Positions 1 to 64,000 of a stretch of DNA of 64,000 bases are shown here, in pieces; within the stretch, counting starts at the first letter, position 1; every line of letters begins with the position of its first letter. The stretch comes from Prochloraceae cyanobacterium. GTDB taxonomy: Bacteria > Cyanobacteriota > Cyanobacteriia > Cyanobacteriales > JASJDA01. The position numbers were made by a program, and so were the translations under genes. The notes beneath the pieces are model-generated. The model worked only from the letters and a program-made list of their open reading frames with translations, did no database searches and was not told the origin of the DNA. The stretch covers positions 4,000 through 67,999 of the forward strand of contig JASJDA010000031.1 of assembly GCA_030065755.1 (NCBI GenBank), given 5' to 3'.

Positions 1-703
1 GTGTCAGATAGCCTATTTTTCCCCCTTGTGGAAGAAGATTAATCAAATTTATTAGCTTTGTTTCTAAGCTAATACGGGAGTGTTCTATATAATTAGCAAT
101 AAAACTAGTTAATATATCAAATAACAATAAGACTGTAAATCCTGCTAGTAATATCCACCAGCTAGGTTTAGTGTTAGTTTGATTGTTGTTGTTGTTCAGA
201 TATCTTCTAATTTGACTATCTTTTCTAGAACGGTGGATAGCAGTAATGCAGATTGGCAATCCTAATAAAAACGCTAATACATCTTTCCCAGGTTCAATAT
301 TTTGCAGAAGGAAATCGATTATTTTATAGGAGCTAATGTCTGTGGATAAAACTTCTTCTACAATATCTTCAACGTCTGCGGATAAAATGTCTCTAACCCA
401 TTGCCATCCTTGCGGCGGAGGTATAAAGTCGAAGCGAGTCGGTCCATCAACTAAAATGGTCTCGAAAATATTCCCTACTGCCAATCCAGCTATTACCACC
501 GCCGGAATTACTAAAGCTAATTGCAATTTATTGCGAAATATAAATAAATTTCTCAGAAGAGGGGAGCTAGAAATAAGGGGAAATAAGACTAAGAAAAAGA
601 TCCCTAAAATAGGTACGCGCAGGTAGTAAATATATTGGTGAAATAACGCTATCAGCGTTACTAGGAGAACAATTGCTACTAATAGAGTCTTGTTAAATTT
701 CAT
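1..703 (-). CDS. hypothetical multi-pass membrane protein (partial, runs off the left window edge)
   Basis: This is not in the ORF track. A reverse-strand ATG at 701-703 opens a frame that I hand-translated with no stop down to base 1 (MKFNKTLLVAIVLLVTLIALF...KPSWWILLAGFTVLLLFD...). It contains several hydrophobic helices. The listed + ORF 336-626 is its antisense shadow. Confidence 0.5.
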   Translation of the reverse strand, partial: MKFNKTLLVAIVLLVTLIALFHQYIYYLRVPILGIFFLVLFPLISSSPLLRNLFIFRNKLQLALVIPAVVIAGLAVGNIFETILVDGPTRFDFIPPPQGWQWVRDILSADVEDIVEEVLSTDISSYKIIDFLLQNIEPGKDVLAFLLGLPICITAIHRSRKDSQIRRYLNNNNNQTNTKPSWWILLAGFTVLLLFDILTSFIANYIEHSRISLETKLINLINLLPQGGKIGYLT

Positions 704-1084
704 TTTTCCCGTTGCGACTGCGATTTTATTGATAGATATACCTTGTAGCCTTGGTTTTAGTACCTTGCTAGGAACCGATCGAGCTATAAAGTTGACTGGG
801 AAAAATATAGCATAATTTTTCAACTTTCAGAACTATCTTAAATGTCGCGAGAGGACTCCCGTTAAACCGACGCTAGGAGATTAACGGCGAGAGCGTCAAG
901 ATTAGCAATCGTCGATCGCGGCGAAGTTCCATCAGTGGCGATCGTGCCAAGTAGATCTAACTCAGGTAAATTAGACTTCGCAGCAGTTGTCGAGGAAGGG
1001 AAATGTGGGGAGAATTGGGAGATAGGGGAGAGGGGTAAAAATTTTCCTCAACTGCCTCAACTGCCCACTCTCCGAAACAGTTAA

Positions 1085-2431
1085 TTACAAAGCACCTGCA
1101 GCGGTTTTATCGAGAATCCCGCCACTTAAATGAGAAGTAATATTAATTGCTTGCAAGACTGGTAAACCTTCCGCACCTTCAGGATAGTCTATGACGCTAA
1201 CTGCACCATTACCCTGTTTAATATTCCAGAAATTGTCTGTTTTCAAGCCCATTAAATAACAAATAATTACCTTATTGATGGCATCGTGTGCTGTAATTAT
1301 GCCAGTTTGAGGCGATCGAGAATTAGAGTAGGTTCGTGCAATTTCATTCCAAGCAGCGATCGCTCTATCCCAAACCTGCTGTAAGTTTTCTCCTTCTGGC
1401 ATTTGTACTGTTTCTGGTGCTTCTTGCCATTTTTGCAGCATTCCAGGAAATTCTGCCTCTACTTCTTCTTTTAATTTCCCTTCCCAGAGTCCGTGACTAA
1501 TTTCTTCGAGTTGAGGGTTAGATTCTAACTTGACATTTGCATGATTTTCTAGGACTATTTCTGCTGTTTCTTTGGGACGCAATAAGTGACTAGTTACGGC
1601 AAAGTCTATTTGTACGTCTTTGAGGAATTCAGCAGCTTGTTGACCTTGTTTTTTGCCATTTTCATTGAGAGGAATATCTTTAATTCCTTGAAATCTAGAA
1701 ACCCGATTCCATTCTGTTTCGCCGTGACGTATTAATAATAAACGAGGGCCAGAATGGCGGGGACGAGGTGGAGGGAGAGGAATACCTAAGTGAGAGGTTT
1801 GATTTAAAGATTCTAACTCCACCGAGTCGCCAAAATCGCCAGTAAAATTGAGAACGTTGATGCAACAATTAGACTGCTGGATAGAATGGTAACGATCGAC
1901 TGGAACGCCAATAGCACTCATAATTAAACAGCGATTAATACCATTGTGCGCCACAATTAAAATTGTTTTACCCTGGTGTTGAGGGATAATTTCTTGCCAA
2001 AATTTCTGTGCTTGAGAGTAGAGAGAGGGGACGGGGAAATGTTCTTTTTCTCCTTCTGGAGTAGATAACACCATTTTGAATTCGCGAGGACGTTGTTTCC
2101 AACAGCGATACTCTTCGCCAAATTTTTCTTTAACCTCAGTCTTGGTTAAATTTTCCCACAGGGGTAAATCGATTTCTTGTAATTTCTCGTGGGTCTGTAA
2201 GCTAGGGGCGTTATTCAGACAGTCTCGAATAGTTTGGGCTGTTTGTTGCGCCCGTTTGAGGGGACTACAATAAAAGGCATCAAAACTGAGATTATTGAGA
2301 GCATCGCCTACCATTATGGCATCAGCACGACCTTTTTCGGTTAAGACTGATTCATCCGATCGACCTTGAATTTTTTGAAGGGCATTGTAGCTACTTTGTC
2401 CGTGACGGACAATAATTACACGAGTACTCAA
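1085..2431 (-). CDS. histidine phosphatase (phosphoglycerate mutase-like) family protein with two tandem domains
   Basis: Two RHG catalytic motifs are present, RHGQSSYN at the N-terminus and RHGETEWN at about residue 235. Each is followed by a histidine-phosphatase-like core (AHNG / AHDA). Confidence 0.85.
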   Translation of the reverse strand: MSTRVIIVRHGQSSYNALQKIQGRSDESVLTEKGRADAIMVGDALNNLSFDAFYCSPLKRAQQTAQTIRDCLNNAPSLQTHEKLQEIDLPLWENLTKTEVKEKFGEEYRCWKQRPREFKMVLSTPEGEKEHFPVPSLYSQAQKFWQEIIPQHQGKTILIVAHNGINRCLIMSAIGVPVDRYHSIQQSNCCINVLNFTGDFGDSVELESLNQTSHLGIPLPPPRPRHSGPRLLLIRHGETEWNRVSRFQGIKDIPLNENGKKQGQQAAEFLKDVQIDFAVTSHLLRPKETAEIVLENHANVKLESNPQLEEISHGLWEGKLKEEVEAEFPGMLQKWQEAPETVQMPEGENLQQVWDRAIAAWNEIARTYSNSRSPQTGIITAHDAINKVIICYLMGLKTDNFWNIKQGNGAVSVIDYPEGAEGLPVLQAINITSHLSGGILDKTAAGAL

Positions 2432-2571
2432 GCTATCTTACCTCCTTTTACCGCTTTCCTAATATCACCAGGTAATAGATTAACCTAGTTAGTGGTGCAG
2501 TTTACGATCGAGCCATAATGCTCAACGAACTGCGATAATTATTTAGTTAGAAAATCCCATCTTAAAAATAA

Positions 2572-4110
2572 ATGAAAGGCAAGTGGTTGAAGCGGTTAAT
2601 TTTGAGCGTGTTAACTATAGTGGCGATCGTCACAATAGTGCAGTCTCTGGGTGAGAGTTTTAGTAAGCCCCAATTTCAAACTCGTTTAGAACTATATCAA
2701 ACCGATCTAATCTTGCACGCAGCAGAGTATAAACTCGAAGACTCAGACGATGTCAGTAGCTCTTTGCAAGCAGCGATCGGTGACAATCCTTACTACAGTG
2801 CTGAAGAACAATATCAAAATGCCCTCCAAGCTGCTCAAATTAATCTTACTAATCTTCAAACCCAACTGCAACAACTCCCACTATCATCTAATATTGTCGA
2901 GCAACAGGCACAATTAGAAAGGGAAATTCAACAAGAAGAAAACTTTATTGACGAACTCAATCTAAAAATAGGAATCTTAGAAGTCGAACAAGGAAATATA
3001 GAAACAGCCCAAACAACTTGGAATCAATTAATTGAAAGCAATCAACAGCCAACAACTCAAACAGTAATTTCACAAACAGCTAGAGTTCTCCAAGACTTGT
3101 GGAGTGAATCTCCAACCTTATCTGAAGATAGTCGTTATTCGATCGTAGCTAATAATTTAGAGGGCTGGTTTCGCTATTACGCACTCAAACAACTCAATGG
3201 ATTACAAGCAAATGAAAGTGAGTTGTTAACTTTGGAAGCAACAGAACAAGAAATTGCCTCTCAAGCTATTTTTAAATTAGCTCTAATTGCTGGCGTTCCT
3301 TATTTATCAGGAGCTTTAGGAGTAATCCTATTAATATTTTTGCTAATTCAATTATTGCTTCAAAAAGAGCGCTCTATTTTAGCAATTAACAATAATTTTT
3401 CTTGGGAAACTCCTTGGGATGGGGAAACTGTTTGGCAAGTAATTATTATCGGCTTTTTCTCTGTAAGTCAAATAGTAATTCCCATATTGATTGGCATATC
3501 TGGGGTAAATCCTTCTGGTTTTAGTTTGCGTTTTAAAGCTTTGTATGTTTTAGTAACCTATTTACTCATGGCTGCTGGTGGGTTATTAGTACTGTATTTT
3601 TCGATTAAACCTTTCTTTCCTCTACCCAAAGACTGGTTTAAGTTTCAATGGCTTAGTAACTGGATTTTCTGGGGATTAGGGGGCTATTTAGTTGCCGTAC
3701 CTTTAGTGGTTTTAGTATCAATAATCAATCAACAATTTTGGCAAGGACAGGGTGGGAGTAATCCACTTTTATTTCTAGCTGTGCAAGCACAAGATAAAGT
3801 AGCCTTGGCGATCTTTTTCGTCACAGCATCGATCGCCGCACCAGTATTTGAAGAGATTATTTTTCGAGGCTTTTTGTTATCTTCTCTAACTCGATATATA
3901 CCTGTTTGGAGCGCGATTTTAGCCAGTAGCTTGCTATTTGCGATCGCTCACCTCAGTCTCTCAGAAGTCGCACCGCTGACTACTCTAGGAATTATTTTAG
4001 GGTTTGTTTATACGCGATCGCGCAACCTACTTTCTTCAATGCTGTTACACAGTCTTTGGAATGGGGGAACTTTATTTAGTTTGTTTATTTTAGGAAGTGG
4101 AGCGGGTTGA
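2572..4110 (+). CDS. CPBP (CAAX) family intramembrane glutamic endopeptidase with a long N-terminal coiled/TPR-like region
   Basis: The C-terminal multi-pass region carries the EEIIFRGF motif, FAIAH, and the HSLWN motif typical of the Abi/CPBP family. Confidence 0.8.
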   Translation: MKGKWLKRLILSVLTIVAIVTIVQSLGESFSKPQFQTRLELYQTDLILHAAEYKLEDSDDVSSSLQAAIGDNPYYSAEEQYQNALQAAQINLTNLQTQLQQLPLSSNIVEQQAQLEREIQQEENFIDELNLKIGILEVEQGNIETAQTTWNQLIESNQQPTTQTVISQTARVLQDLWSESPTLSEDSRYSIVANNLEGWFRYYALKQLNGLQANESELLTLEATEQEIASQAIFKLALIAGVPYLSGALGVILLIFLLIQLLLQKERSILAINNNFSWETPWDGETVWQVIIIGFFSVSQIVIPILIGISGVNPSGFSLRFKALYVLVTYLLMAAGGLLVLYFSIKPFFPLPKDWFKFQWLSNWIFWGLGGYLVAVPLVVLVSIINQQFWQGQGGSNPLLFLAVQAQDKVALAIFFVTASIAAPVFEEIIFRGFLLSSLTRYIPVWSAILASSLLFAIAHLSLSEVAPLTTLGIILGFVYTRSRNLLSSMLLHSLWNGGTLFSLFILGSGAG

Positions 4111-4208
4111 AAAATAATATATATCGTCAGAAATTTTGAATGGTAATTATGACGATCGACAATAAAATCATCGATCGTCTAAGTACGCATAAAGCGCTCT
4201 CTTCTGTT

Positions 4209-5675
4209 TTATGATTCGCTTGTCATACTTTGCTCTAATGACTGCTGCAAGCGAACTTTATCTAATCCTTTTTGAGAGAGTAACAACCAAGATTGAATTA
4301 AGTCTGGCCCTTGTAATTCTCCCATTAAAGCGGCACGAAGCGATCGCATGACTAAGCCTTTTTTGACTTTCGCTTGTTTGGTCACTTTTTTGACTATATC
4401 TTTAGCATCGTCTTGAGTGAGTTGAGAGTAACTTTCAATTGCTTCTTTTATGCTGGTGAGGATTTCTCCTACTCCTTCTTTTTGCAATTGCTCGATCGCG
4501 TCTTCGCTATATTCTAGTGACTCTCCCAACAGCAAGCGGCTTTCTTTTGGCGCGTCGCTCAAACGAGTTAAACTAGGGCCAATTAAAGCTGTCAAAGTTT
4601 CTAACCAGGGTCGATCGCTTTCTAAATCCACTTTATACCCTGCTTTTTGCCAGTAAGGAACTAACAATTCCACTAGCTTGTCTGCTGGCATATTATGAAT
4701 ATACTGAGAATTGATCCAATCTAATTTTGCCCAATCGAATTTTGCTCCTGCTTTGTTAACCCGATCGAGGTCAAATTTTTCTGCTGCTTGAGATAGGGTA
4801 AAAATTTCCTCGGTTGAGTCTGGTGGAGTCCAACCAAGCAAACTCATATAATTTGCCATTGCTTCTGGCAAAAATCCCATTTCTTTGAAGTCGTCAATGG
4901 ACGTAACTCCATCTCTTTTGGACAATTTCTGTCCTTTCTCATTCAAAATTAGGGGGGTGTGGGCAAATTCTGGCACTTTTGCCCCTAGCGCTTCGTAAAG
5001 TAGAATTTGTTTGGCAGTGTTAGCTATGTGGTCTTCTCCTCGGACGACGTGGGTAATTCCCATATCCGTGTCATCTACTACCACTGCTAGGTTATATAAT
5101 GGCTGACCGAATTCTGCTTCGGGGTTTTCTGCAGCGCGGGCTATGACCATATCGCCCCCTAGATCGCTAGCTTTCCAGGTTACTTTTCCCCTAACCAGAT
5201 CGTTCCATTCTATAAGCCTTTCGTCTTCTATTTTAAAGCGAATTACTGGTCTGCGTCCTTCGGCTACAAACGCTGCTTTTTCTTCTTCTGTGAGGTTGCG
5301 GTGGCGGTTGTCGTAGCGGGGGGCTTGCTTTCTAGCTTTTTGTGCCTCCCGCATCTGTTCTAATTCTTCTGACGTACAATAGCACCGATAGGCTAAGCCT
5401 TTATCTAATAATTGTTGAATTGCCTTTTTGTAGAGATCTAATCTGTTAGTTTGAAAAAATGGCCCTTCATCCCAATTTAAACCCAGCCAAGTGAGTCCCG
5501 ATTTGATGTTCTCAGTGTATTCTGGGCGCGATCGCTCCGTGTCCGTGTCTTCTATTCGCAGTATAAATTTACCGCCCTGGTGACGGGCAAACAGCCAGTT
5601 AAATACTGCTGTTCTCGCTGTTCCTATATGTAAATTTCCTGTTGGAGAAGGAGCAATGCGAACTCTTACCGTCAC
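4209..5675 (-). CDS. gltX: glutamate--tRNA ligase
   Basis: Class I aaRS HIGH-type motif ([12 protein letters not shown]) and KMSKS-type motif (KLSKR). Length and overall sequence are typical of GltX. Confidence 0.95.
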
Positions 5676-5855
5676 TATCTGTCCTCTTTTCTTTCTTTAT
5701 CTAGTTTCTTGCTAGATATTCATTGTAAGCTCCCCCTGCTCTAAAGAGAAGAGGCTTTCACCTCCGTTTCAATAAAGCAAGTTACATTTTAGTAGCCCTC
5801 ACCAATAACTCTACTCAGAATATAGTGTCTGTTTAGCGTAGTTTATTTTTATGCG

Positions 5856-6041
5856 ATGGCTAGGAATAACGTATTTAATTTAAGATTGTCTGATGAATAA
5901 TTATTAAGAATTAAAGCTTATGCAAAGTCTAAACAGATGTCACCAGCCAAAGCACTAAGGGATTATATTAAACGACTACCAAAAATTAATCCTGACGGCG
6001 GTTTTAACCGCTGCGTCTCATTTCCTCCGTCCTATGAATAA
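5856..6041 (+). pseudogene. ribbon-helix-helix (CopG/MobC-like) small gene with an in-frame TAA
   Basis: Hand translation gives MARNNVFNLRLSDE*LLRIKAYAKSKQMSPAKALRDYIKRLPKINPDGG.... It has an RHH-like beta-strand/helix pattern. A single in-frame TAA lies at 5898-5900, and the frame continues to a TAA at 6039-6041. Confidence 0.35.
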
Positions 6042-6100
6042 GGTCTGCTTCCACGCTTCCGTGTTATTTTCTTAACATATTTATTCTATTTTTTTTTCTA

Positions 6101-6174
6101 CGGGACTGACGGGGCTCGAACCCGCGACCTCCTGCGTGACAGGCAGGCATTCTAACCAACTGAACTACAGTCCC
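6101..6174 (-). tRNA. tRNA-Asp (anticodon GUC)
   Basis: The reverse complement reads GGGACTGTAGTTCAGTTGGTTAGAATGCCTGCCTGTCACGCAGGAGGTCGCGGGTTCGAGCCCCGTCAGTCCCG. The acceptor stem is GGGACTG/CAGTCCC, the anticodon loop is CTGTCAC, and the T-loop is GGTTCGAGCCC. No CCA is encoded. Confidence 0.9.
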
Positions 6175-6362
6175 AATTTTTTATCCGCATCTCATCATAA
6201 CAACTATTCAATTTATTTGTCAAGTTTTTTTTTGTCAGAAGCGAAGGCCAATTTCGATCTTTCTTATGAAAACTTAAAAATACTATTTGGCGATCGTCAA
6301 TCCTCCATACTGAAGCGTTAGATTATCTATATTAATGTCGAAAGTAACCTCAAGGAGACTCT

Positions 6363-7154
6363 GTGCTGGAGTTATACCAATTCGAGCTGTCGCAATACTC
6401 AGAAAAGGTGCGCCTGATTCTAGACTACAAAGGACTAGAATACAAAAAAATAGAAGTAACTCCTGGTGTGGGACAAGTGGAAGTGTTTCGCCTCTCCGGT
6501 CAGTCCAAAGTGCCAGTTTTAAAGGATGGAGATACAGTCGTTGCTGATTCGACTGAAATTGCCTTTTATCTAGACCGCAAATACCCTGAAAAACCAATTA
6601 TTCCTACCGATCCCCTACAAAGAGGACTGTGCTTGTTAATGGAAGAATGGGCAGATGAATCCATCGGGATTAAGGGTCGTAAAGCTTTTTTGGGAGCATT
6701 GAACCAAAATCAGAACTTTCGCACTTCTATTTTGCCCCAAGAGACTCCCGATTTGCTCAAAAACTTAGTAGGTGCAGTCCCGTCTGAATTGCTTTATATT
6801 TTGGGAACTCCTCTCGGTTCGGGTCGGGATGCAGTTAAGGAAGCCCAAAGAGATATCAAACGAGATTTAGAAGCTCTCTGTCTAATTCTGACTGAACGTG
6901 CCCATCTAGTTGGCGGTCAAATTACTTTAGCAGATTTAGCTGTAGCTGGACTTAGTATTATTCTCAAGTTCCCAGCAGGTTCTTATCTGAATTTACCAAA
7001 AGAACTTCAAGGAAAAGGTATTCCTGGTTTGGCTGACAATAGTGCTTACGAGCCATTTTTCAACTGGCGCGATCGTCTTTATTCTGAGTATCGCAAGCCA
7101 TTGGCTTCTACTAGCACTTCAAATTCATCTCCTACTTCTATAGAAATCGAATAA
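6363..7154 (+). CDS. glutathione S-transferase family protein
   Basis: GTG start. The N-terminal thioredoxin-like GST fold is present (LELYQFELSQYSEKVRLIL...SKVPVLKDGD..ADSTEI), followed by a C-terminal helical domain. Confidence 0.75.
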   Translation: MLELYQFELSQYSEKVRLILDYKGLEYKKIEVTPGVGQVEVFRLSGQSKVPVLKDGDTVVADSTEIAFYLDRKYPEKPIIPTDPLQRGLCLLMEEWADESIGIKGRKAFLGALNQNQNFRTSILPQETPDLLKNLVGAVPSELLYILGTPLGSGRDAVKEAQRDIKRDLEALCLILTERAHLVGGQITLADLAVAGLSIILKFPAGSYLNLPKELQGKGIPGLADNSAYEPFFNWRDRLYSEYRKPLASTSTSNSSPTSIEIE

Positions 7155-7197
7155 TTCACCTAGAGGCGATTACTTAACTCAATAGAAGTCGGTTAAA

Positions 7198-7245
7198 GGG
7201 AATAGGGAACTGTTATTTCCTGCTCCCTGTTCCCTGTTCCCTGTC
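7198..7245. repeat. STRR-like GGGAA(T/C)A heptamer units arranged as an imperfect palindrome between convergent genes
   Basis: The sequence is gggaatagggaactgttatttcctgctccctgttccctgttccctgtc. Forward units are followed by reverse-complement units (CCCTGTT x3). It could act as a bidirectional terminator hairpin. Confidence 0.6.
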
Positions 7246-7280
7246 AAGCACTCGCCTCCAGAGGAGATCGGGCTAAAGAT

Positions 7281-7796
7281 TTATGTTAGAAATACTTTCC
7301 TTGCTGGGAGGATGTTTTTCTTTGCTAAATACTCGTGAATTTGTTGAGGAGTAAGTTTGCACAAATCTTTTGCTAACTCTATAACCTTAATATTTTTTAC
7401 CAGTAATGGGCTTAATACTTCTCGCAACAACCCTAATATTTGAGGTTCGGCAACCAAAATAACTTCTACAGCTTGGGAAACCTGACTCAATCGAACAATT
7501 TCACTGACAATATCTTTGGCAAAACTGCGCTCGAATTCGATCGCGTGAGACTCTCGGCGATCGTCGTAGCCGTGTGCTTGACCGTTGGAACCGCGATTGC
7601 GTCCTGTTTTAGTATTTGCCCAAAGTTCTTTACCCTGGAGTTCGTTAGCCTGATTGCACAGACATTGACTTTCAACTAAATTTGGCCCTGACTGGTATTC
7701 GGGTAATTTTGCTGATTCTAGTTTAAAAAAGCGAGCTCTCGTTCCATCAATAACTGCAACTATGGATTGATTCATTTTTAACCAGACATTAAGCAT
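7281..7796 (-). CDS. host-attachment-protein family protein (Host_attach-like)
   Basis: The N-terminal signature VAVIDGTRARFF and the overall size match my memory of the 'protein required for attachment to host cells' family. The true start is probably the internal Met (MNQSIVAV) at about 7775. Confidence 0.55.
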   Translation of the reverse strand: MLNVWLKMNQSIVAVIDGTRARFFKLESAKLPEYQSGPNLVESQCLCNQANELQGKELWANTKTGRNRGSNGQAHGYDDRRESHAIEFERSFAKDIVSEIVRLSQVSQAVEVILVAEPQILGLLREVLSPLLVKNIKVIELAKDLCKLTPQQIHEYLAKKNILPARKVFLT

Positions 7797-8308
7797 TTAA
7801 TAATTTTATCTTTACCACGCGAAATTGTGGTGCGATCGCACTGTGAAATAAAGCTTAAACTTCATCTCTTTTAGGGCGCGAATACTCTCAAAATAGTTTT
7901 GGGAAAGGATTCACTATTAAAAAAAAGCGATCGCACTATCGTCTTCCCCTACTGGGCGATCGCAACTACTATGGAGTTAAGTGGCTGGAGAAGATCTCAA
8001 TGCAAACCACAGCATCAATACCAAAATTAATACGCTGCTTTTTACGATGAGGTAAATTGTAGCATTATTGTAGAGAAAAACGTTCGTCATTTTTTCCCTC
8101 TCCTTTTGCAACTCTAAAGGAGAGATGTTAGGCTTCACACAATCTCAATAAGATCTACCAAGGCTTGAAGCACTATCACTTTAGTGGGGGGTGCTAACTA
8201 AGTTAAGTTAGAGGTTAAACAGGGCGCGATCGCCTTCATCTCTCTATTTGTTTCTATCTTGCTACTAAAAACGGTTGCGATCGCTAATTGTTTACCAAAT
8301 TTTAATGT

Positions 8309-9673
8309 CTATTCAGTTTTCTTCTCATTTTTTGGTCGCCAACCTTTTTTTACTACCTGACGAGATCTAGCAATTACCAAAGCATCGTCGGGAACGTCTT
8401 CTGTAACTACACTTCCTGCAGCCACATTTACGTCTTCTCCTAAATTGACTGGTGCAACTAAAACGCTATTAGAACCTGTTTTAGTGCCGCTACCGATCGT
8501 GGTCGGATGCTTGTAAGTTCCGTCATAATTGGCTGTAATCGTTCCTGCTCCTATGTTAACGCGATCGCCTAAGATAGCATCCCCCAAATATGACAAGTGA
8601 GCTACATTGGTATTATTTCCTACCTCTGTCTTTTTCAACTCGACAAAATTACCAATTCGGCACGACTGACCTATCTTGACATTTCCGCGTAAATGTGCAT
8701 ATGGTCCAATTCTACTTCCAGATTCTACCCGAGAGTTTGTCACCACAGAATAGAGAACGGTAACATTTTCCCCAATATAACTATTTTCGATCGACGTTCC
8801 AGGGCCTATGCGACTGCCAGAACCAATAAAAGTATTGCCCCTAATGTGAGTTTGGGGTTCAATAATTACGTCTGGCTGTAATTCTACGGTGTCGTCAATA
8901 GTAATACTATCTGGGTCGAGCGCCGTAACTCCTGCTGTCATCCAAGCATCTTTGACCCGCGTTTGCAGAATTTTATAAGCTGTTGCTAATTGCTTGCGAT
9001 CGTTAATTCCAGTAATTTCTAAATAATCTTCCACGTCATAAGCCATTACTGGTTCTAAAAATTTAACTACATCTGTTAAATAATATTCCTGCTGATCGTT
9101 ATCTGTAGTTAATTTTGGCAGTACTTGCGCCATTTTCGGCCAATTGAAACAGTAAACCCCTGCATTAATGCGGTTATTTTGCTTTTGCGCTGCGGTACAA
9201 TCTCGATCTTCAATAATTTGTTCGACCAAATTATTTTGGTCGCAGAACACCCTTCCGTAGCCTTTAGGATCGGGTAAACGAGCGGTCAAAATGGTAGCCG
9301 CGTTCTGATTTACTATGTGAATATCTAATAAATTTTTTAGAGTTTCGGGTCGCAATAAAGGAACGTCTCCATTTAAAACGACTAAATCGTCGTTAAAGCC
9401 TTGTAGGTGGGGCAAAAGTTGTTGAATGGCGTGACCTGTTCCCAATTGTTCGGTCTGTTCGACGTATTCTAAGTTGGGATTTTTTTGGAGGGTTTGTTTG
9501 ACAAGTTGGGCTTTATAGCCAACTATTACTAAAGATCTTGTCGGCTCGATCGACTGACAACTATTGAGAACCCTTTCCACTAGCGTTCTTCCCCCTAAAG
9601 GATGTAAAACTTTAGGTAGGTCAGATTTCATGCGGGTTCCGCGTCCGGCTGCTAATATTGCTACCGCTACCAT
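8309..9673 (-). CDS. glmU: bifunctional UDP-N-acetylglucosamine diphosphorylase / glucosamine-1-phosphate N-acetyltransferase
   Basis: N-terminal LAAGRGTRM nucleotidyltransferase motif, a C-terminal left-handed beta-helix with hexapeptide repeats, and a length of 454 aa. Confidence 0.95.
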
Positions 9674-9758
9674 CGCTCTTATCTCTTAGTTGTTCCGACC
9701 AGAGTATAGCGCGTTCTGAGCAGATTCGATCGCTCATTCGCAAAGCTCAGCTCTATTT

Positions 9759-10748
9759 TTATCTCATTCCCACTTCAGAAACTATTTGGCTAGCATTAAT
9801 AAATGCTGTAAACTTTCCTACCAGTTTTGAATTGCGCCATCCTTTAGCTGCTTCTTCTGCGAGAATGTCTAAAGCTTCAGTGGGAGTCAGTGGCTTTTTA
9901 TAAGGTCGTTCGCTGATTAAGGCTTCATAGATATCGAGAATTTGAAATATTTGTGCCAGCCAAGGAATTTCATTACCCTTCAAACTGTCAGGATAACCAC
10001 TACCGTCCCAACGTTCGTGATGATGCCTAATAATTGGCAGTATGCCTCGTCCTTTTAGTGGCTGACAAATTTTTTCTCCTACTAAGACGTGCTTTTCGAT
10101 CGTCTCTCGTTCGGAGTCAGTGAGTTTCCCTTTTTTGAGCAGTACGGAATCTGGAACGGCTACTGTGCCAATATCGTGTAGATAGGCTGCGTATACCAAA
10201 TTTTTTATATCTTCTTTGGATAATTCTAGATACTCCCCAAAGGATTTAGCTAAAGATATGAGTTCGGCAAAAGAGTGTCTGCGATCGCAACTTCTACTTT
10301 CAATTGCTGTTGCTATTGAGAATAGCAATTGTTCGGTTTGGTCTAAACCTTCATAAAGGCGCTTTTGCTCTATTATCGATCGTACCCTTGCCGAAAGTAG
10401 CAGGCGATCGAGGGGTTTAACCAGCAGATCGTCACCTCCTGACTCTATGCATCTCAGACGAGATTTTCTATCGTCGGAAACTCCTGTTAAAATTATTCTT
10501 GTCAAACAAGTTCGTCTATCTTGCTTGATGTGCTTACACACTTCAAATCCATCTGTGTAAGGCATCATCACGTCCAGCAATACTAAATCTGGGTTATTTC
10601 GTACTACCTGAGTGATGATATCTGAGTTTCCATCTGTCTCTACTACCTGATAGCCATCTAATGACAGCAAATCTAACATTTGAGTACGGCTATAGAGATT
10701 GTTATCTACAACAAGAATTTTGGCGGAATCGGATTTAAAAATATTCAC
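9759..10748 (-). CDS. response regulator with an HD-GYP phosphodiesterase output domain
   Basis: A REC domain is present (ILVVDN...DLVLLDVMMP...K). It is followed by an HD domain (YLHDIGT) and the HHERWDGSGYP motif. Confidence 0.85.
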   Translation of the reverse strand: MNIFKSDSAKILVVDNNLYSRTQMLDLLSLDGYQVVETDGNSDIITQVVRNNPDLVLLDVMMPYTDGFEVCKHIKQDRRTCLTRIILTGVSDDRKSRLRCIESGGDDLLVKPLDRLLLSARVRSIIEQKRLYEGLDQTEQLLFSIATAIESRSCDRRHSFAELISLAKSFGEYLELSKEDIKNLVYAAYLHDIGTVAVPDSVLLKKGKLTDSERETIEKHVLVGEKICQPLKGRGILPIIRHHHERWDGSGYPDSLKGNEIPWLAQIFQILDIYEALISERPYKKPLTPTEALDILAEEAAKGWRNSKLVGKFTAFINASQIVSEVGMR

Positions 10749-11205
10749 GGCGCACTATATTATCGCTAATTTATATCCTCCAATTGGCTTATTTATTTTT
10801 CCTATATGGAGATTTTTATTGGGGCCTATCTTTGGCGAAGCCAAGGAAGCAGGCACTCTAATAAGCGGAGCTATACTTTAACGAAAACTTAATACAGTAT
10901 GGCAGAAACAAGTCATTAATGTCTTTAGTTTTTCTTTTTTTCCTTTTTGGCGAATTTATAAAAATCATCTTTTCATATAAATATTGTAATGCGGCATTGC
11001 CTTGTTAGGATTAAGTTCAGTGAATCCACGTAATTTAACTAATTATCTAAGAACAACTTTAGTGGATCTTACTTGGATTGTTCGTCGTTTATTTAGTTTT
11101 TTTTCTTAAATTTAAGTGATATCACTTACTCGATCTTTTGGATATTTATTTTCGATTGTGCTAATAACTCTTTCGAATTATAGTACATTTTAATTGTTAA
11201 TTTGA

Positions 11206-12078
11206 TTATTTCGAGTCATGGTAATCAGACCAACGCTTTTTCCAACGGGTAGTAGGTTCCAAATAACTAGCTTGTTGTTCGGCAAATCGTCGCTGACAAA
11301 TAAGTTGAGGTGAATCTTTTAATTGAGGATCTCTATAGGGAACAGCCGCACGGGTATTTAAATGTTCTAATTCTTGCTGGGATAGGGGGGGAATTTCTGT
11401 GGCGACTTTGCCAGCAACTGTTCCTGGCGATCGTCGGCCAATACGACTAGTCGAGCCAAACTTTAACCCAGTTAAGCCTATAGCCGCGCGTACCGGAGCA
11501 GCACAAGAGTATGTAGCAAGTCTTCCTGTAGGTGCTAGACACATTGCTACTAATTGCAAAAATTCTACTGTCCACAGTTGGGGGCATTTGGGTGGAGAAA
11601 AGGGATCGAGAAAAATGGCATCGGCCCTAAAGGGGGAATTGAGTACTTGTTGAATGGTTTTTCGGGCGTCCCCTAGCAATAGCTTCCCTTGTAATTGGGG
11701 GGTTTTAATTTCTCCTGATTCTGCTAATGCAGTTAGCGATCGGCAGATTGTTTGGGGCCACCCATTTAGTAATTGACCCTCGACAGCCTGACGAGGCACT
11801 CTCAAATCTATCTCTAAAGCAATAAGCTCGACGCAGCATTCAGGATTGATAGATTGAATAGTTGTTAGTGCCGCCGCACTATTGTAACCAAGTCCGTAGC
11901 AAATATCTAACAGGCACAATCTAGAATTAACTCGCGCTTTTTCAGCTATATTACAGGGTTTGACAAATTTTTGGGCTGCTTCTAACTTAGCCCCAGCTCT
12001 CGAATGAAAAGCTTCGCCCAACTCGTGGTTAAAGAAGGTAAAAGAACCATCTTCTGTTAATTTGGGTTCAAACGACAT
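11206..12078 (-). CDS. MnmC/MnmD-like SAM-dependent methyltransferase (DUF752 type)
   Basis: FHSRAGAKLEAAQKFV, LLDICYGLGYN and AIFLDPFSPPKCPQLWT match the C-terminal methyltransferase module of tRNA mnm5s2U enzymes. Confidence 0.65.
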   Translation of the reverse strand: MSFEPKLTEDGSFTFFNHELGEAFHSRAGAKLEAAQKFVKPCNIAEKARVNSRLCLLDICYGLGYNSAAALTTIQSINPECCVELIALEIDLRVPRQAVEGQLLNGWPQTICRSLTALAESGEIKTPQLQGKLLLGDARKTIQQVLNSPFRADAIFLDPFSPPKCPQLWTVEFLQLVAMCLAPTGRLATYSCAAPVRAAIGLTGLKFGSTSRIGRRSPGTVAGKVATEIPPLSQQELEHLNTRAAVPYRDPQLKDSPQLICQRRFAEQQASYLEPTTRWKKRWSDYHDSK

Positions 12079-12177
12079 TTTATTTTCAGGAGCAGCAAAG
12101 GATAGTATTTGTAATGCTATTTCAGTACTTATAAGAAGTTGTTAAAATTTAATTAAGGCTCCAATAACAAAAATAGT

Positions 12178-12612
12178 ATGAAAGATCGGGATCTATTCAA
12201 AGATGAAAAACTCAAGCGATTGGAATTGTCAATTTACCTGACGCCAATAATAGGAGTTTTTCCCTCCCTCTGGAAGCTCTACATAAAACAAGGAGATATG
12301 GCTCCTGGCGAGGCAGAACAGTCGCCTCATAGCGCATCTCTTCGAGAGCGCGACAGGAAAAATGCCAGTCGTTTATCTGTCACTTTAGCGGCAATCTGGC
12401 TGATAGCTTACAGCTTACTCTGGCTTGGAACTAACGAATCTTCTCAGATCTTAACGTTTCGATTACTATATATAAACAGTCTGTTAACTTCTGGCTATTT
12501 TTTAACGTGCATAGTTTTAATAGTGCGTCTCTGGCAAGGTAAGTCGCTAAAATTACCAGGGATTAGCCAAATTTCCGATAAAATCAGCACAAAAACATAT
12601 ACTAAACCATAA
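12178..12612 (+). CDS. hypothetical small membrane protein
   Basis: The ORF has about three hydrophobic segments. No recognisable motif. Confidence 0.4.
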   Translation: MKDRDLFKDEKLKRLELSIYLTPIIGVFPSLWKLYIKQGDMAPGEAEQSPHSASLRERDRKNASRLSVTLAAIWLIAYSLLWLGTNESSQILTFRLLYINSLLTSGYFLTCIVLIVRLWQGKSLKLPGISQISDKISTKTYTKP

Positions 12613-12865
12613 AAGATCCAAGTTCATAAAAGTTAAAGGTAATACAGGTTGAAAAGTACGATATTAACCGATAACGTATACCCTATTAAATTAATAGCCT
12701 ACTGTCGGTAGCAATTCCCTCTTCAGAATAATGTAATGAAGAAACTAAAGATAGGTCAGTAAACGTCAACATATATAAATGACTGCGCGGTTAACTCAAA
12801 CGTGGCTGCGCGACTCTATTTTCTACTCTCGTATCCCCAACTGAAAAAATAACAACTATAAAGGT

Positions 12866-14320
12866 GTGAGGAAGTTTGTGTCAGCTAGAAAAATGCGTGA
12901 AAAAAGCCGTATAAAGCCCGATCGTAATGCTAGGCTCAAAAAACCAGATGGAAAGACAATAAAAGGCTCTCTAGTATTTATCTGGTTAGGTTTAACTGGA
13001 CTGGCAATGCTTTCAGCAGCAGCGGGAGCAATGCTTGCAGTATCTCTTTCATCCACCCCTCTGCAAAAACAAGAGTTAACTCCTGAAGAAAAAAAAGTAT
13101 TTAACCAAGACAAAACCGTCTCGCCAAATCCTCTACAAATACCTAAATTGAATCGAACGGTAAATATATTGGTTTTAGGTATCAAAGTTATTACATCCGA
13201 TCTCAAGCAAAACTATTCTGACACAGATCTTGGATATCAAGCTTTAGTTAACTCTTTCGAGGGTCTCAGCGATAGTATGCTGTTGCTGCGATTTGACCCT
13301 GAAAAAGAAAAATTGACCGTACTTTCTATTCCTCGCGATACTAGGGTCTACCTGAAAGGATACGGGATTAGAAAAATTAATTCTGCTAATTATATAAGTG
13401 GTCCTGCACTATCGACTCAAGCGGTAAGCGATCTCTTAGAAGGAGTATCTATAGATCGCTACGTGCGGATCAACGTACAAGGGGTGGAAAAACTGATCGA
13501 TGCCTTGGGTGGGGTGAACCTTTACGTACCCAAGGACATGAAGTATACCGACCACAGCCAACACCTCTACATCGATCTAAAAGAGGGGGAACAACACCTA
13601 GACGGCAATAAAGCAATGCAGTTTTTGCGCTTTCGCTACGATCGCTACGGGGATATTGGTCGGGTACAGCGACAACAAATGTTCTTCCGAGCCCTTCAAG
13701 AACAGGCTCTCAAGCCACGTACTGTCATGCGACTGCCAAAAATACTTTCTATTCTCGAATCCCACATCGATACTAACTTATCTGTAGAAGAGTTATTAGC
13801 TTTGGGTAATTTTGCATCCCATACTGATAGATCGGACGTACAAATGCTCATGGTGCCAGGGGACTACAACGGTAATGGCAAGAACGGGATTAGCTACTGG
13901 CTGCCCAGTTATCGCCGCATTCGAGAAATGATGGCGGAGCATTTCAATGTGGGAGAGAGTCATTCTGAGTGGGAGGTTCCTGACCCAGCCAAGGTAAGGA
14001 TCGCTATTCAAGATAGTACTGGAGATTCCGAAGCAGTGCAAACTGTTGTTACTCGCCTGCAAGAAGCTGGCTACCGCAGAATTTATTTGGGCGATCGCTG
14101 GAACGAACCCCTGGATTTGACTAGGATTATCGCTCAAAAAGGAGATGACGGATCTGCAGCAGTTATTCGCGTCAATTTAGGAATAGGAGAAGTCTTGGTA
14201 GAAAGTACTGGCGTGTTGGGTTCTGACGTAACAATAGCATTGGGCGAGGACTGGCGAGAACTGCTAAATTCTAGTAAATACCTTTCACCAGTACCTGAAT
14301 CTTCCTTTTCTCAAGAATAA
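12866..14320 (+). CDS. LCP (LytR-CpsA-Psr) family cell-envelope phosphotransferase
   Basis: An N-terminal TM anchor is followed by the LCP core (DSMLLLRFDP, SIPRDT, RFRYDRYGDIGRVQRQQ). A C-terminal LytR_C-like domain is present. Confidence 0.8.
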   Translation: MRKFVSARKMREKSRIKPDRNARLKKPDGKTIKGSLVFIWLGLTGLAMLSAAAGAMLAVSLSSTPLQKQELTPEEKKVFNQDKTVSPNPLQIPKLNRTVNILVLGIKVITSDLKQNYSDTDLGYQALVNSFEGLSDSMLLLRFDPEKEKLTVLSIPRDTRVYLKGYGIRKINSANYISGPALSTQAVSDLLEGVSIDRYVRINVQGVEKLIDALGGVNLYVPKDMKYTDHSQHLYIDLKEGEQHLDGNKAMQFLRFRYDRYGDIGRVQRQQMFFRALQEQALKPRTVMRLPKILSILESHIDTNLSVEELLALGNFASHTDRSDVQMLMVPGDYNGNGKNGISYWLPSYRRIREMMAEHFNVGESHSEWEVPDPAKVRIAIQDSTGDSEAVQTVVTRLQEAGYRRIYLGDRWNEPLDLTRIIAQKGDDGSAAVIRVNLGIGEVLVESTGVLGSDVTIALGEDWRELLNSSKYLSPVPESSFSQE

Positions 14321-14363
14321 ATCCCTATTTCTCGCCCCCGAAGATCGCGCCGCCATTAATCAA

Positions 14364-15812
14364 TTAATCAATTGGCACAAAATCGTAACCACTAGAAAAA
14401 TTATTAGACTTAACGAGCCTTACTAATTGAACTTTTGACTTGCGATCGCCCCAAGGGAAAAACTCGATTTTACCTGATGCTCCAGTGATGGAAAAATCTG
14501 GGTTAGATAGTTCTTCTTTGATCCCATCGCGAGTAGGATTGATTTCTATGGCGGCAATCAAAGATTTTGTAGCATCGTAGGCTAAAATTGTGCGCCAGCT
14601 TACTCGGGAAGTTCGCCATAGCTTTTTAGACAAAGAGCTAAAGTCTGGCTCCATAACTCGATCGATATGCCAAGGTATTGCTATTATCATCCCCTCTGAA
14701 AATTGAGGATGAATTGTTAAAGTTTTAGGGGTATAAACATCATCTCCTCCTAGTAACGGGAGCTTTTTTCTGTTGACACTAACCACCTGAAGTGCTTCAT
14801 CTATTGTGCTAACACTGGCTGCTAACATTAAGACTTGTGCGCCTTTTTCATTTGCCTCATTTACTTTTTTATAAGCATCAAAGCCAGATTTAGAAAAGTT
14901 AAATTCAGCAACAATATCTCCTCCTTTTGCAAATACAGAAATGCTGAATTCAGATTTGAGGGAACGGCTATATCCACTCTTAGCATTGAAAAAAACAGCG
15001 ACTTTTTTTTGTCCCATCTCGTCCAACATATAGTCGGCTAATGCTTTTGCTGCAATTGAATCGCTCGGAACAGTGCGAAAAACGTAGTCGCTAAAGTCTG
15101 ATAATTTAACTGAGGTACTAACGGGGGAAATGGCAACTAACTTTTCTTTATCGTAGATTTCTCCTGCTGCTAAAGTAGTATCGCTAGCATAATGACCCAC
15201 TACTCCTAGGATGTCCTTATTTTTGGTAAACTCTATGGCAATTTTCTGGGCAATTTCTGGATTTTCTCGATCGTCAGCTAGCAATACTTTTAGAGGTATT
15301 CCGTTAATTTTCTCCTGTGAATTATTTATTTTATATTGAGCTTGAGCTACCCCTCTCATCATCTCCAAAGCCCCATTTGGATCGCTACTAATTGGCACGG
15401 ACAAAGCGATAGTATAGTGTCGCTCTTGACCTATGCGTGCATTGTTTAAATAAATTCTAGTCTCGGGTTCATTTTTATAGCGATCGAGTGCTTTTTGAAA
15501 ATGATTTGCCGCTTCCTCAAAGTTGCCAGCAGCCATTGCTCGAACCCCTTTCTGTTTTTGCGAGCTTTTTTTTTCTTTTATAAGTATTTTTTCCCCGAAA
15601 CTAATTTGTTGTTTTACTGCTACATTACTATCAGTTTTCGAGTCTTTTTTAATTGGAGTATTTTTAACAATTTCTTTAACAACTTCTGAATTTAAAGTTT
15701 GATTTTCAGAAGTTGGAGTTAGGTTCGGCATTAGTGAAAGACTAACTGCCAATAAAATTCCCGCAATAAACAGAATAATAAAAAGTATAATAATTTCATT
15801 TCTTTTTGACAT
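14364..15812 (-). CDS. membrane-anchored type I periplasmic-binding-protein (Leu/Ile/Val-binding-like ABC substrate-binding) protein
   Basis: An N-terminal TM helix and a TPR-like segment are followed by a LivK-like fold (GVVGHYASDTT, AISPVSTS, VAVFFN). It lies directly downstream of the kinase gene on the same strand. Confidence 0.7.
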   Translation of the reverse strand: MSKRNEIIILFIILFIAGILLAVSLSLMPNLTPTSENQTLNSEVVKEIVKNTPIKKDSKTDSNVAVKQQISFGEKILIKEKKSSQKQKGVRAMAAGNFEEAANHFQKALDRYKNEPETRIYLNNARIGQERHYTIALSVPISSDPNGALEMMRGVAQAQYKINNSQEKINGIPLKVLLADDRENPEIAQKIAIEFTKNKDILGVVGHYASDTTLAAGEIYDKEKLVAISPVSTSVKLSDFSDYVFRTVPSDSIAAKALADYMLDEMGQKKVAVFFNAKSGYSRSLKSEFSISVFAKGGDIVAEFNFSKSGFDAYKKVNEANEKGAQVLMLAASVSTIDEALQVVSVNRKKLPLLGGDDVYTPKTLTIHPQFSEGMIIAIPWHIDRVMEPDFSSLSKKLWRTSRVSWRTILAYDATKSLIAAIEINPTRDGIKEELSNPDFSITGASGKIEFFPWGDRKSKVQLVRLVKSNNFSSGYDFVPID

Positions 15813-15836
15813 AGTAATCTTATTAATTCTATTTTT

Positions 15837-17219
15837 TTATCTATTAATAAAATACTTGATAATTTGATGAGATACTCTTAAAATAATAGCAATTAAACCG
15901 GATATTAAAGTAATAAATAACAACACAAAAAAGAAATCAGCTTTTAACGAAAAATTTTTCGATATTTGCAAACTATTAAAAATATTAAATCCTATGAAAG
16001 TTGGAATTATAGCAATAATTATCCAAGAAATTTTTTCAAAAAATGAAACTCTTTGAAGAAAAATCCCTGCGATCGTAATTGCTACGATCGACAGCCAAAG
16101 TTGAGTGCTAATCCACACTGTGCCGAGAAAACTAATCAGGGCGATCGCTATACATTTATCTACAGAATTAAGAAGATTTATAGGAGCTAACCATTTGCTG
16201 ACAGAAAAATTAGCAAGTAATCTTCTTAATTTATTTGATTCTGTTAAATCTGATAATTGAGAAAATAACAAACTTTCTTTTACCGTCATATAAAAACTCA
16301 TAGCTTTTGAAGGAGGGTCGGCAAAAGTTTTGCGTTTGTTGTTTTGAGTTATATCTGTTGTTAATATGACTTTTCTGTTTAGTAGGGGCGTGTCGATGTT
16401 GAACTGTCTCAAAGCTGCTAAAACTTCAGAAGCAGATTTATAGCGATATAGCCAATCTTTAAGGACCATTTTCTCTAGTATTGATTTAAGCTTTGGATTC
16501 ATTTGTACTCGATCGGACCATCTTAACTCCCCTGTATGTCGATCTCTGTCCAAATCCTGCGGTCTCAATCCAGTTAAAGCTTGAATGGCGATGATTCCTA
16601 CTGCATATACGTCGCTAGACAATTTGGCTTTTCCTGCTGCTTGTTCGTTGGGCATATAACCTGGAGTCCCGATAATTGTTCCGATTGTACTCAGTCCAGA
16701 ATTATCGTCGAGTTGAGTTACAGCTAGCTGTTTAATCGCTCCAAAATCTATCAAAATTATTTTTCCATCTTGCTTGCGCCGCATTAAATTACTTGGCTTA
16801 ATATCTCTATGTATAATTTTTTTCTGGTGAAGAAAAGCTAAAGGTTTTAAGATATCTTTTAGTAATTGAATAACTTGTGATTCTGGTAGTTGTTTGCCTG
16901 GCGTTAATTCTTGAGTTAGATCGTAGCCCGAGATAAATTCTTGAACTAAGTAAAATTGTCGCTTTTCTTCAAAATAAGCTAAGAGGGAAGGGATTTGATC
17001 GTGATTCCGGCCTAATTCATAGAGTGCTTTAGCTTCTCTTTTGAACAATTTTTTGAGCAAATCAAAAGTTTTTTGTTCCCAAGAAATAAATTTTAATTGC
17101 TTAACCACACATTGATGACGAAATTGCCGAAGATCTTCAGCTAGATAAGTGTTGCCAAAACTTCCACAGCCTAGCGGTTTAATGATTTTAAAGTTACCGC
17201 CAACAATCTTAATATTCAT
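15837..17219 (-). CDS. serine/threonine protein kinase with a C-terminal multi-pass membrane region
   Basis: Hanks kinase motifs are present: GCGSFGNTY, VVKQL, HRDIKPSN, DFG and GTPGYMPNE. The C-terminal third is hydrophobic. Confidence 0.9.
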   Translation of the reverse strand: MNIKIVGGNFKIIKPLGCGSFGNTYLAEDLRQFRHQCVVKQLKFISWEQKTFDLLKKLFKREAKALYELGRNHDQIPSLLAYFEEKRQFYLVQEFISGYDLTQELTPGKQLPESQVIQLLKDILKPLAFLHQKKIIHRDIKPSNLMRRKQDGKIILIDFGAIKQLAVTQLDDNSGLSTIGTIIGTPGYMPNEQAAGKAKLSSDVYAVGIIAIQALTGLRPQDLDRDRHTGELRWSDRVQMNPKLKSILEKMVLKDWLYRYKSASEVLAALRQFNIDTPLLNRKVILTTDITQNNKRKTFADPPSKAMSFYMTVKESLLFSQLSDLTESNKLRRLLANFSVSKWLAPINLLNSVDKCIAIALISFLGTVWISTQLWLSIVAITIAGIFLQRVSFFEKISWIIIAIIPTFIGFNIFNSLQISKNFSLKADFFFVLLFITLISGLIAIILRVSHQIIKYFINR

Positions 17220-17633
17220 ACCATCAATGTTTTGAGTTATTTTTTCGAGACTTTTAAACTCTAATCCCCACCATTAGATAACAGAATTTAGTTAAAGAAA
17301 TTTTGGATATTTTAAAGATATATTTTGAGAATCTAGTTTCTATCTTAAGATACAATGATTTTATGTTCTTAAATTCCCATATAATCTTCTCTTAATATTC
17401 TTAAAATTTTATTTAGTTTCGGCTTAAATATTTAAATAGTATTTTTATCTCATTTGTTGCTAGGGCAAAAAAAATATCAAAACAGTTATCAGTTATCAAG
17501 TCTCCTCATGGATTTAATTTGTTATCTTTTTTTGTAACCTCTTGACAAAAATCTGATTAGTGCGCTAATTAAGTTAAACTAGCTCTCTATAGTTGCCAAT
17601 AATCAACTCGCTCGTGCTGAAGGATAACTATCA

Positions 17634-17885
17634 ATGCCCAGAAACCCAGATGAATATGCTGTTCATTTATTCCTCTCCAGCGGCCATACAGAAGAAGTTC
17701 GCTTTACAACGATTCAAGAGTTTCAGAAATGGTATAGTGGCGAGTTGATGCCTAAGTCTGATTCCCAAGACTTTATCAACGTACCAATTAAAAATATTCA
17801 GGGCGAATATATGATCTTACGCCCCTCTAGTGTTATAGCTATCCGAGTAGAGCCAGTATTTCTCGGAAGCGTGGAACGTTTCTAA
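17634..17885 (+). CDS. hypothetical 83-aa protein
   Basis: A clean ORF preceded by a long AT-rich promoter-like region. It is followed closely by mltA on the same strand. Confidence 0.45.
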   Translation: MPRNPDEYAVHLFLSSGHTEEVRFTTIQEFQKWYSGELMPKSDSQDFINVPIKNIQGEYMILRPSSVIAIRVEPVFLGSVERF

Positions 17886-17908
17886 GTTTTTTGCGATCGC
17901 CAAAAAAT

Positions 17909-19051
17909 ATGAAAAAATCAACTATTGCTTTACTATCTTTAACTTTGGGAGTTGCTCTTTGGTCTCCAAAACTACTCATTGCTTCAGAAGTTCCTTTGCG
18001 AAAAACCCAGCAATGCAGCGTGAGAAGATGTTTGGGCACAGACGAGCTACTCTGGAATTCCAAAGGAGAAAAACAAGCCCTCTTAAGGTCAATTAATAAC
18101 AGTCTCGGCTATCTAGATACTCCTACTTCTGCCGAAGTTTATGAGAATTATCCAGTACCAGGAGTAACCCACGATCGCGTCCGTCGCTCTTTAGTTCGTT
18201 TCCGCGAATTACTGATGCATTCGAGTAGCAAAGCAGAATTTCAAGCAGCTATCGATCGCGAGTTTGAGATCTACAAGTCGGTAGGAAAAGACGGACGGGG
18301 AACGGTTATGTTTACGGGTTATTTTGAACCTCTCTATAGGGGGAGTCGCACCCGCACCAGAGAATATCGCTATCCTCTCTATGGCAAACCAACGGACTTC
18401 GACCTGTGGTCGAAACCTCACCCCACTCGCGCCCAATTAGAAGGATATGACGGCTTGGGAGGAAAAAGTCCTTTAGCCGGAAACGAAGTAGTTTGGCTGC
18501 GCGATCGTATGGAAGCTTACCTGGTTCAAGTTCAGGGTTCTGCCAGAATTAAGCTTACCAATGGGGAGACAATTTCCGTTGGCTATGCCGGAAGTACTGA
18601 CTATCCCTATGTCAGTATTGGCGGAGAATTAATCAAAGATGGGGTAATTACTCGCAGCCAGCTATCTTTACCCAGAATGGTTGCTTATTTGCGGTCTCAT
18701 CCTGGCAAGCTTAACGAATATGCTTCTCGCAATAATCGCTTTATTTTCTTTCGAGAAACTCATGGAGCGCCTCCTATGGGCAACATTAACGTACCCGTAA
18801 CCGCAAATCGTTCCATTGCTACAGATAAAGATTTGATGCCCCCTGGAGCCTTAGCCGTAATTCGCGCTCCTATTACCGATTTTAATCGAGGGCGTTTGAC
18901 GACCCTTTACGTGCTGGATCAGGACACTGGTAGTGCGATAAAAACCCCAGGACGAGTGGATATTTTTATGGGTAGTGGTCCAGTAGCGGGCGATCGCGCT
19001 GGCAAAATTAATGGTCCAGGGGAACTGTACTATCTGCTTCTGAAAAATTAA
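17909..19051 (+). CDS. mltA: membrane-bound lytic murein transglycosylase A family protein
   Basis: A signal-peptide-like start (MKKSTIALLSLTLGVAL) begins at the ATG at 17909; the track ORF begins at a TTG at 17891. The MltA domain and the 3D domain with DTGSAIK are present. Confidence 0.8.
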   Translation: MKKSTIALLSLTLGVALWSPKLLIASEVPLRKTQQCSVRRCLGTDELLWNSKGEKQALLRSINNSLGYLDTPTSAEVYENYPVPGVTHDRVRRSLVRFRELLMHSSSKAEFQAAIDREFEIYKSVGKDGRGTVMFTGYFEPLYRGSRTRTREYRYPLYGKPTDFDLWSKPHPTRAQLEGYDGLGGKSPLAGNEVVWLRDRMEAYLVQVQGSARIKLTNGETISVGYAGSTDYPYVSIGGELIKDGVITRSQLSLPRMVAYLRSHPGKLNEYASRNNRFIFFRETHGAPPMGNINVPVTANRSIATDKDLMPPGALAVIRAPITDFNRGRLTTLYVLDQDTGSAIKTPGRVDIFMGSGPVAGDRAGKINGPGELYYLLLKN

Positions 19052-19830
19052 TTTTCCTGCCGAAATAAATTAAACCGCGTCAATAAATTTTCTACAGCCC
19101 TCGGTAAAGTTGTCTCCAACTCAGAGGGTTTTTTAAATTCCAACTGTTGGTGAGGAGGTAGCTCAAAAGGGTATTCTCCTACTAAGTCTGGCTTTGCCAT
19201 TTTAACTAGCAAAATTTCTTCGCTTCCCTTGCTTTGCAGAGCATAGCCTATTTCCACACAGACACTAGGACTGGGTATTAGTTGAATTTTATTTTCTTTT
19301 TCAGCACAAGTTGCCACCGAAGTTACGTCAGCGACAAACAGCAAGCTTTTACGAATTTTGTTCATTTGCGTGCTGCTCAATCGCATGGGAACTTCAGCGG
19401 GACGTTGAGATTCTTCTAAGCAGATCTCAAAGCGCGATCGCTGATTGAGAATATCTATTGTTTTAATTAAATATTGACGCAAAGCATCACTAGAATCGGT
19501 ATATTCTCTTTGATGGCTCAAAAAGATAACTGGTTCCAGCCAAGCGGACGCTTGCTGTTTGGTGAAGTAAATTTCCTGGGAGATTATATCTATGTTGGAG
19601 ATGATATAGCTGCCGCTACCCTCGATGTAAAATTCGACGGTTTCTCCTTCTAAATAACGTCTCAACCAAACAGATTTCTCTGCCTCCTTTCTTTCATTTA
19701 AAAAATCTGCCCGCAAACCAGATTTAAGCAAGCTATTTCTGCTCAAACGCAGGTCGTGAGGACGCTTTATTACTTCTTTAATAGGTTCGTATTGTTCTAG
19801 ATACCACGCTCTCAGAGCGACGATCGCCAT
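19048..19830 (-). CDS. hypothetical protein; the C-terminal half is possibly a TIR-like / nucleoside 2-deoxyribosyltransferase-like fold
   Basis: The strand-helix pattern VIFLSH...LLFVADVT...VCVEIGYAL...ILLVK resembles TIR-like/NDT-like Rossmannoid domains. This is a recollection only. The N-terminal ~100 aa are unassigned. Confidence 0.45.
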   Translation of the reverse strand: MAIVALRAWYLEQYEPIKEVIKRPHDLRLSRNSLLKSGLRADFLNERKEAEKSVWLRRYLEGETVEFYIEGSGSYIISNIDIISQEIYFTKQQASAWLEPVIFLSHQREYTDSSDALRQYLIKTIDILNQRSRFEICLEESQRPAEVPMRLSSTQMNKIRKSLLFVADVTSVATCAEKENKIQLIPSPSVCVEIGYALQSKGSEEILLVKMAKPDLVGEYPFELPPHQQLEFKKPSELETTLPRAVENLLTRFNLFRQEN

Positions 19831-19893
19831 AATTTTGATATAAATGAGATGTTTTTCCCATCTCTTACAAACAAAGGTTAATATCTAGAAATC

Positions 19894-20262
19894 TTAGCAG
19901 TAAGCACTCACATCCTCACCACATTTGTCTGCTAAATAGCAAATTGCTCGAAAACGCAAGGCTACTACTTCGTTGTAAAGGGGGTTTAATTTACACAGTG
20001 GCGGGATCCTCAGTACAGTTATACCGAAAAATTTGATTTCTCGCTCAAAGGGACACTGAGCTGGAATCATTTCGCATATATTGCGAGCTAACTTAGGTCC
20101 ATCGATTTCAATGCTGTCAAGCCAGCGTCTTAGGGGCCGCAATAGATCGAAGTTTTGCTCGCGATAAAAAGTTTTGTTAATATTTGTTACTTTTTGTGTA
20201 GTATTTGGCTTCCAGCCACAAAACAAGAACTTTTTTCCCGTATAATTGGATACGTTACTCAT
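19894..20262 (-). CDS. Mo-dependent nitrogenase C-terminal domain (Mo-nitro_C) family protein
   Basis: LRPLRRWLDSIEI...LARNICEMIPAQCPFEREI matches the conserved cyanobacterial Mo-nitro_C signature as I recall it. Confidence 0.6.
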   Translation of the reverse strand: MSNVSNYTGKKFLFCGWKPNTTQKVTNINKTFYREQNFDLLRPLRRWLDSIEIDGPKLARNICEMIPAQCPFEREIKFFGITVLRIPPLCKLNPLYNEVVALRFRAICYLADKCGEDVSAYC

Positions 20263-20895
20263 GATTGTTTTTTCTCAGTCCTCAAGTTAATAAGTTTCAT
20301 TACTTCTTAATTGACCTACAATTCCTTAGCTGGGTTCCTAAAATCGTTATTGTTGGCAGACAATAACAAGGTAAACTAGCTGGAATTGCTTACTGTGTAA
20401 ATGTTTCCAGGAACTATTATAAAAAACTAATGGTTCTCGAGCAAGAACTTAGAGGTCAAATGAACAATAACTACTCTTTAATATCCTGTCTGAGTCTAAC
20501 GCAATATGGCATGAGCATAATTACTTAATTTTAGTGATTATTTTTTTATATGAATCTACGTTACTTAACTTAAGGGAGTAAACAGGAGCTTTTCAGAACT
20601 TTATTCAGAAAAAAAAGTAGTTTACCAAAACTTTGTTTTATTTCTCGGCATATTCGGTCTTTATCAACAACTAAGATAATAAGTAAAGAAATGGAGAAGT
20701 TATTAGCAATATTTGGTTTATTAGATGAAGATTTAATGAAATAGGTTTAATAGGTTTATGCATTATAGGGGTTGGAATCATTTCTTTGAGTTCAGGTGTT
20801 GGATTGCAAATATCTTGGGGTGTAGTGCTAATTTCGATCGCCACCCTATCGACTAGCCTTTACTCGGTGATGCAAAAACCTTTGCTTGTTAAATA

Positions 20896-21105
20896 GGGCT
20901 TGCTGAAAAAGTAGCGATCGCGAATCTAGCAGCCACACAGCTTGAAAATAGTAGGTTTAGGAATTGATCTTAAAAACAAGCTAGGCGTTTACTGAACAAG
21001 TGCAAGGTTTTTGAGCCTCATACCCCCTAAAACCTTGCACTTATTTTACGAAAAAATGCTTGAAACCTTTATCTAGAGAGGATTACAGCTTTATTCAGCA
21101 AGCTC
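20896..21105. mobile_element. MITE copy 1 (about 210 bp) inside the EamA pseudogene
   Basis: The terminal inverted repeats are GGGCTTGCTGAAAAAG ... CTTTATTCAGCAAGCTC. It is flanked by the direct duplication TAAATA (20890-20895 and 21106-21111). Removing the element and one duplicate rejoins ...PLLVKYSPIQ.... It is alignable by eye to the copy at 23877-24087. Confidence 0.75.
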
Positions 21106-21324
21106 TAAATATAGTCCTATTCAGTTTACTAGCTACGCTATCCGGACAGGGCGCTATTCTTGTTTTTTCTAAGACTTCAAGCGATTATATCGGCTATTGA
21201 TGCACTTTTTGCTCCAACATTAGCAGTGATATATATGGGTGTGTTTCCAGGTGTAATTGCTTATATTGCCTGGTCTTACGTCTTATCTCAAATTCCAGCT
21301 TCACAAGCGGGTAGTTATTTAGCT

Positions 21325-21791
21325 TAATCCGCAGAAGCCTCACATCTGTACCTGCTAAGGTCAGCGTGAGATGAATGCGTGCGAGTTGACGAAAGTCTTA
21401 TACTCTCGATGCGTAGCAAGTGAGTTTAAGACATGGAGGAAACGAGCAATCAACTTAATTTGAGAAACAGGAAAGTTCATATAACCAATATAATTGCAAG
21501 AGTTCTAGGCGATGTATAATATTTGTAATCCTCAAGATATGAGAATAGCCTCATCGGATTGAACCATTGAAAATGAAATAAACTATAGGGTTGTAACCAG
21601 AAGTCCTAGAAAACTCGGTGGAAGCGTAAAAGTTTATTTCGAGCCTAGGTGAGTAGCATTTGGCAACTACAAGAACTCTGCGGAGGGGCATCTCGTGGAG
21701 TATAAAAAAGCTCGCTTTATATCCTATGCAGAAAGCAGGAGTTGGCGAGAAGCCTACACCGTAATCTCTGATTCGGTGTAGGAGTATGTCA
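21325..21791 (+). mobile_element. 467-bp protein-less derivative of the IS200/IS605-type (tnpB) element family
   Basis: The left end (TAATCCGCAGAAGCCTCAC...GCGTGAGATGAATGCG) and right end (GAAGCC-TACACCG-loop-CGGTGTA-GGAGTATGTCA) parallel the ends of the tnpB element at 57340-57757... in full, 57340-58757. The same decamer precedes both (TTATTTAGCT here, TTATTTATCT there). Deleting exactly 21325-21791 restores the EamA frame (GSYLA|PLIPVV). Confidence 0.55.
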
Positions 21792-21980
21792 CCACTAATT
21801 CCTGTAGTAGCATTAGCGATCGCGTGGCTGTGGCTTGGTGAAATACTTACCCTAATTTCCTTGCTTGGTGGAGCTGTGGTTTTAACTGGCATTCTACTCG
21901 TTAATAAACGTAGAGAGTAGATTGAACTTTAGGGATCCGCGAAGCAGGCAGATCTGAGCGAAAACCTCTTGTAATTTTCC

Positions 21981-22652
21981 TTATTTTTTTTCTAAGATTG
22001 CTTTTAATATTGCTTTTGAGGCTTCAAGTTCTTCTCGCGTTGGTTCGGTTTGTTGCCAACTTTCTCGTTGCTGTAAATTCTCCCACCAACGCTTTACTTT
22101 AGGATATCCATCTAAAGAGATTCCCAATAAAGGTATGGCAGATACTGCTGTACCAGCAACAATATCGGCTAAAGTTAATTGTTCTCCGAAAAAATAGGAA
22201 TGATTTTCATCTAAGTTATCTTCAAAATATTGCAATACTGTCCCTATTTGTTTTTTAGCTAATTCCAGTTTCTTAGCATCTACTGGTAAATCAATTATCT
22301 CCCGCATTATAACAATTGAAGGTGGGGGAAGTTCGTTAACTGTTACCAGTTCTATCTCTCGCATTTTGCCAATATCTTTGGCTTCTTTTGGCACAAACTC
22401 AGGGTTTGGATATTTAGCTTCTAAATAGTCTAAAATTGCTAAAGATTCTATTAGAGTACAATCGTCGTCAATCAAGACTGGGATGTGATGAAATGGATTT
22501 AGTTTTAGAAATTCTGGTTTGAATTGATCCCCGTTTAATTTTAATAAAATTGGTTCGAATTCTAGCTTTTTTTCAAGCAGTGTCACCCATACTCTGCGAG
22601 CATTGACAGATAGACGAGTGTAGTAAAACTTTAACATTGCTAAAAATCTCAA
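21981..22652 (-). CDS. glutathione S-transferase family protein
   Basis: GST N-terminal fold (LKFYYTRLSVNARRVWVTLLEK, HIPVLIDDD..LIESLAILDYL) followed by a C-terminal domain. The probable true start is the second Met at about 22637. Confidence 0.8.
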   Translation of the reverse strand: MRFLAMLKFYYTRLSVNARRVWVTLLEKKLEFEPILLKLNGDQFKPEFLKLNPFHHIPVLIDDDCTLIESLAILDYLEAKYPNPEFVPKEAKDIGKMREIELVTVNELPPPSIVIMREIIDLPVDAKKLELAKKQIGTVLQYFEDNLDENHSYFFGEQLTLADIVAGTAVSAIPLLGISLDGYPKVKRWWENLQQRESWQQTEPTREELEASKAILKAILEKK

Positions 22653-22694
22653 TCGCTAAGTTAACTTTTGAGATTAACTTTATTATTATTCGAG

Positions 22695-23144
22695 TCATAA
22701 TGCAATATGTTCTAGTTTTTCTAGCAGACGATCGAGCGATCGCGTAATTTCTTCTGCACACTGGCGATAACTAGATAGATCGCTACCTTTGGGATTGTTG
22801 ATGTCAGGGTTTTCCTTTTCGCCGACAAACTCTTTCAAGGTAAAAATTTGTTTCCCTATCTCAGGAAACATAGCCAGAAGTATATATTTTTGAGTTTTAG
22901 TCATTGTCAGCACTAAATTGGCCCATTCCATTAATTCTGCATTAATTCTTTGAGATTGATGAGAATAATTAATACCTCTTTCCTCTAAGATAGATTGTAC
23001 GTAAGACAAAATAGGATCCCCGTTCAATGCTGAGACCCCCGCAGATCTAACTTCTATATTTTGATATTTTGCTTGTTCTTTAAACAATGCTTCTGCCATT
23101 GGACTGCGACAAGTATTAGCGCTACAGACAAACAATATTCGCAT
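22695..23144 (-). CDS. low-molecular-weight protein-tyrosine phosphatase family protein
   Basis: An N-terminal CX5R(S) P-loop (ILFVCSANTCRSPMAE) and a length of 149 aa. Confidence 0.85.
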   Translation of the reverse strand: MRILFVCSANTCRSPMAEALFKEQAKYQNIEVRSAGVSALNGDPILSYVQSILEERGINYSHQSQRINAELMEWANLVLTMTKTQKYILLAMFPEIGKQIFTLKEFVGEKENPDINNPKGSDLSSYRQCAEEITRSLDRLLEKLEHIAL

Positions 23145-23158
23145 TTTTCTATAATTTA

Positions 23159-23337
23159 TTAGTAGAAAGACTCAAAGACTCGCGAGGTGAGTACTGTAGC
23201 CTTGCGTTGAATAATTGAAACAATATTATTTGATTCTAACCGATCGAAAGCTCGATCGCGTGTAACTTTGGCTGCTTCAGTTGCTAGACCTCGTCCCCAA
23301 TAATCAGGACTTAGTCGATAGCCAATTTCCTTCACGG
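23159..23337 (-). pseudogene. C-terminal fragment of a RimJ/RimL-type GNAT acetyltransferase
   Basis: The reverse-strand hand translation is PVKEIGYRLSPDYWGRGLATEAAKVTRDRAFDRLESNNIVSIIQRKATVLTSRVFESFY*. It contains the GNAT motif A region (WGRGLATEA). No N-terminal half is present. Confidence 0.5.
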
Positions 23338-23476
23338 GGAGGCAATCTATCCAAAAGGCTTGCTGTGCTTAGCATAAACTGATCTGAGTTGACGGCAAAA
23401 TGTGGCTTTTTTGCCATGCCAGCTTATTGACAATGAATCTACAATCAATTTGACTTCAATTGACTTGAATATATTT

Positions 23477-23851
23477 TCAAGTAAAACGATTTTTCCAAAT
23501 TACACTGAGCATTAAAACATTATTGTTCTTCCAATTAGTACGCACCGCTACGCGGATCTCTTCGAGATCGAGAGCTAAGATTAAAGTTGTTAAAGATGTA
23601 AATTCTTTTTCAATAATTGACTTGATAATAGGGAACCAAAATAAAACAATACTCAAATTAGGTATAACTAAAAATCTTTGCAGATGTTTTCGACGACTTT
23701 TGTACAGTATAGGAAGAGGTAAACAAGCAGCTAATCTTTCAACCCTTACCTGTTTATGTACTTGTAATAGCCAAATTAGTATTTTTAAAGTTTGTATTTG
23801 AGAATCACTTAAATATTTTTGGAATTGTTGTAAAGCTGATTCAGTAAACAT
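23477..23851 (-). pseudogene. N-terminal fragment of an IS4/IS701-like transposase
   Basis: LQTLKILIWLLQVHKQVRVERLAACLPLPILYKSRRKHLQRFL...LFWFPIIK...LALD...NNVLMLSVIWKNR resembles the N-termini of cyanobacterial IS4-type transposases. The ORF stops after 124 aa, and there is no DDE domain downstream. Confidence 0.5.
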
Positions 23852-23876
23852 TTTTTACTGAAGAAATTTATAGATA

Positions 23877-24087
23877 GGGCTTGCTGAAAAAGAAGCGATC
23901 GCCAATCTAGCCGCTACACAGCTTGAAAGATATTAGGTCTGTCGTTTAGTTTTAAAATTCAACCAGGGCGATCGTGACAAAGTGCAAGCTTTTTGGGACT
24001 ATCTAGCTCGAAAACCTTGCACTTATTCGCTCGAAAAATGCGTTGAAAGTATTATCTAGACTGTGTTTCAGTTTTTTCAGCAAGCCC
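23877..24087. mobile_element. MITE copy 2 (211 bp)
   Basis: The TIRs are GGGCTTGCTGAAAAAG ... TTTTTTCAGCAAGCCC. It is flanked by the direct duplication TAGATA (23871-23876 and 24088-24093). An internal HIP1 site and the hairpin GTGCAAG(G/C)TTTT...AAAACCTTGCAC are shared with copy 1. Confidence 0.75.
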
Positions 24088-24229
24088 TAGATAAACTTCT
24101 TCTTTATCACATAATTTATATCATTTCTCAGTGACTCGAAAACAACAATTCATCGCCTACTTAATTTCTCATAATATATAAAACTGATATTTTGTCAAGT
24201 AAATTTAAATGCGTTTACCCTGTCGAGTT

Positions 24230-24755
24230 TTGGAGCAAGTAAAAGATCTTCTATAATACATACAGTCTTTGATGTAGGACTCGCATAGATGAGACAGAAC
24301 AAAAGGGTCAGTAGCGCGTCGAAACCGTGAAGTGACGTCCTCGAAAGTCCATAGCTAGCAAAAAAGCATCTGTACCTTGCAAAAAAGCATCTGTACCTTG
24401 CAAAAAAGCATCTGTACCTTGACAACAGAATCATGGGTTGTGACGAGAAAAAAGCGGATGCGACCCACGCCGAGGTTCCCTCGGTGTGGAAAGCGCACCA
24501 AGCATCTGTCGTTGCGTAAAAGGTTCTCAGTTTCAAGATGAGAGAAATCCAGAATTTCTTGCTTCTGCGGTGGGACATCTCGTAAGAAGTAAAATAAAAT
24601 GCCTGTGGAGACGGTCTGTCGGGGTCAGTGCCTTTGGGAGAATACATATTCGTTTGTACCAAAGTGGGCTAGATAAGAGTCTTTGAGCCAGGAATTTCAA
24701 ATCGTGAGGTTTGAAGCCCCGTCCAAGCGCTAAGCGCAGGTCGGGGAGAATGTCA
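24230..24755 (+). pseudogene. decayed 3' part of a tnpB gene with its right-end (omega-RNA-type) hairpin
   Basis: The frame SICRCVKGSQFQDERNPEFLASAVGH retains a zinc-finger/RuvC-III-like trace. Compare CNQCG...DRDINAGKNILAAGLAV in the intact copy. The 13-mer ATCGTGAGGTTTG (24701-24713) is identical to the one at 58711-58723. It is followed by GAAGCCCCG...CGGGGAGAATGTCA, ending at 24755. Confidence 0.5.
24359..24421. repeat. perfect 21-bp tandem triplication
   Basis: CAAAAAAGCATCTGTACCTTG repeated 3 times, inside the tnpB remnant. A fourth degenerate copy (AAGCATCTGTCGTTG) lies about 75 bp downstream. Confidence 0.9.
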
Positions 24756-26231
24756 CAACACTTCTGCGTCTTTAAACTTCCCTTTTTGATGCGCTTTTGC
24801 AGACTCCCCACAAGTGCGAGGAGTGGGAAATACTTTACCTGGGTTAGCTAAGCCTTTAGGGTTAAAAACCTGGCGCACCCATTTCATAGTTTCTAAGTCA
24901 GTATCGCTAAACATATCGGGCATAAAACAATTTTTATCGGAACCGATACCGTGTTCTCCAGAAATACTTCCTCCTGCTTTAACGCAGAGTTTGAGAATTT
25001 CTCCTCCTATCTCTTCAACTGTTTCTAAGGCTCCTTCGACAGAATTATCGTAAAGAATTAGAGGATGAAGATTTCCGTCACCTGCGTGGAAAACATTAGC
25101 AATCCTATAGCCGTATCGATCGCTTAAAGCATTAATTTCTTTAAGTACGCTGGCTAACTGAGTTCGAGGAATAACCCCATCTTGAACGAAATAATCGGGG
25201 CTAATATGTCCAGCCGCAGCGAAAGCTGCTTTGCGACCTTTCCACATTTTAGAGCGAGTTTCGGGGTCATTTGCTGAGGTAACATTTCTCGCCCCGTTAT
25301 CTCGGCAAATTTCTCCTACTCGCTTTTTATTAGCTGCTACTTCTACCTCTAAACCGTCCAATTCCACAAGTAGAATTGCACCAGCATCGCGAGGATAACA
25401 ACCCGTAGCTACCACATCTTCTACAGCATTGATGCTGAGATTATCCATTATTTCCATGCCAGCGGGAATAATGCCAGAACCAATAATACCAGCAACACTA
25501 ACAGCAGCCTCTTCAATGCTAGAAAAATCAGCCAGGACAACGCAAATTGATTCTGGGGTTTTCAGGATCCGCAGGGTAATTTCTGTAGCAATACCGATAG
25601 TCCCTTCAGAACCGACAAATAAACCAGTTAGGTCATATCCTGGCATTTCTGGAACCATTCCGCCCAAATCGACAATAGAACCGTCGGGAATAACTATTTT
25701 TAAACCGATGACGTGATTAGTAGTTACCCCGTATTTAAGACAGTGAACCCCCCCAGAATTTTCCGCCACATTGCCGCCGATCGAACATATAATTTGACTG
25801 GAAGGATCGGGAGCATAATAAAATCCTGCGCCGCTAACTGCTTGAGTTACCCAATTGTTAATTACTCCAGGCTCAACTGTAATGCGCTGATTTTCTAGGT
25901 CAATATCGAGGATTTTTTTCATCCTAGCAGTGACGATGAGAACGCAATCTTCTACTGGTAAAGCCCCACCAGACAAACCTGTTCCCGCACCTCTAGCAAC
26001 CCATTTAACAGAATTGCGATCGCATATCTTTACTACTTCTGCTACTTGTTCGGTAGTCCGAGGTAATACGACAACGGCGGGACGTTGGCGATAGCTGGTT
26101 AAACCGTCGCATTCGTAAGTGAGTAGTTCTTCTTTGCGTCTTACTACTCCATCTTTTCCAACTACCTTTTCAAATTGTTTGACGATCGGTTTCCACTTAT
26201 TGTCTGTTTTGTTAAAAAAGTTTGCCAGCAT
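24753..26231 (-). CDS. glcD: glycolate oxidase subunit GlcD (FAD-linked oxidase)
   Basis: PCMH-type FAD-binding domain (VVLPRTTEQVAEVV...ARGAGTGLSGGA) and a C-terminal FAD-oxidase domain (GSISGEHGIG). Length 492 aa. Confidence 0.9.
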   Translation of the reverse strand: MLANFFNKTDNKWKPIVKQFEKVVGKDGVVRRKEELLTYECDGLTSYRQRPAVVVLPRTTEQVAEVVKICDRNSVKWVARGAGTGLSGGALPVEDCVLIVTARMKKILDIDLENQRITVEPGVINNWVTQAVSGAGFYYAPDPSSQIICSIGGNVAENSGGVHCLKYGVTTNHVIGLKIVIPDGSIVDLGGMVPEMPGYDLTGLFVGSEGTIGIATEITLRILKTPESICVVLADFSSIEEAAVSVAGIIGSGIIPAGMEIMDNLSINAVEDVVATGCYPRDAGAILLVELDGLEVEVAANKKRVGEICRDNGARNVTSANDPETRSKMWKGRKAAFAAAGHISPDYFVQDGVIPRTQLASVLKEINALSDRYGYRIANVFHAGDGNLHPLILYDNSVEGALETVEEIGGEILKLCVKAGGSISGEHGIGSDKNCFMPDMFSDTDLETMKWVRQVFNPKGLANPGKVFPTPRTCGESAKAHQKGKFKDAEVL

Positions 26232-26280
26232 TATTCTTAGTTATGTATTATTCGTAATCGAACTAAATTAATTATTTCAA

Positions 26281-26697
26281 ATGGTACTTGGAGCGATTAA
26301 TCACGTTGCGCTTACCGTTAGCAATCTCGACAAATCCTTAAAATTTTACCAACCAATTTTGACATTTTTAGGTTACAAAAATACAGAAAATTATCCAGGA
26401 GTAGCTATTTGGGAATCAGAAACTACAGGAAGCGCAGTTAATTTATGGGAAGCCAAACCAGAATTGGTGTCCTACGCCCACAAGCTTTATGCTCCTGGGT
26501 TGCATCATCTAGCATTTAATGCCGATTCGCCAGCCCAGATAGATCGATTTTATCAATTACTTTTGCAAATTGATGCTAAAATTCTCAATCCACCTGCTGA
26601 GTACGATTATGCACCAGGTTACTATGCAGTATTTTTTACCGATCCTGACGGTCTTAAATTAGAATTGGCACACGTACCTGGTTTGAAGGTTGAATAA
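26281..26697 (+). CDS. VOC (glyoxalase/bleomycin-resistance/dioxygenase) family protein
   Basis: INHVALTVSNLDKSLKFY...HHLAF...FFTDPDGLKLEL is a classic VOC fold pattern. Confidence 0.8.
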   Translation: MVLGAINHVALTVSNLDKSLKFYQPILTFLGYKNTENYPGVAIWESETTGSAVNLWEAKPELVSYAHKLYAPGLHHLAFNADSPAQIDRFYQLLLQIDAKILNPPAEYDYAPGYYAVFFTDPDGLKLELAHVPGLKVE

Positions 26698-26740
26698 TTG
26701 TGTATGTATTATTTTAATTGAGTTAAATAGATTGTTTTCA

Positions 26741-26806
26741 ATGGTATTTGGAGCCAGCCACGGGCTTGCGTTTACCATTAGCAATCTAGAAAAATCCTTA
26801 TTGCTT
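26741..26806 (+). pseudogene. relic of a second VOC gene (5' end only)
   Basis: ATGGTATTTGGAGCCAGCCACGGGCTTGCGTTTACCATTAGCAATCTAGAAAAATCCTTA parallels the first 60 nt of the VOC gene at 26281. The peptides are MVFGASHGLAFTISNLEKSL and MVLGAINHVALTVSNLDKSL. After that the sequence degenerates into a GGTAAGGGAG-type repeat. Confidence 0.4.
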
Positions 26807-26910
26807 GAAGGTACGTACAAATTGGGAGGTAAGGGAGATAAGGGAGGTAAAGGAAGACAATTTATTTTCAACTTTATCTACCTCATCTACCCCAACTAAC
26901 CCATCTCCCA

Positions 26911-28041
26911 TTAGTGATGGTGGTGATGGTGGTGGTGAGAATGTTCTCCTTGAGGAGCTTTTGCTTTAGGAGTTACTGGTTCAGGAGACAATAGGGCTTC
27001 GATTTGAGGATTTGCCCAATCAGCAGCCATCTTCAAGAATTCGGTGCGATCGTTAACGCAAGGCATTTGCACGAAAGTTACATCGCGGTTTATAAACTCG
27101 ACTCTATGAATTATATGGTGAACGTCGAGAATAGTTTCGTGATTTTCAGTAGCAAAACCAATTGGCATCATTACGATCGCTTTGGCACCTAAGTCGATTA
27201 GGTTTTGCGCAGCTACTTCTACATTAGGCTGCGTCCATTCAATTAGAGGAGTATCGTGATTTAGCCAACCCACAGAAATTAGAGGATACTTACTAATTAG
27301 TTCTTCTCTGACAAATTCGTAAAGCTTTTGACTTTCATCAATACCGGAAGTGAATCCTTTTGCCTTATGAGGACAGCCGTGATTCATCAGTATAATACCA
27401 ATCTGAGAAGGTAAATATTTTGCAGCTAGATCGGCAGCAATTTTTTCCTCTACTATCTGCGCCAGCAATTTAATGTATGCTGGTTCGTTATAGAAAGAAG
27501 GAATGTAGCGCGTACCTTTTAGCCAATGCTCGTCGCCTTCTGCTAATTTAGTCAAAGCGCCGTTAACTTGCTCGACTGCAATGCCGCTTGTAAATATAGA
27601 ATCTACTACCAATAAGGGGTAAATGAGAAGTTTGTCAAATCCTTGAGCTTTAATTTCAGCAATGACTTGGTCGGGAAGAAAGGGCGCGCAGAAGTTAAAT
27701 GCTTTAAATACTTTAACCTTATCGCCCCATTTTTCTTGCAATTGTTTTTCAATTCCCGATCGCTGGTCTTCGAAAATTTTATTGTGAGGGGAGATGAAAT
27801 TGTTATGTTGGTGTCCCCATTCGTGAAAGTCAAATATTGCTAGAAGCTTAGCTAAAGGGGGATAAATCCAGTTAGGTACTGGGGCAAATTTAGCTGTGAG
27901 GAGATTTAAAGCTTGTTCGTTATAGTTTGCAAAATCCTCGTAGCTTTCTACTTCGCCGTATCCCATTAATAATACTGCTACGCGGTCTTTTCCGCCTTCT
28001 GTTTCTGATGCTTGTTGTTTTTGTTCTGGAGTAGCAACCAC
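26911..28041 (-). CDS. class II chelatase (ferrochelatase/CbiX-like) with a C-terminal HSHHHHHHHH tail
   Basis: VAVLLMGYGEVESYEDF and two alpha/beta lobes with histidines (MNHGCPH, ATENHETI) resemble ferrochelatase/CbiX-type chelatases. The tail is encoded by mixed CAC/CAT codons just before the stop. Confidence 0.55.
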   Translation of the reverse strand: MVATPEQKQQASETEGGKDRVAVLLMGYGEVESYEDFANYNEQALNLLTAKFAPVPNWIYPPLAKLLAIFDFHEWGHQHNNFISPHNKIFEDQRSGIEKQLQEKWGDKVKVFKAFNFCAPFLPDQVIAEIKAQGFDKLLIYPLLVVDSIFTSGIAVEQVNGALTKLAEGDEHWLKGTRYIPSFYNEPAYIKLLAQIVEEKIAADLAAKYLPSQIGIILMNHGCPHKAKGFTSGIDESQKLYEFVREELISKYPLISVGWLNHDTPLIEWTQPNVEVAAQNLIDLGAKAIVMMPIGFATENHETILDVHHIIHRVEFINRDVTFVQMPCVNDRTEFLKMAADWANPQIEALLSPEPVTPKAKAPQGEHSHHHHHHHH

Positions 28042-28479
28042 TTTACCCTCTTACCAACAATTGTAAATTTAATTGCTCGGATACTCAGGATGGATACTGA
28101 ATACCGCGATAAGCGGAGCAAGGCTTGAGGTTTATCGCATCTTCTAGGCTAACATCCCTATGGGGGGTAGGGGGATATTTTGATAAATTGTTTTTCAAAG
28201 AGGGTTCGAGCCGAAATATGTTATCGTTAATGCCTTATTTCTTATGGTTGAATAGGATGGTCTAATTCATGTTCGCTTCTGCTCAAAAGCTTTTGGGCTT
28301 TTTCGCGATCGTCCGCCAAGCAACAAAAAACAAAGGGAGTAGTAATTCTAGAGTTGTTTTTGTAGCGTTTAACGACAAGAGAGAAGGTAACTTTCGGGAA
28401 GCTCTCAACCTCAAATTAATAATTCGTTTCAACGGATCGTAGCGAAATTCGCTACGATCGAAGTTAGAGGATTATTATC

Positions 28480-29619
28480 ATGTTTTACTCTAACTCTGTT
28501 GATTCACCAAACTTATTTGTCATAGAACCAAGTAACCCAGCTCGTAGTTCCACTGAAGATTTGTGTCAACTAATTGTCTCTTCAACTACAGATCTGTGGA
28601 GAAAGTTACATGGTTGTGGGGCTGTGTTATTTCGAGACTTTGACATAAAAACCCCAGAAGATTTTGAAAAAGTGGCTTTGAGCCTACTTCCGACCAAGCT
28701 AGCGAAACAATATCCTGGTGGTGCTCCAAGAAAAAAGCTAACTGAACGTGTATGGACGAGTACGTCTTTCTCTTCATATATGCCCATACCTGCTCATACT
28801 GAGCTGTCCTACTTTCCAAATATTCAACCATCCTATATTTTTTTCTATTGCTGGAAATCTCCAGAGTGGGGAGGACAGACACCAATTATCGATATGGGTT
28901 CGGTCTTAAAAGATTTACCAGCTTCATTAGTAGATAAGTGCCGTCAAAAAGCTATGGTTTACAGTATGCTTTCAACGGAAAAGCCGCAAAGATTTTTCGA
29001 CATCAGATTATTTCAGTGGCCGTGGTTTCGTAAAAGCAAAACGTGGAGTAAGACTTTTGATTCAGATAACCCCGATTTCGTAGAGAAAAAATGTCTTGCT
29101 ACCGGTCAACAAATTAAGTGGCTTGAAGCTCCAGGGAAAGATTTAATAGTTGAGACAAAAGCTCAATCAATTATTCAACATCCAATAACTGCAGAGGAAG
29201 TATGGGCTGGTTTTTCCCCTTTGTTTCATATTTGGGGTATGGCTATCGAAGCTTTATTTGTTACTTTACATCAAAGAACATTGCGCAGTTTTGTAGTGCT
29301 TTTTTTATTGTGGTTAGTTACGGTAATACAACAAATTTTCATCTGTATGTGTAATTTGTGGAATTATATCTTTAAGGACAAACTAAACTTACCATCTTGG
29401 TTTCCAGGGAATAGAAAAATATTAGATGTTTGTTTTGAAGATGGAACTTCTTTGAGACCATGTGAAGTTTTTTGGATTATAAAAGCATATTGGAAAAACA
29501 CGACAATCTTTAATTGGCGTGATGGTGATGTATTACTATTAGACAACAAACGTATTGGTCATCAGCGATTGCCATTTAAGGGAAACAGGCGCGATATATG
29601 TACGGCCTTTGCAAAATAA
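28480..29619 (+). CDS. TauD/TfdA (clavaminate-synthase-like) Fe(II)/2-oxoglutarate dioxygenase family protein
   Basis: GAVLFRDFDIKTPEDFEKV is an N-terminal signature. A candidate H-x-E facial-triad element is present (PIPAHTELSY). The distal DVLLLDNKRIGHQRLPF(K)GNR motif is also present. Confidence 0.6.
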   Translation: MFYSNSVDSPNLFVIEPSNPARSSTEDLCQLIVSSTTDLWRKLHGCGAVLFRDFDIKTPEDFEKVALSLLPTKLAKQYPGGAPRKKLTERVWTSTSFSSYMPIPAHTELSYFPNIQPSYIFFYCWKSPEWGGQTPIIDMGSVLKDLPASLVDKCRQKAMVYSMLSTEKPQRFFDIRLFQWPWFRKSKTWSKTFDSDNPDFVEKKCLATGQQIKWLEAPGKDLIVETKAQSIIQHPITAEEVWAGFSPLFHIWGMAIEALFVTLHQRTLRSFVVLFLLWLVTVIQQIFICMCNLWNYIFKDKLNLPSWFPGNRKILDVCFEDGTSLRPCEVFWIIKAYWKNTTIFNWRDGDVLLLDNKRIGHQRLPFKGNRRDICTAFAK

Positions 29620-29689
29620 TTGAAGAGCAGCCATTAAGTATACCAATTTTCAGGAATTGACTGAAGACTTAGTTAATAAGGAGGGAAAC

Positions 29690-30469
29690 ATGATGAATCT
29701 CTCACTACGCTTGGGGACGGTTGAAGATGCCGCTCGGTGTGGTAAGATTTGCTATGAGGCATTCAAAGCAATTGCTGAGCACCATAATTTCTTACCAGAT
29801 GTGTCCTCGCCCAAGGTAGGGGCAGCGAACTTTGCCAGATGGATCTCTCATCCAGGCTATTATGTAGTCGTCGCTGAGCTAGATGGTTGCATCGTTGGGA
29901 GTAATGTCCTCGACGAACGTTCGGCGATTGCTGGTGTGGGCCCCCTTATAGTCGCTCCTGCAGTTCAGAACCGCACGATCGGTCGCCAGCTCATGCTGGC
30001 GGTGCTTCAGCGAGTAGCCGAGCGAGGCCGTCCTGGTGTACGGTTGGTTCAAGCCGCCTATCACAGTCGGTCTCTCTGTTTGTATACCAAGATGGGTTTT
30101 GAAGTCCGCGAACTCCTCGTAAACTTGCAAGGACCAACCCTAGCTTTGCAGGTGCCAGGGTACACCGTGCGACAAGCGATCGAGGAGGATTTTGAAGAGT
30201 GCAATGCATTGTGTCGTCGCATTCACGGCCACGACCGGAGTGGCGAATTACTAGAAGCTATCCAGCAGGGTACAGCAACAGTAGTGCAGCAGGGGAATTA
30301 TATCACTGCTTATGCAACGGTGCTTGGTTTCTGGGGTCATGCCGTAGGAAAGAACAACATCGATATTCAGGCCCTTATTGGTGCAGCTCCAGAGTTTGTA
30401 GAACCAGGATTTATCCTGCCAGCACGTAATCGAGAGTTATTTGGTTGGTGTTTGACGCACGGTCTCTGA
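29690..30469 (+). CDS. GNAT family N-acetyltransferase (possibly truncated by an in-frame TGA; the frame continues to 30550)
   Basis: An ATG at 29690 is preceded by AAGGAGGG; the track ORF starts upstream at 29657. The GNAT motif A is VQNRTIGRQLMLAV. The composition is noticeably more GC-rich than the flanks. Confidence 0.75.
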   Translation: MMNLSLRLGTVEDAARCGKICYEAFKAIAEHHNFLPDVSSPKVGAANFARWISHPGYYVVVAELDGCIVGSNVLDERSAIAGVGPLIVAPAVQNRTIGRQLMLAVLQRVAERGRPGVRLVQAAYHSRSLCLYTKMGFEVRELLVNLQGPTLALQVPGYTVRQAIEEDFEECNALCRRIHGHDRSGELLEAIQQGTATVVQQGNYITAYATVLGFWGHAVGKNNIDIQALIGAAPEFVEPGFILPARNRELFGWCLTHGL

Positions 30470-30706
30470 GTGCGCGAGCCTCTAACGCTCATGAGCATGG
30501 GGCTCTACAACGAGCCCCAGGGAGCTTTTCTGCCCTCGATCGTTTACTAGCCCAGATCTCTGAGATATGCTTCTCAAAAATGAAGTAATTAGCGATCGCC
30601 TTCTGCTAATTTCACGAATCAAATTGGATTGTTTTGGATTGATACACATATTATTTGTTTCTTCTTCTTTGATTTTGTCAGAATTTACTTATAATTCAAA
30701 AAAATA

Positions 30707-31837
30707 ATGAATACAGTATACGACGCTATTATTATCGGTGGCGGAATAGTTGGTATTTCAATTGCTTACCATCTCGCCCTTGATGGTGCTAAGACCTTGT
30801 TGTTTGACCGCCGAGATGTTGGAAAGGCTACTGATGCAGCCGCAGGAGTTATTGGCCCTTATACAGCACCGAGCTCAATTGGGTATGGTTTAGATGCACT
30901 GTTCGATCTTGGGGTTAAAGCTGCAGAATATTATCTAACATTGAGCGAGGAGTTGGATTTAGACTCAAATACCTACGATCGATGCGGTGTATTAAAAGTG
31001 GCTGTCTCCGAAGATGAAATACAACAGCTAGAAGAGCAAAAAAGTCTGTTCCTGAAACGAAAAGAACAGATCGGCGATCTGAGTTTTCCTTCTTCCCACG
31101 AGGCAAAAGAATTATTTCCACCTTTAGCCCCAATTAAAGGAGCTATTTATACGAGTAAGGCTGCTCGCGTAGATGGTCGAAGATTTAGCCACATCCTCTA
31201 TCAGTCAGCAGAAAAACATCGGTTAACTGTCAAATCTTTGGGCGTTGAGAGCCTAATTATAGAAAGCGGTAAGGTGAGGGGTGTGGTAGCCAATGGGGAT
31301 AATTTTTATGCTGAAAAAGTTGCTATTGCTGGAGGTGCTTGGTCACGAGCATTCGAGCAACAATTAGGTATAAGCATTCCTGTTGAGCCACAACGAGCCC
31401 AGATTGTGCATCTGAGTTTACCCCATGTCAAGACAGCTAACTGGCCAATCTTAGTTACTTTCCGCGTTTATTATATTCTTTCTTGGCCCGACGGTCGATT
31501 AGTGGTGGGAGCAACTAAAGAAAGTGGATCGGGATTTAATCCACATACTACCGTAGCGGGGATCCAAGAAATACTAGGAGAAACTTTGCGCGTAGCTCCT
31601 CAACTAAAAGATGCTCGACTGTTGGAAGTGAGAGTAGGTTTACGTCCAATGACTCCCGATCTCTTGCCAGTGTTGGGAAGAGTGCCAGAGCTGGAAAACC
31701 TTTACCTTGCCACTGGACATGGTTACTCGGGTTTACTGCTAGGCCCTTATAGTGGTAAGTTGGTGGCTCAAATGATGCTCGATCGTCAGCCAGAAACCGA
31801 TTTAGCTGCTTTTGATGTCACACGATTTAGTTCCTGA
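30707..31837 (+). CDS. FAD-dependent oxidoreductase (glycine/D-amino-acid oxidase, DAO family)
   Basis: N-terminal dinucleotide-binding motif DAIIIGGGIVGISIAYHLA, a DAO-like length, and the C-terminal GHGYSGLLLGP. Confidence 0.8.
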   Translation: MNTVYDAIIIGGGIVGISIAYHLALDGAKTLLFDRRDVGKATDAAAGVIGPYTAPSSIGYGLDALFDLGVKAAEYYLTLSEELDLDSNTYDRCGVLKVAVSEDEIQQLEEQKSLFLKRKEQIGDLSFPSSHEAKELFPPLAPIKGAIYTSKAARVDGRRFSHILYQSAEKHRLTVKSLGVESLIIESGKVRGVVANGDNFYAEKVAIAGGAWSRAFEQQLGISIPVEPQRAQIVHLSLPHVKTANWPILVTFRVYYILSWPDGRLVVGATKESGSGFNPHTTVAGIQEILGETLRVAPQLKDARLLEVRVGLRPMTPDLLPVLGRVPELENLYLATGHGYSGLLLGPYSGKLVAQMMLDRQPETDLAAFDVTRFSS

Positions 31838-31865
31838 TTTAGTGAGAAAGAATTGAAAGGAAGAT

Positions 31866-31905
31866 AAAAAGCGGTAGAAAAGGAAATTTTTCTACCGCTT
31901 TTTAT
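31866..31905. terminator. bidirectional rho-independent terminator hairpin
   Basis: In AAAAAGCGGTAGAAAAGGAAATTTTTCTACCGCTTTTTATTT, an 11-12 bp perfect stem is flanked by an A-run and a T-run. It lies between the convergent FAD oxidoreductase and clpC genes. Confidence 0.75.
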
Positions 31906-31950
31906 TTAAAGTGTGATATTAGTTCTAATGAACTAACTCAGCTATCGATT

Positions 31951-34422
31951 TCAGTCAGCTTTAGTCAAGATTGGCTGTTGTTCTTTTTCAACGTGGAATA
32001 CTTTGACTTTACCTTCTTCATCGATATCAACCTTAGCTTCATCCCCTTCACCAAGACGACCGGAGAGGATTTCCTCTGCCAAAACGTCTTCTAAGAGGCG
32101 CATAATGGCTCGACGCAAGGGTCTTGCACCGTAGGAAGGATTGTAACCTTCTTCTACTAAGCGATCTTTGAATTTCTCGGTAACTTCGAGAGTAATCTCC
32201 TGTTCGGTAAGGCGTGTAAATACGTCTTTGAGCAGAATATCGGCGATCTCCTTGACTTCTTCCTTGGAAAGTTGGCGGAAGACAATGATTTCGTCTAAAC
32301 GGTTGAGGAACTCTGGACGGAAGTATTGTTTTAACTCCTCATTTACCAGAGAGCGAATGCGGTTGTATTGAGTTTCTGCACCATCTTCACCCAACTCGAA
32401 ACCGATACCACCGCCACCTTTCTCAATGACTTTAGAACCAATATTAGAGGTCATAATCAATAGAGTATTTTTGAAGTCTACTGTACGACCTTTAGCATCG
32501 GTGAGGCGACCGTCTTCTAAGATTTGCAGCAGCAAGTTGAAAACGTCTGGGTGTGCTTTTTCAATTTCGTCGAATAGCACTACAGTGTAGGGACGACGGC
32601 GCACCGCTTCAGTGAGCTGACCGCCTTCGTTGTAGCCTACATATCCTGGAGGAGAACCAATCAGTTTAGAAACTGTGTGGCGTTCCATGTATTCCGACAT
32701 ATCTAGGCGCACCATTGCATCTTCAGAACCGAAGAAGTAAGCAGCCAAAGATTTAGTTAGCTCGGTTTTACCTACACCAGTTGGCCCAGAGAAGATAAAG
32801 CTAGCAATGGGTCGGTTGGGATTTTTCAAACCAACTCTGGCGCGACGAATAGCGCGAGAGACGGCTTTTACTGCATCTTCTTGACCGATGAGACGCTGGT
32901 GCAGAGTGTCTTCCATGTGCAACAGCTTCTCAGATTCAGACTCGGTAAGTTTGTTAACTGGAATACCAGTCCAAGCAGCAACTACGTGAGCAATTTCCTC
33001 TGAATCTACGAATGGAGAGTCAGTGTCAGTTTCTTCTTTTTTCTTAGCAGAAGCGATCGCGCGAATTTGGCCTTTGATTTCCATTTCGCGATCGCGCAGT
33101 TCTCCAGCTTTATCGAAGTCTTGCGCTCTCACTGCATCGTCTTTCTGTTTGAGTATCTGACGCAGTTCTTTGTCTAACTCTTTAGCTGCTGGGGGCAACT
33201 GAGAGTTAAGCAAACGTACCCGCGATCCCGCTTCGTCAATGAGGTCAATTGCTTTGTCTGGCAAGTAACGATCGGAAATATAGCGATCGCTAAGTTTGGC
33301 CGCCGCTTCTAGAGCTTCGTCTAAGATTTTTAGTTTGTGGTGTTGCTCGTAGCGTTCCCGCAAACCGAAGAGAATTTCAATTGTTTCTTCTACGGTTGGC
33401 TCTCCTACCATTACTGGTTGGAAACGACGTTCTAGAGCTGCATCTCGTTCGATGTGCTTGCGGTATTCGTCTAGGGTGGTTGCACCGATGCACTGCAATT
33501 CTCCTCTTGCCAAAGCTGGCTTGAGAATATTTGCTGCGTCGATCGCGCCTTCTGCTGCACCCGCACCTATCAAGGTATGAACTTCGTCAATGACCAGGAT
33601 CACATTTCCTGCTTGACGAATTTCGTCCATAATTTTCTTAAGACGTTCTTCAAATTCTCCTCGATATTTGGTGCCTGCTACTAGCAAACCAATATCTAGA
33701 GTTACAACCCTTTTTTCTTCTAGAATGTCGGGGATATCTTTGTTAGCAATGCGTTGGGCGAGTCCTTCAGCGATGGCTGTTTTACCAACCCCTGGTTCGC
33801 CGATCAAAACAGGATTATTTTTGGTACGACGACCCAAAATTTGGATTACTCGCTCAATTTCCTTAAGCCTTCCTACTACTGGATCTAATTTGCCTTCTCC
33901 TGCCATTTGAGTCAGGTTAGAGCCAAATTCGTCCAAAGTTGGGGTTTTGTTGCGACCTCCAGCCCCAGGAGTTGCTGCGACTTCTGCTGTTTCTCCCAGC
34001 ATCCGGATAACTTGAGTGCGAACTTTAGACAGGTCTACGCCTAAATTTTCCAGTACTCTAGCCGCTACACCTTCTCCTTCACGAATCAAACCGAGAAGTA
34101 AGTGTTCGGTGCCAATGTAATTATGTCCGAGTTGGCGAGCTTCTTCTAAAGACAACTCTAAAACTCTTTTAGCTCTGGGGGTGAAAGGTATTTCCACCGC
34201 TACAAAACCAGAACCGCGACCAATAATTTTTTCTACTTCTATGCGAGCATCTTTAAGATTTACTCCCATAGATTTTAGTACTTTGGCAGCGACACCTGTT
34301 CCTTCTCCGATTAAACCGAGAAGAATTTGTTCAGTGCCGACAAAGTTATGCCCCAGGCGACGTGCTTCCTCCTGGGCTAGCATTATCACCTTAATGGCTT
34401 TTTCTGTGAAGCGTTCAAACAT
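31951..34422 (-). CDS. clpC: ATP-dependent Clp protease ATP-binding subunit ClpC
   Basis: Two Clp_N repeats and two AAA+ modules (GEPGVGKT and GPTGVGKT Walker A motifs) with a UVR-like linker. Length 823 aa. Confidence 0.95.
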
Positions 34423-34604
34423 GGTCTTTCCATCACCTGCTGCGTGCCCGTGTATGCTGATTCTAGCATAGGCTAAGTTTCGCGCTGTTAATTAGGGTAC
34501 AGCCCGAAGAAAAAAAATATATTACTCAGAAAAATATTCTGAACTTTTAACTGCAGGGAAAAACCAATCGCTTCTCCACCAGATGCCTTAATTCATTTAT
34601 TCTC

Positions 34605-35159
34605 TCACATGACGATTTTCCATTGGTTTTGCCTCAGTCGTTTGTCAACTCGATCGCGCCAAATTTTCAAATCGCGGATAAATTCGGATTGGTCTAAATC
34701 GCCGCGCCAGAGAATTAGGGCATCCTCGCCAGTTTTTGGATAATATCTTTTGCGCTTCCCTGCAGTTTTAAAGCCAAATTTTCGGTACAGAGATAGAGCC
34801 ACAAAATTTGACTCCCTAACTTCGAGAGTCGCTCTTTTTAGCTTACGCCCAATTGCATCCTTTAGTAAAGCACACAGTAGTAGTTGTCCCATTCCTCGAC
34901 CTTGATAGTCTGGATGAACTGCCAAAATAGTGATATGAGCTTCGTCTAAAATTGCCCAAAAACAACCTATTCCTATTATGGAACTTGGTTCATTATTTTT
35001 AGTTACCGAAATCACCAGCAAAGTACTATTGGGACTAGATAATTCTCTCTGATAACCATCTAAACTCCACAGTCCGCCAAAACATATTTTGTCTAAGCTG
35101 ACAACTTGTTCTAATTGGTCTGCTGCTAGGGGCTTAAGCTGAAGTTCTAATAATGTCAC
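34605..35159 (-). CDS. rimI: ribosomal-protein-alanine N-acetyltransferase (RimI-type GNAT)
   Basis: GNAT core HPDYQGRGMGQLLL and LEVRESNFVALSLYRKFGF. Confidence 0.75.
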   Translation of the reverse strand: MTLLELQLKPLAADQLEQVVSLDKICFGGLWSLDGYQRELSSPNSTLLVISVTKNNEPSSIIGIGCFWAILDEAHITILAVHPDYQGRGMGQLLLCALLKDAIGRKLKRATLEVRESNFVALSLYRKFGFKTAGKRKRYYPKTGEDALILWRGDLDQSEFIRDLKIWRDRVDKRLRQNQWKIVM

Positions 35160-35303
35160 GGTATTTAATTATACACTATCTAATAGTAAGCTAGGCATGG
35201 AGTCGAGGACGGAGTTTCTTGCTATCCTTCCCAGGACAATAAAAATCCAGGCTATTCGACTATTCACGCTCGAGCTTCCCCCATAAAAGGAAAAAATAAG
35301 ATT

Positions 35304-36713
35304 TTGCTATCGATGAATCTCACAGAGCCTAATTGCGGACTTAAATATCTACCATCAACTAGTTCTTCCCAATCCAAACCTCGATCGCCCAATCAAGAAC
35401 TTCTCCCTCTCACTGCCAAAGTTAACAGCCGCGACTGTCTCGAAATTGGCGGCTGCGACATAACAACTTTGGTGGAAAAATTTGGCTCTCCCCTCTACGT
35501 CTTAGATGAGTTTACCCTAAGAACTGCCTGCCGTCAGTTTCGAGATGCCTTTAAAACCTACTATCCAGGAGAATCTCAAGTCATCTATGCCTCTAAAGCT
35601 TGGAATTGTTTGGCTGTTTGTCACATTGTTAGCAGCGAGGGTTTGGGTTTAGATGTAGCCTCTGGAGGAGAACTTTACACGGCGCTGAAAGCAGGAGTCA
35701 GTCCTGAAAAAATTTATCTCCACGGAAACAATAAATCTGTCGGCGAGCTGAGCTTAGCAATTGAAAATAATTGTACGATAATCGTTGATAACTGGCTTGA
35801 GTTAAAAACATTAGCTCAAATTGGTCTCGATCGGCCAGAAACAGGGCCAATAAGCATAATGGTCAGGTTAACTCCTGGAATCGAGTGCCACACTCACGAG
35901 TATATTCGCACCGGACACATAGACAGTAAGTTTGGCTTCGATCCCAACGATATGGACGAAGTTTTTATCTTTATCAGCAAGCAACCTCAGCTCAATTTGA
36001 CTGGCTTACACGCCCATATTGGCTCGCAAATTTTTGAGTTGCAACCCCATCGAGACTTGGGGGAAGTTTTAGCGGAGTGGATGAAAAAAGCTGGCGATCG
36101 CGGCTTAAAAATAACAGAATTAAATGTAGGTTGCGGTTTGGGCATTCGCTACACTGAAACTGACGATCCACCCAGTATCGAAGAATGGGTAAAAACAGTT
36201 TCAGAAGGAGTGGTTGCTGCTTGTAAATCTCGTCAATTACCTTTACCCAAGCTGTTCTCCGAGCCAGGGAGAAGTTTGATCGGCTCTTCTTGTGTCACTG
36301 CTTATACGGTGGGTAATCGCAAAACAGTTCCCGATATTCGTACTTATGTGGCAATAGACGGGGGTATGTCCGATAATCCTCGTCCAATTACCTATGAATC
36401 TCTTTATCGAGCAGTAGTTGCTAATCGGATGTCCGATCCCCTGAAAGAGAAAGTGACAATTGCTGGAAAACACTGCGAGTCAGGAGATGTTCTGATTAAA
36501 GATTATCAGTTACCCGAAACAACTCCAGGAGATATCCTAGTGGTTATGGGCACAGGAGCCTACAATTACAGTATGGCATCTAACTACAATCGCTTGCCTC
36601 GATCGGGGGCAGTTCTAGTCAGCGAGGGAGAAGCTAACCTCATACTACAAAGAGAAACTTACGAAGATTTACTCAGGCAAGACTTATTGCCTGAACGATT
36701 GGTCATTGATTAA
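35304..36713 (+). CDS. lysA: diaminopimelate decarboxylase
   Basis: PLP-lysine region (IYASKAWN), HIGSQ, EPGRSL and CESGD motifs. The start is either the TTG at 35304 or the ATG at 35313. Confidence 0.92.
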   Translation: MLSMNLTEPNCGLKYLPSTSSSQSKPRSPNQELLPLTAKVNSRDCLEIGGCDITTLVEKFGSPLYVLDEFTLRTACRQFRDAFKTYYPGESQVIYASKAWNCLAVCHIVSSEGLGLDVASGGELYTALKAGVSPEKIYLHGNNKSVGELSLAIENNCTIIVDNWLELKTLAQIGLDRPETGPISIMVRLTPGIECHTHEYIRTGHIDSKFGFDPNDMDEVFIFISKQPQLNLTGLHAHIGSQIFELQPHRDLGEVLAEWMKKAGDRGLKITELNVGCGLGIRYTETDDPPSIEEWVKTVSEGVVAACKSRQLPLPKLFSEPGRSLIGSSCVTAYTVGNRKTVPDIRTYVAIDGGMSDNPRPITYESLYRAVVANRMSDPLKEKVTIAGKHCESGDVLIKDYQLPETTPGDILVVMGTGAYNYSMASNYNRLPRSGAVLVSEGEANLILQRETYEDLLRQDLLPERLVID

Positions 36714-36824
36714 AACTAAATTCTTTATAAAGATCTCGATGTACCATAAGACATGAGTCAAACTTATACTGCTCAATTGGTCAAGTATAAAGATAGTGGG
36801 AAAAGCTCATATGAGTAGTATTGA

Positions 36825-37254
36825 CCAAAAATTTAGGTTTAAAGCCCCGCCCTTTTAGGGCGGGTTTGCTAGAACTTTAATACTAATGGTTTTAGATCTA
36901 GGTAAAGATTTAAGTGAAATGTTTTATACTTGTAGACTATAACAGGAAAGGCGATCGACCTGTATAAAAACCTAGATATCGCGCTCGATATCGCGTACAT
37001 CGACAACTTAAGATATGGGGTTCAATCCAGTAGTCTCGGGTTTTTCCGTGGAAAGGTAAAATCTTATAGGAAGCCGAGTGAGTAGTAAACTTTTGTCAAA
37101 TCAAACTACTAAAATACCGTGGGGCGCACGGAAATCCATGCTTGAGGAGTAAGTTGAAAAGCTTAGTATGAACGTGTAATACCAGCAGTAGAGGCGACTC
37201 GAACGGGTAGTGTTCAGCCCAAGAATCCCCTTCCTCGAAGGACGGGGAGCGTCA
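36825..37254 (+). mobile_element. probable short IS200/IS605-derived element (boundaries approximate)
   Basis: A left hairpin AAAGCC-CCGCCC-TTTTA-GGGCGG lies at 36841-36868. A right-end motif GAATCC-CCTTCC-TCGAA-GGACGG-GGAGCGTCA lies at 37223-37254. Both match the architecture of the tnpB element ends. No ORF is present. Confidence 0.4.
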
Positions 37255-37318
37255 AAGTGTAAACTGATTGCCTCTTCGTTCTCCCAAACCACCATCTAAC
37301 TGAGACTATTAGAGTTAA

Positions 37319-38251
37319 ATGCCGCCTCCGTCGGGTTCTCCTGCTGACCATAGCTGGATTCAGCCCTCCTGGCTGCTTTACAGCGTTGATATTGGCTTAG
37401 TTCTAGCCCTAACTTATTGGGTACTACTCCTTATTGGAGAACGTCGTACCCTGTGGATGGTTCGAGGATTAATAGTGTTAGTGCTAGCCGCAGCAGTGAG
37501 TAGAGAACTGGAGCTAACACTGCTCAATTTTGTCCTCGATAAGATGGTTCTGGGCTCGGCTGTAGCTATGGCAGTCATTTTTCAATCCCAGTTTCGTCGA
37601 TTTTTAGAACAGTTAGGAAGGGGGGAAATTATTCAGTTATTTCGCCCTAACAGAAGTGCAATTCCCAAGGCTGACAGCGCGATCGATGAAATTGTAGATG
37701 CTGTCAAAGAACTGTCTCAAAATAGAACTGGGGCATTGATTGTTATGGAAACAATTACGCCAATAGATGATGAAACTTTTTCGGTTCCAGGAGTTCTCAT
37801 AAATGCTGAAATTTCCAAGGAACTCTTGCAAACTATTTTTCAGACAACAACTTTATTGCACGATGGTGCTGTCTTGATTCGCGGTTCTCGTATTATTGCT
37901 GCTGGCGCAATTTTACCCCTTTCCGAACGTAAGGCATCCCGACAATTAGGGACGCGCCACCGCGCAGCAATGGGAATTACCGAAAAAGTTACAGACTGCT
38001 TGAGCGTAGTAGTTTCAGAAGAGACTGGTTCTATTTCTCTGGCTGAGGCAGGTACTCTCAATCGACCTTTAACTAGCAGTAAACTGAAAGAGTTACTAGA
38101 AACTAGATTTTCCCCTGTTGTCGAACGCCGCCAGGGAGTGCCAGTTCCGGCTGGTATCGACAGTCTGAGTCGCAAAATTGGCTCTCAGGGAAAAGCTATG
38201 TTCCGGCGGATATTTCGCCTTTCGTCATCGGCCTCAAAAGATAAGAAATGA
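37319..38251 (+). CDS. cdaA: diadenylate cyclase CdaA
   Basis: Three N-terminal TM helices are followed by a DAC domain with the DGAVLIRG and GTRHRAA motifs. Confidence 0.85.
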
Positions 38252-38997
38252 CTCAATCCCCAACAGTATTAAAGGAGTTACCACTCGATCTTGACAGAAA
38301 CCGCTTGCCCAAACACGTGGCGGTAATTATGGATGGCAATGGTCGTTGGGCATCCCGTCGAGGACTACCTCGAATTGTCGGTCATCAAAGAGGAGTAGAT
38401 ACTCTAAAAAATTTGCTGCGCTGCTGTAGAGACTGGAAAATTCCTGCCCTGACTGCCTATGCTTTTTCTACGGAAAATTGGGGTCGTCCGCGAGAAGAAG
38501 TGCAATTTTTAATGACTTTATTTGAAAGAGTTTTACGGCGCGAACTTCAGGAAATGATCGAGGAAAATGTCGTAATTCGCTTTGTAGGTAATTTGGAAGT
38601 TCTACCCCGATCGCTTCAAGATGAAATTCAAAAATCCACCGAAGACACTAAAAATAATGGGGGAATTCAGTTTACTGTTGCTACTAATTACGGAGGACGG
38701 CAAGAAATTTTACACGCTTGTCGCTCGATCGCTAGTCAGGTACAACAGGGTAAAATTTGCCTCGATGAGATAAATGAAGAATTATTCGAGCAGCATCTTT
38801 ATACCGCTGGAATTTCTAACCCCGATTTACTAATTCGCACTAGTGGAGAAATGCGAATTAGTAATTTTTTGCTGTGGCAAATTGCTTATGCTGAAATCTA
38901 TGTTACCTCTACTCTCTGGCCAGATTTCGATCGCGTTGAGTTTCACAAAGCTCTTTCAGCATATCAACAGCGCGATCGTCGTTTTGGTAAATTGTAG
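38248..38997 (+). CDS. uppS: isoprenyl transferase (undecaprenyl diphosphate synthase)
   Basis: [20 protein letters not shown], and [15 protein letters not shown]. It has a 4-nt ATGA overlap with cdaA. Confidence 0.93.
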
Positions 38998-39004
38998 ATT
39001 TTGA

Positions 39005-39074
39005 GGGAATAGGGAACAGGGAATAGGGAATAGGGAATAGGGAATAGGGAATAGGGAATAGGGAATAGGGAACA
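39005..39074. repeat. tandem heptamer array (GGGAATA/GGGAACA) x10
   Basis: Ten contiguous 7-nt units counted by hand, immediately downstream of uppS. Confidence 0.9.
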
Positions 39075-39092
39075 GAGGAAAGGTTAAAGTAT

Positions 39093-39806
39093 TTAAAAAC
39101 TCGTACCTAAAAACCACTCATATCCTTCTTTAAACTTTCTCTTTCCATCATTTTCAACAATACTTCCATGAGCCATAATTACTCTCTTAAAATCCCAATT
39201 AAGTATTTTTTGAACTGAGTTTTTTACTCGCTCTTTTTCTTTGGTTGCAATTTTCTCTAAGAATGAAGGTCTGAGCTTTTTATAACTTCCGATCGCTTGA
39301 CTTGCTAGCCTCGTCCTTAAGGGGAAAGTTTCATCAAAATTAAAAGCTGTATCGGTTAAAATCAAGCTTCTACTTTCCTTATGAAAGAAAACAAATTCGT
39401 TGAATTTTAAGGGACCACTAAAATCGATTATAACTCGAACACCTTCAAATAATAAATATTCAACTTCTTCCCAAATACTTTTTTCGTCTTTATTCATTAT
39501 TCGATCGCTCTTTAAATCAGGTCTTTTCGATTCTAATCCTGGCGCAATCCAAAGTTTTGCTTCACGATAAATAGCCTTAAATTCAGAAACAAAAAGGTGA
39601 TGAAAAAGATTGGGAGCAATGATAAACCCGACATTACCAATCTCATTTATTTCTTGAATTGTTTTCTCATCTACTTGAATTGGAGAAGTAACTATTAACT
39701 CGCCACTAGATAGACGAATAATTGTCATTCTCGTTCCAATTTCAAGTTGCCAAAATTTTAACGGTTGTTCGTCAACCCAAATGTTTGTGTCAATTTTTCT
39801 CAACAT
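39093..39806 (-). CDS. DUF4336-like (metallo-beta-lactamase-fold-like) protein
   Basis: MLRKIDTNIWVDEQPLKFWQLEIGTRMTIIRL..GELIVTSPI resembles the DUF4336 family as I recall it. The first 22 codons of the track ORF (to 39872) translate a GGGGAGCA repeat and are probably not coding. Confidence 0.5.
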   Translation of the reverse strand: MLRKIDTNIWVDEQPLKFWQLEIGTRMTIIRLSSGELIVTSPIQVDEKTIQEINEIGNVGFIIAPNLFHHLFVSEFKAIYREAKLWIAPGLESKRPDLKSDRIMNKDEKSIWEEVEYLLFEGVRVIIDFSGPLKFNEFVFFHKESRSLILTDTAFNFDETFPLRTRLASQAIGSYKKLRPSFLEKIATKEKERVKNSVQKILNWDFKRVIMAHGSIVENDGKRKFKEGYEWFLGTSF

Positions 39807-39833
39807 ATCAGTAAAGGGGATGAGGGGGAGAGT

Positions 39834-39880
39834 GGGGAGCAGGGGAGCAGGGGAGCAGGGGAGAATAGCCAACAGCCAAC
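39834..39880. repeat. short tandem repeats (GGGGAGCA x3, then AGCCAAC x2)
   Basis: The sequence is ggggagcaggggagcaggggagcaggggagaatagccaacagccaacagc. Confidence 0.8.
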
Positions 39881-39898
39881 AGCAAAAAATTTTCGTTT

Positions 39899-41236
39899 CT
39901 AGCGTTTATTTAAAACCACTTGCATACCTTTTTCTGGTCGCAAAGTAATCGAAGGTTGCGGAATAATTGGATGGTTTGGTAACAAATCTAGCTGAAATTT
40001 TTGCGAAATTCTTGCTAGTAATAAAACTGCTTCCATTAGAGCAAATCCCTTACCAATACAAATTCTTTGTCCGTCCCCAAAAGGAAAATAAACTCCTTTA
40101 GGAAGGTGTTTTTCTAAGTCGTTAGCCCAGCGATCGGGATTAAATGTCTCTGGATCTGGGAAATAATCGGGATTTCTGTGGCTGACCCACTGACTCATCA
40201 TCACTATACAGCCAGCAGGAATTTTATAATCTCCGAGATGGCATTCTCGAATTGCTTGACGGGATATATCCACTACCGCTGGGTAAAGTCGCATCGACTC
40301 TTTGATTACCATTTTGGTATAGTGCAAGCGAGAATAGTCAGCAGCAGTAGGCTTTTTATTCCCTAAGACTTCTTCTAATTCTTGTTGCAATTTGGCTCGC
40401 ACCTGGGGATTTTTTGATAAAAGCATCCACGTCCAAGATAAAGTATTGCAAGTGGTTTCGTGTCCTGCTAATATCATTGTTACTGCTTCATCTCGCAATT
40501 GTCGATCGCTCATTTTGCTGCCATTTTCGTCTCGAACTTCCATCAAAAGTGACAGCAAATCTCCTGAAGACTCTGGATTTTTACGCTTGTGTTCGAGCGT
40601 CTCGTATATGGCTCGATCGACCTGCGCGAATGCTTGTTGGTAACGCAAATCTTCTTCTGTGGGATTGTTTCGATCGAATATAAAACCCTGCTTGCGCTTA
40701 CTTTCATACCAATTCATCCCTAAATTTAAAGCCTCGGCTACAATCTTGGCTTCGTCATTTGTTAAATCTTGGTTAAATATTGTCTTCATTGCAATATTTA
40801 ATGTTATATGCATCATTTCAGCGCTAATGTCGATCGTCTCTCCATCCGACCAGGTATTGAGCATTTTCTCGGTGTAATCGACCATTATCTCTGCGTAATT
40901 AGCGATCCTCTCTTGCAAAAATAATGGTTGTATTAACTTTCGCTGACGCTTCCACAAGTCTCCGTCGCTGGTGACTAGTCCTTTTCCGAACATATCTTCT
41001 AGGATTTGGTAGTCTTCACCTTTGACGAAGGAAGTTCGATCGCACAACACTTGTTCTATTAATTTTGGGTCTCTAATCAGACAAGCTGGAATTTTACCTA
41101 AACGTAGCGGGACTATATCGCCATATTCTTTAGCGCAGGACATCCAAAAGCCGATCGGATCTCGACCTAATTCTACTAAATGACCCAGTTGGAGATCGGC
41201 TTTTGGTGCGGGTAGTTCTAAGATATTTTTACTCAT
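39899..41236 (-). CDS. cytochrome P450
   Basis: Heme-binding loop FPFGDGQRICIGKGFA, the I-helix AGHETT, and the ESMR (ExxR) motif. Confidence 0.9.
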   Translation of the reverse strand: MSKNILELPAPKADLQLGHLVELGRDPIGFWMSCAKEYGDIVPLRLGKIPACLIRDPKLIEQVLCDRTSFVKGEDYQILEDMFGKGLVTSDGDLWKRQRKLIQPLFLQERIANYAEIMVDYTEKMLNTWSDGETIDISAEMMHITLNIAMKTIFNQDLTNDEAKIVAEALNLGMNWYESKRKQGFIFDRNNPTEEDLRYQQAFAQVDRAIYETLEHKRKNPESSGDLLSLLMEVRDENGSKMSDRQLRDEAVTMILAGHETTCNTLSWTWMLLSKNPQVRAKLQQELEEVLGNKKPTAADYSRLHYTKMVIKESMRLYPAVVDISRQAIRECHLGDYKIPAGCIVMMSQWVSHRNPDYFPDPETFNPDRWANDLEKHLPKGVYFPFGDGQRICIGKGFALMEAVLLLARISQKFQLDLLPNHPIIPQPSITLRPEKGMQVVLNKR

Positions 41237-41315
41237 TTTTCTTTGTCTTTTATTTTATATCGATTGTTTGTTATGCAAAAAAGTAATTGAATTAAAGATT
41301 TTGCGTCAAATGCCT

Positions 41316-41867
41316 CTACTGGTCTAGATAAGCAGATAGCATTTGAGCTAATAATTCACCTTGCTGCTGCAAAGAAACAGATTGGCGATCGAAGGCTCGT
41401 TGTAATAAAATGCCGTCAATTACGCTTAGAATTAAACTAGCAATTGCTGGATCTGTTATCTTGGAAGACTCCATAAATGCGTCTCGACAGCGCTGGTAAG
41501 TTCGTTTGAGAACTTCACGATTTTGGTGTTGCTGGTAAAAATTGACGTAAAGCAAGACCTGTTTGAGAAAATAGTCTTCTTCACGATCGAGAAAATTAAA
41601 CAAGCACTTAATTTTCTCGTCAGTCGTTTCTAACTTTTCTATTTCTGCCGTTGCTCTAATAATATCCTGCTGGGTAATTTCCTCTATTAGTTGCTCGAAT
41701 AATACCTCCTTGCTGGGAAAATAATGATACAGCGTACCCGTAGAAACACCAATACCTCGAGCTATTTGACGCATTGAGATCGATCCGTATCCTTTTTTGG
41801 CAAAAAGGTCAAAGGATTTTCTCAATAGTTCTTTGCGGTATCGATCGTGGTCTACGATTTTGGGCAT
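41316..41867 (-). CDS. TetR/AcrR family transcriptional regulator
   Basis: N-terminal HTH region FAKKGYGSISMRQIARGIGVSTGTLYHYFPSKE. Confidence 0.85.
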   Translation of the reverse strand: MPKIVDHDRYRKELLRKSFDLFAKKGYGSISMRQIARGIGVSTGTLYHYFPSKEVLFEQLIEEITQQDIIRATAEIEKLETTDEKIKCLFNFLDREEDYFLKQVLLYVNFYQQHQNREVLKRTYQRCRDAFMESSKITDPAIASLILSVIDGILLQRAFDRQSVSLQQQGELLAQMLSAYLDQ

Positions 41868-42006
41868 ACCGTTTCAGTAAATTTTGAACTTGACATTTAT
41901 TATATCAAACATTTGTTATAAAACAATCGAAAATTATTAATTATGGGAACGACAGACGAGAAAAAACAGGATAATTAAGGCGCGCGATCGCTTTTGGTAG
42001 AGGTTT

Positions 42007-42645
42007 ATGATGCAGGGACCAGATCCAAGAGAAAAACACCCGATGAAGGGATTTCCACAAGTCTGCTTTATCAAAAATACCGTATCTAATCCCAAGATTA
42101 TTATTGGAGATTATACGTATTATGACGACCCTGAAGATTCAGAGAACTTCGAGCGCAATGTATTGTATCATTACCCCTTCAGCGAAGATCGATTAATTAT
42201 TGGCAAATTTTGCGCCTTGGCTAGAGGGGTAAAGTTTATTATGAACGGTGCTAACCATAAAATTTCTGGCTTTTCGACCTATCCCTTTCAAATATTTGGC
42301 CATGGCTGGGAAAAAGTTACGCCAAAACCTGAGGAATTTCCCTATAAAGGGGATACTGTAGTGGGTAATGATGTTTGGATTGGATACGAAGCGATCGTCA
42401 TGCCAGGGGTTAAAATTGACGATGGAGCTATTATTGCTGCTAAATCGGTAGTAACTAGAAACGTACCAGCTTACGCGATCGTGGGAGGAAACCCAGCACA
42501 ACTGATCGAAAAACGCTTCTCTGAAGAGATTATTAATGAGTTACTCGATATTGCATGGTGGGACTGGAATATTGAAAAAATCTCCCGCAATCTCGAAAAA
42601 ATTGTATCTGCAGATATCGACGCTTTGAGAAATAGCGATGCATAA
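42007..42645 (+). CDS. Vat-family streptogramin A / xenobiotic O-acetyltransferase (hexapeptide-repeat)
   Basis: [44 protein letters not shown]...[35 protein letters not shown]...[12 protein letters not shown]...WWDW closely parallels VatD/CatB-type enzymes. Confidence 0.85.
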
Positions 42646-42655
42646 TGTCGATAAT

Positions 42656-43396
42656 CTACCAGTGAGTACTTCCCACAAAAATAGTTGCCCCAGTCTTTAA
42701 TTTGGTGTCTGCTGCAGCATTAACGATCGCGCGGGCAAAATCTTCGACAGTAGGAACGAAACCTACTTGTTGGCGGCGTAACTCTATTAAGTCAGGCATT
42801 TGGCGCTGCATTAGCTTAGGGGTAATAGTACCTTCAATCAAGTCCCCACTAACTACAATTAGTTGAATGCCTCTATTCGTAAATTCAGGTATGCGCGATC
42901 GCAAAGCTTCTTCACCAGCTTTTTTACTTCGCGCTACTGGCTCGTACATAGGAGGAAAAACTGGCTTTTGACCGTAAAAGTGAGCCGCGTGACTGGTAAC
43001 GAAAACAATGCGTCCGCTAGATGGAATGAGAGGTAAGGCGAGATCGACAGCGCGTAGTTGGGAAGTAAGGTTGAGTTCCATGGCATAGTCAGCAGACTTA
43101 TCTTTCTCTAAGCCCCCACTAGCGTTGAGGATAAGCAAGTCAAGACGATCGAACTTCTCTTTTATCTGCTCGATCGCCTGCTTTAATTGGCTTCCACTGG
43201 TTAAATCTGCCTGGACTAGTAAGGCTTGACTGCCACTGGCGCTTACAGCACTAGCTACTTTTTCAGCTCGTTGTCTTTTGCTGCGGTAATTGATTGCTAC
43301 GTTAGCTCCACCTTCAGCTAGCATAACAGCCACACTAGCACCAATACCTCGCGATGCTCCTGTTACTAGGGCTACTTTACCTTGAAAATTGCTCAT
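42656..43396 (-). CDS. SDR family oxidoreductase
   Basis: The TGASRGIG cofactor motif and an SDR length. It has a 4-nt overlap with the upstream GST-like gene. Confidence 0.85.
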   Translation of the reverse strand: MSNFQGKVALVTGASRGIGASVAVMLAEGGANVAINYRSKRQRAEKVASAVSASGSQALLVQADLTSGSQLKQAIEQIKEKFDRLDLLILNASGGLEKDKSADYAMELNLTSQLRAVDLALPLIPSSGRIVFVTSHAAHFYGQKPVFPPMYEPVARSKKAGEEALRSRIPEFTNRGIQLIVVSGDLIEGTITPKLMQRQMPDLIELRRQQVGFVPTVEDFARAIVNAAADTKLKTGATIFVGSTHW

Positions 43397-44169
43397 CTTG
43401 TCTCTCTCATCTCCCGATACAAATGCAGTGCGTATTTTCCTGCTGGAGTCGATCGCAACTCTTGAATGACATTTAGCATCTCTTCAGGAAGTCCTCGAAA
43501 CTCGGAACTCATAATTGGATGCTCGGCAGGACGTATAACTGGAGCAGATAGAGCAGCAAATGTCAAGTCTGCTGCTGTGAAACTATCTCCAACTAAGTAT
43601 TTCTGACCTTCTAAGCGTTTTTCTACTTTGGCAAATATCTCCTTAATTTTAGAGAGCGAACGAGCTGCACCTTCGGAGGTTGAGTTGAAAGCTTTACGTA
43701 CCATATTACGCAGCAAAGGGAAGGCGATCGCGCAACCAACTTGTTCTAACTTAGGCACTCCCATGCACCAGACATTTTGAACTAACTTAGGGCGATCGAG
43801 TACATAAAAGTACACCCAACAACGGGTAGAGACACCTAGTTGACGATCGAATAAGTCTTCTAGTTTGTCAACTTCTTGCCGTTGTAGGGGATTTATTGGG
43901 TAGAGTCGGTGACTTTGTGGAGATATACTGTCAAGGTAATGCAATATGTCAGTGGAGTCTACAAAATTACCACCTTCAGTAACTAATAAAGGAACAGTAG
44001 TGCCACCATGAAGACGGGTGTGAAAACGATTAAATGGGGGTGCGTGATTCTCTTCAACGTAGGGTATTTTCAGCCAATCTAATGCCCACCTTGCTTTCTC
44101 GCAATAGTGGCTGACTGCAATGGTAATTAAACGAGGAGTCGAGGAATTAGTGGGATTTTTGGTATTCAT
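43393..44169 (-). CDS. glutathione S-transferase-like protein
   Basis: N-terminal thioredoxin-like fold (ITIAVSHYCEKARWALDW, TVPLLV..G..VDSTDIL) and a C-terminal helical domain. Confidence 0.65.
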   Translation of the reverse strand: MNTKNPTNSSTPRLITIAVSHYCEKARWALDWLKIPYVEENHAPPFNRFHTRLHGGTTVPLLVTEGGNFVDSTDILHYLDSISPQSHRLYPINPLQRQEVDKLEDLFDRQLGVSTRCWVYFYVLDRPKLVQNVWCMGVPKLEQVGCAIAFPLLRNMVRKAFNSTSEGAARSLSKIKEIFAKVEKRLEGQKYLVGDSFTAADLTFAALSAPVIRPAEHPIMSSEFRGLPEEMLNVIQELRSTPAGKYALHLYREMRETR

Positions 44170-44271
44170 TTTACTTGACCTTCTTCGCCATAACTTTTCA
44201 TAGTCGATTTAAACTTTATTTACAGACCGAGCGGTTTCTAAATAAGTAAAAAAATATACTCGGTATTTTCT

Positions 44272-44859
44272 TTAAAGATTGTTTTGGACATATTCTTTGA
44301 GATGGTCGATCGCTCTTTGTAGGTGAATTGGGTCTTGATAAAGTTTGCTCATCATTATTCCTCCTTCAATAGTTGAGATTATGATGGTTGCAACTACATC
44401 AGCTTCTACAGTGGAGTGAATTTCTCCTTTAGATATCCCTTTTTCGATAATGCGACCGATTAGAGATCGCCAGGAAGTCATTGCTTGTCGGGCGCGATCG
44501 CGCAAAGCTGGATGTATGTCATCGCTTTCAACGGCTGTATTTAGAATTGGACATCCACCAGGAAGAGGGGGATCGTTAATATAGCTCAGGTAGCTCGATA
44601 GTAAAACTTGTAAGCGATCTTTTGCATTAGTTTTTGTGCGCACGACTTCTCTGATACGTTTACTCACACATTGGAAAGCATAATCAAAAGCTGCTAGTGC
44701 TAATTCTTCTTTACTTTTGAAATGATTGTATATTCCTCCTTTTTGCAAGCCAGTAGCACGCATAATGTCCCCAATTGAAGAACCAGAGTAGCCTTTAGTA
44801 TTAAACAGAGAGGCTGCTTGTTTGATGATTTTTTCTCTGGTTTCTCTGGCTTTAGACAT
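44272..44859 (-). CDS. TetR/AcrR family transcriptional regulator
   Basis: HTH region FNTKGYSGSSIGDIMRATGLQKGGIYNHFKSKEEL. Confidence 0.85.
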   Translation of the reverse strand: MSKARETREKIIKQAASLFNTKGYSGSSIGDIMRATGLQKGGIYNHFKSKEELALAAFDYAFQCVSKRIREVVRTKTNAKDRLQVLLSSYLSYINDPPLPGGCPILNTAVESDDIHPALRDRARQAMTSWRSLIGRIIEKGISKGEIHSTVEADVVATIIISTIEGGIMMSKLYQDPIHLQRAIDHLKEYVQNNL

Positions 44860-45032
44860 TAAAAGCGAGTGTTAAAACCGATCGGTCTTTTTTAGAATAA
44901 CACACCTCCCACACTCCCCTCTCTCACGATCGCCAGAAAGATGCCGCTGAATTGTCAGTAATATAATGGCATCCGCTCGAAAAGCAATTCTAAGCTAAAA
45001 TTCTAAGATGGTTATCCAGTCGCGATTTTTTG

Positions 45033-45950
45033 ATGAAAATAGCAATTACCGGAGCAACAGGATTTGTAGGCACTAGCCTGGTTAAAAAACTCAACAAACC
45101 AGAAAATCAATTATTAATATTAACTCGCAACCCAGCACGAGCAACAAAGGTATTTCCTGCTTCTGCTTTTCCCAATTTAGAAATAGTTGCTTACACTCCC
45201 AAAAAAGAAGGAGAATGGCAACTAGCAATTTCAGGATGCGACGCGGTAATAAATTTAGCAGGAGAACCGATATCCGAACGCTGGAGTCCGAAACACAAAA
45301 AAGAAATACTTGACAGTCGTCAACTGGGAACCAGAACTATTGTAGAAGCTATTAAAAAAGCCGATCCTAAACCTAAAGTATTAGTTAATGCCTCTGCTAT
45401 TGGTTACTATGGCACTAGCGAAACAAAGACTTTCGAGGAAAGCAGTGCCCCAGGAGAGGATTTTTTAGCTCAAGTGTGTCAAAAATGGGAAGCAGAAGCC
45501 CAAAAAGTTACTGAAGCTGGGGCGCGCTTAGTTATTCTCAGAATTGGTATCGTATTAGGCGACGGCGGTGCTTTAGGAAAAATGCTAGGAGCATTTAAAA
45601 TGTTTGCTGGGGGGCCATTAGGTAGCGGTCATCAGTGGTTTTCTTGGATTCATATCGACGATTTGGTAGGTTTAATTGTAGAAGCTCTATCCCGTCAGGA
45701 TATGGAAGGAACATTTAATGCTACTGCCCCTAACCCAGTGCGCATGAACGAGTTTTGCGAAACTTTAGGGGAAGTATTGAAACGTCCTTCTTGGTTGCCA
45801 GTTCCAAATTTTGCCTTAGAAGCACTTTTAGGAGAAGGATCGATTATCGTGCTTGAAGGTCAGGAAGTTTTACCCAAGAAAACAGAGTCTATTGGGTTTA
45901 AGTATCGATATCCGACCTTAAAACCAGCACTAAAAGAAATTATTTCTTAG
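45033..45950 (+). CDS. TIGR01777-type NAD-dependent epimerase/dehydratase family protein (with a DUF1731 C-terminus)
   Basis: [13 protein letters not shown] Rossmann motif. The length and C-terminal pattern are typical of YfcH-like proteins. Confidence 0.8.
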
Positions 45951-45959
45951 GAGCGATCG

Positions 45960-46574
45960 ATGAATCAAATAAAAACAGTTTCAGGAACAGGAATACCGTT
46001 AGTAGGAAATGATATCGATACAGATAGGATAATTCCTGCTCGATTTCTACGTTGCGTTACTTTTGACGGATTAGGAAAAGAAGTTTTTGCTGACGATCGC
46101 ACCCAAGCTGAAGGCAAACACCCGTTCGATTTATCCCAGTATCGAGGAGCTAATATCTTAGTAGTTAATGGTAACTTTGGCTGTGGTTCTTCTAGAGAAC
46201 ACGCCCCTCAAGCTTTAGCAAAATGGGGTATCGAGGCTATAGTTGGAGAAGGATTCGCCGAAATTTTCTTTGGTAACTGCTTGGCTATAGGTATTCCTTG
46301 TGTTACAGCGGATACTGAAACAGTAAAGCATTTACAGGCATTACTAACAGACAACCCCCAAGCTTCTGTGAAGGTAGATTTAGAAGCCATGAAAGTTAGT
46401 TGCGATGACTGGAGTGCTTCAGTATCAGTAGCAGAAGGAGCAAAGAAAATGCTGCTTTCTGGTACTTGGGATAGTTGCGGACAATTGATCGATCGTATCG
46501 ACCAAATTAAAACTACAGCATCAAAGTTACCATATGTAGATTGGAGTAGTAAGGAATATAGCGAAACTACTTAA
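45960..46574 (+). CDS. leuD: 3-isopropylmalate dehydratase small subunit
   Basis: [11 protein letters not shown] and [15 protein letters not shown] motifs. Confidence 0.9.
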
Positions 46575-46575
46575 A

Positions 46576-46619
46576 GGTTGTTTGCTGTTGGCTATTTGCT
46601 GTTAGCTGTTAGCTGTTTG
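46576..46619. repeat. degenerate heptamer repeat (GCTGTT[AG]-type)
   Basis: The sequence is ggttgtttgctgttggctatttgctgttagctgttagctgtttg, directly after the leuD stop. Confidence 0.7.
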
Positions 46620-46692
46620 AAAAGTTTCTAGAATTGGGGGACTTTTCATCCCAAGTCTAGTTTGACCGTCGAACAGTTAAGAGCTATTTTGT

Positions 46693-47505
46693 TTAAAATC
46701 GGGTTCCTCTGTCATATAGGTGTTGACACTGTTTGCCATAATAAGATAAAGGAATACGAAGACTAGCAAATGAGCGTATTAAACCCGCTTTTAAAGTTTG
46801 ACCGCCATAAGTAAGATTTAAAAGTAAAAATCTCAAATTCTTGCAAGTAGATTTCCCCTTTTGTTCGATTAGTTCAAACTTTTGTTTGGCTGCAATATAT
46901 TTACTTAGTATTTGCTCGAAAGCAGTTCCGTGAAATATGATGTAATCTCGCGGATGGGAGATAATAATATTTAGAATGCGTTCCAGGTGTGGTTTTAGTA
47001 ATTCTGGAGTCAAACCTCTCAAACTAAATTTTTTAGAGGTATAAGGAATAAGTTTGAGTTGAAGAATACGATCGCTAAAACGTTCTAGATTAATCCATCG
47101 AGAGTCTTCTGTTTGCTCTGAAACAAAATCTACTACCCCAAATGGCTGTAAAAATTGTATCTGTTTTAGTTCTAAAATAGATTTAATTTTTCTGGGAGCA
47201 TTATCGCTAAAATTATATTTACCAAAGTGCTGATGATAGTCTAAATAATCTTCAAACCTATGAAAATCATTTTCTTCTGTTTCACCATCAGCAAAATTGT
47301 TGGTTGACTGGTAATTTAAATGAACTAGGACGACTTTAGCTTTTAAATCCCCTGTGAAATATTTCGGATATCGATCGCCGTGAAACTCTTGACCAGTCCT
47401 GATTGATAATTCAATGGCTTCTTGGCTATCTCCAGTAATGATAAATTCTTCAATTTCTTTTCTAATTTCTTCAGTAAGTCTTGTATCTCGATCGACAACA
47501 ATCAC
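46693..47505 (-). CDS. hypothetical protein (270 aa, no recognisable motif)
   Basis: A clean ORF that stands alone between leuD and pbpC. About 350 bp of AT-rich sequence lies upstream of it. Confidence 0.5.
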   Translation of the reverse strand: MIVVDRDTRLTEEIRKEIEEFIITGDSQEAIELSIRTGQEFHGDRYPKYFTGDLKAKVVLVHLNYQSTNNFADGETEENDFHRFEDYLDYHQHFGKYNFSDNAPRKIKSILELKQIQFLQPFGVVDFVSEQTEDSRWINLERFSDRILQLKLIPYTSKKFSLRGLTPELLKPHLERILNIIISHPRDYIIFHGTAFEQILSKYIAAKQKFELIEQKGKSTCKNLRFLLLNLTYGGQTLKAGLIRSFASLRIPLSYYGKQCQHLYDRGTRF

Positions 47506-47862
47506 AGTAAATTCCCCTAAAAATTACACAGATATTTTTTTAATAAAGATTTAAACTAGTTAATAATACCTTAATTATAGCTCGAATGTCATCAGAAAAT
47601 ATACTGAAAAACAAACTAAGATGGTATGTAACTCGCTCGAAACCAGTTGAGAAAATTTAACGCTCGTCGAGGAAGATGAAATCTATTGGATGAGTAACGA
47701 ATAACGAGTTAGGTTGTGGCTTTGTTATTAATTCAACAACTTTCATCTTTTCGTGTAACTTATTGACGATCGGATTTTTTTTATTTTTAAGAAGAAACAT
47801 AAAACCGCCAGCAGCAAGTCTAATATTAAAGAGGATCGCTCCTACACCAACAAAAAATATTT

Positions 47863-50199
47863 ATGGTGCTGGTACGTCTAATTAAAAAACAACTTTGGCA
47901 GGATCGAAGTAATAAAACTAGACTAATTCTAGTAATAGTTTTATTGTGTCTAACCGTACGATCGCTACCCTATTTAGCCCCTATTAGCCCTAGGGATATA
48001 GAACAAGATCGACGGGCTATAGAATTTAGCGATCGCAACGGACTTCCCCTAGGTACTATACTCAGTCGCGATCGAAATCATACTGCTGTAGTTCCCCTCG
48101 ATCGAGTTTCTCCCCACTTCAAAAATGCTATTCTCGCAGCAGAAGACGGACGCTTTTACCACCACGGTGCATTAGAAATGGAAGCGATCGTGCGTGCAAT
48201 ATTTCTAGCTATTCAACACAAAAAAATTGTCAGTGGTGCTTCTACAATTACCATGCAACTAGCGCGAATGTTAGAACCAGCACCTCGCACACTTCCCAAC
48301 AAGATCGAAGAAATTTGGCGATCTTGGCGCTTAGTCGCAGGTATGAGCAAAGATGAGATACTTCATGCCTATATTAATCGATTGCCCATGGGAGGTAATA
48401 TATACGGAGTAGAAGCAGCATCCCGCGTTTATTTTGGCACACCTGCGGCTGAATTAAATATCGCTCGCTCGAGTCTACTAGCAGCCTTACCTAATAATCC
48501 TACTTATTTCAATCCTTACTATAACTGGGAACGGCTAAAACAACGACAGAAATACGTACTCGATCGCATGGTAGAAGATGGCTATATAACTCGCACCCAA
48601 GCAGATCTAGCCTATGCAGAAGAAATTACTCTTCAACCCCGCCAACAGGGAATTATAGCAGCACCTCACTTTTTATTCTGGCTAGCCGATCGACTTCCTC
48701 AAGATCGTCCTCCTCAGATACGCACCACCATCGATCGCTCCTTACAACAGTTTGTAGAAACTCAAGTAAAAGATATCGTCCGCACCCTCGCACCTCAAAA
48801 CGTCAGTCAAGCAGCAGTAGTAGTTATAGACAATCGTACCGGAGAAATATTAGCTTATGTTGGCTCGGTAGATTATTTTGCTCGAGGAGAATTAGGACGC
48901 AACGATGGAGTTCAATCTCTGCGTCAACCTGGTTCTACATTAAAACCTTTTCTCTATCAATTAGCCCTAGAAAAACGAATTATTCGCCCCAATACAGTTT
49001 TAGCTGACGTTCCCACCTATTACGCCATTCCTGGAGCCAAACTATACAGCCCTACAGATTATAGCGAAACCTTTGCAGGACCAGTAAGAGTTCGCATCGC
49101 CCTCGCCAATTCTTTAAACATTCCTGCAGTGCGAGTTTTAGAACGAGTTGGAGTAGATAAATTTCTCGATCGCCTGCACGAACTTGGTTTCGCAAACCTC
49201 GATCGAGCCCCAGAATACTACGGCTTAGGTTTATCTTTAGGTAGCGGCGAAGTCTCTCTCTGGGAATTAGCCCGTGCTTACCGCATTTTGGCACGAGAAG
49301 GGAAGATAACACCTACTATCACTACAATACCCCAATTTTCAGAATCAGGAACCCAAAACCTCTCCAAAAACTCCCCAACCTGGGGGCTAATTACCGATAT
49401 GTTAAGAGATCGTCACGCTCGTGCTTTAGCTTTTGGGGTTGACTCAGTTCTGAATTTACCTTTTCCCGTTGCAGTAAAAACAGGTACTTCCTCCAATTAC
49501 CGAGATACTTGGACAGTTGGCTACACTACTGACTACACCGTTGCTACCTGGGTCGGTAATTTCGATGGAAAACCCATGAAACAAGTTTCTGGGGTGGTGG
49601 GTGCAGCACCTCTGTGGCAGAGGATTATGTTACACTTGCACCAAGATTCTGAACCATCTGCTTTTTTTCCTCCTTCTAGGATGGTACAGCGTCCTATATG
49701 CGCCCTTTCAGGATTAAAACCCACTTCTGCTTGTCCTTCAGTAGTGCAGGAGTATTTTTATCGGGAAGACCTCAAAGATTACGAAAATAACCCAGATACT
49801 TTTTATGAAATAGTCGAGGGAAAATCTACTCAATATCGCCTCAATTTACCCCCAGAATACGACGAATGGCTAGCAATGCAACAGCGATCGACTTTTATTC
49901 CCAGTCAGCTTCAAATTTTATTTCCTCGTGACGGGGATCGTTTTTTAATAGATTCAGAAGGCGATACCACTTCGCAGTTAGAATTTAAAATTGCTGGAGC
50001 ATTAGAGTCGCCTTTAGAATTGTGGCTCAACGGCAAAAAATTAGCCACTAACTCCTCTAACTCTTTCTTTTGGGACTTGCGTCCTGGACAATGGACTCTA
50101 GAAGTGAAAAACGGTAGAGATAGCGATCGCCTTACTTTCTTTGTAGAATTAGCACCTAATCGAGCGACTCGTTGGGGTTTTTCCAGCGCCACTCCTTAA
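47863..50199 (+). CDS. pbpC: penicillin-binding protein 1C
   Basis: GT51 glycosyltransferase motif (AAEDGRFYHHG) and transpeptidase motifs STLKP and KTGTS. The C-terminal PBP1C-type extension brings the length to 778 aa. Confidence 0.88.
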   Translation: MVLVRLIKKQLWQDRSNKTRLILVIVLLCLTVRSLPYLAPISPRDIEQDRRAIEFSDRNGLPLGTILSRDRNHTAVVPLDRVSPHFKNAILAAEDGRFYHHGALEMEAIVRAIFLAIQHKKIVSGASTITMQLARMLEPAPRTLPNKIEEIWRSWRLVAGMSKDEILHAYINRLPMGGNIYGVEAASRVYFGTPAAELNIARSSLLAALPNNPTYFNPYYNWERLKQRQKYVLDRMVEDGYITRTQADLAYAEEITLQPRQQGIIAAPHFLFWLADRLPQDRPPQIRTTIDRSLQQFVETQVKDIVRTLAPQNVSQAAVVVIDNRTGEILAYVGSVDYFARGELGRNDGVQSLRQPGSTLKPFLYQLALEKRIIRPNTVLADVPTYYAIPGAKLYSPTDYSETFAGPVRVRIALANSLNIPAVRVLERVGVDKFLDRLHELGFANLDRAPEYYGLGLSLGSGEVSLWELARAYRILAREGKITPTITTIPQFSESGTQNLSKNSPTWGLITDMLRDRHARALAFGVDSVLNLPFPVAVKTGTSSNYRDTWTVGYTTDYTVATWVGNFDGKPMKQVSGVVGAAPLWQRIMLHLHQDSEPSAFFPPSRMVQRPICALSGLKPTSACPSVVQEYFYREDLKDYENNPDTFYEIVEGKSTQYRLNLPPEYDEWLAMQQRSTFIPSQLQILFPRDGDRFLIDSEGDTTSQLEFKIAGALESPLELWLNGKKLATNSSNSFFWDLRPGQWTLEVKNGRDSDRLTFFVELAPNRATRWGFSSATP

Positions 50200-50671
50200 A
50201 ATATATCTATTGCTAAATTTTTATTGATTTATATTTAGAATTTTTCCTAAGTTGAATTAATAAAATATAAACTACAGTTAAGAGCTAGGGGAGATTCTTA
50301 CATCCACTAAATAGAATTAGTTTAACTAATTAAAGTGGGTTGGTGTCAAGATATTTCGAGCTATATTGTTAAGAAAAAAAATCCAAAAAATATTAAACTA
50401 AGTAAGGTTAAAAATATTAAAAATAGAGATGTATTCGTATTTTCAACGTATCCCGATCGTTAATTAATAGTTTTTTAGAGAATGAGGAAGAATATAACAA
50501 AAAAAATTTTGTCTTTTTTCTAAAAACTAGAAAAGTTTATAAAAGTTGGAAAGAAAAACAAGTACGATATTAAAATTGCCAAAGGCGACGAAAAAAGAAT
50601 CTTCTATATAGAAAACATTAAAATAATTTAACGTCGCTTTGTCTAATTAACTCTCAAACTAATAAATTAAA

Positions 50672-52306
50672 GTGCCCATGAGTAAAGAAGTAAAAAATAT
50701 TACTAAAATACAAACTCGCCAGGAAAAAGAGCAAAGGTACGCACGAGAATATTCTCGTGCCAGAGAACGTGACGGAGAGAACTTAAGCGAAACAACTCGC
50801 GCTCGATTGTTCCAGCTACAACAAACATTAGGATTAGAAGATGGGGAGATAGCCTCAATAGAAGTAGAAATTACTGCTAGTTTTCGAGACTATCAAGAAA
50901 AATTGCAGCAATACGAACAGGCGTTGTTAGAAGCAACGAACAAAGAATTTCCTCTAAAAAAAGAAACTAGCGATCGATTGCAAAGATTTCAGAAATTTTT
51001 AAAACTTAGCGATAAAGATATTATTCCCCTTGAAGCCAGAATTATTGCTCAAAAACAACAAAGATATTTAGTAGAGATAGACACAGATAATAAAGAAAGC
51101 TTTAACGTCGCTCAACCTCAAGTAGAAAGAGATTTAGGGGCAGAAGATTCTTTTGAGATGGAAACCAATTCAGTTACTACAAGAGAGACTCTTTCCAAAC
51201 CAGAAGGACAAGTTACTTTTCTCTCAGCTTGGTTTGGCGCTGCTGTAGTAGCGATCGGCTTATTAGCCGGTGTATCTTGGTGGTTAATAGATAAACCGAA
51301 CTCTCCAAATAATCCATCTTCAATAGCTCTGAGCAAAGAAAATGGCAATATTAAAACATCTGTTCCTTCCTATACAGGACAGTATGACAAAGACTTTTTG
51401 AGCGTAAATAACGTACCTTCGGGAGAATTTGGCTATGGAGGGAGCGTCGCTTGGATGGAAATGTATAAAGTAATAGACCCCGCGATCGAAGCTGCAAGAC
51501 CGGAGTTTAAATTGCGCTACACTCTTCCTGAAAATGGCATTCCTAGCTCCAGTGCGGGTCTGCGCATGTTACTAGACGATCGAATAGCATTTGCTCATTC
51601 TTCTCGTCCCCTCCACGCTGACGAATATCAGAAAGCGTTAAAACTTGGCTATACTCTCAGCGAAATTACAGTAGCTTTAGAACCAATTGCGATCGTCGTC
51701 AATCCCAATTTAAACATTTCCGGTCTGACCCTGAGCCAATTAAAAGATATTTACACTGGTAAAATAACCAATTGGAATCAAGTTGGCGGTCCAAACCTAA
51801 AGATTATTCCCTATTCCTTTAACGCTAAAGATTCTGGCATAGCCGAGTTTTTCGAGCGCGATGTCATGGAGAGTCTTCCTTTTGGGAACAATGTTGTTTT
51901 CGTTCAGACAACTACCAATGCTTTGCGCGAGTTAGCAGCCAATCCTGGGGCTATTTACTATGCTTCAGCGCCAGAAGTAGTCGGTCAGTGCAGCATTAAA
52001 CTAGTGGCGATCGGTAACAATTCCGATCGATTAATTTCTCCCTATAGTGAGCCTCTCGTTCCAGCCTCCCAATGTCCAGAACGCCGCAATAAGATTAATA
52101 TGGCTGCCATGGAAACTGGTCAGTACCCAATCTTACAGCCCCTATTTGTGGCGGTTAAATATGACGGGAAAGTTAATCAACAAGCAGGTGAAGCATACGC
52201 TAATTTTATGTTGAGCGATCGAGGTCAGAAAATAATTAGACAAGCTGGGTTTATTCCCATTCGTTGTTTGTCTAAATTTATCGATAAATTAGACGCTTGT
52301 CACTAG
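50672..52306 (+). CDS. PstS-family (PBP_like_2) substrate-binding domain protein with an N-terminal repeat region and a TM anchor
   Basis: The C-terminal half resembles phosphate-binding protein folds (GGSVAW..., GLRMLLDDRIAFAHSSRPL, ITNWNQVGG). The N-terminus holds two similar L..L.L.D.DI..(I/L)E..I segments and one TM helix. GTG at 50672 or ATG at 50678. Confidence 0.65.
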   Translation: MPMSKEVKNITKIQTRQEKEQRYAREYSRARERDGENLSETTRARLFQLQQTLGLEDGEIASIEVEITASFRDYQEKLQQYEQALLEATNKEFPLKKETSDRLQRFQKFLKLSDKDIIPLEARIIAQKQQRYLVEIDTDNKESFNVAQPQVERDLGAEDSFEMETNSVTTRETLSKPEGQVTFLSAWFGAAVVAIGLLAGVSWWLIDKPNSPNNPSSIALSKENGNIKTSVPSYTGQYDKDFLSVNNVPSGEFGYGGSVAWMEMYKVIDPAIEAARPEFKLRYTLPENGIPSSSAGLRMLLDDRIAFAHSSRPLHADEYQKALKLGYTLSEITVALEPIAIVVNPNLNISGLTLSQLKDIYTGKITNWNQVGGPNLKIIPYSFNAKDSGIAEFFERDVMESLPFGNNVVFVQTTTNALRELAANPGAIYYASAPEVVGQCSIKLVAIGNNSDRLISPYSEPLVPASQCPERRNKINMAAMETGQYPILQPLFVAVKYDGKVNQQAGEAYANFMLSDRGQKIIRQAGFIPIRCLSKFIDKLDACH

Positions 52307-52360
52307 CCTCATTAGGAAATTTTAGTTGCATTCGATGTGATTTGAATAAAAATTCTGGGC

Positions 52361-52425
52361 AATCTAGGTATTAAGAGTGAAACATTTAGGTATTAAGAGT
52401 GAAAAATCGCCCAAATACCTAGATT
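52361..52425. promoter_or_regulatory. operator-like repeat cluster upstream of the three-gene operon
   Basis: The direct repeat TAGGTATTAAGAGTGAAA occurs at 52365-52382 and 52387-52404. A perfect 12-bp inverted pair is AATCTAGGTATT (52361-52372) and AATACCTAGATT (52414-52425). The cluster ends 22 nt before the ATG at 52448. Confidence 0.4.
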
Positions 52426-52447
52426 TATTTAACCCAGAATTAAAACA

Positions 52448-53128
52448 ATGTCAATACAAATAGAAGCTAAAAAGCAAACTCGTCTTTTACTAAATTTGTG
52501 GAATTTAGGTGGAATTGAAAAGGAAGTTAAATTAGGAGAACTTAACAAGCAAGTAAAACTGAATAAAGAAAAGGCAAAAGACTATCAAAAAATATACGAT
52601 CGATTAGAAAAAGAAGAAGCGATCGCCCTGACAAAGAAAGGTAACTCTACAAAAGTTTCTTTGACAAATAAGGGTTTGCAAATGTTAGATGCTGGAATTA
52701 AAAGTCCAGACTTTAAGTATAAGCCTACGCAAAAAGTTAGAACCAAAGATTTTAACGCTTTATTAAAGTGGATCGAGCATTTAGATATTGCAGTGAGTCC
52801 TAATAATCCTAATAATGGGAATACTAACGGCAAGCAAAGCGAAATAGTTTCTTACGAAGAATTTAAACAAGTAGCCTTGGATGTTTACGAAAAGCTAAAT
52901 AAAGGCTATAACTACGACGATTTAGTACCAATTTATCGCATCAGAAGAGAAATTGGGGAAAAGGTCGATCGAATTCAGTTTAATGAATGGCTGTTAGAAA
53001 TGCAAGCTAACGATATTTTCCAGCTTATGGAAGGTAGTGTCGAAGATAGCGCTCCAGATAAGATTGAAGATTCGATTACTACTGAACTTAGCGGACTGCG
53101 CTGTTATGCAAAGCGTTTAGTTGCATAG
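52448..53128 (+). CDS. hypothetical protein, two predicted winged-helix-like modules (gene A of the candidate system)
   Basis: The N-terminus (LLLNLWNLGG...IALTKKGNSTKVSLTNKGLQML) and the C-terminus (VPIYRIRREIGEKVDRIQFNEWLLEMQANDIFQLMEG) both look like wHTH DNA-binding modules. They are separated by an N/P-rich linker. This is inference only. Confidence 0.55.
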   Translation: MSIQIEAKKQTRLLLNLWNLGGIEKEVKLGELNKQVKLNKEKAKDYQKIYDRLEKEEAIALTKKGNSTKVSLTNKGLQMLDAGIKSPDFKYKPTQKVRTKDFNALLKWIEHLDIAVSPNNPNNGNTNGKQSEIVSYEEFKQVALDVYEKLNKGYNYDDLVPIYRIRREIGEKVDRIQFNEWLLEMQANDIFQLMEGSVEDSAPDKIEDSITTELSGLRCYAKRLVA

Positions 53129-53186
53129 ACGCAACACAACTATTTTTGCACATTTTATTCACTTAGAGAAACTTTTTGCCAAGACC

Positions 53187-54986
53187 ATGACTTTTTCTCC
53201 ATCTCAAATTCAAGACAAACAATTAGAAAATATTATTAAAAATTGTAATCCCTTCGATCGAGAAGTAATTGTTACAAAACAAGCTATTTGGAAAGAATCA
53301 TTTCCCGATGTTCCTTCTATTAATGCTGCTGCTTCCGATGCCGTTTTTAAGGCGATCGATAACGTTAGTAATGGACATCGTAAAGTTATAGGTATAACTC
53401 ATAGGGCTGAAAGAGGAGTAGGAAAAAGCCACATTATCAGTCGCATTCGCAGTCACATTAAAACTGAAGGTAATGCCTTTTTTGTTTATATGGGCGAATA
53501 TAGCGATTTAGATAAAATAAAACTCGAATTCCTCAATATTTTATGTGCAAGCCTCAAACAAGAAGGTTTTCAAGGAGTTATGCAATGGCAAGAATTAGCG
53601 GCTGCTTTGGTCAATGAAGCACTAGATAAAAAATATAACCTTCAAACGATACTTGAAGTTTTTCCTAATTGGTTTAAACAAACAAAACATAACTTAGTTA
53701 ATCAATTAACTCAACAAATTCTTGAGATTAAGTCTGACATCGAAGATCCCGATCTAATAACAGCAATTGTTTGCACACTTCACCCAACTTATAAAGCTTT
53801 TGCGATCAAGTGGCTTTCTGGCAAAAGTTTAACCACATCGAAAGCTGAAGAAATGGGATTACCTAATCCTAGTGAAGAGGAAAGAGAAGCTGAATGTTTT
53901 AGTAAAATTTGTCAGATTCTAGATGTAATTAGCAATTATAAAACAATAGTAATCTGTTTTGACGAACTAGATAGTACTGATTATTCTGAAAGTGGTTTTA
54001 CTAGGGCGCAGATAGTAGCTAGTTTCATTAAAGATTTATATAACAACATTAAACGGGGTGTTTTTCTAACAAGTATGTACCCTCAAACTTGGAGTAATCA
54101 TATTAATTCTTTACCACAAGCAGAAGCAGTTGTCGATCGCATTGGCTCACACATCATTGACCTCAAATATCTTAATTCTAATGACGTATTGACTTTAGTT
54201 TCTTGTTATTTAAAAGAGTTTTATACCGAACAAGGATTAACACCTCCTCATTCAGTTTATCCTTTTACAGAGACTCAATTAAGAACACTAGGGACAGAAA
54301 GACCCACCGTTAGAAAGGTTTTAAATTGGTGTAAGGATAAATGGAGGTCAGGTCCAATAATAGATCCACGTAAATTAGCTTATAACAATGAGCTTCAAAA
54401 TATTGAAGCAGATTTTATGGAGGATAAAGCAAAATTAGCGAAAGCAATGATTTTTGCTTTTAATAGAATAATTGGACAAAAAGTAGAAGGGGTTCAAGTA
54501 GAAAAAATTGAAACTATCCTAGAGCCTTACAATGAATATATAAACTTCAAAATTATTGGAAAAGAAAAAGGAAAAACTGTCAAAATTGGTGTGGCAATAA
54601 TGCAATCTTCCAATGGCAACAGGATTGGGGCTTGTTTAAGACATTTAAGTCAATATCAGATATACGATCTGACCCGCGGTTGTTTGGTTCGTTCTACAAG
54701 AATTAATCCTACTTCAAGAGTAGCCCGTCAAAGATTAAATGTACTTTTAAATGAAAAACGAGGAGCATGGGTCTTATTAAAAGAAGAACAAGTTAGACCT
54801 TTGATTGCCATTTATGCTGTTTATAGTGCTAGAGAAAATTATGAGTTAAGTGATCGAGAGATTTTTGAGTTTATATCTCAAAAAAAATTAGCATTAGATA
54901 ATCCTTTACTAAAAGAAATTTTGAGTAATACTTGCGGAAAAATACCTGAAAATGCAGATGATGAAGATATAGTTTATGGAAGCTAA
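53187..54986 (+). CDS. P-loop NTPase (STAND/ORC-like AAA-type), gene B of the candidate system
   Basis: Walker A AERGVGKS is at 53406-53429 and Walker B IVICFDELD at 53946-53972. The track ORF starts at an alternative TTG at 53121, overlapping gene A. The ATG at 53187 is chosen here. Confidence 0.7.
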   Translation: MTFSPSQIQDKQLENIIKNCNPFDREVIVTKQAIWKESFPDVPSINAAASDAVFKAIDNVSNGHRKVIGITHRAERGVGKSHIISRIRSHIKTEGNAFFVYMGEYSDLDKIKLEFLNILCASLKQEGFQGVMQWQELAAALVNEALDKKYNLQTILEVFPNWFKQTKHNLVNQLTQQILEIKSDIEDPDLITAIVCTLHPTYKAFAIKWLSGKSLTTSKAEEMGLPNPSEEEREAECFSKICQILDVISNYKTIVICFDELDSTDYSESGFTRAQIVASFIKDLYNNIKRGVFLTSMYPQTWSNHINSLPQAEAVVDRIGSHIIDLKYLNSNDVLTLVSCYLKEFYTEQGLTPPHSVYPFTETQLRTLGTERPTVRKVLNWCKDKWRSGPIIDPRKLAYNNELQNIEADFMEDKAKLAKAMIFAFNRIIGQKVEGVQVEKIETILEPYNEYINFKIIGKEKGKTVKIGVAIMQSSNGNRIGACLRHLSQYQIYDLTRGCLVRSTRINPTSRVARQRLNVLLNEKRGAWVLLKEEQVRPLIAIYAVYSARENYELSDREIFEFISQKKLALDNPLLKEILSNTCGKIPENADDEDIVYGS

Positions 54987-55009
54987 TTGATTTAAGGAAT
55001 ACAAGACAA

Positions 55010-56479
55010 ATGGATAATAATAGATCTATTTCCATTGCTACAGCTTTACGCTTACCAGCACCAGATATAACAGCATTAATAGAAGGTCGATCGCTGGTAG
55101 CTATATCTCGCATTTTTATCAACCCAGAAAAAACATTTGCTCTTTATCCCAGCGATACTTCTAGTAATGCTTTACCTAACCAACAATATTATCGTCCTAA
55201 TTTTCTCGATACAGCAGAAAAAGCGATCGCAGAGTTGAATGACCATACTGTTGACATTAAAGCATGGGCGAAGTGCTATAAATGTGAAATTATTAACCAA
55301 GAAGATAAGGATAGTTTTGAGATCCTGTCTCAGCTTACAGTCTGGACTGAGGATGCTTGGGAAAAAACTATATCCCAACGAGGACATATATTTTTAACTT
55401 ACCTCAGAGTGTATCCTTTACCCGAAATACTCAATATCCCTGTTTCTTCTAACTCTCGCTTCGTCTCCTTACCAATACCGATCGCACTCAGCCAAATAAA
55501 CCCAATATTAAGCGATCTCACTTTCGATCGACGCAGTCATGAGTTAGAAAACCGCATCCCACCAAAACATCCAGAATTAGAACAACTAATAAGTGGTCTT
55601 GCTCCTCTTTCAGATAATAACCTGGGTGCTAAACAACTCGATCGCAATATAAGAAACTTTCTCGGTTGGAATAATAAACAGTCCGAGTCAAATATAGACC
55701 CCGATCTAATCTGGATAGAAAGAATAGCTACAGTTGGAAACTCTAGCGACGGTAACGAGTTTGAAAAATTAGTAAGAAAAGGTTTAATTAAGTTAGGTTT
55801 TGGCAACTATAATACCAATCCTAAAGCAAGTCTCGATCCTGAAGCTACTGGAGGGGCTGGAGGAATAGATTTCTATTGCGAAACTCCTTATCCAGTAGTA
55901 GGAGAATGTAAAGCAACCCAAACAGAAACAGTCCCCAGTAGCACACCAGGACAACTAATTCAATTAGGTAACAATCATCTGGGTAGAGAGAAATACGATC
56001 GCTGTCTCAAATTAATTGTAGCGGCTGGCAGACTAACACAAGATGCACAACTTACGGCTATGAACAATCAAATAAGTGTAATTCGTCCCGAAACTTTGCA
56101 AAAATTAGTAGAAATGCAAGCAAAATATCGAAACTCGATCGATCTTTTCAAACTTAAAGAATGCTTGCAAGATGCTTATGGTTTAGCCGACGATCGAGTA
56201 GAAGAATATTTAAGAGACATCAGTCAAGAAATTGAAATAAGATCGCACATAGTCAAAGTTGTTAAAAATTATTTAGAAAATACTCAATCTAAGGATGTCG
56301 TGCTAGAAGCCATACATGGAGCTTTTGTTAATTCCAACCCACCCAAACCTTTAAACAGAGAAGAAATAAAAGACATTTTAATCGAATTATCTTCACCGCT
56401 AGCAGGATATTTAGGACGCAAAAGAGGAAGAAATGGAGCCGATCGCTTTTATTTTTTGCGAGATTTATCGATTAATTAG
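55010..56479 (+). CDS. DUF1802-like N-terminal domain fused to an Mrr-type PD-(D/E)xK restriction-endonuclease-like domain (gene C of the candidate system)
   Basis: The C-terminal half has NEFEKLVRKGLIKLGF...GGAGGIDFYCE...VVGECKA. The Asp is at 55868-55870 and E-C-K at 55904-55912. This is the Mrr_cat signature. The N-terminal ALRLPAPDITALIEGRSLVAISR...FALYPS...IFLTYLRVYPLP pattern recalls DUF1802. Confidence 0.7.
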   Translation: MDNNRSISIATALRLPAPDITALIEGRSLVAISRIFINPEKTFALYPSDTSSNALPNQQYYRPNFLDTAEKAIAELNDHTVDIKAWAKCYKCEIINQEDKDSFEILSQLTVWTEDAWEKTISQRGHIFLTYLRVYPLPEILNIPVSSNSRFVSLPIPIALSQINPILSDLTFDRRSHELENRIPPKHPELEQLISGLAPLSDNNLGAKQLDRNIRNFLGWNNKQSESNIDPDLIWIERIATVGNSSDGNEFEKLVRKGLIKLGFGNYNTNPKASLDPEATGGAGGIDFYCETPYPVVGECKATQTETVPSSTPGQLIQLGNNHLGREKYDRCLKLIVAAGRLTQDAQLTAMNNQISVIRPETLQKLVEMQAKYRNSIDLFKLKECLQDAYGLADDRVEEYLRDISQEIEIRSHIVKVVKNYLENTQSKDVVLEAIHGAFVNSNPPKPLNREEIKDILIELSSPLAGYLGRKRGRNGADRFYFLRDLSIN

Positions 56480-56483
56480 GAGT

Positions 56484-56588
56484 CAGGGAACAGAGAACAG
56501 TGCTAGTTTTTAGGCTATTTATACCCCGCATAAGACTTAAAACGTGCGATCGATCTATCTGTTCCCTGTTGCCTATTCCCTGTTCCCC
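56484..56588. terminator. long-range inverted STRR-type repeat between convergent genes
   Basis: CAGGGAACAG (56484-56493) pairs perfectly with CTGTTCCCTG (56559-56568). Further CCCTGTT/CCTATTC units extend to 56588. It lies between the gene C stop and the cobK stop. Confidence 0.5.
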
Positions 56589-56595
56589 TTAATTT

Positions 56596-57330
56596 TCAGT
56601 TTCCAATTATCCATTTAAAAGCACTGTCAACATCAGTAACGCGATCGCCTTCTGGCATTATGGGACGTTTAATGATGACTGCAGGTAAACCCAGTTCTCT
56701 AGCAGCAATTATCTTGGCAATTGTTGCTTCACCACCGCTATTTTTGCTAACAATTGCCTCGATCTGGTATTTTTTTAACAACTGGCGCTCTTCTGTTAAA
56801 TCAAAAGGGCCTCTTTCCAATAATAAATGTCCCTTGGGAATTGGTTTATCGGATGCTGGAGGTTCGATCGTTCGCATCAGAAACCAAATATCCTCTAAAT
56901 AACTAAAAGCAGCTAATTCTTGTCTGCCAATAGCCAGAAAGACTCGCTTTGCCAAACCTGGAAGTACGGCTACAGCAGCTTTAAAGTCATTTACTTCAAT
57001 CCAGCGATCGCCTTTTATTGGTTGCCATGGGGGACGCACTAACATTAAATGGGGAATACCACAGATTTTTGCTGCTATAGCCCCATTAAAGGAAATTTGT
57101 GCTGCAAAAGGATGGGTCGCGTCAATAAGTAGAGCGATCGCATTATTTCGTAGATAAGTCACTAAGCCTTCTGTTCCGCTAAAACCTCCTATTCTAGTGG
57201 GTACGTGAATCTTGGCTGGCTGACTAGTTCTACCTGCTAGAGAAACAATAACTTCTATTCCCTCAATAGTTGAAGCTTTAACAGCTAATTGAGAAGCCTC
57301 TGTGGTTCCACCCAAGATTAAAACTCGCAT
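56596..57330 (-). CDS. cobK: precorrin-6A / cobalt-precorrin-6A reductase
   Basis: MRVLILGGTTEA start, a length of 244 aa, and a CobK/CbiJ-like sequence throughout. Confidence 0.85.
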   Translation of the reverse strand: MRVLILGGTTEASQLAVKASTIEGIEVIVSLAGRTSQPAKIHVPTRIGGFSGTEGLVTYLRNNAIALLIDATHPFAAQISFNGAIAAKICGIPHLMLVRPPWQPIKGDRWIEVNDFKAAVAVLPGLAKRVFLAIGRQELAAFSYLEDIWFLMRTIEPPASDKPIPKGHLLLERGPFDLTEERQLLKKYQIEAIVSKNSGGEATIAKIIAARELGLPAVIIKRPIMPEGDRVTDVDSAFKWIIGN

Positions 57331-57339
57331 TATTTATCT

Positions 57340-58757
57340 TCTTCCCGCGAGAATACCCACGCTTTCAGCGTGTGGATGAATCGCAGGGCAGCCCTTTTAG
57401 TATTATCTTTAATCTTACAGAAAGCTATGTTAAAATGTAAGTTGTAAATAACTAACTATTGTAAGGGATGTTTTTTATTTTTAATTAGGGAACCCTTTTT
57501 CAAATAATTATTTTCCGTAAATGACCGAACGCGCCTACAAATATCGGTTTTACCCAACTCCAGAGCAAGAAAATCTCTTGCGACGGACGATAGGTTGCGT
57601 TCGTTTGGTTTACAACAAAGCTTTGGCAACTAGAACTGAAGCATGGTACTCCAAAAAAGAGAGGGTCGGCTACAAAGAAACCTCTAGTTTTTTGACTGCT
57701 TGGAAAAAGACTACTGAACTTAACTTTCTTAACGAGGTAAGCTCTGTACCCTTGCAGCAATGCCTTAGAAATCTGCAAAAAGCATTTGCTAACTTCTGGG
57801 GAAAGAGAGCTAGATATCCTCGGTTTAAGAAAAAGCGCTCGGGGGGGTCGGCTGAGTTTACCAAGTCTGCATTTAAATGGAAAGATGGTAAATTGTGGCT
57901 TGCTAAGTGTAAGGAACCACTCAATATAGTCTGGTCTAGATATTTGCCTGATGCTTGTGCCCCATCTACAGTAACAGTCAAATTCGAGCCATCGGGAAGA
58001 TGGTATATTTCTTTGCTGATAAATGACCGAACCATTGAGAAATTCCCACCAACTGACAAGAAAGTTGGCATTGATGTAGGTATTTCTCGATTGATTAGTA
58101 CCAGCGACGGGGATTTGATAGCTAATCCCAAGCATTTCAATCGGCTGTATCAAAAGCTTAAAAGAGCGCAAAAGGTATTGAGTCGGAAGACCAAAGGCTC
58201 TAATAATCGACATAAAGCGCTACAGATAGTAGCTAAGATACACACTCAAATCAAAGATGCTCGTACCGATTTCCTGCACAAGTTGACTACTTCGTTGGTT
58301 AGAGAAAATAGCCTTATTGCTATTGAAGACTTGGGGGTTAGAAACATGGTTAAACTCCGCAAGTTGGCTCGGTCTATATCCGATGCTGCTTGGGGGGAGA
58401 TGTTTCGTCAACTTGAGTATAAGTGTGAGTGGTACGGGCGAGAATTGGTTAAAATTGACCGATTCTATCCCAGCAGTAAAAGATGTAATCAATGTGGTTT
58501 TGTAGTCGCTCGATTGCCCCTCGACGTTCGCAGTTGGGATTGCCCTAGCTGTGGAACTACAGGCATAGACCGCGACATCAATGCTGGAAAAAATATCTTG
58601 GCTGCAGGGCTTGCAGTTTCTGTCTGTGGAGCGGACATAAGACCTGATAACCATAGTGTTAAAGGGCAGTTGCGAAAAACTCGTACATCGAGAAGGAAAC
58701 AGAAACCCAGATCGTGAGGTTTGGGAATCCCGCGTCAAGGAGCGCGGGAGGATGTCA
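57340..58757 (+). mobile_element. IS200/IS605-family tnpB-only element (IS1341-like), 1418 bp by inferred boundaries
   Basis: The left end has a subterminal hairpin CCACGC-TTTCA-GCGTGTGG followed by GATGAATCGC. The right end is GAATCCCGCG-TCAAGGAG-CGCGGGAGGATGTCA (58725-58757). Boundaries were set by comparison with the 21325-21791 copy. No tnpA is present. Confidence 0.7.
57521..58717 (+). CDS. tnpB: RNA-guided DNA endonuclease TnpB (IS605 OrfB family)
   Basis: N-terminal YKYRFYPTPEQENLLRRTIGCVRLVYN (OrfB HTH). The RuvC triad contexts are GIDVGI, IAIEDL and DRDINAGKNI. The zinc ribbon is CNQCG...CPSCG. Confidence 0.92.
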   Translation: MTERAYKYRFYPTPEQENLLRRTIGCVRLVYNKALATRTEAWYSKKERVGYKETSSFLTAWKKTTELNFLNEVSSVPLQQCLRNLQKAFANFWGKRARYPRFKKKRSGGSAEFTKSAFKWKDGKLWLAKCKEPLNIVWSRYLPDACAPSTVTVKFEPSGRWYISLLINDRTIEKFPPTDKKVGIDVGISRLISTSDGDLIANPKHFNRLYQKLKRAQKVLSRKTKGSNNRHKALQIVAKIHTQIKDARTDFLHKLTTSLVRENSLIAIEDLGVRNMVKLRKLARSISDAAWGEMFRQLEYKCEWYGRELVKIDRFYPSSKRCNQCGFVVARLPLDVRSWDCPSCGTTGIDRDINAGKNILAAGLAVSVCGADIRPDNHSVKGQLRKTRTSRRKQKPRS

Positions 58758-58773
58758 AGTAAGATAAGTTCCA
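58560..58773 (+). ncRNA. putative omega-RNA (right-end RNA) scaffold plus flank-derived guide; the 5' limit is a guess
   Basis: In characterised TnpB systems, the guide RNA overlaps the tnpB 3' end and the right end and reads into the flank. Here the conserved terminal hairpin ends at 58757, and the 16 nt beyond it are AGTAAGATAAGTTCCA. Confidence 0.35.
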
Positions 58774-58800
58774 GAAGTATTTTTAAAGCATTAAACCTAT

Positions 58801-58835
58801 TTCTGACTTCTGACTTCTGACTTCTGACTTCTGAC
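58801..58835. repeat. tandem heptamer (TTCTGAC) x5
   Basis: Five perfect units counted by hand, ending 8 nt before the cbiD ATG. Confidence 0.9.
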
Positions 58836-58843
58836 TTCGTATA

Positions 58844-59941
58844 ATGGCTCGTAAAGGTTACACCTTATCTGTTTTTGCTGTTGCTGCTGCTAAAGCTGCT
58901 TTGCTGCATCTACAAGAGAAAATGAATTCCGAACCAGTAGTGTGTCTCGATCTGCTACCAGAAAGCGCAGAGATACCCATTCAGCAGCTAGCTATTTTAG
59001 ATTCTACTAGTGCTTTGGCAATTACTACTAGCGATCCAGGTGATAATTTAGATCTAACTCGCAATACACCAATTTGGGCGTTGGTTAGGACGAGCGATCG
59101 CGTTTCTGATGCTTTAATTCTAGAAGCTGGTGAGGGTTTGGGTAAAACAGTAACGGGAGATCCTGCTATTTATAGTTTTGCTCGTCGCTTATTTGAGGCT
59201 AATTTATTACCAATAATTCCTGCAGATAAAACTGTAACGGTTTCAATTATTTTGCCTTTCGGTCGTCAACTGGCTCAACGGACTTCAAACGAAGCATTTG
59301 GCATTCTCGAAGGACTTGCTTTACTTGGAACTAGCGGTATATCTCAACCTCTATCGGCAGCCGATCGTCTAGAAGAATTTCGCCTAGATCTGCAGAATAA
59401 AGTAAAAGATCGCTCAAATCTAGTATTTTCTATTGGTAGCAATGGCGTGCGCGTTGCTCAAAAATTAAGTATTCCAGAAGAAACCATCGTCCAAACTGGT
59501 AATTGGATTGGTGCAATGCTGGTAGAAGCTGGGTTACGGGGTGCTAATTCAGTGCTTTTGCTTGGCTATCAGGGTAAGTTAATCAAGCTAGCTGGCGGAA
59601 TTTTTAATACGTCCAGTCATTTAGCCGATGCCAAACTAGAAATTATTAGTGCTGCTGTTGCTTCTGTTGGTGGCGATCGCAATGCGATTAAAAGTGTCTT
59701 GGCTGCGCAAACTGCAGATTCGGCTTATAAAACACTAGTGCAATTACAATTAGCTGAGTCAGTTTTTACATTACTAGCAGATAAAATTAGTCACAAAGCT
59801 ACTGCTTACGTTCAAAAGTATGCCGATGTATCTCTAAAAATAGGTACTATTCTCTTCGATCGTCAGGGTCACATTATTGTTAGAGATGCAATAGCCAAGG
59901 AACTGATAAATAAGTTGACGCGACCCGATAAAAAGAAATAA
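58844..59941 (+). CDS. cbiD: cobalt-precorrin-5B (C1)-methyltransferase
   Basis: GYTLSVFAVAAAKAALLHL N-terminus, GLALLGTSGI, and a CbiD-like length of 365 aa. Confidence 0.85.
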   Translation: MARKGYTLSVFAVAAAKAALLHLQEKMNSEPVVCLDLLPESAEIPIQQLAILDSTSALAITTSDPGDNLDLTRNTPIWALVRTSDRVSDALILEAGEGLGKTVTGDPAIYSFARRLFEANLLPIIPADKTVTVSIILPFGRQLAQRTSNEAFGILEGLALLGTSGISQPLSAADRLEEFRLDLQNKVKDRSNLVFSIGSNGVRVAQKLSIPEETIVQTGNWIGAMLVEAGLRGANSVLLLGYQGKLIKLAGGIFNTSSHLADAKLEIISAAVASVGGDRNAIKSVLAAQTADSAYKTLVQLQLAESVFTLLADKISHKATAYVQKYADVSLKIGTILFDRQGHIIVRDAIAKELINKLTRPDKKK

Positions 59942-60245
59942 CAAGAAGCAGACCGTTTTAGAAAAAGAATAATTTCAGATTTAATAAATATTTTAGGATC
60001 GAAAAAAATTACCAAAATTACTCCGCCCGCATAAGCTATCATTGTAGTATGGCACAAGTATTCTAGAGTTGATGACTCAAGTGAAGTTATCTTGAGAAAT
60101 CTCCAAAGAACATGGAGAAAAATCCTAGCATCGAAATTAAATCAATGATAAAACTCGATCGGGATATGTGTGAAAAAAGTACTCGATCGCAAGAAAATAA
60201 TGCAATTTATTAGCTCGCTCTCCAAAAATCGAGCATAACAGTAAT

Positions 60246-62024
60246 TTGAATTTAGGACGAGATATGTTGTGGATTGGAAGAGATAGGATTGAAAACAAAC
60301 TGCAGTCAACACCTATAATTCGGTGTTCTTGTTCTATTTGCCGCGCTACTAATCAAAGCAATAATTTTAATTCGTTGGAGTCAGGAAAAAAATCATTTTC
60401 CAATCGATCGCCAACAGGCAATATTTACGTTGACGGTATTCTCTGGGGAGGACATAATTGGCTTGTTAATTCCAATCGAGTTATTACTTATTCATTCTGG
60501 GGTAATAGTGTTCGATATCGTAGAAATTGGAAATCTCATGAAATTTCTGCCATGGAGCAAGCATTACGCACTTGGTCTAATGTAGCTAATATTAAGTTTG
60601 TCAAAACAAGGAACAATAACCCTAATGCCACACTTAAATTTCATTTAATTGACAACTCTTTCGAGTTCCCAATATTGGGAATGTTTTATCCTCCAGGCAC
60701 CAAAAACGAAGGTAACGGCTATTTCAATTTCCAAGGATATGGTTGGAATCAAGCAGGTTTGAAACAAGGTGGATATGGTTTTACCACCCTCCTTCACGAA
60801 CTAGGTCACGGATTGGGATTGGCTCATCCTCACGATAAAGGTGGTGGTTCTTTTATCTACCCTAGGGTTACTTATGAATATAGTACTGGCAATTTTGGAC
60901 TCAACCAAGGCGTGTGGACAACCATGTCCTATAACGATGGTTTAGTATCCAATAATTTGCCCTTAGCAAGTAATTATGGATATCAAGGAACGCCAATGGC
61001 GTTTGATATTGCTGCTGTTCAGTATCTCTATGGTGCAAACAAAAACTACCGCATTGGCAACAATACTTATACTTTACCTTCAAAAAACAGGTCTGGTAGT
61101 TTCTATTCTGCCATCTGGGATACTGGCGGTATAGATACAATTACCGCTGCAGGAATTAATAGGGCGGTTAATATTGACTTACGCCAAGCACCTTTAAAAG
61201 GAAAAAATGCTGGAGGTTATATTTCTTCTGTATTCGGTATTAATGGTGGCTACACCATAGCTAACCGAGTCACAATCGAAAAAGCGATTGGCGGCTTTAT
61301 GAACGATCGGCTCATAGGCAACATAGCAAATAATGTTCTTTTTGGCGGTAATGGCAATGATTTTCTGAATGGAGGCGGTGGCAAAGATCGCTTACTTGGA
61401 GGTAGAGGTAGGGACATTCTTAAAGGAGGTCTTGATAATGACATTATCAATGGGGGCGATGATAATGACATTATGAATGGCGAAGCTGGTAATGATACTT
61501 TCATTGTTAACAGCAGGTTCGATCGAGTCCTAGAATCTGTCAGAGGTGGTATCGATCGTGTAATTTCTTCTGCTCGTATTTATACTATCAGCGCTAACAT
61601 AGAAAATTTAACTCTCAGCGCTCGAGCTATTATTGGGAGCGGCAATAGTAAGAACAATCGTATTAACGGCAATAGGTACAGTAACAAACTTATTGGCCAA
61701 GCTGGCGATGATACTCTCAATGGGGGGGCTGGGAACGATCGCCTTGTCGGAGGTGCTGGAGCTGACGTTCTTGTGGGTGGAACTGGAGCCGATCGCTTTG
61801 TCTTCAATTCAATCTCAGAAAAAATTGATATTATTTCAGACTTTAATAGAGGTCAAAGAGATAAAATTTCCATCTTCCATAAAAGTTTTGGAGCAACTTC
61901 TACTAATCAATTTAACTTCAACGCAGCTAATGGCGCTCTCTTGTTTAGGGGACAGCAAATAGCTACTTTGGAAAATATTAATGAGTCTGGATTTAATGTT
62001 TCTACTGATATTGTATTGCTCTAA
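60246..62024 (+). CDS. serralysin-like (M10B) zinc metalloprotease with RTX calcium-binding repeats
   Basis: The zinc motif is HELGHGLGLAHPHD. A Met-turn region follows, then multiple GGxGxD nonapeptide repeats (GGNGNDFLNGGGGKDRLLGGRGRDILKGG..., GGAGNDRLVGGAGADVLVGGTGADRF). The start may be the ATG at 60264. Confidence 0.8.
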   Translation: MNLGRDMLWIGRDRIENKLQSTPIIRCSCSICRATNQSNNFNSLESGKKSFSNRSPTGNIYVDGILWGGHNWLVNSNRVITYSFWGNSVRYRRNWKSHEISAMEQALRTWSNVANIKFVKTRNNNPNATLKFHLIDNSFEFPILGMFYPPGTKNEGNGYFNFQGYGWNQAGLKQGGYGFTTLLHELGHGLGLAHPHDKGGGSFIYPRVTYEYSTGNFGLNQGVWTTMSYNDGLVSNNLPLASNYGYQGTPMAFDIAAVQYLYGANKNYRIGNNTYTLPSKNRSGSFYSAIWDTGGIDTITAAGINRAVNIDLRQAPLKGKNAGGYISSVFGINGGYTIANRVTIEKAIGGFMNDRLIGNIANNVLFGGNGNDFLNGGGGKDRLLGGRGRDILKGGLDNDIINGGDDNDIMNGEAGNDTFIVNSRFDRVLESVRGGIDRVISSARIYTISANIENLTLSARAIIGSGNSKNNRINGNRYSNKLIGQAGDDTLNGGAGNDRLVGGAGADVLVGGTGADRFVFNSISEKIDIISDFNRGQRDKISIFHKSFGATSTNQFNFNAANGALLFRGQQIATLENINESGFNVSTDIVLL

Positions 62025-62069
62025 ACATTTTTTATATTTATTAGTAACGATCGATGTTTTTTTCATTTT

Positions 62070-62780
62070 TCAATTGTCCGATCGCCACTGACTCGGTATT
62101 ACAATAGTAGAAAAATAAGGAACTTCTGCTGAATTTACCTTTTCGATCGCGATAATTTGTCGATCTGGCATAGTAGCTTTTTCTATATACTTAGCTCGAT
62201 CGTATAACCCCAATTCTTTTAAAACACCTATTACTTTCTCAAAATGTCTGCCCAATTTAATAATTACAGCAGCATCAGCAACAACTAATTTAGCTTTTAA
62301 TACTTCTGCTGGCAAAATAGCAGACAATACCACAAACACGTCATTGCGATAAGTTAAAGGAACTCCCAAAGCAGCCCCACTTGCCATAATTGAAGAAACT
62401 CCTGGAACTACTTCCGTAGGAAATCTATCTACTAACCGATTATAGATATACATAAACGTGCCGTAGAAAAAAGGATCGCCTTCGCACAGCACAACTACAT
62501 CTTGCCCTAACTTCAAATGTTCGGCTAGAGTTTCTGCGGCTTTGTCGTAATATGGTTGGGAAGAAAGTTCTAGTTTGAAGGGGAAATACAGAGGAACTTC
62601 GATCTGTTCGGGTTTAATATATTCCTGCACGATCGATCGCGCCAAACTCTGTTGATTTTTTTCTGAAATAGGATAAGCCACTACAGCAGCCGATCGCAAT
62701 AATCGTAAAGCTTTTAGTGTAATTAATTCTGGATCTCCAGGACCAATTCCCAAACCATAAAGACGACCTACCGACTTCAT
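62070..62780 (-). CDS. cobI: precorrin-2 / cobalt-factor-II C20-methyltransferase
   Basis: LYGLGIGPGDPELITLKALRLL and the tetrapyrrole methylase fold. Its start overlaps the cobH stop in TAATG. Confidence 0.85.
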   Translation of the reverse strand: MKSVGRLYGLGIGPGDPELITLKALRLLRSAAVVAYPISEKNQQSLARSIVQEYIKPEQIEVPLYFPFKLELSSQPYYDKAAETLAEHLKLGQDVVVLCEGDPFFYGTFMYIYNRLVDRFPTEVVPGVSSIMASGAALGVPLTYRNDVFVVLSAILPAEVLKAKLVVADAAVIIKLGRHFEKVIGVLKELGLYDRAKYIEKATMPDRQIIAIEKVNSAEVPYFSTIVIPSQWRSDN

Positions 62781-63412
62781 TATATTTCCCTCTCCGTTGC
62801 TAAGGCATTAACTGCTGCAGCGGCGATCGCGCTACCACCCCGACGACCCTGTAAAGTAATAAAAGGTACGCCCCGACTATCTGCTGCTAGAATAGCTTTC
62901 GATCGTGCTGCACCTACAAAACCCACAGGAAAACCTAAAATTACCCCAGGTTTGGGCGCACCCGCGTCTAACATTTCCAATAGATAGAATAGGGCTGTAG
63001 GTGCATTGCCGATCGCCACAATAGAACCGTGCAAATGTTCTCGCCAAAGTTCTAACGCCGCTGCCGATCGCGTATTATCAATATTACGGGCGATTTCTGG
63101 TACTTGAGAATCTTTCAGAGTACAAATTATCTTATTGTTTGCTGGTAAACGACTGCGAGTAATTCCATTAGCTACCATTTGCGAATCGCACAAAATGCTT
63201 GCACCTGCTGCTAATGCTTTTCTGGCAACAGCTACAGCATTGGGTGAAGCTTCTAGATCGGTGACAATATCGGTCATCCCGCAAGCGTGAATGAGACGAA
63301 CAGCAACTGGTGCGAGATCGGGGGGAAGACTAGATAAATTTGCTTCGGAACGAATGATAGCAAATGACTGACGATAAATTTCGTTCCCGTTACGGATGTA
63401 TTCAAGTGTCAT
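62780..63412 (-). CDS. cobH: precorrin-8X methylmutase
   Basis: The N-terminal IRNGNEIYRQSFAIIR and the conserved core (LIHACGM, GNAPTAL) are CobH/CbiC-like. Length 210 aa. Confidence 0.85.
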   Translation of the reverse strand: MTLEYIRNGNEIYRQSFAIIRSEANLSSLPPDLAPVAVRLIHACGMTDIVTDLEASPNAVAVARKALAAGASILCDSQMVANGITRSRLPANNKIICTLKDSQVPEIARNIDNTRSAAALELWREHLHGSIVAIGNAPTALFYLLEMLDAGAPKPGVILGFPVGFVGAARSKAILAADSRGVPFITLQGRRGGSAIAAAAVNALATEREI

Positions 63413-63870
63413 TGAAATTGAGCCTAAGACATTTTGTAAGTATTCCCACTAATCTGAATTAATACTTAAAAGTATACTCTGAAAAAATTAGTGTATTTTC
63501 TTAATTAAGATAGCAAAAAATCTACATAAAGACAGCTAAAACTCTGAGACTATTTTCGATTGATTCATGTTGATTTTAAATTGATTATCTTCTCAATAAA
63601 AACCTGGCTTTTACACAGTATGATTTTTGGCATTTCGGAGAATATCAAACTAAAAATATATGTTTTTTATAAAGATAAACTAATGGCGATCGCAGTTTAT
63701 ACAAATCCAAATCACAATTTTTACTGCTTGATAATTGATTTCTTTTTTTAAACTGAATAATGATTTTTACAATAAGAAAAAGTTCGGTATTTTTTTCAAT
63801 GTCAAAGTAATTAATTAGCAATTAATTTAGAAAAGAATCAATAAAAAAATGAAAGACGATCGTGCAAACA

Positions 63871-64000
63871 ATGGTTAACGTAAATTATATTTTTGGCACT
63901 CAAGGAGCAGATTCTATAGAAGGAGGAGAAGGTAACGATCGCCTTTTTGGTCGCAAAGGTAACGATACTTTGATAGGGGGTACAGGAAATGATTCTCTTT
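63871..64000 (+). CDS. RTX (calcium-binding repeat) protein, N-terminal part only (runs off the right edge)
   Basis: Hand translation from the ATG at 63871 gives [43 protein letters not shown].... These are consecutive GGxGxD nonapeptides. It is not in the ORF track because it is truncated. Confidence 0.6.

Follow-up and report, generated by a model that had tools for sequence, protein, structure and literature searches.

The Locus and Its Features

The DNA analyzed here, a single cyanobacterial stretch of 64 kb referred to below as the window, carries a 470-bp insertion within the remains of an EamA/DMT transporter gene. In agreement with the first-pass annotation, which had called the insertion protein-less, its longest ORF measures only 39 aa; the non-coding sequence is structured (z -2.5). 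The features of the locus, together with two further elements of the window, are given below with the basis of each assignment.

20744..21322, + strand: upstream part of the EamA/DMT transporter pseudogene (flanking ORF pieces, EamA assignment)
21318..21322, + strand: TTTAG, host target motif (TAM), directly 5′ of the left end (family flanks; also present in the ortholog L171)
21323..21792, + strand: whole element, read as a protein-less IS200/IS605-family derivative, 470 bp (EamA ortholog junction and conserved right end)
21323..21380, + strand: left end, comprising CTTAATCC, an outer stem, GAAGC/ATGAA internal loops, an inner hairpin, and GATGAAT (DNA fold)
21494..21520, + strand: possible internal promoter, TTGCAA, 15 nt, TATAAT (weak, read from the sequence)
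21671..21792, + strand: omega-RNA-like 3′ module and right end, three helices followed by AGTATGTCAC (match to the covariance model R1)
21753..21782, + strand: right-end subterminal hairpin CCTACACCG...CGGTGTAGG, preceded by GAAGCC (DNA fold, compensatory changes)
21793..21812, + strand: flank, putative guide part of the RNA, CACTAATTCCTGTAGTAGCA (by analogy with the known TnpB mechanism; PMC10055086, PMC8612924)
21793..21920, + strand: downstream part of the EamA pseudogene (flanking ORF pieces, ortholog alignment)
24264..24756, + strand: second protein-less omega-RNA-type remnant of another subfamily, with a right end and no recognisable left end (R1, 35.7 bits)
57338..58758, + strand: intact tnpB-only element (left boundary by analogy only; right end by R1 alignment and a Stanieria relative)

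The EamA/DMT gene (20744-21920), in whose frame the insert lies in sense orientation, is a pseudogene independently of the insert, as its N-terminal domain is missing and frameshifts are found at ~21140-21200. It is also interrupted by a 210-bp MITE at 20896-21105 with a TAAATA target duplication. A second copy of this MITE, at 23877-24087 with a TAGATA duplication, is ~91% identical to the first at the compared end; both copies have GGGCTTGCTGAAAAAG as terminal inverted repeats and target duplications of 6 bp.

Boundaries, Target Motif, and Ends

The insertion had previously been placed at 21325-21791 (467 nt), partly because removal of exactly these nucleotides appeared to restore the EamA frame. 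The frame does remain open, but the restoration is not exact. The joined protein was searched against a large protein collection and the orthologs were aligned; at the junction, 10/10 of them read SYL[A/S]-LIP, whereas removal of 467 nt gives SYLA-P-LIP, with an extra codon. Likewise, the DNA of the uninterrupted ortholog L171 reads GGTAGTTATTTAGCGTTGATTCC (containing TATTTAGCGTTGATTCC), one codon fewer than the junction predicted from the 467-nt boundaries. Therefore, the insert is 470 nt long; the earlier annotation had set the left boundary 2 nt and the right boundary 1 nt too far inward. Removal of 21323-21792 leaves ...TATTTAG|CACTAATTCC..., which is translated as Y-L-A-L-I-P, the sequence of the orthologs. 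Because a C stands at both positions, removal of 21324-21793 yields the identical product. The choice between the two follows from ~30 copies elsewhere, which end in ...GTATGTCAC and are followed by a variable base, even when the copies are otherwise identical; the element thus corresponds to 21323-21792, with TTTAG on its left. Removal of 467, 468, or 469 nt, or of 21322-21791, was rejected, as these cuts add a Pro, shift the frame, introduce a stop, or read Leu-Pro-Leu where Leu-Ala-Leu is expected.

The insert is flanked by ...TTATTTAG and CACTAATT..., and neither TTTAG nor CACTA is repeated on the opposite side. The proposal of insertion beside a specific motif without target duplication was thus borne out, although the motif itself proved shorter than the flanking decamer first described as conserved. 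In 17 genome copies found via a 3′ motif, the 5′ flank is TTTAG in 15, CTTAG in one, and ATTAG in one, with no conservation further upstream. An independent set of 104 distinct metagenome flanks, collected via the left-end pattern, has T at position -5 in 73 cases and is unconstrained at earlier positions. Since the family flanks are not conserved further upstream, what the decamers of the two window elements have in common outside TTTA(G/T) is largely coincidental. Empty sites were sought as well: the neighboring GST-like protein, looked up as a lead to a strain with an empty site, is not on record, and no empty sites of the 29 other copies were found among the loci collected.

Subterminal imperfect hairpins, each preceded by GAAGCC, are present at both ends of the 470-bp element, and terminal inverted repeats are absent (CTTAATCC... 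versus ...GTATGTCAC). Folded as DNA, the left end (21323-21380) reaches -10 kcal/mol (z -2.9), its outer stem being formed by 21330-21333 with 21376-21379 and its inner hairpin by 21339-21370. The right end (21745-21792) reaches -11 kcal/mol (z -4.6), and compensatory changes occur in 5/10 pairs of its helix across copies; this covariation is equally compatible with a hairpin in DNA and a helix in RNA. The end sequences originally quoted for 21325-21791 and for the tnpB element at 57340-58757 are present in the window as written. In single-stranded DNA folds, the left ends of both window elements form an inner hairpin that a GAAGC/ATGAA internal loop separates from an outer stem, and both right ends form a hairpin followed by GGAGNATGTCA, with z-scores of -2.7 to -4.6 over the end folds. 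Family copies, like full tnpB elements, have left ends of the same architecture.

Between its ends, the element offers few landmarks. An Rfam 15 cmscan of 21250-21870 returned zero matches, at gathering thresholds as well as at E up to 10. A scan for consensus promoters and terminators found nothing on the + strand of the element; the promoter-like site at 21494-21520 was not reported because its spacer is too short, and comparable TA-rich boxes are aligned with it in other copies. Finally, a tblastn comparison of the window TnpB with the short element and with the second remnant (24264-24756) detected no TnpB coding remnant in either.

A 3′ Module Shared With tnpB Genes

The omega-RNAs of TnpB are encoded at the 3′ end of tnpB, up to the right end of the element (PMC8612924, PMC10055086). 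A covariance model, R1, was built from an alignment of the last ~122 nt of 29 copies from other genomes, with the window sequence excluded. The structure comprises 33 pairs in three helical regions, and 95.6% of the cells are paired across the 29 copies. Ten pairs show changes on both sides, and 0/500 shuffles reach the values of this structure; in a control in which the partners were slid by 1-3 columns, pairing was 33-47%. Further compensatory variants are added by the tnpB-borne copies. Covariation, which the first-pass annotation had proposed as a check on the 3′ region, is present among the 29 copies; the intact tnpB element of the window, named there for comparison, matches R1 only weakly (15.1 bits).

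Applied to the window, R1 matches 21671-21792 along all 122 of its positions and ends on C 21792, with a score of 111 bits (E about 7e-26). The same model recognizes the 3′ ends of three annotated tnpB genes, namely those of L049 on a plasmid of Oscillatoria nigro-viridis (WP_015179696.1, 90.6 bits), L050 on plasmid A of Trichormus variabilis (WP_011316417.1, 77.1 bits), and L051 on plasmid pNSMS101 of Nostoc sp. MS1 (WP_224095444.1, 45.1 bits). At annotated tnpB genes, the matches overlap the stop codons and reach the right end, and in L049 and L050 the tnpB ORF extends through the first two helices. For other protein-less copies, the scores are 70-144 bits. Elsewhere in the window, R1 gives 35.7 bits at 24558-24756, in the second remnant, and 15.1 bits (E 0.05) at 58676-58758, the 3′ end of the window tnpB. 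The core of the first-pass annotation, which derived the insertion from an IS200/IS605 tnpB element as a PATE-type copy encoding no protein, is thereby upheld: R1 links the 3′ 122 nt to the 3′ ends of tnpB genes. BLAST detects no similarity between the conserved interiors of other subfamilies and the part of the window copy that lies upstream of 21663. Judged by sequence comparison, only the last 122 nt of the window copy are securely omega-RNA-like.

The second remnant (24264-24756) is 84% identical over 215 nt to the Xenococcaceae locus L044, the similarity starting downstream of the left-end hairpin of L044. Its right end reads ...GGAGAATGTCAC, and a 21-bp tandem repeat is present in three copies at 24352-24421.

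Related Elements in Other Genomes

The 470-bp element and the non-coding stretch ending at 24756 have the 20-mer TCTGCGGNGGGNCATCTCGT in common. Scanning one genome per species with this internal 20-mer retrieved 47 loci, ~33 of them cyanobacterial; the number of non-cyanobacterial loci is close to chance expectation. At ~30 of the cyanobacterial loci, GGAGTATGTCAC occurs ~114 nt after the 20-mer, beyond which the flanks diverge, and several genomes hold three family copies each. The shared ends predicted in the first-pass annotation are thus found (~30 copies, ...GTATGTCAC), although the full flanking decamer is not. By tblastn, no tnpB was detected beside the 20-mer loci except at L019, where tnpB lies ~570 nt upstream of the motif. 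Left ends of the form (T)TTAG|CT[ACT]AA..AGAAGCC, hairpin, GATGAAT are located 430-700 nt upstream of the 3′ motif, with no ORF between, and the layout of the window copy is identical.

The left-end pattern was further used to scan metagenomes, yielding 115 stretches, which were classified by tblastn combined with R1. In this collection, the left-end type heads full tnpB elements (end-to-end length 1557-1919 nt), protein-less copies (267-591 nt), and deletion intermediates with C-terminal TnpB coding remnants (L060, L061, L068, L082, and L126). Seven loci (L051, L063, L065, L083, L116, L125, and L145) combine this left end with a tnpB gene and a right end matching R1. L051 is complete, running from cTTAG|CTGAATCAAAAAGAAGCC through the hairpin, GATGAATTTTTGGGC, a leader of ~300 nt, and tnpB to ...GGAGTACGTCAC. 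In L099, the left-end type precedes a divergent Y1 tnpA of 151 aa (Pfam Y1_Tnp, 131 bits) and then the start of tnpB; L099 therefore ties the ends of the family to a TnpA. The L099 element (13818-14550) appears to be autonomous, with tnpA at 13932-14387 on the minus strand and the tnpB start at 14449, and its contig ends before the right end. The left end of the window element is ~81% identical to those of the full tnpB elements L083 and L116. Together with the Y1 tnpA element headed by the same left-end type, this identity bears out the earlier suggestion that ends recognized by TnpA have been kept. The ends, the target motif, and the 3′ module place the 470-bp element in one family with tnpA- and tnpB-bearing elements.

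Inside one protein-less subfamily, a 24-nt piece of tnpB coding sequence is kept at the same relative position. Along with the series of full elements, intermediates, and protein-less copies, this piece supports an origin by internal deletion. As the copy at 21323-21792 contains no recognisable tnpB coding remnant, it is the related intermediates that suggest its own origin by deletion of the tnpB body. The 104 distinct 5′ flanks place copies at more than 100 different sites, and mobility in the past is evident from the many separate insertion sites in other genomes. Copies abound in Nostocales, and the family is very common among filamentous cyanobacteria. A blastn search of PLSDB plasmids with the window element gave no match, and the more typical copy L040 reached tnpB-bearing relatives.

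Several copies have additional features. In L019 (Microcoleus sp. Pol10D4, ~1833-2393, minus strand), ~570 nt separate tnpB, whose product is 85% identical to the TnpB of L049, from the remaining 3′ module and right end. This segment encodes a Cys-rich ORF of 187 aa with an H-N-H-like motif, the last codons of which enter the first RNA helix. Derivation of the family interior from this ORF was considered and rejected, as the ORF has no relatives in any collected locus and no Pfam match. Small GC-rich repeats are nested inside the RNA region of L018, L036, L043, L047, L017, and L044; the scaffold therefore either tolerates secondary insertions or is inactivated by them. In L050, a hypothetical ORF of 130 aa (905-1297) lies directly upstream of tnpB, and a bare TTAGCTAATC is found 35 nt before the tnpB start. 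Because this TTAGCTAATC lacks the usual left-end hairpin, the left end of L050 may be truncated or different.

The tnpB Element of the Window and Alternative Explanations

The window tnpB (ORF 57521-58717, 398 aa) encodes the Pfam domains HTH_OrfB_IS605, OrfB_IS605, and a Cas12f1-like TNB domain. Its element ends in ...GGATGTCAA, as does a Stanieria relative whose flanks differ beyond this point; together with the model alignment, this relative moves the right end from 58757, as first annotated, to 58758. Relatives occur on plasmids of Stanieria, Nostoc, Calothrix, and Trichormus. The neighboring CbiJ gene was found elsewhere only on a near-identical ENA metagenome contig (ERZ23486730), which also carries the insertion. 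Soon after the right end, at ~58802-58840, lies the heptanucleotide tandem repeat (TGACTTC)x5; another, (AGGGAAT)n, is located at 39004-39094.

The first-pass annotation regarded the short insertion as a derivative of this particular tnpB element. The resemblance of the ends is real: both window elements have GAAKCC, a hairpin, and GATGAAT on the left and GAAKCC, a hairpin, and GGAGNATGTCA on the right. Their flanks are similar (TTTAG versus TTTAT), and R1 locates the 3′ end of the window tnpB at the right place. The parentage does not hold up as well. In MAFFT and local alignments of their DNA, the two match only at short end motifs, and the 15.1 bits (E 0.05) of the window tnpB contrast with 111 for the short element and 45-91 for the other TnpB clade. 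The TnpB proteins of that clade (L049, L050, and L051) are 52-62% identical to one another and only 28-32% identical to the window TnpB. As this is the clade with matching ends, the window tnpB element is a distant cousin rather than the parent, and direct descent of the insertion from it, with service by its TnpB, is very improbable. No TnpB of the L049/L051 clade is encoded within the 64-kb window, and no tnpA was found there in a search with a TnpA query. Two other origins deserve hardly any weight. A self-splicing intron or IStron-like element that spares the host mRNA could explain a structured, non-coding insert (z -2.5) in sense orientation within a coding frame, but the Rfam search, which covers group I and II introns, was empty up to E of 10; moreover, the host gene is broken elsewhere, and copies in other genomes have unrelated flanks, IS605-type ends, and homology to tnpB 3′ ends. 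An ordinary MITE with terminal inverted repeats, moved by a DDE transposase, would likewise be short, non-coding, and multi-copy, and true MITEs lie nearby at 20896-21105 and 23877-24087. However, the element has neither terminal inverted repeats nor a target-site duplication, and its asymmetric ends are common to tnpA and tnpB elements. For the same two absences, the "MITE" of the original label "PATE/MITE-type" is strictly the wrong word, while "PATE" stands.

The insertion at 21323-21792 is thus very probably a non-autonomous IS200/IS605-family transposon, derived from a TnpB-encoding element that lost tnpB and kept its omega-RNA region and ends. A separate matter is whether this copy is still alive. 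With a host gene that is a multiply damaged pseudogene, carrying a MITE and frameshifts besides, the copy could be an old, immobile fossil: a non-autonomous IS605 derivative by origin that is now untranscribed and functionless. The diverged interior, the failure to find a consensus promoter, and the absence of partner genes from the window point in the same direction. Against decay, both end hairpins are intact, as are the TTTAG flank and each of the three helices in the 3′ module, and the score of 111 bits falls within the range of the family's other protein-less copies. A dead copy is accordingly conceivable, though it appears the less likely state.

Proposed Mechanism

In the preferred reading, a non-autonomous derivative of a TnpB-encoding element, sequence comparison indicates what was probably kept from the ancestor, namely the left-end hairpin region and at least the last 120 nt, which in full relatives extend as far as the right end and overlap tnpB at its 3′ end; the promoter region was possibly retained as well. 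By analogy with the described systems, a Y1 TnpA encoded elsewhere would recognize both subterminal hairpins on single-stranded DNA and cleave 3′ of TTTAG at the left end and 3′ of ...GTCAC at the right end, allowing the element to move to a new TTTAG without duplication. Read-through transcription would produce an omega-RNA whose guide is the DNA immediately to the right of the element (21793 onward). Joined to TTTAG, the putative guide at 21793-21812 would correspond to the rebuilt empty-site target. Bound to this RNA, a compatible TnpB from elsewhere could cut an empty site (TTTAG plus a match to the guide), and repair from, or recombination with, a sister copy would then restore the element. 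The copy in the window would, on this model, be transcribed and used in trans by TnpB and TnpA, and might be mobile to the present day.

Relation to Known Systems and Significance

PATEs were first described in haloarchaea, and IS605 and IS608 of H. pylori serve as the mechanistic model for IS605-type elements. Standalone omega-RNA loci and PATE-like IS200/IS605 elements acting in trans have already been described (Altae-Tran et al., 2021, cited through PMC10691335; Meers et al., 2023, PMC10055086). Like these, the 470-bp element is gene-less and multi-copy, has end hairpins in common with tnpB and tnpA elements, carries an omega-RNA region beside its right end, and is inserted by a short motif without duplication. 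Unlike them, it is part of a cyanobacterial family whose members sit beside TTTAG and terminate in ...GTCAC; this family is known from sequence alone and occurs in Nostoc, Calothrix, Tolypothrix, Cylindrospermum, Desmonostoc, Trichormus, Microcoleus, Leptolyngbyaceae, and Chroococcales. With the tnpB-only IS1341/IS891/IS1136 group (L049, L050, and L051), it shares the 3′ module, right end, and TTAG flank, and with L051 also the left-end type; however, those elements have a tnpB ORF of ~400 aa that overlaps the module, whereas the window element has lost tnpB entirely. The IS605-type L099, with both tnpA and tnpB, has the same left-end type (TTAG|CTAAAACAAAAAGAAGCC, hairpin, GATGAATTTTTGGGC) but encodes its own transposase; as the contig covers just its left part, the likeness concerns the left end. 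The window tnpB element, similar in overall end architecture, in the logic of its orientation, and in its T-rich flank (TTTAT), differs in its TnpB clade, its right end (...GGATGTCAA), and its R1 score of 15 bits.

The kind of element is therefore already known, and the 470-bp element adds a member to it. So far as literature searches show, the family is undescribed: no cyanobacterial description of it was found, and full-text searches with family sequence strings returned only unrelated PCR primers. For annotation, the analysis explains a structured 470-bp insert that had none and provides exact boundaries, the TTTAG target, and a usable covariance model; better annotation of repeat-rich cyanobacterial genomes, and of pseudogenes caused by such repeats, is expected. 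In addition, a possible candidate for genome-editing tests is the TnpB clade with the TTTAG motif, together with its compact 3′ module of 122 nt. The current understanding of the mechanism is left unchanged.

In the series from tnpA-tnpB elements through tnpB-only elements and intermediates to RNA-only copies, the parts kept last are the two ends and the guide-RNA region. Copies from many genera have a common interior and a common breakpoint, which fits a further and tentative suggestion, namely that the protein-less elements, instead of arising only by chance deletion time after time, form a long-lived lineage consisting only of guide RNA, which spreads across cyanobacterial genera by means of the TnpA and TnpB of others. 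In such a lineage, the RNA scaffold may now evolve without coding constraint. Fitting the same suggestion, the first-helix variant TCTGCGGNGGGNCATCTCGT was never met immediately at a tnpB ORF end in the genome scan, a sample biased by the fact that the pattern itself selected this variant. If such a lineage does exist, which is at present an uncertain prospect, it would provide each TnpB with more homing sites, or compete for the protein with tnpB elements.

Follow-up and report, generated by a model that had tools for sequence, protein, structure and literature searches.

An undescribed cyanobacterial gene trio encoding a predicted ORC/Cdc6-like ATPase, a DUF1802-Mrr-type nuclease and a putative DNA-binding adaptor

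Introduction

Described systems share separate parts with the locus reported here. MspJI, a modification-dependent (type IV/IIM) restriction endonuclease, works alone and carries an N-terminal reader-like β-barrel of the PUA superfamily followed by an Mrr-like PD-(D/E)xK domain, while McrBC joins an NTPase to a PD-(D/E)xK nuclease and restricts modified DNA, the nuclease being licensed by its AAA+ partner. Mrr of Escherichia coli combines an Mrr_cat domain bearing D…ExK with winged-helix DNA binding. In BREX and RADAR an effector is controlled by ring-forming ORC/Cdc6-like switches, BrxC and RdrA respectively; the partners are PglX and PglZ in BREX and a deaminase in RADAR. DS-41 (DefensePredictor, E. 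coli) is an experimentally validated anti-phage system (PMC13092281).

Here we describe a three-gene module (A, B and C) found in a 64,000-nucleotide stretch of a contig from a Prochloraceae cyanobacterium (the window). The module is undescribed and cyanobacterial, and its hosts are mostly filamentous. C has the domain order of MspJI without sequence similarity to it, and the Foldseek match is of only E 5e-3 with a low global TM-score; moreover, the reader is SRA-like in MspJI and ASCH-like in C, C has an extra C-terminal winged helix, and its gene lies beside those of an ATPase and a DNA-binding protein. Like McrBC, the trio contains an NTPase and a PD-(D/E)xK nuclease, but its reader sits on the nuclease rather than the NTPase, it has a third subunit (A), B is of the ORC/Cdc6 type without the GTPase signature of McrB, and no PADLOC type IV model is matched. 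Compared with E. coli Mrr, C shows another domain order and adds DUF1802 together with its ATPase and adaptor partners. B resembles BrxC and RdrA at the level of structural models, whereas it is much smaller (599 aa), has no sequence-level match to their PADLOC models and is encoded with different partners. DS-41 gene 1 and the Sll1717 P-loop family align with the NTPase core of B only and offer no counterpart of A or C.

Results

Organization of the locus

The three genes lie on one strand with the coordinates and gaps given in an earlier note on this DNA, made from the sequence alone (Table 1). B and C are separated by 23 nt, and A and B by 58 nt when B begins at its ATG, or they overlap by 8 nt if a TTG is used. 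The ATG is supported by homologue N-termini, which align there, and by the deposited protein of 599 aa; the homologue N-termini lend no support to the TTG. The AT-richness of the trio, previously judged by eye, is real (GC 0.350 versus 0.401 for the whole window), and the trio has a lower GC content than its flanks in 58/58 loci, with B the lowest of the three genes.

Table 1. Positions of the genes, predicted domains, motifs and repeats within the window.
Feature	Position	Strand	Description
Nested palindrome with 22-nt tandem repeat	52351..52441	+	repeat, count and fold analysis
Gene A	52448-53128	+	226 aa; ORF list
A, winged-helix-like domain	N-terminal, ~residues 10-85	+	weak Pfam/PDB matches
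A, linker	residues 117-130	+	N/P-rich, variable
A, C-terminal domain	~residues 135-226	+	conserved; matches nothing
A, C-terminal tail GSVEDSAPDK…LRCYAKRL	53033..53125	+	co-varies with B type; inside swapped cassette
Gene B	53187 (ATG)-54986	+	599 aa; alternative TTG start 53121
B, Walker A AERGVGKS	53406..53429	+	residues 74-81
B, Walker B IVICFDELD	53946..53972	+	residues 254-262
B, C-terminal α/β domain	54426..54827	+	residues 414-547; model secondary structure
B, invariant TRGCLVRS motif of α/β domain	54672-54695	+	conservation
Gene C	55010-56479	+	489 aa; ORF list
C, DUF1802 domain	55043..55540	+	residues 12-177; Pfam E 4e-28
C, Mrr-type PD-(D/E)xK nuclease domain	55703..56125	+	residues 232-372
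C, catalytic D287, E299-x-K301	55862-55912	+	D…ExK intact
C, C-terminal helical and winged-helix domain	56144..56476	+	residues 379-489; invariant ELSSPLxGYLGR
Imperfect inverted repeats, heptamer-like units	56477..56587		between C and convergent cobK
cobK	56596-57330	convergent to C	Pfam CbiJ, 4e-70

The trio is bordered by repeats on both sides. Upstream, a 22-nt unit occurs twice at 52362-52405 within nested inverted repeats that end 7 nt 5′ of the gene A ATG; its 18-mer core is found twice against 0.09 occurrences expected by chance, and the computed folding energy here is -28.1 kcal/mol (z -5.9). The repeat had been described as operator-like. While the repeat itself is real, it was not found 5′ of gene A in 60 other loci and is thus local to this genome rather than a conserved operator or a conserved part of the system; the palindrome is a structured leader or else a small insertion. 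Downstream, the inverted repeats (arms of 15-18 nt, 82-87% complementary and 63-72 nt apart) and the convergent cobK are present as proposed, but a terminator consensus scan of the region made no call and the fold reaches only z -2.0. The downstream repeats are no canonical terminator.

Domain architecture of the three proteins

C consists of a DUF1802 reader-like domain, an Mrr-type nuclease and a winged helix (AlphaFold2 pLDDT 85.9), and the best PDB match of its model, by Foldseek, is MspJI. At modest Foldseek E-values (5e-3 to 2e-2), the DUF1802 domain is predicted to be a PUA/ASCH-like β-barrel, with the ASCH structures 5guq and 5gus matched at probability 1.0 and a target-normalised TM of 0.5-0.58. 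The aromatics Y61, W86 and W112 and the pair C89/C92 are invariant in this domain, and Y135 is near-invariant. Some ASCH domains are RNA binders or enzymes. Viral ASCH and viral Mrr-domain proteins are among the structural matches of C.

The Walker and nuclease motifs named in the earlier note were located in B and C. In C, GIDFYCE spans residues 285-291 and GECK residues 298-301; D287 is invariant, and at least 90% of members retain E299 and K301. The Mrr_cat model scores weakly against the window protein (E 0.018; 15.6 bits, below the Pfam cut-off of 21) while matching 46 of 49 members (best E 2.3e-6), and AF1548 is also among the Foldseek matches of the nuclease. Foldseek matches of the C-terminal domain include the C-terminal winged helix of Cdt1, the ORC winged helix, Fur and Zalpha. 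Elsewhere the nuclease module follows ParB-like or TPR N-termini, and so behaves as a transferable effector.

The AlphaFold2 model of B (pLDDT 86.4, pTM 0.72) predicts an ORC/Cdc6-like AAA+ ATPase with a helical lid, a C-terminal α/β domain and an acidic tail at the end. Its Foldseek matches include archaeal Cdc6/Orc1 (2qby_A, E 5.6e-5), RdrA (8hr8, E 2.8e-4) and BrxC (9zll, E 1.7e-3), and Pfam KAP_NTPase is matched at 26.8 bits (cut-off 20). Walker A residues G77, G79 and K80 and Walker B residues C257, F258 and D259 are each conserved in at least 95% of trios. The P-loop region (residues 95-311) is significantly similar to DS-41 gene 1 (E 1.4e-8; score 34 against a 370-bit cut-off) and to the Sll1717 family (E 4.4e-8; score 33 against a 75-bit cut-off). 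In the model the α/β domain has the element order α-β-β-β-α-β-α-β and may resemble a restriction-endonuclease fold; it lacks a D…ExK motif and has no Pfam match, and MspJI stands only at rank 50 among the Foldseek matches of B.

A has 1763 homologues, all unnamed or annotated as 'predicted transcriptional regulator' or PadR. To the earlier note it looked like two winged-helix modules. The N-terminal one is weakly supported, with the Pfam winged helix DUF6293_C matching 18 of 26 members (best E 1.7e-5) and a PDB match to MarR at E 0.075, but no match was found for the C-terminal half.

The earlier note could match the domain order of the trio to no named system, and the profile searches agree: PADLOC models gave no match to B or C, and all three proteins stay below the cut-offs of the NCBIfam models. 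Likewise, a literature search found no paper mentioning DUF1802 in such a sense.

A, B and C form a conserved unit

Among the cyanobacterial loci with enough flank, 66 of 73 keep A, B and C colinear. Whole trios are tandemly duplicated (L031, L040, L046 and L048), and decayed copies also occur. In three proteins of ~895 aa (P0384, P0498 and P0508), B is fused through a linker to the nuclease and C-terminal domain of C, and in two of these three loci an A gene immediately precedes the fusion. DUF1802 is missing from the fusions and may therefore serve for docking rather than reading. C stands alone in three genomes (L056, L065 and L082), which suggests that it may not need A and B. No fourth gene was shared between lineages.

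B is exchanged together with the tail of A

At least three ancient B types exist, their distribution does not follow taxonomy, and they are older than the orders. In two Coleofasciculus loci (L004 and L010), A is 86% and C 92% identical while B is only 39% identical, and DNA identity drops from >90% to ~50% across precisely the 3′ end of A and the whole of B. When trio pairs with a C identity of at least 70% were compared, 127 differed in B class, with mean identities of 79% for A, 43% for B and 78% for C. The tail of A follows the B type: the form GGS…LRCYA pairs with B class 2 in 29-30 of 31 trios, and GE(M/I)xD…LR(Y/S)YA with B classes 3 and 4 in 30 of 30 (27 by pattern match and 3 by eye). 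B and the last ~40 codons of A thus behave as a swappable cassette.

Discussion

Taken together, we favour with moderate confidence a model in which the trio encodes one ATP-controlled, restriction-like nuclease complex, confined to cyanobacteria and most likely acting against foreign or abnormal nucleic acid. Complex formation, ATP-dependent cutting, the target and a role in defence are what we infer. In this model C would be the effector: DUF1802 would read a base modification or another nucleic-acid feature, the Mrr-type PD-(D/E)xK domain would cut, and the winged helix would help to hold DNA. B would serve as switch and specificity subunit, binding ATP, probably assembling on cue and licensing C, while A would be a DNA-binding adaptor or regulator whose C-terminal tail touches B.

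The trio might instead be a housekeeping module for DNA metabolism in filamentous cyanobacteria that are polyploid and have large genomes, with an ORC-like loader and a structure-specific nuclease acting in repair, replication restart or chromosome upkeep. The earlier note placed the operon in a variable slot; on the contrary, other lineages each hold the trio at a single fixed syntenic site, among housekeeping genes (flanked by Fpg and PGI in 26-29 Nostocales loci). This fixed position, the chromosome-only distribution, the 50-60% identity of A and C across orders and the resemblance of B to replication initiators all speak for such a role. However, deeply divergent B types are exchanged within near-identical A and C, trios are duplicated in tandem and decay, a search of 185,579 species genomes gave matches in only 516 stretches, and the nuclease module has been recombined with TPR or ParB-like heads. 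These features are more in keeping with an accessory conflict gene than with a core function, and we regard the housekeeping role as doubtful.

The same polymorphism could mark a self/non-self or addiction locus, in which B types and their matching A tails define compatibility groups and a mismatch frees the nuclease, as with fungal het loci or toxin-antitoxin pairs rather than a phage sensor. Consistent with this, the B types predate the orders and persist together in single genera, the tail of A varies in step with B, and the hosts are mostly multicellular. We nevertheless consider it unlikely: no secretion or contact-delivery gene was found linked to the module, the toleration of C alone argues against a simple toxin, and an immune sensor under balancing selection predicts the same evolutionary pattern.

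An RNA-directed system seems very unlikely; in it, RNA or a modified ribonucleoside would be the ligand of the ASCH-like domain, and the nuclease would degrade RNA or set off abortive infection. The closest single-domain structural matches of DUF1802 include a Zymomonas ASCH protein, reported, as cited in PMC7641849 (its reference 14), to be an RNase with specificity for single-stranded RNA. ASCH domains have also been linked to RNA historically. However, TRIP4 ASCH, another Foldseek match of C, is bound to dsDNA, and the winged helices of A and C and the ORC-like B all point to DNA. To our knowledge, every characterised Mrr-type PD-(D/E)xK domain is a DNA nuclease.

A mobile-DNA reading, with the trio serving a transposon or integrative element as cargo or machinery or belonging to a plasmid replication module, is already effectively refuted. 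In its favour, an ATPase beside a PD-(D/E)xK protein superficially recalls TnsC/TnsA of Tn7, and the window carries a TnpB gene 1 kb downstream of the trio. However, in 80 loci the trio is linked to no transposase, integrase or terminal repeats, and each lineage keeps it at one and the same chromosomal site. Searches of plasmid, phage and viral-contig collections yielded no homologue of C, and the TnpB gene lies past cobK and is not conserved with the trio.

For the restriction-like complex, an anti-phage role is suggested by domain logic and evolutionary pattern. The ancient B types, the co-varying tail of A, the low GC content of the trio and the GmrSD gene of L056 together look like evolution under conflict. 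The earlier proposal of an NTPase-nuclease-regulator defence system is borne out in so far as the trio is a conserved unit, but no association with defence islands was seen, the neighbours in the window and in Nostocales being housekeeping genes. Vertical inheritance at one site per lineage, with no homologue of C in the plasmid, phage and viral-contig collections, is unusual for defence systems. The one exception to the missing defence association is L056, where the place of A and B next to C is taken by a GmrSD type IV restriction gene.

Organisation of the trio in the window

Genes A, B and C, encoding a putative DNA-binding protein, an ORC-like ATPase and a nuclease, had been proposed in an earlier note as an undescribed operon. 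ORF calling reproduced its three forward-strand ORFs, their coordinates and their gaps: A and B are separated by 58 nt (or overlap by 8 nt if B starts at the TTG), and B and C by 23 nt. Because the ATG of B is matched by homologue N-termini and the deposited protein has 599 residues, this codon is taken as its start. All of the motifs quoted from the sequence were present (AERGVGKS at residues 74-81 and IVICFDELD at 254-262 of B; GIDFYCE and GECK within residues 285-301 of C), and the AT-richness judged by eye was borne out, with a GC content of 0.350 for the trio versus 0.401 for the whole window. The three proteins had 100% identical matches on a contig of a Prochloraceae cyanobacterium MAG.

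Positions of the trio and associated features in the window
Feature	Position	Strand	Description
Gene A	52448-53128	+	ORF, 226 aa
Gene B	53187 (ATG) or 53121 (TTG) to 54986	+	ORF
Gene C	55010-56479	+	ORF, 489 aa
Nested palindrome with a 22-nt unit repeated in tandem	52351-52441		about 90 nt; ends 7 nt 5′ of the gene A start codon
TnpB / IS605 OrfB-type gene	57521-58717	+	HTH_OrfB_IS605, OrfB_IS605, Cas12f1-like_TNB (Pfam)
592-aa protein, serralysin-like Peptidase_M10 with RTX calcium-binding repeats	60246-62024	+	within the cob cluster

The repeat upstream of gene A, previously described as operator-like, is real and is predicted to form a very stable hairpin (folding energy -28.1 kcal/mol, z -5.9). 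No comparable repeat was found upstream of gene A in 60 other loci; the palindrome is therefore particular to this genome and does not represent a conserved operator. It may have arisen by insertion of a small element, or it may be a hairpin that controls translation. At the downstream boundary, where a terminator followed by the convergent cobK had been proposed, both imperfect inverted repeats (arms 63-72 nt apart) and the convergent cobK were found; a terminator scan made no call there. No Rfam family matched window positions 50000-58000.

In homologous trio loci from other genomes (given L numbers), a k-mer search upstream of gene A identified a single element of about 40 nt (AACGCCGAAATATTCAGCAATTTCTCGGTTATTTTTT). 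It is kept about 88 nt 5′ of gene A, within an otherwise diverged intergenic region, in L001, L018, L028, L038 and about 17 other Nostoc-lineage loci. The element showed no significant folding and is a candidate promoter or operator of the operon in the Nostoc lineage.

The three genes form a unit

For each protein, 1500-2000 relatives could be detected, and those with names are nearly all cyanobacterial and only generically named. A scan of one genome per species returned 516 matching stretches, the best 80 of which constitute our locus census and are cyanobacterial (Nostoc, Microcoleus, Coleofasciculus, Calothrix, Oscillatoria, Stigonema and others). Among these best 80, A, B and C share the same order and orientation in 66 of the 73 loci whose upstream DNA is long enough, a count that includes two loci (L023 and L081) where A and B overlap by a few bases. 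Clustering of all flanking ORFs revealed no fourth gene common to the lineages.

Tandem copies of the whole trio were found in L031, L040 and L048, and Oscillatoria sp. PCC 10802 (L046) carries three copies. Certain second copies have diverged strongly, with identities of 31-43% for A, 27-29% for B and 35-37% for C, so the trio is what is duplicated as a unit. An exhaustive search of 1.84 billion representatives recovered 241 clusters related to C, indicating that the C family is small. Among these clusters, three proteins of about 895 aa consist of B, a linker, and the nuclease and C-terminal domain of C, without its DUF1802 domain; at two of the three fusion loci, gene A is the immediate upstream neighbour. 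The fusions strongly indicate that B and the nuclease act together. The co-occurrence elsewhere on which the earlier proposal depended is thus evident in the colinear loci, the tandem copies and the fusions.

Some loci are decayed or reduced. C stands alone in L056, L065 and L082, and B is truncated in L049 and L054. At L020 (6362-6919), the N-terminal ~75 residues of A are linked in frame to the last ~110 of B in a chimera of 185 aa, which retains TRGCLVRS and EILSDPSG of B and precedes an intact C; this is a copy in decay or else a minimal form. A Uma2-family gene lies between B and C in L006 (7348-7992) and in L074, showing that the operon tolerates insertion at this junction. One contig (L058) is labelled as an Acetobacteraceae MAG yet displays Nostoc-type gene order around the trio, and is probably mis-binned.

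Protein B resembles ORC/Cdc6 ATPases

B matched the Pfam family KAP_NTPase with 26.8 bits (cut-off 20), while most B homologues match AAA_16, AAA_22 or no Pfam family rather than KAP_NTPase. Transmembrane helices inserted in the NTPase domain are a common KAP feature; B contains no transmembrane segment, its maximum 19-residue Kyte-Doolittle hydropathy of 1.15 being too low. The AlphaFold2 model of B (pLDDT 86.4, pTM 0.72) was matched by Foldseek to archaeal Cdc6/Orc1 (2qby_A, E 5.6e-5; 1w5s and 1w5t, probability 1.0), and it also resembles ORC subunits, RdrA of RADAR and BrxC of BREX. The core and lid of the model are similar to those of the AAA+ ORC/Cdc6 clade, and G77, G79, K80 and D259 of the Walker motifs are conserved.

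The ORC/Cdc6-type C-terminal winged helix is absent from the model and an α/β domain takes its place. The strand order within residues 414-547 is like that of the restriction-endonuclease fold, from which we infer that this domain may be restriction-endonuclease-like. It has no catalytic motif and no Pfam match, and hhalign among all domains of A, B and C detected no kinship with the C nuclease. Every B type keeps an N-terminal NPF...W, Walker A and B, YPF (358-360), TRGCLVRS (496-503) and a C-terminal EILSxPSG. A profile search of the PDB with B returned only a weak match to the YTH domain of YTHDF1 (E 0.005), aligned to residues 188-261 (window 53748-53970), a stretch that includes the Walker B strand; this match was judged to be probably chance.

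Protein C is predicted to join an ASCH-like barrel to an Mrr-type nuclease

C matched Pfam DUF1802 (PF08819) over profile positions 1-173 of 174 (E 4e-28; 98.8 bits versus a cut-off of 25), as did all 49 of 49 homologues. The match to Mrr_cat was weak in the window protein (15.6 bits versus a cut-off of 21) and was detected in 46/49 homologues (best E 2.3e-6). Of the residues in the catalytic D...(D/E)xK motif, D287 never varies, and at least 90% of members retain E299 and K301. The AlphaFold2 model (pLDDT 85.9) has three domains, with residues 10-160 modelled at a pLDDT of about 86-93 and residues 232-372 forming an α-β-β-β-α-β core.

A profile search found no sequence relative of C in the PDB. 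The best Foldseek matches of the model there were the modification-dependent enzyme MspJI, ASCH domains and, for the C-terminus, winged helices. The N-terminal barrel was paired with the ASCH structures 5guq and 5gus and the dsDNA-bound TRIP4 ASCH domain at a probability of 0.96-1.0 and a target-normalised TM of 0.42-0.58; no link between DUF1802 and ASCH was found at the sequence level, the fold match coming from the predicted structure. A viral structure library independently returned Mrr-domain proteins and ASCH-domain proteins. Taken together, the Pfam matches, the PDB matches of the model and the viral structures support a prediction in which C is a PUA/ASCH-like barrel followed by an Mrr-type nuclease and a winged helix.

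Conserved residues of the DUF1802 domain include the invariant Y61, W86 and W112, the near-invariant Y135, and C89/C92. Modification-dependent restriction enzymes are known to be built as fusions of a reader with a nuclease (PMC6765204, PMC12707154, PMC7641849). Among the 241 C-related clusters, the nuclease module was also found after a ParB-like or TPR N-terminus. DUF1802, a Pfam domain so far without a function, gains a testable one from the analysis, as a PUA/ASCH-like reader or docking domain.

Protein A contains a putative N-terminal winged helix

A consists of a putative N-terminal winged helix, a variable linker and a strongly conserved C-terminal domain. Weak matches point to the N-terminal winged helix (DUF6293_C in 18/26 members; MarR in the PDB, E 0.075). 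A second winged helix had been suggested in the C-terminal half; profile searches matched this half to nothing in Pfam or the PDB, and hhalign gave no signal of internal duplication.

B and the tail of A behave as a cassette

The B proteins divide into three or more deep classes that cut across taxonomy. Between two Coleofasciculus loci with different B classes (L004 and L010), A and C are 86% and 92% identical and B is 39% identical; the corresponding values for Nostoc pairs of different B class are 81-83% for A, 72-79% for C and 42-44% for B. At the DNA level, L004 and L010 share 84-100% identity across most of A, drop to about 50% from ~130 nt before the end of A through all of B, and recover to 79-97% where C begins. 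Over its final ~35 residues (the A tail), A follows the B class: GGS...LRCYA accompanies class 2 in 29-30 of 31 trios, and GE(M/I)xD...LR(Y/S)YA accompanies classes 3 and 4 in 30/30 (27 by pattern match, 3 by eye). Among trio pairs with C at least 70% identical, 127 differ in B class. B and the A tail thus persist, or are exchanged, as one cassette.

Same-class B proteins from different orders are 49-62% identical, about the divergence of A and C, while different classes inside one genus are 39-46% identical, a pattern indicating B classes that are older than the orders. The GC content of the trio is below that of its flanks in 58/58 loci and is lowest in B. From the class swaps, the co-variation of the A tail and the GC pattern, we read the A tail as probably contacting B, B as the likely specificity part, under diversifying or balancing selection, and C as the putative constant effector. 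Exchange of ancient types of ATPase and partner tail around a constant nuclease would provide a natural experiment on how specificity and effector are partitioned in an immune complex.

A tentative extension, which we regard as possible but doubtful, is that long-term balancing selection acts on the trio in multicellular cyanobacteria, where it would serve as a locus of immunity or self-recognition. No fewer than three versions of B with matching A tails would predate the split of Nostocales, Coleofasciculaceae and Microcoleaceae, would be exchanged as a cassette within an otherwise vertically inherited A...C frame, and would set what the shared nuclease C is released against. If true, bacteria would have an equivalent of the trans-species polymorphism seen at immune or het loci of eukaryotes, and the cassette may offer a tractable case of long-term balancing selection in bacteria.

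A model for the trio and its relation to known systems

With moderate confidence, we favour a model in which the trio is an ATP-controlled restriction-like complex. B would be the switch and sensor, tethered to A and licensing C; A would be a DNA-binding adaptor or regulator; and C would read a nucleic-acid feature through its ASCH-like domain and cut through its Mrr-type site. DUF1802 may instead be a piece that docks C onto B, as suggested by the B-nuclease fusions that lack it.

The closest known analogues share parts of this restriction-like architecture. MspJI-type enzymes combine a reader with an Mrr nuclease, as C is predicted to do; unlike the trio, they act alone. McrBC likewise pairs an NTPase with a nuclease, but its NTPase belongs to another clade and carries the reader, and B lacks the McrB-type GTPase signature (no MNxxDR or NTAD motif) as well as any PADLOC match to McrBC. 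BrxC and RdrA are ORC-like ATPases, as is B, and have different effectors. The earlier note's failure to place the trio in a named system is upheld by PADLOC-DB 2.0.0 (Septu, Gabija, Lamassu, PARIS, Menshen, Shango, BREX, DISARM, RADAR and others), in which no family reached E ≤ 1 for B or C and A gave only a chance-level winged-helix match to a CARF model. In NCBIfam, B showed sub-threshold P-loop similarity to gene 1 of DS-41 (NF053860; 34.2 versus 370 bits), a validated E. coli system from DefensePredictor (PMC13092281), and to the Sll1717 ATPase family (NF047389; 32.7 versus 75 bits).

Full-text literature searches, with supplementary tables outside their scope, yielded nothing relevant on DUF1802, Sll1717 or the protein accessions, and no description of the trio among work on ASCH/Mrr conflict systems and cyanobacterial defence. 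We class the trio as a variant within the NTPase-coupled restriction-like systems, outside any named family. The defences of filamentous cyanobacteria, organisms of ecological importance that are difficult to modify genetically, have been little mapped. An ATPase-nuclease module fixed in the chromosome across whole lineages would represent a new obstacle to phage and to DNA transfer, for example in Nostoc punctiforme.

The trio occupies fixed chromosomal sites

In the window, the trio is preceded by PBP1C and a PBP_like_2 protein and followed by CobK, a lone TnpB gene, CbiD and an RTX metalloprotease, neighbours that are housekeeping genes or unrelated to it. In Nostocales a single conserved site carries the trio, with an Fpg/NdhO/Ldh block on one side and a Nif11-PGI block on the other (PGI in 29 loci, Fpg in 26), and Microcoleus and Coleofasciculus each have a conserved site of their own. 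The idea of a variable slot is weakened by these fixed positions.

Such fixed synteny would suit a housekeeping module of DNA metabolism, which we nevertheless consider unlikely because the cassette is swapped, tandem copies and decayed forms occur, and the distribution is patchy. A polymorphic self/non-self or addiction locus has, in our estimate, a slim chance of being correct, and an RNA-directed system appears slimmer still.

No copy of C was present in 72,556 plasmids, 50,697 phage genomes or IMG/VR contigs; B gave two weak partial matches in plasmids, to exonuclease genes. Together with the fixed site in each lineage, the lack of mobile copies of C shows that the trio is vertically inherited and no island passenger. 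No transposase or integrase is common to the trio loci (80 loci). Membership of a transposon or replication module had been named as one finding that would count against the proposal; a Tn7-like TnsA/TnsC or other mobile-element module is effectively excluded by these results.

The TnpB gene of the window lies between cobK and cbiD, interrupting the cobalamin cluster, and no adjoining TnpA gene was seen. The only association with a defence gene was at L056 (2269-4754), where A and B are missing and a GmrSD type IV restriction gene (GmrSD_N 1.7e-37, GmrSD_C 9e-22 in Pfam) and a HicB-like gene lie directly upstream of an intact C. In Nostocales (L017, L022, L038, L043, L047 and others), one to three copies of a small-gene pair lie between C and PGI. 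The first gene (~120 aa) has a weak retropepsin-like aspartyl protease match (E 9e-4) and the second (~105 aa) is unmatched; the pairs resemble a small, expanding two-gene cassette.

Follow-up and report, generated by a model that had tools for sequence, protein, structure and literature searches.

Sequence and model analysis of a predicted ORC/Cdc6-type ATPase with a degenerate restriction-nuclease fold in a three-gene cyanobacterial cassette

Little of the defence repertoire of cyanobacteria has been charted, and in many strains genetic work is held back mainly by restriction barriers. A 64,000-nucleotide stretch of a Prochloraceae cyanobacterium genome (contig JASJDA010000031.1, hereafter the window) carries a predicted NTPase gene, B, flanked by a gene for a small protein, A, and a gene for a larger protein, C (Table 1). 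What kind of ATPase does gene B encode, and what might it do with its two neighbors? The same cassette is present in about one in five cyanobacterial genomes, including that of Nostoc punctiforme PCC 73102. Our results for gene B are mostly clarifying, in that they settle or narrow down where translation starts, what class of ATPase B is and what its C-terminal region consists of, and they lead to a tentative proposal for the function of the cassette.

Table 1. Features of the A-B-C cassette and its surroundings in the window (residue numbers of B are counted from ATG 53187)
Feature	Position	Strand	Description or basis
Gene A, 226 aa	52448..53128	+	ORF; small protein, first gene of the cassette
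TTG extension, 22 codons	53121..53186	+	In-frame, within the A-B spacer; outside gene B by comparison
Gene B	53187..54986	+	599 aa plus stop, from ATG; stop codon 54984-54986
B, N-terminal segment, residues 1-65	53187..53381	+	Invariant N21-P-F23, W35, P40, N46 (alignment)
B, Walker A, A74-E-R-G-V-G-K-S81	53406..53429	+	G77, G79 and K80 invariant; position 81 S/T in 47/47
B, helical insert, residues 108-249	53508..53933	+	Eight helices, after strand 2; AF2 secondary structure, invariant residues
B, Walker B, I253-V-I-C-F-D259-E260-L-D262	53943..53972	+	D259 invariant (n=47)
B, R318	54138..54140	+	Invariant 47/47, kept in most of the divergent clades; four residues before strand 5 (322-325, AF2)
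B, AAA+ lid, residues 331-385	54177..54341	+	Helical bundle; Cdc6/Orc1 Foldseek matches, alignment
B, restriction-endonuclease-like (PD-(D/E)xK) fold, residues 412-532	54420..54782	+	Separate AF2 model and Foldseek
B, C-terminal end, residues 533-599	54783..54983	+	Three short helices, then disordered acidic tail
Gene C, 489 aa	55010..56479	+	DUF1802, Mrr-type PD-(D/E)xK nuclease, conserved C-terminal end
Neighbor of the cassette	56596..57330	-	ORF
Neighbor of the cassette			PstS-like protein
Neighbor of the cassette			pbpC

As the original prediction had stated, an open reading frame can be read on the plus strand from either TTG 53121 or ATG 53187 to the listed stop codon, and the C-terminal peptides that it quoted are found in the translation. 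It had also pointed out, correctly, that a TTG start would overlap gene A by 8 nt, and had taken this to leave the start ambiguous and to imply translational coupling if the TTG is used. These last two points did not survive a comparison of 80 related loci. Met1 of the ATG-initiated protein is invariant (47/47 aligned relatives), no in-frame ATG, GTG or TTG precedes this conserved Met in 72 of 80 relatives, and a spacer of 28-122 nt separates A from B at every locus. Together, these observations indicate that translation of gene B begins at ATG 53187. Because a spacer always lies between the two genes, TTG 53121 is a chance codon, and a TTG start with overlap coupling was ruled out. A database record identical to the protein has a length of 599 aa. 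The A-B spacer is identical in the nearest strain and hence uninformative on the choice of start.

Several conserved residues fall in the N-terminal segment that begins at this start, and its NPF...W motif recurs in divergent clades and in RcaG-like paralogs encoded by the same genome. This segment is also the most divergent portion of B relative to the nearest strain (9.7% of nucleotides).

In the earlier description, B was a P-loop NTPase whose Walker A and Walker B motifs are separated by a helical insertion; both the motifs and the AlphaFold2 (AF2) model agree with this. The core had been placed at residues 70-330 counted from the TTG, which corresponds to approximately 48-308 from the ATG; this is close to, though offset from, the core that we observe (66-330). 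The assignment to an ORC/STAND kind of ATPase, and not to the ABC or SMC types, was borne out by a Foldseek comparison of the full-length model (mean pLDDT 84), in which ORC/Cdc6-clade AAA+ proteins were recovered: the top matches were Cdc6/Orc1, ORC4, HslU, BrxC and RdrA, the best of them including Cdc6 (1fnn, E 5e-5), with a probability of 1.0 to Cdc6/Orc1. An insert, an arginine and a helical lid are hallmarks of ORC/Cdc6-type ATPases (bioRxiv 10.1101/2025.10.09.681413), and all three are present in B as the insert at 108-249, R318 as a putative arginine finger and lid helices at 331-384. The insert, of approximately 140 residues in the AF2 model, is located between strand 2 (97-102) and strand 3 (253-258) and contains conserved QW (133-134) and W209-L-S-G212 motifs, and the lid contains invariant Y358-P-F360, R376 (a candidate sensor 2) and W381-C382. 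The model therefore places B among the AAA+ proteins of the ORC/Cdc6 clade; it is predicted not to be a true KAP protein, nor to be part of BREX. The position of the insert is also that of the initiator-specific (helix-extension-helix) insert in ORC/Cdc6 proteins.

Not all elements of the ATPase site are equally conserved. Position 260 of Walker B is E in 36 of 47 relatives and Q in the other 11, position 262 is D or E throughout, and sensor 1 is not conserved among the 47. The Q at Walker B and the unconserved sensor 1 suggest that turnover by B may be slow or switch-like, not motor-like.

Comparison of the B sequence with PDB chains, using both the single sequence and a profile, retrieved only designed repeat proteins and a YTH domain, the latter in the helical insert (E 0.008); this match was weak and we treated it as chance. 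B belongs to no NCBIfam or PADLOC family, and its hits to DS41_1_antiphage (34 bits, cut-off 370) and ATPase_Sll1717 (33 bits, cut-off 75) reflect similarity of the P-loop core only.

The KAP and BrxC-type ATPases had been named as families with established roles to which B might instead belong. Pfam KAP_NTPase (PF07693) does match B at 26.9 bits (cut-off 20), but the match is confined to model positions 4-165 of 293, the half that runs from Walker A to Walker B. Among the 47 relatives, KAP_NTPase matches 35 (E <=0.01), versus 45 for AAA_16 and 40 for AAA_22, and one relative carries the UniRef name "KAP NTPase domain-containing protein". KAP proteins, of which PifA of plasmid F is one, are P-loop NTPases in which, as in B, the Walker A and Walker B motifs are separated by a long insert; they differ in that the fold matches of B go to ORC/Cdc6. 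Aravind and colleagues are said to have found in 2004 that transmembrane helices inserted in the KAP NTPase domain are typical, though not universal. We found no membrane helices in the insert of B, where the highest 19-residue Kyte-Doolittle mean is 1.15 (usual threshold 1.6) and the helices are modeled as soluble. BrxC_BrxD (PF10923) does not match B and matches 4 of 47 relatives weakly, with an extra B copy at a further locus (L094) passing the cut-off, and none of PglX, PglZ, BrxA, BrxB or BrxL is encoded near B. Without a PF10923 match or BREX partners, identity with BrxC was rejected. Because the KAP match is partial, membrane helices are absent from the insert and no KAP or BREX partners are found nearby, B is not accounted for by any such family of established function.

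The last ~270 residues had been thought to contain no known motif and to form a possible sensor or target-binding part. The first of these statements needs revision: although residues 330-599 have no Pfam, NCBIfam or PADLOC match, they resolve into the AAA+ lid, a degenerate restriction-endonuclease (REase) fold, short helices and a tail. Mean column identity is 62% in this region versus 63% in the ATPase, and this equal conservation argues that the C-terminus is a real domain and no spurious extension. When residues 388-599 were modeled separately with AF2 (pLDDT 89.6, pTM 0.86), residues 412-532 took an alpha-beta-beta-beta-alpha-beta-alpha-beta topology. The best Foldseek matches of this model are weak (E 2e-3 to 0.1, TM ~0.3) and are dominated by PD-(D/E)xK nucleases, with the nuclease domains of MspJI, Cap4, AspBHI, PaqCI, HamA, Can2, FokI and Avs3/4 among them. 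The catalytic positions of this fold are poorly kept. D453 is found in only 37 of 57 sequences (it is N in gene B itself), and a conserved acidic residue is absent at 464, two positions before K/R466, so that the active site is predicted to be degenerate and the nuclease fold "dead". The most conserved motif of the domain is T496-R-G-C-L-V-R-S-(K)504. Profile-profile comparison of the domain with the nuclease domain of gene C revealed no similarity. Among 1.84 billion representatives, the domain occurs in 149 clusters, all of them of B-like proteins.

Beyond the nuclease fold, the helices of the C-terminal end lie at 533-579, with no beta-hairpin wing in the model, and are accompanied by a conserved motif, N572...L579-S-x-P-S-G584; the last 14 residues include five D/E and no K/R. 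A sensor or docking role for the C-terminal region, in line with the earlier suggestion, is plausible. B has more than 1,500 homologs, and relatives are encoded on 418 genome stretches. We conclude that gene B is real and typical of its family, which is spread across the cyanobacteria and consists of ORC/Cdc6-type ATPases with a dead restriction-nuclease fold.

The partners of B are nearly constant, with A-B-C synteny in 76 of 80 related loci. Gene A lies upstream with 50-59% identity, and its winged-helix Pfam matches are weak ones that do not reach the threshold (SelB-wing_2, seen in 12 of 38 orthologs, plus DUF6293_C). Gene C follows after a gap of 23 nt in the window. It matches DUF1802 (E 4e-28) and, weakly, Mrr_cat. 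Its catalytic motif (E251, D287 and E299-x-K301) is at least 90% conserved among 75 sequences (its own protein and 74 orthologs), and gene C is thus likely the effector of the cassette, with a predicted nuclease site that is intact. In N. punctiforme PCC 73102, gene C is interrupted by an insertion sequence. A literature search for "DUF1802" returned one irrelevant paper, and a search for "sll1717" returned none. Consensus scans for promoters and terminators within the cassette gave counts at or below shuffled expectation.

The association of B with C extends to gene fusion. Three diverged natural proteins of ~895 aa (P0254, P0260 and P0274) consist of B fused to residues 244-489 of C (E 2e-40), with the nuclease half of C joined directly after the N572...G584 motif in each of them. 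The A-B-C order also persists in a clade whose members of all three families have drifted in step from the proteins of the window (identity to the latter ~38% for A, 28-29% for B and ~36% for C), and in some relatives the third gene is replaced by one encoding a vWA protein.

These observations bear on whether B could act by itself, as a KAP/STAND-like immune sensor whose own C-terminal nuclease fold serves as an abortive-infection effector, with A and C functioning independently. The above-threshold KAP_NTPase score is consistent with such a role, as are the D-x-L-[DE] pattern of Walker B, which resembles the NACHT/KAP style, the presence of a C-terminal PD-(D/E)xK fold as in Avs3/4 and two Symploca loci that encode B without A or C. 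However, the catalytic positions of the fold are not conserved, STAND-type repeat sensors (TPR, WD40 or LRR) are absent from B in both Pfam searches and the AF2 model, and A and C accompany B in 76 of 80 loci and diverge in step with it. We regard a self-contained sensor as highly improbable.

The distribution of the cassette is patchy. B is found in 19 of 38 genomes of the same order and, across the phylum, in 72 of 377 (19%); several copies are pseudogenes, and the cassette is missing in one of two other genomes sampled from the same genus. Because it is missing in ~80% of cyanobacterial genomes, the cassette is not essential. Relative to the nearest strain, B differs at 4.1% of nucleotides versus 0.85% in 9.2 kb of flanking sequence (odds ratio 5, p 1.5e-20), and the excess of divergence between these near-identical strains is five-fold for B and C. 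Gene-wide dN/dS of B is 0.28; for individual domains, the comparison with the nearest strain holds too few substitutions to interpret.

In 37 loci, with two genes considered on each side, the neighbors are mostly housekeeping genes and few of their proteins match PADLOC models; no defence-island enrichment was detected there (91 Pfam families, none in more than four proteins). No relatives were found among 72,556 plasmids and 50,697 phage records. The flanks are conserved in the Nostocaceae, which suggests stable vertical inheritance, and XisH/XisI genes lie downstream in Moorena loci. It may be that the role of the cassette is not immunity but a DNA transaction of the housekeeping or mobile-element kind, such as repair, programmed rearrangement or the segregation of chromosomal elements in filamentous cyanobacteria. 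The conserved position in the Nostocaceae, the XisH/XisI genes and the absence from plasmid and phage collections would agree with this, and the ORC/Cdc6 clade includes replication initiators and transposition ATPases (PMC10853773). However, the cassette is dispensable to most of the phylum, a recombinase or transposase was not found as a constant partner in the 37 loci, and no terminal repeats or integration signatures were noticed, although these were not searched for systematically. Such a role seems to us quite improbable.

A further possibility arises from the kinship of A and B with RcaD and RcaG, which have been linked to complementary chromatic adaptation; RcaD is described as binding DNA and activating phycobiliprotein operons, and RcaG as an ATPase encoded downstream of it (PMC2799420). 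In Lyngbya majuscula (Moorena) 3L, jamaicamide promoter DNA repeatedly captured the ortholog of A ("All4300 protein 5335") out of cell extract, and the adjoining ortholog of B, 5336, is 23% identical to RcaG, with 22-23% for Moorena orthologs (PMC2799420). The genome studied here holds two RcaD/RcaG-type pairs in addition to A-B, whose ATPases have the whole N-terminal module of B. Similarity between B and these ATPases (22-25% identity, hhalign probability 99.4%) is limited to the N-terminal 360 residues, where they have in common the NPF...W motif, Walker A, the W-L-x-G motif of the insert, Walker B and the arginine. The small protein of one pair falls within the NCBI "transcription factor RcaD" family (46-50% identity), and one of the RcaG-like pairs is followed by a giant protein with DUF4145, 3'-5' exonuclease, PD-(D/E)xK and FtsK parts.

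The gene order of RcaD/RcaG in Calothrix (Tolypothrix) PCC 7601 is that of A and B, a small DNA-binding-type protein and then an ATPase of 600-700 aa, but there are also clear differences. The similarity between A and RcaD-type proteins is marginal (E 0.03, with a weak C-terminal motif in common). The C-terminal halves of B and the RcaG-type ATPases have no detectable similarity on their own (E 0.24 in a profile comparison of the B domain with the RcaG-like C-terminal part alone, not significant), and the RcaG-like relatives have ~100 further C-terminal residues that are missing from B. Unlike RcaD/RcaG, the A-B-C cassette has a dedicated Mrr-type nuclease and is without a known link to pigment regulation. 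On these comparisons, A and B are distant paralogs of RcaD and RcaG, not orthologs.

Are A and B then a pair that regulates transcription in the manner of RcaD/RcaG, in which A binds a promoter, B assists or gates it, and C is accessory or acts on the same loci, so that the cassette would be a regulator and no immune system? The promoter pull-down of 5335, the activator role of RcaD with its downstream ATPase, the resemblance to the two further pairs of the same genome, one with an RcaD-family member, and the mostly housekeeping flanks all point in this direction. However, no shift of the promoter probe was seen with recombinant GST-5335, and another protein, 7968, was favored by the authors themselves (PMC2799420). 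In addition to the marginal similarity of A to RcaD, a regulatory role leaves unexplained an obligatory nuclease with an intact catalytic site and natural B-nuclease fusions, as well as the patchy distribution, the pseudogenes and the five-fold divergence of B and C. One of the RcaD/RcaG-type pairs of the genome itself precedes an exonuclease-REase-FtsK giant, a kind of protein predicted to act against invaders (PMC10853773). We therefore consider a regulatory pair unlikely.

The reading that we favor, if by a modest degree of confidence, is that B is the ATPase subunit of a three-gene A-B-C operon, a predicted restriction-like system directed against foreign or differently modified DNA. In weighing it, we counted in its favor the evidence on start codon, fold and motifs, the conserved gene order, the B-C fusions, the intact motif of C and the published counter-invader prediction (PMC10853773), as well as the patchy presence, pseudogenes, third-gene swaps and excess divergence, which are the dynamics of an accessory, conflict-type system. 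Against it we counted the housekeeping neighbors, the lack of plasmid or phage relatives and of PADLOC models, the conserved Nostocaceae flanks, the RcaD/RcaG paralogy, the weakness of the Foldseek matches of the C-terminal domain, its lack of profile similarity to the nuclease of C and to RcaG-like C-termini, and the variation at Walker B and sensor 1. In this restriction-like system, B would act as a nucleotide-dependent switch or clamp. It may oligomerize on DNA through its arginine finger, with the helical insert contacting DNA as in ORC/Cdc6 proteins, and its dead nuclease fold and C-terminal end could hold or license the active nuclease of C. Target recognition would come from A together with the DUF1802 domain of C. 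The division of labor would be that of McrBC, with an NTPase motor or switch and a separate nuclease, and the most likely outcome would be cleavage of foreign or differently modified DNA.

A bolder hypothesis, which we hold to be doubtful, is that RcaD/RcaG-type pairs in general, A-B included, are ORC-like DNA-loading switches and neither transcription factors nor classical restriction enzymes. The dead fold of B and the live Mrr domain of C would then form an asymmetric nuclease "dimer" that fires only once the ATPase ring closes on DNA marked as foreign by A and DUF1802. This reading fits with the natural fusions of B to the nuclease, with a third gene that changes between nuclease, vWA protein and exonuclease-REase-FtsK giant, and with the allele-like divergence between near-identical strains. 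If it is true, RcaD/RcaG, a chromatic-adaptation factor described in 2002, would be a moonlighting or mis-assigned immune module. The kinship with RcaD/RcaG makes the old question of whether such pairs are regulators or immune modules directly testable. If the restriction-like proposal is true, its three parts would represent a distinct wiring of an ORC-type ATPase to DNA cleavage: the ORC-like switch, whose nuclease fold is dead, would work with a winged-helix protein and with a reader-nuclease that is live.

Several known systems resemble the cassette in part. McrB is a GTP-using member of another AAA+ clade, and the DNA reader is part of McrB itself. McrBC and other type IV restriction systems resemble A-B-C in their possible working and not by homology: both have an AAA+ NTPase subunit beside a separate PD-(D/E)xK nuclease subunit, and in both the nuclease-side protein has an extra N-terminal domain that could read the state of DNA. 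Unlike in McrBC, the putative reader of the cassette is on the nuclease protein C, and a third protein, A, is present. The ORC/Cdc6 initiators and BrxC provide the best structural matches to B and share with it the insert that follows strand 2, the arginine that precedes strand 5 and the helical lid. However, the insert of B (140 residues) is far larger than the ORC/Cdc6 initiator-specific motif, ORC/Cdc6 proteins lack an inactive REase domain, and B is half the size of BrxC of BREX; PADLOC has no match or model for A, B or C.

The closest counterpart is a class of Orc/CDC6 ATPases with an inserted inactive REase, whose operons also encode a REase fused to ASCH and a multi-wHTH protein resembling DndG (PMC10853773). 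A counter-invader role was predicted for these operons in the section on HerA/FtsK capture of that study (Nucleic Acids Res 2024), where the class is covered in a few sentences without experiment or name (PMC10853773). Like B, its ATPases have an Orc/Cdc6-type core and then a catalytically degenerate restriction-endonuclease fold, and like A-B-C, its operons include a separate, predicted-active REase with an extra N-terminal domain (here DUF1802) and a small protein with a winged-helix signal. The HerA/FtsK version of the class also occurs in the genome studied here, as the small protein, ATPase and exonuclease-REase-FtsK giant. Three details correspond less clearly: a winged helix follows the inactive REase in the published class, whereas the model of B has three short helices and an acidic tail; the N-terminal domain of gene C has no ASCH match by sequence and matches DUF1802 only; and the small protein is DndG-like in the class, whereas A has sub-threshold winged-helix matches. 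The architecture of A-B-C was thus already known as a computational prediction from 2024 (PMC10853773), and gene B is probably a further member of this class.

Genes A, B and C are co-directional in the window, with gaps of 58 nt between A and B and 23 nt between B and C. All peptides of B quoted in the original prediction were present in its translation. That prediction left the start of B ambiguous between an ATG at 53187 and a TTG at 53121, and its arithmetic for the TTG (an 8-nt overlap with A) was correct. We found a database entry identical to the 599-aa ATG product, and 47 aligned relatives (48-94% identical) all share Met1, their length variation being confined to the C-terminal tail. 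At 72 of 80 loci fetched with the family profile, the frame upstream of the conserved methionine has no ATG, GTG or TTG back to the preceding stop, and the stop of A always lies 28-122 nt ahead of this methionine. Starting at the TTG would add 22 codons, which are conserved nowhere; their sole sharer is a near-identical strain with an identical spacer. Taken together, these comparisons settle ATG 53187 as the predicted start. Because this leaves a spacer after A, translational coupling of the overlap type was rejected.

Genes of the A-B-C cassette (window positions) and elements of the ATPase module of B (residues counted from ATG 53187)
Feature	Position	Strand	Length or motif	Remark
Gene A	52448..53128	+	226 aa	
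Gene B	53187..54986 from ATG (53121 if TTG)	+	599 aa from ATG	
Gene C	55010..56479	+	489 aa	
Strand	B residues 67-73			precedes Walker A; AlphaFold2 model
Walker A	B residues 74-81		A74-ERGVGKS-81	after strand 67-73
Strand	B residues 97-102			AlphaFold2 model
Helical insert	B residues 108-249		eight helices	AlphaFold2 model
Strand with Walker B	B residues 253-258		IVICFD259-E-L-D262	AlphaFold2 model
Strands	B residues 291-297 and 322-325			AlphaFold2 model
Helical lid	B residues 331-384			AlphaFold2 model

The Pfam model KAP_NTPase matched B at 26.9 bits (cut-off 20) over its Walker A-Walker B half only, and AAA_16, AAA_22 and NPHP3_N matched more weakly. Among the 47 relatives, 45 matched AAA_16, 40 AAA_22, 35 KAP and 4 BrxC_BrxD. 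A PADLOC scan of B gave no match, and an NCBIfam scan gave far-sub-threshold P-loop similarity only. The AlphaFold2 model built from the alignment was confident (mean pLDDT 84) and contained the helical insertion that had been proposed between Walker A and Walker B; we found no membrane-helix potential in this insert. Foldseek comparison with the PDB returned Cdc6 (1fnn, E 5e-5), archaeal Orc1/Cdc6, ORC4, HslU, BrxC and RdrA, with the low TM-scores expected of a multi-domain query. Residues G77, G79, K80, D259, R318 (four residues ahead of strand 5) and R376 (within the lid) are invariant across the 47 relatives. Based on the Pfam counts, the Foldseek matches, the motif pattern and the insert without membrane helices, we assigned B to the ORC/Cdc6 clade and not to the KAP, STAND or BREX proteins; the earlier placement with STAND/ORC-like ATPases, as opposed to ABC or SMC types, was correct. 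Directly after the Walker B aspartate, 36 of the 47 relatives have E and the other 11 have Q. All have an acidic residue at +3, and sensor 1 is unconserved. These features suggest that B is a switch-like ATPase with slow turnover and not a processive motor. A weak family-profile match of residues ~190-262 (window 53754-53972) to the YTH domains of YTHDF1 (E 0.008, 17.8 bits) is probably due to chance; the region is all-helical in the model.

The original prediction regarded the C-terminal region of B as uncharacterised. We modelled residues 388-599 separately from 57 sequences (pLDDT 89.6, pTM 0.86). The model runs from a helix through three antiparallel strands to a second helix and then continues as strand, helix, strand; three short helices and an acidic, disordered tail close the region. 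Its closest PDB folds are almost all PD-(D/E)xK nuclease domains (MspJI, Cap4, AspBHI, PaqCI, HamA, Can2, FokI, Avs3/4 and EcoO109I), all of them weak matches (E 2e-3 to 0.1, TM about 0.3). On these matches we assign the region, with moderate confidence, a restriction-endonuclease fold. The canonical catalytic positions are not kept in the 57 sequences: at position 453, on strand 2, 37 of them have the aspartate and the window has N, and the residue two before K/R466 is variable. The best-conserved motif, T-R-G-C-L-V-R-S-K (496-504), is not a nuclease motif; position 504 is T in the window and nowhere else. Because the catalytic positions are unconserved and the top motif is not of nuclease type, the fold is most likely catalytically dead. 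A search of the C-terminal profile against 1.84 billion representatives retrieved 149 clusters only, all matched at about residues 400-610 of B-like proteins, which makes the module private to the B family. Profile-profile comparison detected no similarity between this region and the nuclease domain of C.

C itself combines a DUF1802 domain (Pfam, E 4e-28) with an Mrr-type nuclease whose motif E251...D287...E299-x-K301 is at least 90% conserved among 75 sequences (the window protein and 74 orthologues), and the partnership of B with this intact nuclease is obligatory. A and C lie beside B at 76 of 80 loci (identity 50-59% for A, 38-60% for C). In a second clade the gene order is kept while identity to the window proteins falls to about 38% for A, 28-29% for B and 36% for C, and this parallel divergence indicates that the three genes evolve as a unit. 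Natural fusions were found in three diverged lineages: in P0254, P0260 and P0274 (about 895 aa; loci L096 and L097, one fusion being found in two assemblies), B is joined past its C-terminal motif to C 244-489 (E 2e-40), that is, to the nuclease and C-terminal end of C without DUF1802. On the strength of these Rosetta-stone fusions, we argue that B and the C nuclease would act together physically. Other B relatives carry different small domains fused at the same point.

Several loci depart from this layout. At L096 the upstream A gene is seemingly reduced to small ORFs. C-terminal additions past an acidic linker occur in P0301 and P0316 (about 805 aa) and in P0317 and P0343 (about 790-827 aa), one being a domain of ~120 aa with a '...F.L.G..Y.V.SW...' motif and the other unrelated and ~200 aa long. 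In genomes G013 (L090) and G414 (L092, ATPase ORF of 926 aa), a 28%-identical B-like ATPase is followed by a vWA-domain (TerF-like) protein in place of nuclease C. Locus L094 (G022:C56, 1245-7386, minus strand) has a complete A-B-C directly preceded by a further B copy of 611 aa, which is 40% identical and scores above the cut-off of Pfam BrxC_BrxD; similar tandem copies occur in G004, G021 and G026. Two Symploca orthologues of B (L050, L080; about 47% identical) have no A or C within 6 kb. In Nostoc punctiforme PCC 73102 (CP001037; L081, 11866-13981), C is shortened to 399 aa and directly followed by a DDE transposase gene, and the cassette there is probably inactivated.

Of 38 good genomes of the same order, 19 carry B, as does one of two other sampled genomes of the genus (at 42% identity). 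The phylum-wide count is 72 of 377 good genomes (33 of 156 genera), with several copies split or containing stop codons. Named sources of relatives are cyanobacteria without exception, and none was found among 72,556 plasmids and 50,697 phage records. The neighbours of the cassette vary by lineage and are mostly housekeeping genes, few matching defence models; flanks are conserved within Nostocaceae. Recurrent in the flanks of Nostocales loci L005-L042 are a divergent lipoprotein-like gene (about 160 aa) upstream of A and a convergent pair downstream of C, of about 105 aa and about 120 aa, in which the larger protein has a retropepsin-like D-T-G motif; all are absent from the window. Compared with the nearest strain (L095, same flanks), nucleotide difference is 4.1% in B and 5.1% at the start of C, against 0.85% in the 9.2-kb left flank (99.15% identical) and 1.2% in A (local excess: odds ratio 5, p 1.5e-20); gene-wide dN/dS of B is 0.28. 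Such a pattern suggests a divergent allele, imported or maintained for a long time, rather than relaxed constraint. The divergence over 53187-55462 is part of a mosaic: the final 204 nt of B are 100% identical in the two strains, as is the 58-nt spacer between A and B.

We propose that B would bind ATP and oligomerise on DNA via R318, contact DNA with its large insert at the position of the ORC initiator motif, and present or license the C nuclease through the dead nuclease fold and conserved C-terminal motif, while A and DUF1802 would supply target recognition. The net function we favour, as somewhat more likely than not, is a restriction-like attack on foreign DNA in which labour is divided as in McrBC. 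The main rival is a regulatory role like that of RcaD/RcaG, the DNA-binding protein and the ATPase that have been linked to chromatic adaptation (PMC2799420). In Lyngbya majuscula 3L, promoter DNA pulled down the A orthologue ('All4300 protein 5335'), GST-fused 5335 gave no shift of that DNA, and both 5335 and the B orthologue next to it, 5336, show resemblance to RcaD/RcaG (PMC2799420). The match of 5335 to A was cross-checked indirectly: the 217-aa protein upstream of B in N. punctiforme has the length of the best BLAST hit in that paper, and contig L001 belongs to the 3L genome. RcaG-type paralogues in the window's own genome have the whole N-terminal module in common with B (profile-profile probability 99.4%), and their C-terminal halves, compared alone with that of B, show no significant similarity. 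Together with a small partner in the family that NCBI names 'transcription factor RcaD', the common module confirms the family link to RcaD/RcaG. A regulatory role for A-B-C seems rather unlikely to us next to restriction-like attack.

One such own-genome pair (L088, G000:C223:42000-56000, 5569-8445 +) encodes proteins of 273 aa and 670 aa, the smaller 46-50% identical to proteins named 'transcription factor RcaD' by NCBI; it has no third gene, and a convergent phosphoglucomutase gene comes next. The other (L089, G000:C106:7000-21000, 5146-11702 +) encodes a 289-aa RcaD-like protein, a 690-aa RcaG-like ATPase 22% identical to B, and a 1078-aa protein with DUF4145, 3'-5' exonuclease, PD-(D/E)xK nuclease, FtsK-alpha and FtsK/HerA domains.

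The architecture of the B family has been predicted in print, together with a putative counter-invader role: an Orc/CDC6 ATPase, then an inactive REase and, beyond it, a C-terminal wHTH (PMC10853773). Our finding of the dead nuclease fold in B predates our reading of the paper, so the agreement is independent. The C-terminal winged helix is not evident in our model. The original observation on B is confirmed and its interpretation partly supported. In the first setting described for such ATPases, they accompany HerA/FtsK proteins, active REases, 3'-5' exonucleases and DndG-like multi-wHTH proteins (PMC10853773); L089 matches this 'HerA/FtsK capture' neighbourhood. In the second setting they share operons with an ASCH-fused REase and a DndG-like multi-wHTH protein (PMC10853773), an arrangement that A-B-C appears to match; by sequence, the N-terminal domain of C matched DUF1802 and gave no ASCH hit, and the winged-helix hits of A stayed below threshold. 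In the window, B is a typical member of the family.

Follow-up and report, generated by a model that had tools for sequence, protein, structure and literature searches.

Fusions of a PUA-superfamily reader to a nuclease are established modification-dependent restriction enzymes (PMC6765204, PMC7641849). Type IV enzymes of the MspJI family carry, on a single polypeptide, a PUA-superfamily beta-barrel at the N-terminus and a PD-(D/E)xK nuclease at the C-terminus, and have no cognate methyltransferase (PMC6765204). In McrBC and related NTPase-coupled type IV systems, a reader, an NTPase and a PD-(D/E)xK nuclease are co-encoded, and the reader is variable and exchangeable (PMC7641849). Features of both are found in a three-gene cassette, A-B-C, within the 64,000-nucleotide stretch of DNA analysed here (the window; Table 1). 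The product of gene C, which is exactly MDJ0714131.1 (NCBI 'DUF1802 family protein', Prochloraceae cyanobacterium MAG), was resolved by computation into three modules: an ASCH/PUA-like beta-barrel (DUF1802), an Mrr-type PD-(D/E)xK nuclease, and a helical region followed by a winged helix. MspJI (4f0p) is a whole-protein structural match to gene C (prob 0.72, TM-score ~0.2). In contrast to the MspJI family, the reader of gene C is ASCH-like and not SRA-, EVE- or YTH-like, no sequence similarity is observed, and gene C carries the extra helical region and winged helix and is accompanied by a P-loop NTPase and by a winged-helix protein. With Mrr, the family shares the Mrr_cat assignment by HMM (27/73 members), the D...(E/Q)xK pattern and the combination of a nuclease with a winged helix, and gene C structurally matches viral 'type IV Mrr domain' proteins. 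However, the winged helix of Mrr is located at the N-terminus, so that the domain order is reversed in gene C, to which an ASCH-like domain and the NTPase and winged-helix partner genes are added. McrBC differs in that its reader is on the NTPase, whereas in A-B-C it is on the nuclease subunit; a third, winged-helix protein is present; and gene B is KAP/AAA_16-like, with no McrB-type AAA_5 match in Pfam. None of A, B and C gave a PADLOC match to McrBC.

Table 1. Genes, domains and motifs of the A-B-C cassette, in positions of the window
Feature	Position	Strand	Description and basis
AATCTAGGTATT repeat	52361..52425	+	three core copies: 22-nt tandem direct repeat and one inverted copy; 23 nt upstream of gene A
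Gene A	52448..53128	+	226 aa; first gene of the cassette; MDJ0714129.1; predicted DNA-binding protein, N-terminal winged helix
Gene B	53187..54986	+	599 aa; ATG 53187; MDJ0714130.1; P-loop NTPase, KAP/AAA_16/STAND-like
Gene B, Walker A	53406-53429	+	AERGVGKS
Gene B, Walker B	53946-53972	+	IVICFDELD
Gene B, C-terminal motif	~54669-54698	+	TRGCLVRS
Gene C	55010..56479	+	489 aa, ATG to TAG; DUF1802 family protein; subject of the finding
Gene C, DUF1802 domain	55028..55549	+	aa 7-180; predicted ASCH/PUA-like beta-barrel; Pfam, AF2, Foldseek
Gene C, helical linker	55550..55738	+	aa 181-243; least conserved stretch of the family; predicted structure, alignment
Gene C, nuclease core	55739..56089	+	aa 244-360; Mrr-type PD-(D/E)xK; HMM, conservation, predicted structure, Foldseek
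Gene C, E252 codon	55763-55765	+	candidate catalytic residue
Gene C, D287 codon	55868-55870	+	candidate catalytic residue
Gene C, E299 codon	55904-55906	+	candidate catalytic residue
Gene C, K301 codon	55910-55912	+	candidate catalytic residue
Gene C, Q315 codon	55952-55954	+	candidate catalytic residue
Gene C, helical region	56090..56293	+	aa 361-428, including a long helix at aa 394-425; predicted structure
Gene C, winged helix	56294..56464	+	aa 429-485; predicted structure, Foldseek, conservation

The first-pass annotation had recognised a DUF1802-like pattern at the N-terminus of gene C, and this identity is now firmly supported: PF08819 matches aa 12-177 with 98.8 bits (gathering score 25; E=4.1e-28), spans 173 of its 174 model positions (1-173) and also matches 73/73 homologues. 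The conserved residues of the domain are G26, W86, A87, C89, C92, T110, W112, F128, R133, Y135 and F172. The guess of a PUA/ASCH-type fold proved right as well. The AF2 model (pLDDT 95.8, pTM 0.91) retrieved from the PDB, with Foldseek, about 20 top matches that all belong to the ASCH superfamily (best E=2.9e-4, prob 0.97-1.0, TM 0.35-0.63, or 0.42-0.63 when normalised to the target), including YqfB, TthASCH/TTHA0113, EOLA1, TRIP4/ASC-1 and ZmASCH, and a viral ASCH protein is also a structural match (prob 1.0). This high-confidence model places DUF1802 in the ASCH/PUA-like fold, the likeness being at the fold level only: gene C has no Pfam ASCH match at E<=1, and no chain of an ASCH protein was retrieved from the PDB by the family profile at E<=10. 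The two groups share the predicted fold and the topology strand 1 - helix 1 - Gly, including the glycine itself. In contrast, DUF1802 is about 40 residues larger, shows no detectable sequence similarity and has its own conserved set, W86, C89, C92, T110, W112, R133 and Y135. The ASCH octapeptide is GxKxx[E/T/S]xR (bioRxiv 10.64898/2026.02.27.708502). At the topologically equivalent positions 26-33, the glycine is present in 70/73 homologues, whereas the lysine and the arginine are each found in 0/73 and E/T/S in 7/73, alanine being present in 43/73. Since the ASCH catalytic motif is missing, the DUF1802 domain, as modelled, probably serves in binding and not in catalysis.

With regard to the nuclease, Mrr_cat (PF04471) aligns with aa 246-366 of gene C at 15.6 bits (E=0.018), which is under the cut-off of 21. 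The domain is recognised at E<=0.01 in 27 of the 73 diverse family members (best E=1.8e-6), and two homologues exceed the cut-off, P0050 with 32.2 bits and P0136 with 28.3 bits. As these homologues pass and gene C does not, the Mrr_cat membership of the whole family is supported through the homologues and not by gene C alone. The conservation of the candidate catalytic residues agrees with the Mrr-type nuclease that had been suggested: in the same 73 members, which are 30-81% identical to gene C, E252 is kept in 70, D287 in 71, E299 in 70 and K301 in 70, while Q315 is kept in 57 and replaced by E in 13 more. The E...D...ExK...Q residues are also present in all three paralogues of Oscillatoria sp. 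PCC 10802. In the model, helices at aa 248-262, 311-324 and 344-352 and strands at aa 288-290, 296-301, 333-338 and 355-358 are predicted with pLDDT >87, and aa 248-358 thus appear to follow the alpha-beta-beta-beta-alpha-beta core of PD-(D/E)xK enzymes. Foldseek matched this domain to viral proteins of the restriction endonuclease and Mrr-domain kinds (prob 0.98-0.99) and, in addition, to RPB5. The nuclease had been assigned to the last ~200 aa; it is indeed present, but it extends over about aa 244-360 only.

The remainder of the protein is the helical tail that had been noted, which is more structured than described, with helices at aa 360-425 and then a winged helix at aa 432-482. This winged helix carries the most conserved motif of the family, ELSSPLxGYLGR...DRFYFLRDL (LIELSSPLAGYLGR...DRFYFLRD), and its Foldseek matches are Cdt1, Orc/Cdc6 and Zur (prob 0.97-1.0). 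It is kept together with the nuclease in fusion proteins of the B::nuclease and ParB_N::nuclease types. Of the reader and the nuclease, the reader evolves faster, with a mean pairwise identity of 0.30 vs 0.45 for the nuclease; in one genome with three paralogues, their linkers are 87-94% identical. A marginal match of the family profile to the Noc/ParB helix-turn-helix (E=0.05, PDB sequences) was rejected because the aligned region of gene C is mostly beta-strand in a confident model. The single gene C sequence found no match among PDB sequences, and a PHROGs scan gave matches at noise level only.

The fusion had been called unusual, and the N-terminal domain had been likened to small cyanobacterial DUF1802 proteins; neither an unusual fusion nor such small proteins are supported. 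The architecture of ~480 aa, DUF1802-nuclease-winged-helix, is the canonical form of the family, as seen in the best 120 homologues, in 73/73 representatives and among 2037 hits. A profile search of 5.8 billion proteins yielded 21 short DUF1802 proteins, nearly all of them partial gene calls, and the one complete protein, of 200 aa, derives from a gene C that has suffered an internal deletion but lies, as before, downstream of A and B. Searches with the sequence and the profile of the N-terminal domain thus recovered fragments and deletion remnants only, and the premise of small DUF1802 proteins was dropped for this reason. The family comprises 241 clusters at 50% identity (1.84 billion representatives searched), and both the family and the A-B-C cassette are limited to cyanobacteria. 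As the first-pass annotation had supposed, the architecture is absent from the described systems, to the extent that these are represented in PADLOC and NCBIfam, where gene C has no match, and in the literature retrieved. A full-text search returned no discussion of DUF1802, the match obtained being seemingly unrelated, judging by its title and abstract.

Gene A has weak winged-helix matches (DUF6293_C, E=0.004; PADLOC CARF-associated wHTH, E=0.006) and a highly conserved C-terminal domain (VPIYRIRREIG...MQA), with 35 invariant columns in an alignment of 12 diverse sequences. A homology between this domain and the winged-helix tail of gene C was rejected (hhalign probability 0.2). The AATCTAGGTATT repeat upstream of gene A is a possible operator; as a conserved operator it was rejected, since 30 other loci showed nothing similar ahead of their gene A, and it is specific to the window. 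For gene B, the mechanical open reading frame opens at TTG 53121, but M23 (53187) is supported by the homologues and by MDJ0714130.1. As the apparent in-frame stops of the homologues lie upstream of the true start, the start was corrected to 53187, and pseudogenes or recoding in these homologues were discarded. In 21 homologues of gene B, the Walker A and Walker B motifs are conserved and the C-terminal TRGCLVRS is invariant. Gene B matches KAP_NTPase (PF07693) with 26.8 bits (cut-off 20), over model positions 4-165 of 293 only, and its AAA_16 and NPHP3_N matches are under the cut-off. Many KAP NTPases carry transmembrane inserts. Searches of the PDB with the sequences and profiles of genes A and B gave nothing informative. 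Against NCBIfam, gene B scored 34 bits with DS41_1_antiphage (cut-off 370) and 32.7 with the Sll1717-family ATPase (cut-off 75); an identity with DS-41, a single-gene 'AAA2' system of E. coli, was rejected, the score being far under the model cut-off.

Gene B had been proposed as the partner of gene C, and three kinds of evidence uphold this: conserved synteny, natural B::nuclease fusions, and the erosion of active sites where C occurs without A and B. The three genes of the cassette lie close together, separated by short spacers. The A-B-C order is kept in about 30 of 43 loci of diverse cyanobacteria, in which the flanking genes vary between lineages, and homologues of gene A (38-79% identity) lie upstream of B-C in about 30 loci. 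Three distinct clusters of ~895-aa proteins join a B homologue to the nuclease and winged-helix module of C. One of them, P0157, shares 44% identity with B over 607 aa (E=3e-163) and 65% with aa 233-488 of C, and is still preceded by an A homologue (56% identity). As these fusions have no DUF1802, the reader appears to be dispensable in some variants. Nine orphan C genes of Laspinema/Oscillatoria, without A or B, have eroded active sites, E252 being replaced by A/V in 8/9 and E299 by Q in 9/9, and K301 being lost in 4/9, whereas the cassette-borne copies retain E-D-E-K. Thus, computation shows gene C to be coupled genetically to the P-loop NTPase B and the winged-helix protein A; a physical coupling is probable.

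The cassette appears to evolve by modular exchange. Oscillatoria sp. PCC 10802 carries three tandem cassettes whose paralogues have diverged as a mosaic, from which a strict co-evolution of the C nuclease with B had been considered. This was contradicted by the comparison of the window with locus L042, where A is 79%, C ~76% and B only 41% identical, and for this reason we claim modular exchange only. Decayed copies are also observed: in L049-51, the nuclease of gene C is internally deleted while A and B are retained, and in L026 gene B is frameshifted. Within a toxin-antitoxin island, the nuclease module recurs, here joined to a ParB_N domain. The GC content is 0.35-0.36 at 52-56 kb vs ~0.40 for the window average. 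In Microcoleus, the cassette occupies a single syntenic location, suggestive of stable vertical inheritance.

Based on these observations, we propose with moderate confidence that A-B-C is a cyanobacteria-restricted cassette that acts as an NTPase-controlled, restriction-like defence system with C as its nuclease effector. The defence role is inferred from the logic of the domains and from a pattern of evolution that is defence-like in its tandem paralogues, exchange of components, decayed copies, re-use of the nuclease, fast-evolving reader and low GC content. Counted against it are the housekeeping neighbours, the lack of plasmid or phage copies, the Microcoleus synteny and the lack of any catalogue match. 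The proposal is further weakened by an ASCH likeness confined to the fold and by the fusions that do without DUF1802. The neighbouring genes are mostly of the housekeeping kind, both in other genomes and in the window, where they comprise a cobK-like gene and genes for a penicillin-binding-type protein and a solute-binding protein; a scan of 20 representative flanking genes gave no support to a defence-island setting. None of A, B and C reaches the threshold of a PADLOC v2 or NCBIfam anti-phage model.

In the proposed mechanism, the ASCH-like domain would bind nucleic acid and position or license the nuclease without catalysing a reaction itself, its candidate ligands being modified bases, DNA ends and unusual structures. 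The nuclease and winged-helix module of C would dock on B, cleavage would be gated by NTP binding or hydrolysis in B, and the gene A product may recognise DNA or repress the operon. The cassette holds only A, B and C, that is, a reader and a nuclease without a cognate methyltransferase, and a methyltransferase lies nearby in one examined locus only (L003). Protection of self-DNA would therefore fall either to the reader, through its ligand specificity as in type IV enzymes, or to B, which would hold the nuclease off until a trigger is received. Since cyanobacterial genomes are heavily methylated, a simple methylated base would be an awkward target. It is conceivable, though we put it forward tentatively and by analogy, that the cassette is an unrecognised cyanobacteria-specific immune system, in which the degenerate ASCH domain would sense hypermodified bases of phages, or else a modified nucleotide set free by infection, and would license the Mrr-type nuclease only when the KAP/STAND-like NTPase is engaged. 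Recognition of such a freed nucleotide is reported for a PUA-Cal-HAD system (bioRxiv 10.64898/2026.01.15.699771).

Other functions could account for part of these data. In abortive infection of the STAND/Avs type, B would sense a phage protein or another infection cue, oligomerise and turn on C, leading to indiscriminate DNA degradation, and the ASCH-like domain, instead of reading modified bases, would act as a general clamp on DNA or in auto-inhibition. Such systems likewise pair a P-loop NTPase and an Mrr-like PD-(D/E)xK effector, and the single-chain B::nuclease variants without DUF1802 match Avs-type proteins in domain content. Moreover, the weak matches of B to AAA_16, NPHP3_N (NACHT-like) and KAP are typical of STAND-like NTPases, B is large and has a conserved non-NTPase C-terminal domain, and it is the component with the fastest divergence or exchange, as would be the case for a sensor. 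Nevertheless, we consider this function unlikely. The STAND-type Pfam matches of B are all under the cut-off, no PADLOC Avs match was obtained, and the nuclease is N-terminal in Avs1-3 but C-terminal in the fusions. In addition, A, B and C are commonly separate genes, and neither the ASCH-like domain, kept in 73/73 members, nor the role of A is accounted for. An active ASCH enzyme, an N4-acetylcytidine amidohydrolase or an ASCH ribonuclease acting on RNA such as tRNA, is suggested by the structural matches of DUF1802, which include YqfB, TthASCH/TTHA0113, EOLA1, TRIP4 and ZmASCH, proteins for which ac4C deacetylase or RNase activity is reported (bioRxiv 10.64898/2026.02.27.708502; reference 14 as cited in PMC7641849). 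Given that the lysine reported as essential and the arginine are absent from all 73 members, that alanine often occupies the E/T/S position, and that DUF1802 is fused to an Mrr nuclease of the DNA type and a winged helix, an RNA-directed enzyme is very unlikely.

The genomic setting bears on two further functions. The cassette is chromosomal, is flanked by housekeeping genes, is syntenic across Microcoleus species, and was not recovered from 72,556 plasmids, from 50,697 phage records or from IMG/VR contigs, and the orphan C genes are intact open reading frames at a conserved site in Laspinema. These features would fit a role in housekeeping DNA processing (repair, recombination or chromosome maintenance), mostly in filamentous cyanobacteria, with C as a structure-specific nuclease guided by A and B. 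This role is nonetheless distinctly unlikely, as the family is small, the position of the cassette varies between lineages, and it would be unusual for a core function to show tandem triplication, component swaps, internal deletions, frameshifts and active-site erosion. Standard laboratory model strains are missing, going by names, from the named top matches, which suggests a patchy distribution. The same absence from plasmids and other mobile elements argues against selfish addiction of the toxin-antitoxin type, in which a toxic nuclease C would be restrained by A and/or B and loss of the cassette would kill the cell. The inactivated catalytic sites of the orphan C genes are expected of a toxic, unguarded nuclease, and the ParB_N relative in a toxin-antitoxin island and the compactness of the cassette also fit. 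However, L049-51 have lost the nuclease and kept A and B, the opposite of what antitoxin dependence predicts, and three large proteins are atypical for toxin-antitoxin modules, which makes addiction highly improbable.

The present analysis provides a structural and functional hypothesis for DUF1802, a Pfam domain of unknown function, and defines a three-gene cassette that the standard defence-annotation libraries (PADLOC, NCBIfam) miss, in a field, the phage defence of cyanobacteria, that is ecologically important and comparatively little explored. The fusions, the eroded orphans and the mosaic tandem paralogues lead to testable predictions on how the modules interact and what cleavage needs. 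If the ASCH-like domain reads a specific DNA modification, gene C could possibly serve as a modification-dependent nuclease tool, like the MspJI-family enzymes. If this degenerate domain is indeed an immune sensor that licenses the nuclease, the catalytically dead orphan copies of Laspinema would be domesticated DNA-binding proteins.

With regard to gene C, the third gene of a cassette that also comprises a predicted winged-helix protein (gene A) and a P-loop NTPase (gene B), its product is identical to NCBI MDJ0714131.1, which is annotated as a 'DUF1802 family protein' in the MAG of a Prochloraceae cyanobacterium. Residues 12-177 match Pfam DUF1802 almost end to end, with 98.8 bits (E=4e-28) against a gathering score of 25 bits, which confirms the identity that the first-pass annotation proposed for the N-terminus. 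The match to Mrr_cat (aa 246-366) scores 15.6 bits, under the cut-off of 21. Of 73 aligned representatives of the family (30-81% identity to the query), 27 give Mrr_cat matches of their own (best E 1.8e-6), and two homologues checked exceed the cut-off, so the weak match of gene C is not due to chance. The candidate catalytic residues are nearly invariant (E252, E299, and K301 each in 70 of the 73 sequences, D287 in 71, and Q315 in 57). By transitive HMM evidence and motif, the nuclease of gene C belongs to the Mrr_cat family, its own sequence lying under the cut-off. The proposed nuclease is thus present, but it does not occupy the last ~200 aa: it spans aa ~244-360 and is followed by a helical region and a winged helix.

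The AlphaFold2 model of gene C, computed from the 73-sequence alignment, is of very high confidence (mean pLDDT 93.8, pTM 0.77) and divides into three modules: a mixed barrel at the N-terminus (aa 7-180); two linker helices leading to an alpha-beta-beta-beta-alpha-beta core (aa 248-358); and C-terminal helices (360-425) with a helix-helix-helix-strand-strand unit (aa 432-482). In Foldseek searches against the PDB, the whole protein weakly matched MspJI, its N-terminal part ASCH domains, its nuclease part RPB5, the N-domain of which has a restriction-endonuclease-like fold, and its tail the winged helices of Cdt1, Orc/Cdc6, and Zur. Matches among viral structures were labelled 'Restriction endonuclease', 'type IV Mrr domain-containing protein', and 'ASCH domain containing protein'. 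When the N-domain was modelled alone (pLDDT 95.8, pTM 0.91), the ~20 leading PDB matches came exclusively from the ASCH superfamily, including TRIP4 (with and without dsDNA), EOLA1/CXorf40A, ZmASCH, TTHA0113, AF2351, and DUF984, with YqfB lower down (prob 0.97-1.0 for most, best E 2.9e-4, target-normalised TM 0.42-0.63). The EVE domain 2eve was a poor match (prob 0.07). Since these matches belong to the ASCH superfamily, the earlier guess of a PUA/ASCH-type fold is supported for the predicted structure, specifically as ASCH-like and at the level of the fold only; no sequence or profile similarity between DUF1802 and ASCH was detected. We consider the three domain assignments (ASCH-like, Mrr-type nuclease, winged helix) very likely to be correct.

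In the ASCH octapeptide GxKxx[E/T/S]xR, the Lys and the Glu/Thr are reported to be essential for deacetylase activity, and binding to ssDNA or dsDNA is described for several members of the superfamily (bioRxiv 10.64898/2026.02.27.708502); the TRIP4 ASCH domain has been crystallised with dsDNA (PDB 8yfj, 9kyl). In the 73 DUF1802 members only the Gly of this motif is left (70/73), the E/T/S position being occupied in 7/73 and the Lys and Arg in 0/73. DUF1802 has an ASCH-like fold, yet it does not carry the ASCH sequence signature, and the domain conserves a set of its own: W86, A87, C89, C92, T110, W112, F128, R133, Y135, and F172. We therefore read it as a putative binding module rather than an ASCH enzyme; that it works on RNA as a catalytically active ASCH domain appears very improbable. 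C89 and C92, conserved in 55/73 and 54/73, lie on one strand of the domain (WAKCYKC) and adjoin the nearly invariant W86-A87; they may serve in metal binding, in redox chemistry, or structurally.

The combination of DUF1802 with a nuclease, initially regarded as an unusual fusion, is the normal architecture of the family. The best 120 homologues (454-685 aa) nearly all span 97-100% of the query, the exception being P0050 (82%), and when 1.84 billion representatives were searched exhaustively, only 241 gene C clusters came back, most of them full-length and the remainder fragments. Nor do small cyanobacterial DUF1802 proteins form the class to which the N-domain had been likened: its profile, searched against 5.8 billion proteins, found only 21 short ones, mostly labelled 'partial'. 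The sole complete 200-aa protein, P0121, lies downstream of A and B homologues, and in tblastn its locus (L049; also L050 and L051) matches C aa 1-201 and then, in another frame, aa 422-489. P0121 is therefore what remains of a gene C from which aa ~202-421, nuclease included, have been deleted, its tail out of frame and A and B intact upstream. As the homologues are full-length and the short ones are fragments or this deletion, DUF1802 is found essentially only in the DUF1802-nuclease-winged-helix architecture. Because the family and its Pfam label are in databases, and some members carry both DUF1802 and Mrr_cat in precomputed annotation, the bare architecture is not new. PADLOC models cover none of the three cassette proteins, apart from a noise-level winged-helix match for A (E=0.006).

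Coordinates of the features discussed (window, unless a locus is named)
Feature	Position	Strand	Description
Low-GC region	50001-56000		solute-binding-protein gene and A-B-C
Tandem repeat with inverted copy	52361-52425		23 nt 5' of gene A
Gene A	52448-53128	+	226 aa; weak winged-helix matches only
Gene B	from ATG 53187 (Met23)	+	599 aa; identical to NCBI MDJ0714130.1
Gene C	55010-56479	+	489 aa
WAKCYKC of gene C	55265-55285		aa 86-92
Presumed cobK-like gene	56596-57330	-
Presumed TnpB-like ORF	57521-58717	+	398 aa
Presumed cbiD-like gene	58844-59941	+
L008 (NZ_KB235952.1)	263-14063		Oscillatoria sp. PCC 10802; three cassettes
L016	5954-6346		Aerosakkonema sp.; extra C aa 358-488
L026	1212-2956		Oscillatoria sp. 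Prado101 MAG; B homologue over three frames
L035	7911-9422		orphan gene C
L049	5001-5806		P0121 locus

Genes A and B are separated by 58 nt and genes B and C by 23 nt. The start of gene B was placed at the ATG because homologue alignments have stops upstream of that Met and conservation beginning there, and the NCBI product has 599 aa; the start of the mechanical ORF at TTG 53121, which overlaps gene A by 8 nt, was rejected. Gene B matches KAP_NTPase (26.8 bits, cut-off 20) and, under cut-off, AAA_16, NPHP3_N, and AAA_22; its Walker A and Walker B motifs are conserved and its C-terminal TRGCLVRS is invariant. Upstream of gene A lie a 22-nt tandem direct repeat (ATCTAGGTATTAAGAGTGAAAC / ATTTAGGTATTAAGAGTGAAAA) and an inverted copy of the AATCTAGGTATT core. 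This repeat could be an operator for protein A; none of 30 other loci has a comparable repeat 5' of gene A.

The order A-B-C is kept in ~30 of 43 loci of cyanobacterial genomes, with flanks that vary between lineages. Three separate clusters of natural fusions (~895 aa) join a B homologue to the nuclease/winged-helix module of C, leaving out DUF1802; in one of them, P0157, identity is 44% to B over 607 aa and 65% to C aa 233-488, and an A homologue is still upstream. Nine orphan copies of gene C (L029, L032-L038, L043, Laspinema/Oscillatoria) occur without A or B. Their ORFs are intact and retain most conserved N-domain residues, and their active sites are eroded: E252 is replaced by A/V in 8/9, E299 by Q in 9/9, and K301 by R, N, N, or S in 4/9. 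These copies may be domesticated or decaying. Orphans such as that of L035 have lipA/gpsA-like genes on one side and an ADP-ribosylglycohydrolase gene on the other; the latter adjacency is found in 8 loci of one clade only and is thus uninformative. Oscillatoria sp. PCC 10802 has a tandem array of three cassettes, none of which has lost a residue of the E-D-E-K-Q set. Computation thus shows that gene C co-occurs with B and A, sometimes fused to B, and that its active site is kept only where A and B are present. The fusions, the eroded orphans, and the tandem cassettes tie C to B, and we regard their functional coupling as highly probable.

The PCC 10802 paralogues are mosaics. Identity between cassettes 2 and 3 is ~90%, whereas cassette 1 shares with the others 67-89% identity in ASCH and linker, 33-40% in nuclease and helical region, and 48-50% in B (C1 vs C2: ASCH 70%, linker 87%, nuclease 40%, helical region 33%). 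The second gene A there is broken by a run of N. Judging by sequence identities, components have evidently been swapped between cassettes: relative to its closest relative, L042/L017, the window shows 79% identity in A and ~76% in C but only 41% in B, and the B of L042/L017 is closest to that of a Xenococcaceae genome (62%). Across the gene C family, mean pairwise identity is 0.30 in the reader domain vs 0.45 in the nuclease and 0.43 in the winged helix. Decayed copies comprise the C deletion of L049-51 and the frameshifted B of L026, the latter due either to pseudogenization or to misassembly of the MAG. In L016, an isolated extra piece, part of the helical region and the winged helix, lies ~600 nt 3' of a complete gene C. 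The nuclease/winged-helix module is also joined to a ParB_N domain in P0263 (565 aa; L045-L048, metagenome contigs), in an island dense in toxin-antitoxin pairs (PIN/DUF2281, YoeB/ParE-like, DUF433/DUF5615), and to TPR repeats, which may be a gene-call artefact. GC is 0.35-0.37 in the low-GC region (0.35-0.36 at 52-56 kb) vs 0.446 in the adjacent 48-50 kb and ~0.40 overall, compatible with horizontal acquisition. Mosaics, exchange, a more divergent reader domain, decay, module re-use, and low GC are traits of accessory, conflict-type systems.

The neighbourhood does not point the same way. Housekeeping genes make up most of the surroundings in other loci (rhodanese, NUDIX, GGDEF/EAL, Band 7, chorismate synthase, desaturase, P450), with Uma2 or an Eco57I-type methylase only occasionally near; in the window the neighbours are a penicillin-binding-type protein and a solute-binding protein and, as we take it from reading the sequence, cobK-like and cbiD-like genes. 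Between the latter lies an ORF that is presumably an IS200/IS605-family TnpB; it is overlapped by long antisense ORFs and has a partial relative in L009. Microcoleus carries the cassette at one syntenic site, and plasmid, phage, and IMG/VR collections yielded no copy. Gene B reaches only 34 bits (cut-off 370) against the NCBIfam model of the DefensePredictor system DS-41, a single-gene E. coli 'AAA2' system (PMC13092281). Given these neighbours, the synteny, and the lack of mobile-element copies and of PADLOC or NCBIfam matches, we infer defence from domain logic and evolutionary behaviour, not from genomic context. A housekeeping DNA-processing role for the cassette is quite unlikely, an Avs/STAND-like abortive-infection mechanism is unlikely, and a toxin-antitoxin-like addiction module is hardly credible.

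We slightly favour an NTPase-controlled, restriction-like defence system. Here the ASCH-like domain would bind a nucleic-acid feature, candidates being a modified base, an end, or an unusual structure; modified-base reading specifically is a tentative option. The nuclease/winged-helix module would dock on B, the NTPase cycle of which would gate or drive cleavage, and A would recognise DNA or regulate the operon. The likeness to the type IV, modification-dependent MspJI family is one of logic, a PUA-superfamily reader joined to a nuclease (PMC6765204, PMC7641849); there is no sequence relationship, and the reader of gene C comes from a different PUA-like family. McrBC shares the NTPase-coupled logic, but B does not belong to the McrB-type AAA+ GTPases. 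The reader of A-B-C is on the nuclease subunit and a third protein is present; A-B-C is a member of neither.

Among the models and literature searched, four points appear to be new: the predicted ASCH-like fold of DUF1802, the recognition of the winged-helix tail of gene C, the delineation of A-B-C as a cassette with several variants, and the connection of eroded active sites with the loss of the partner genes. Predicted computationally and set in an ambiguous genomic context, A-B-C is a credible and testable candidate system of a single phylum.
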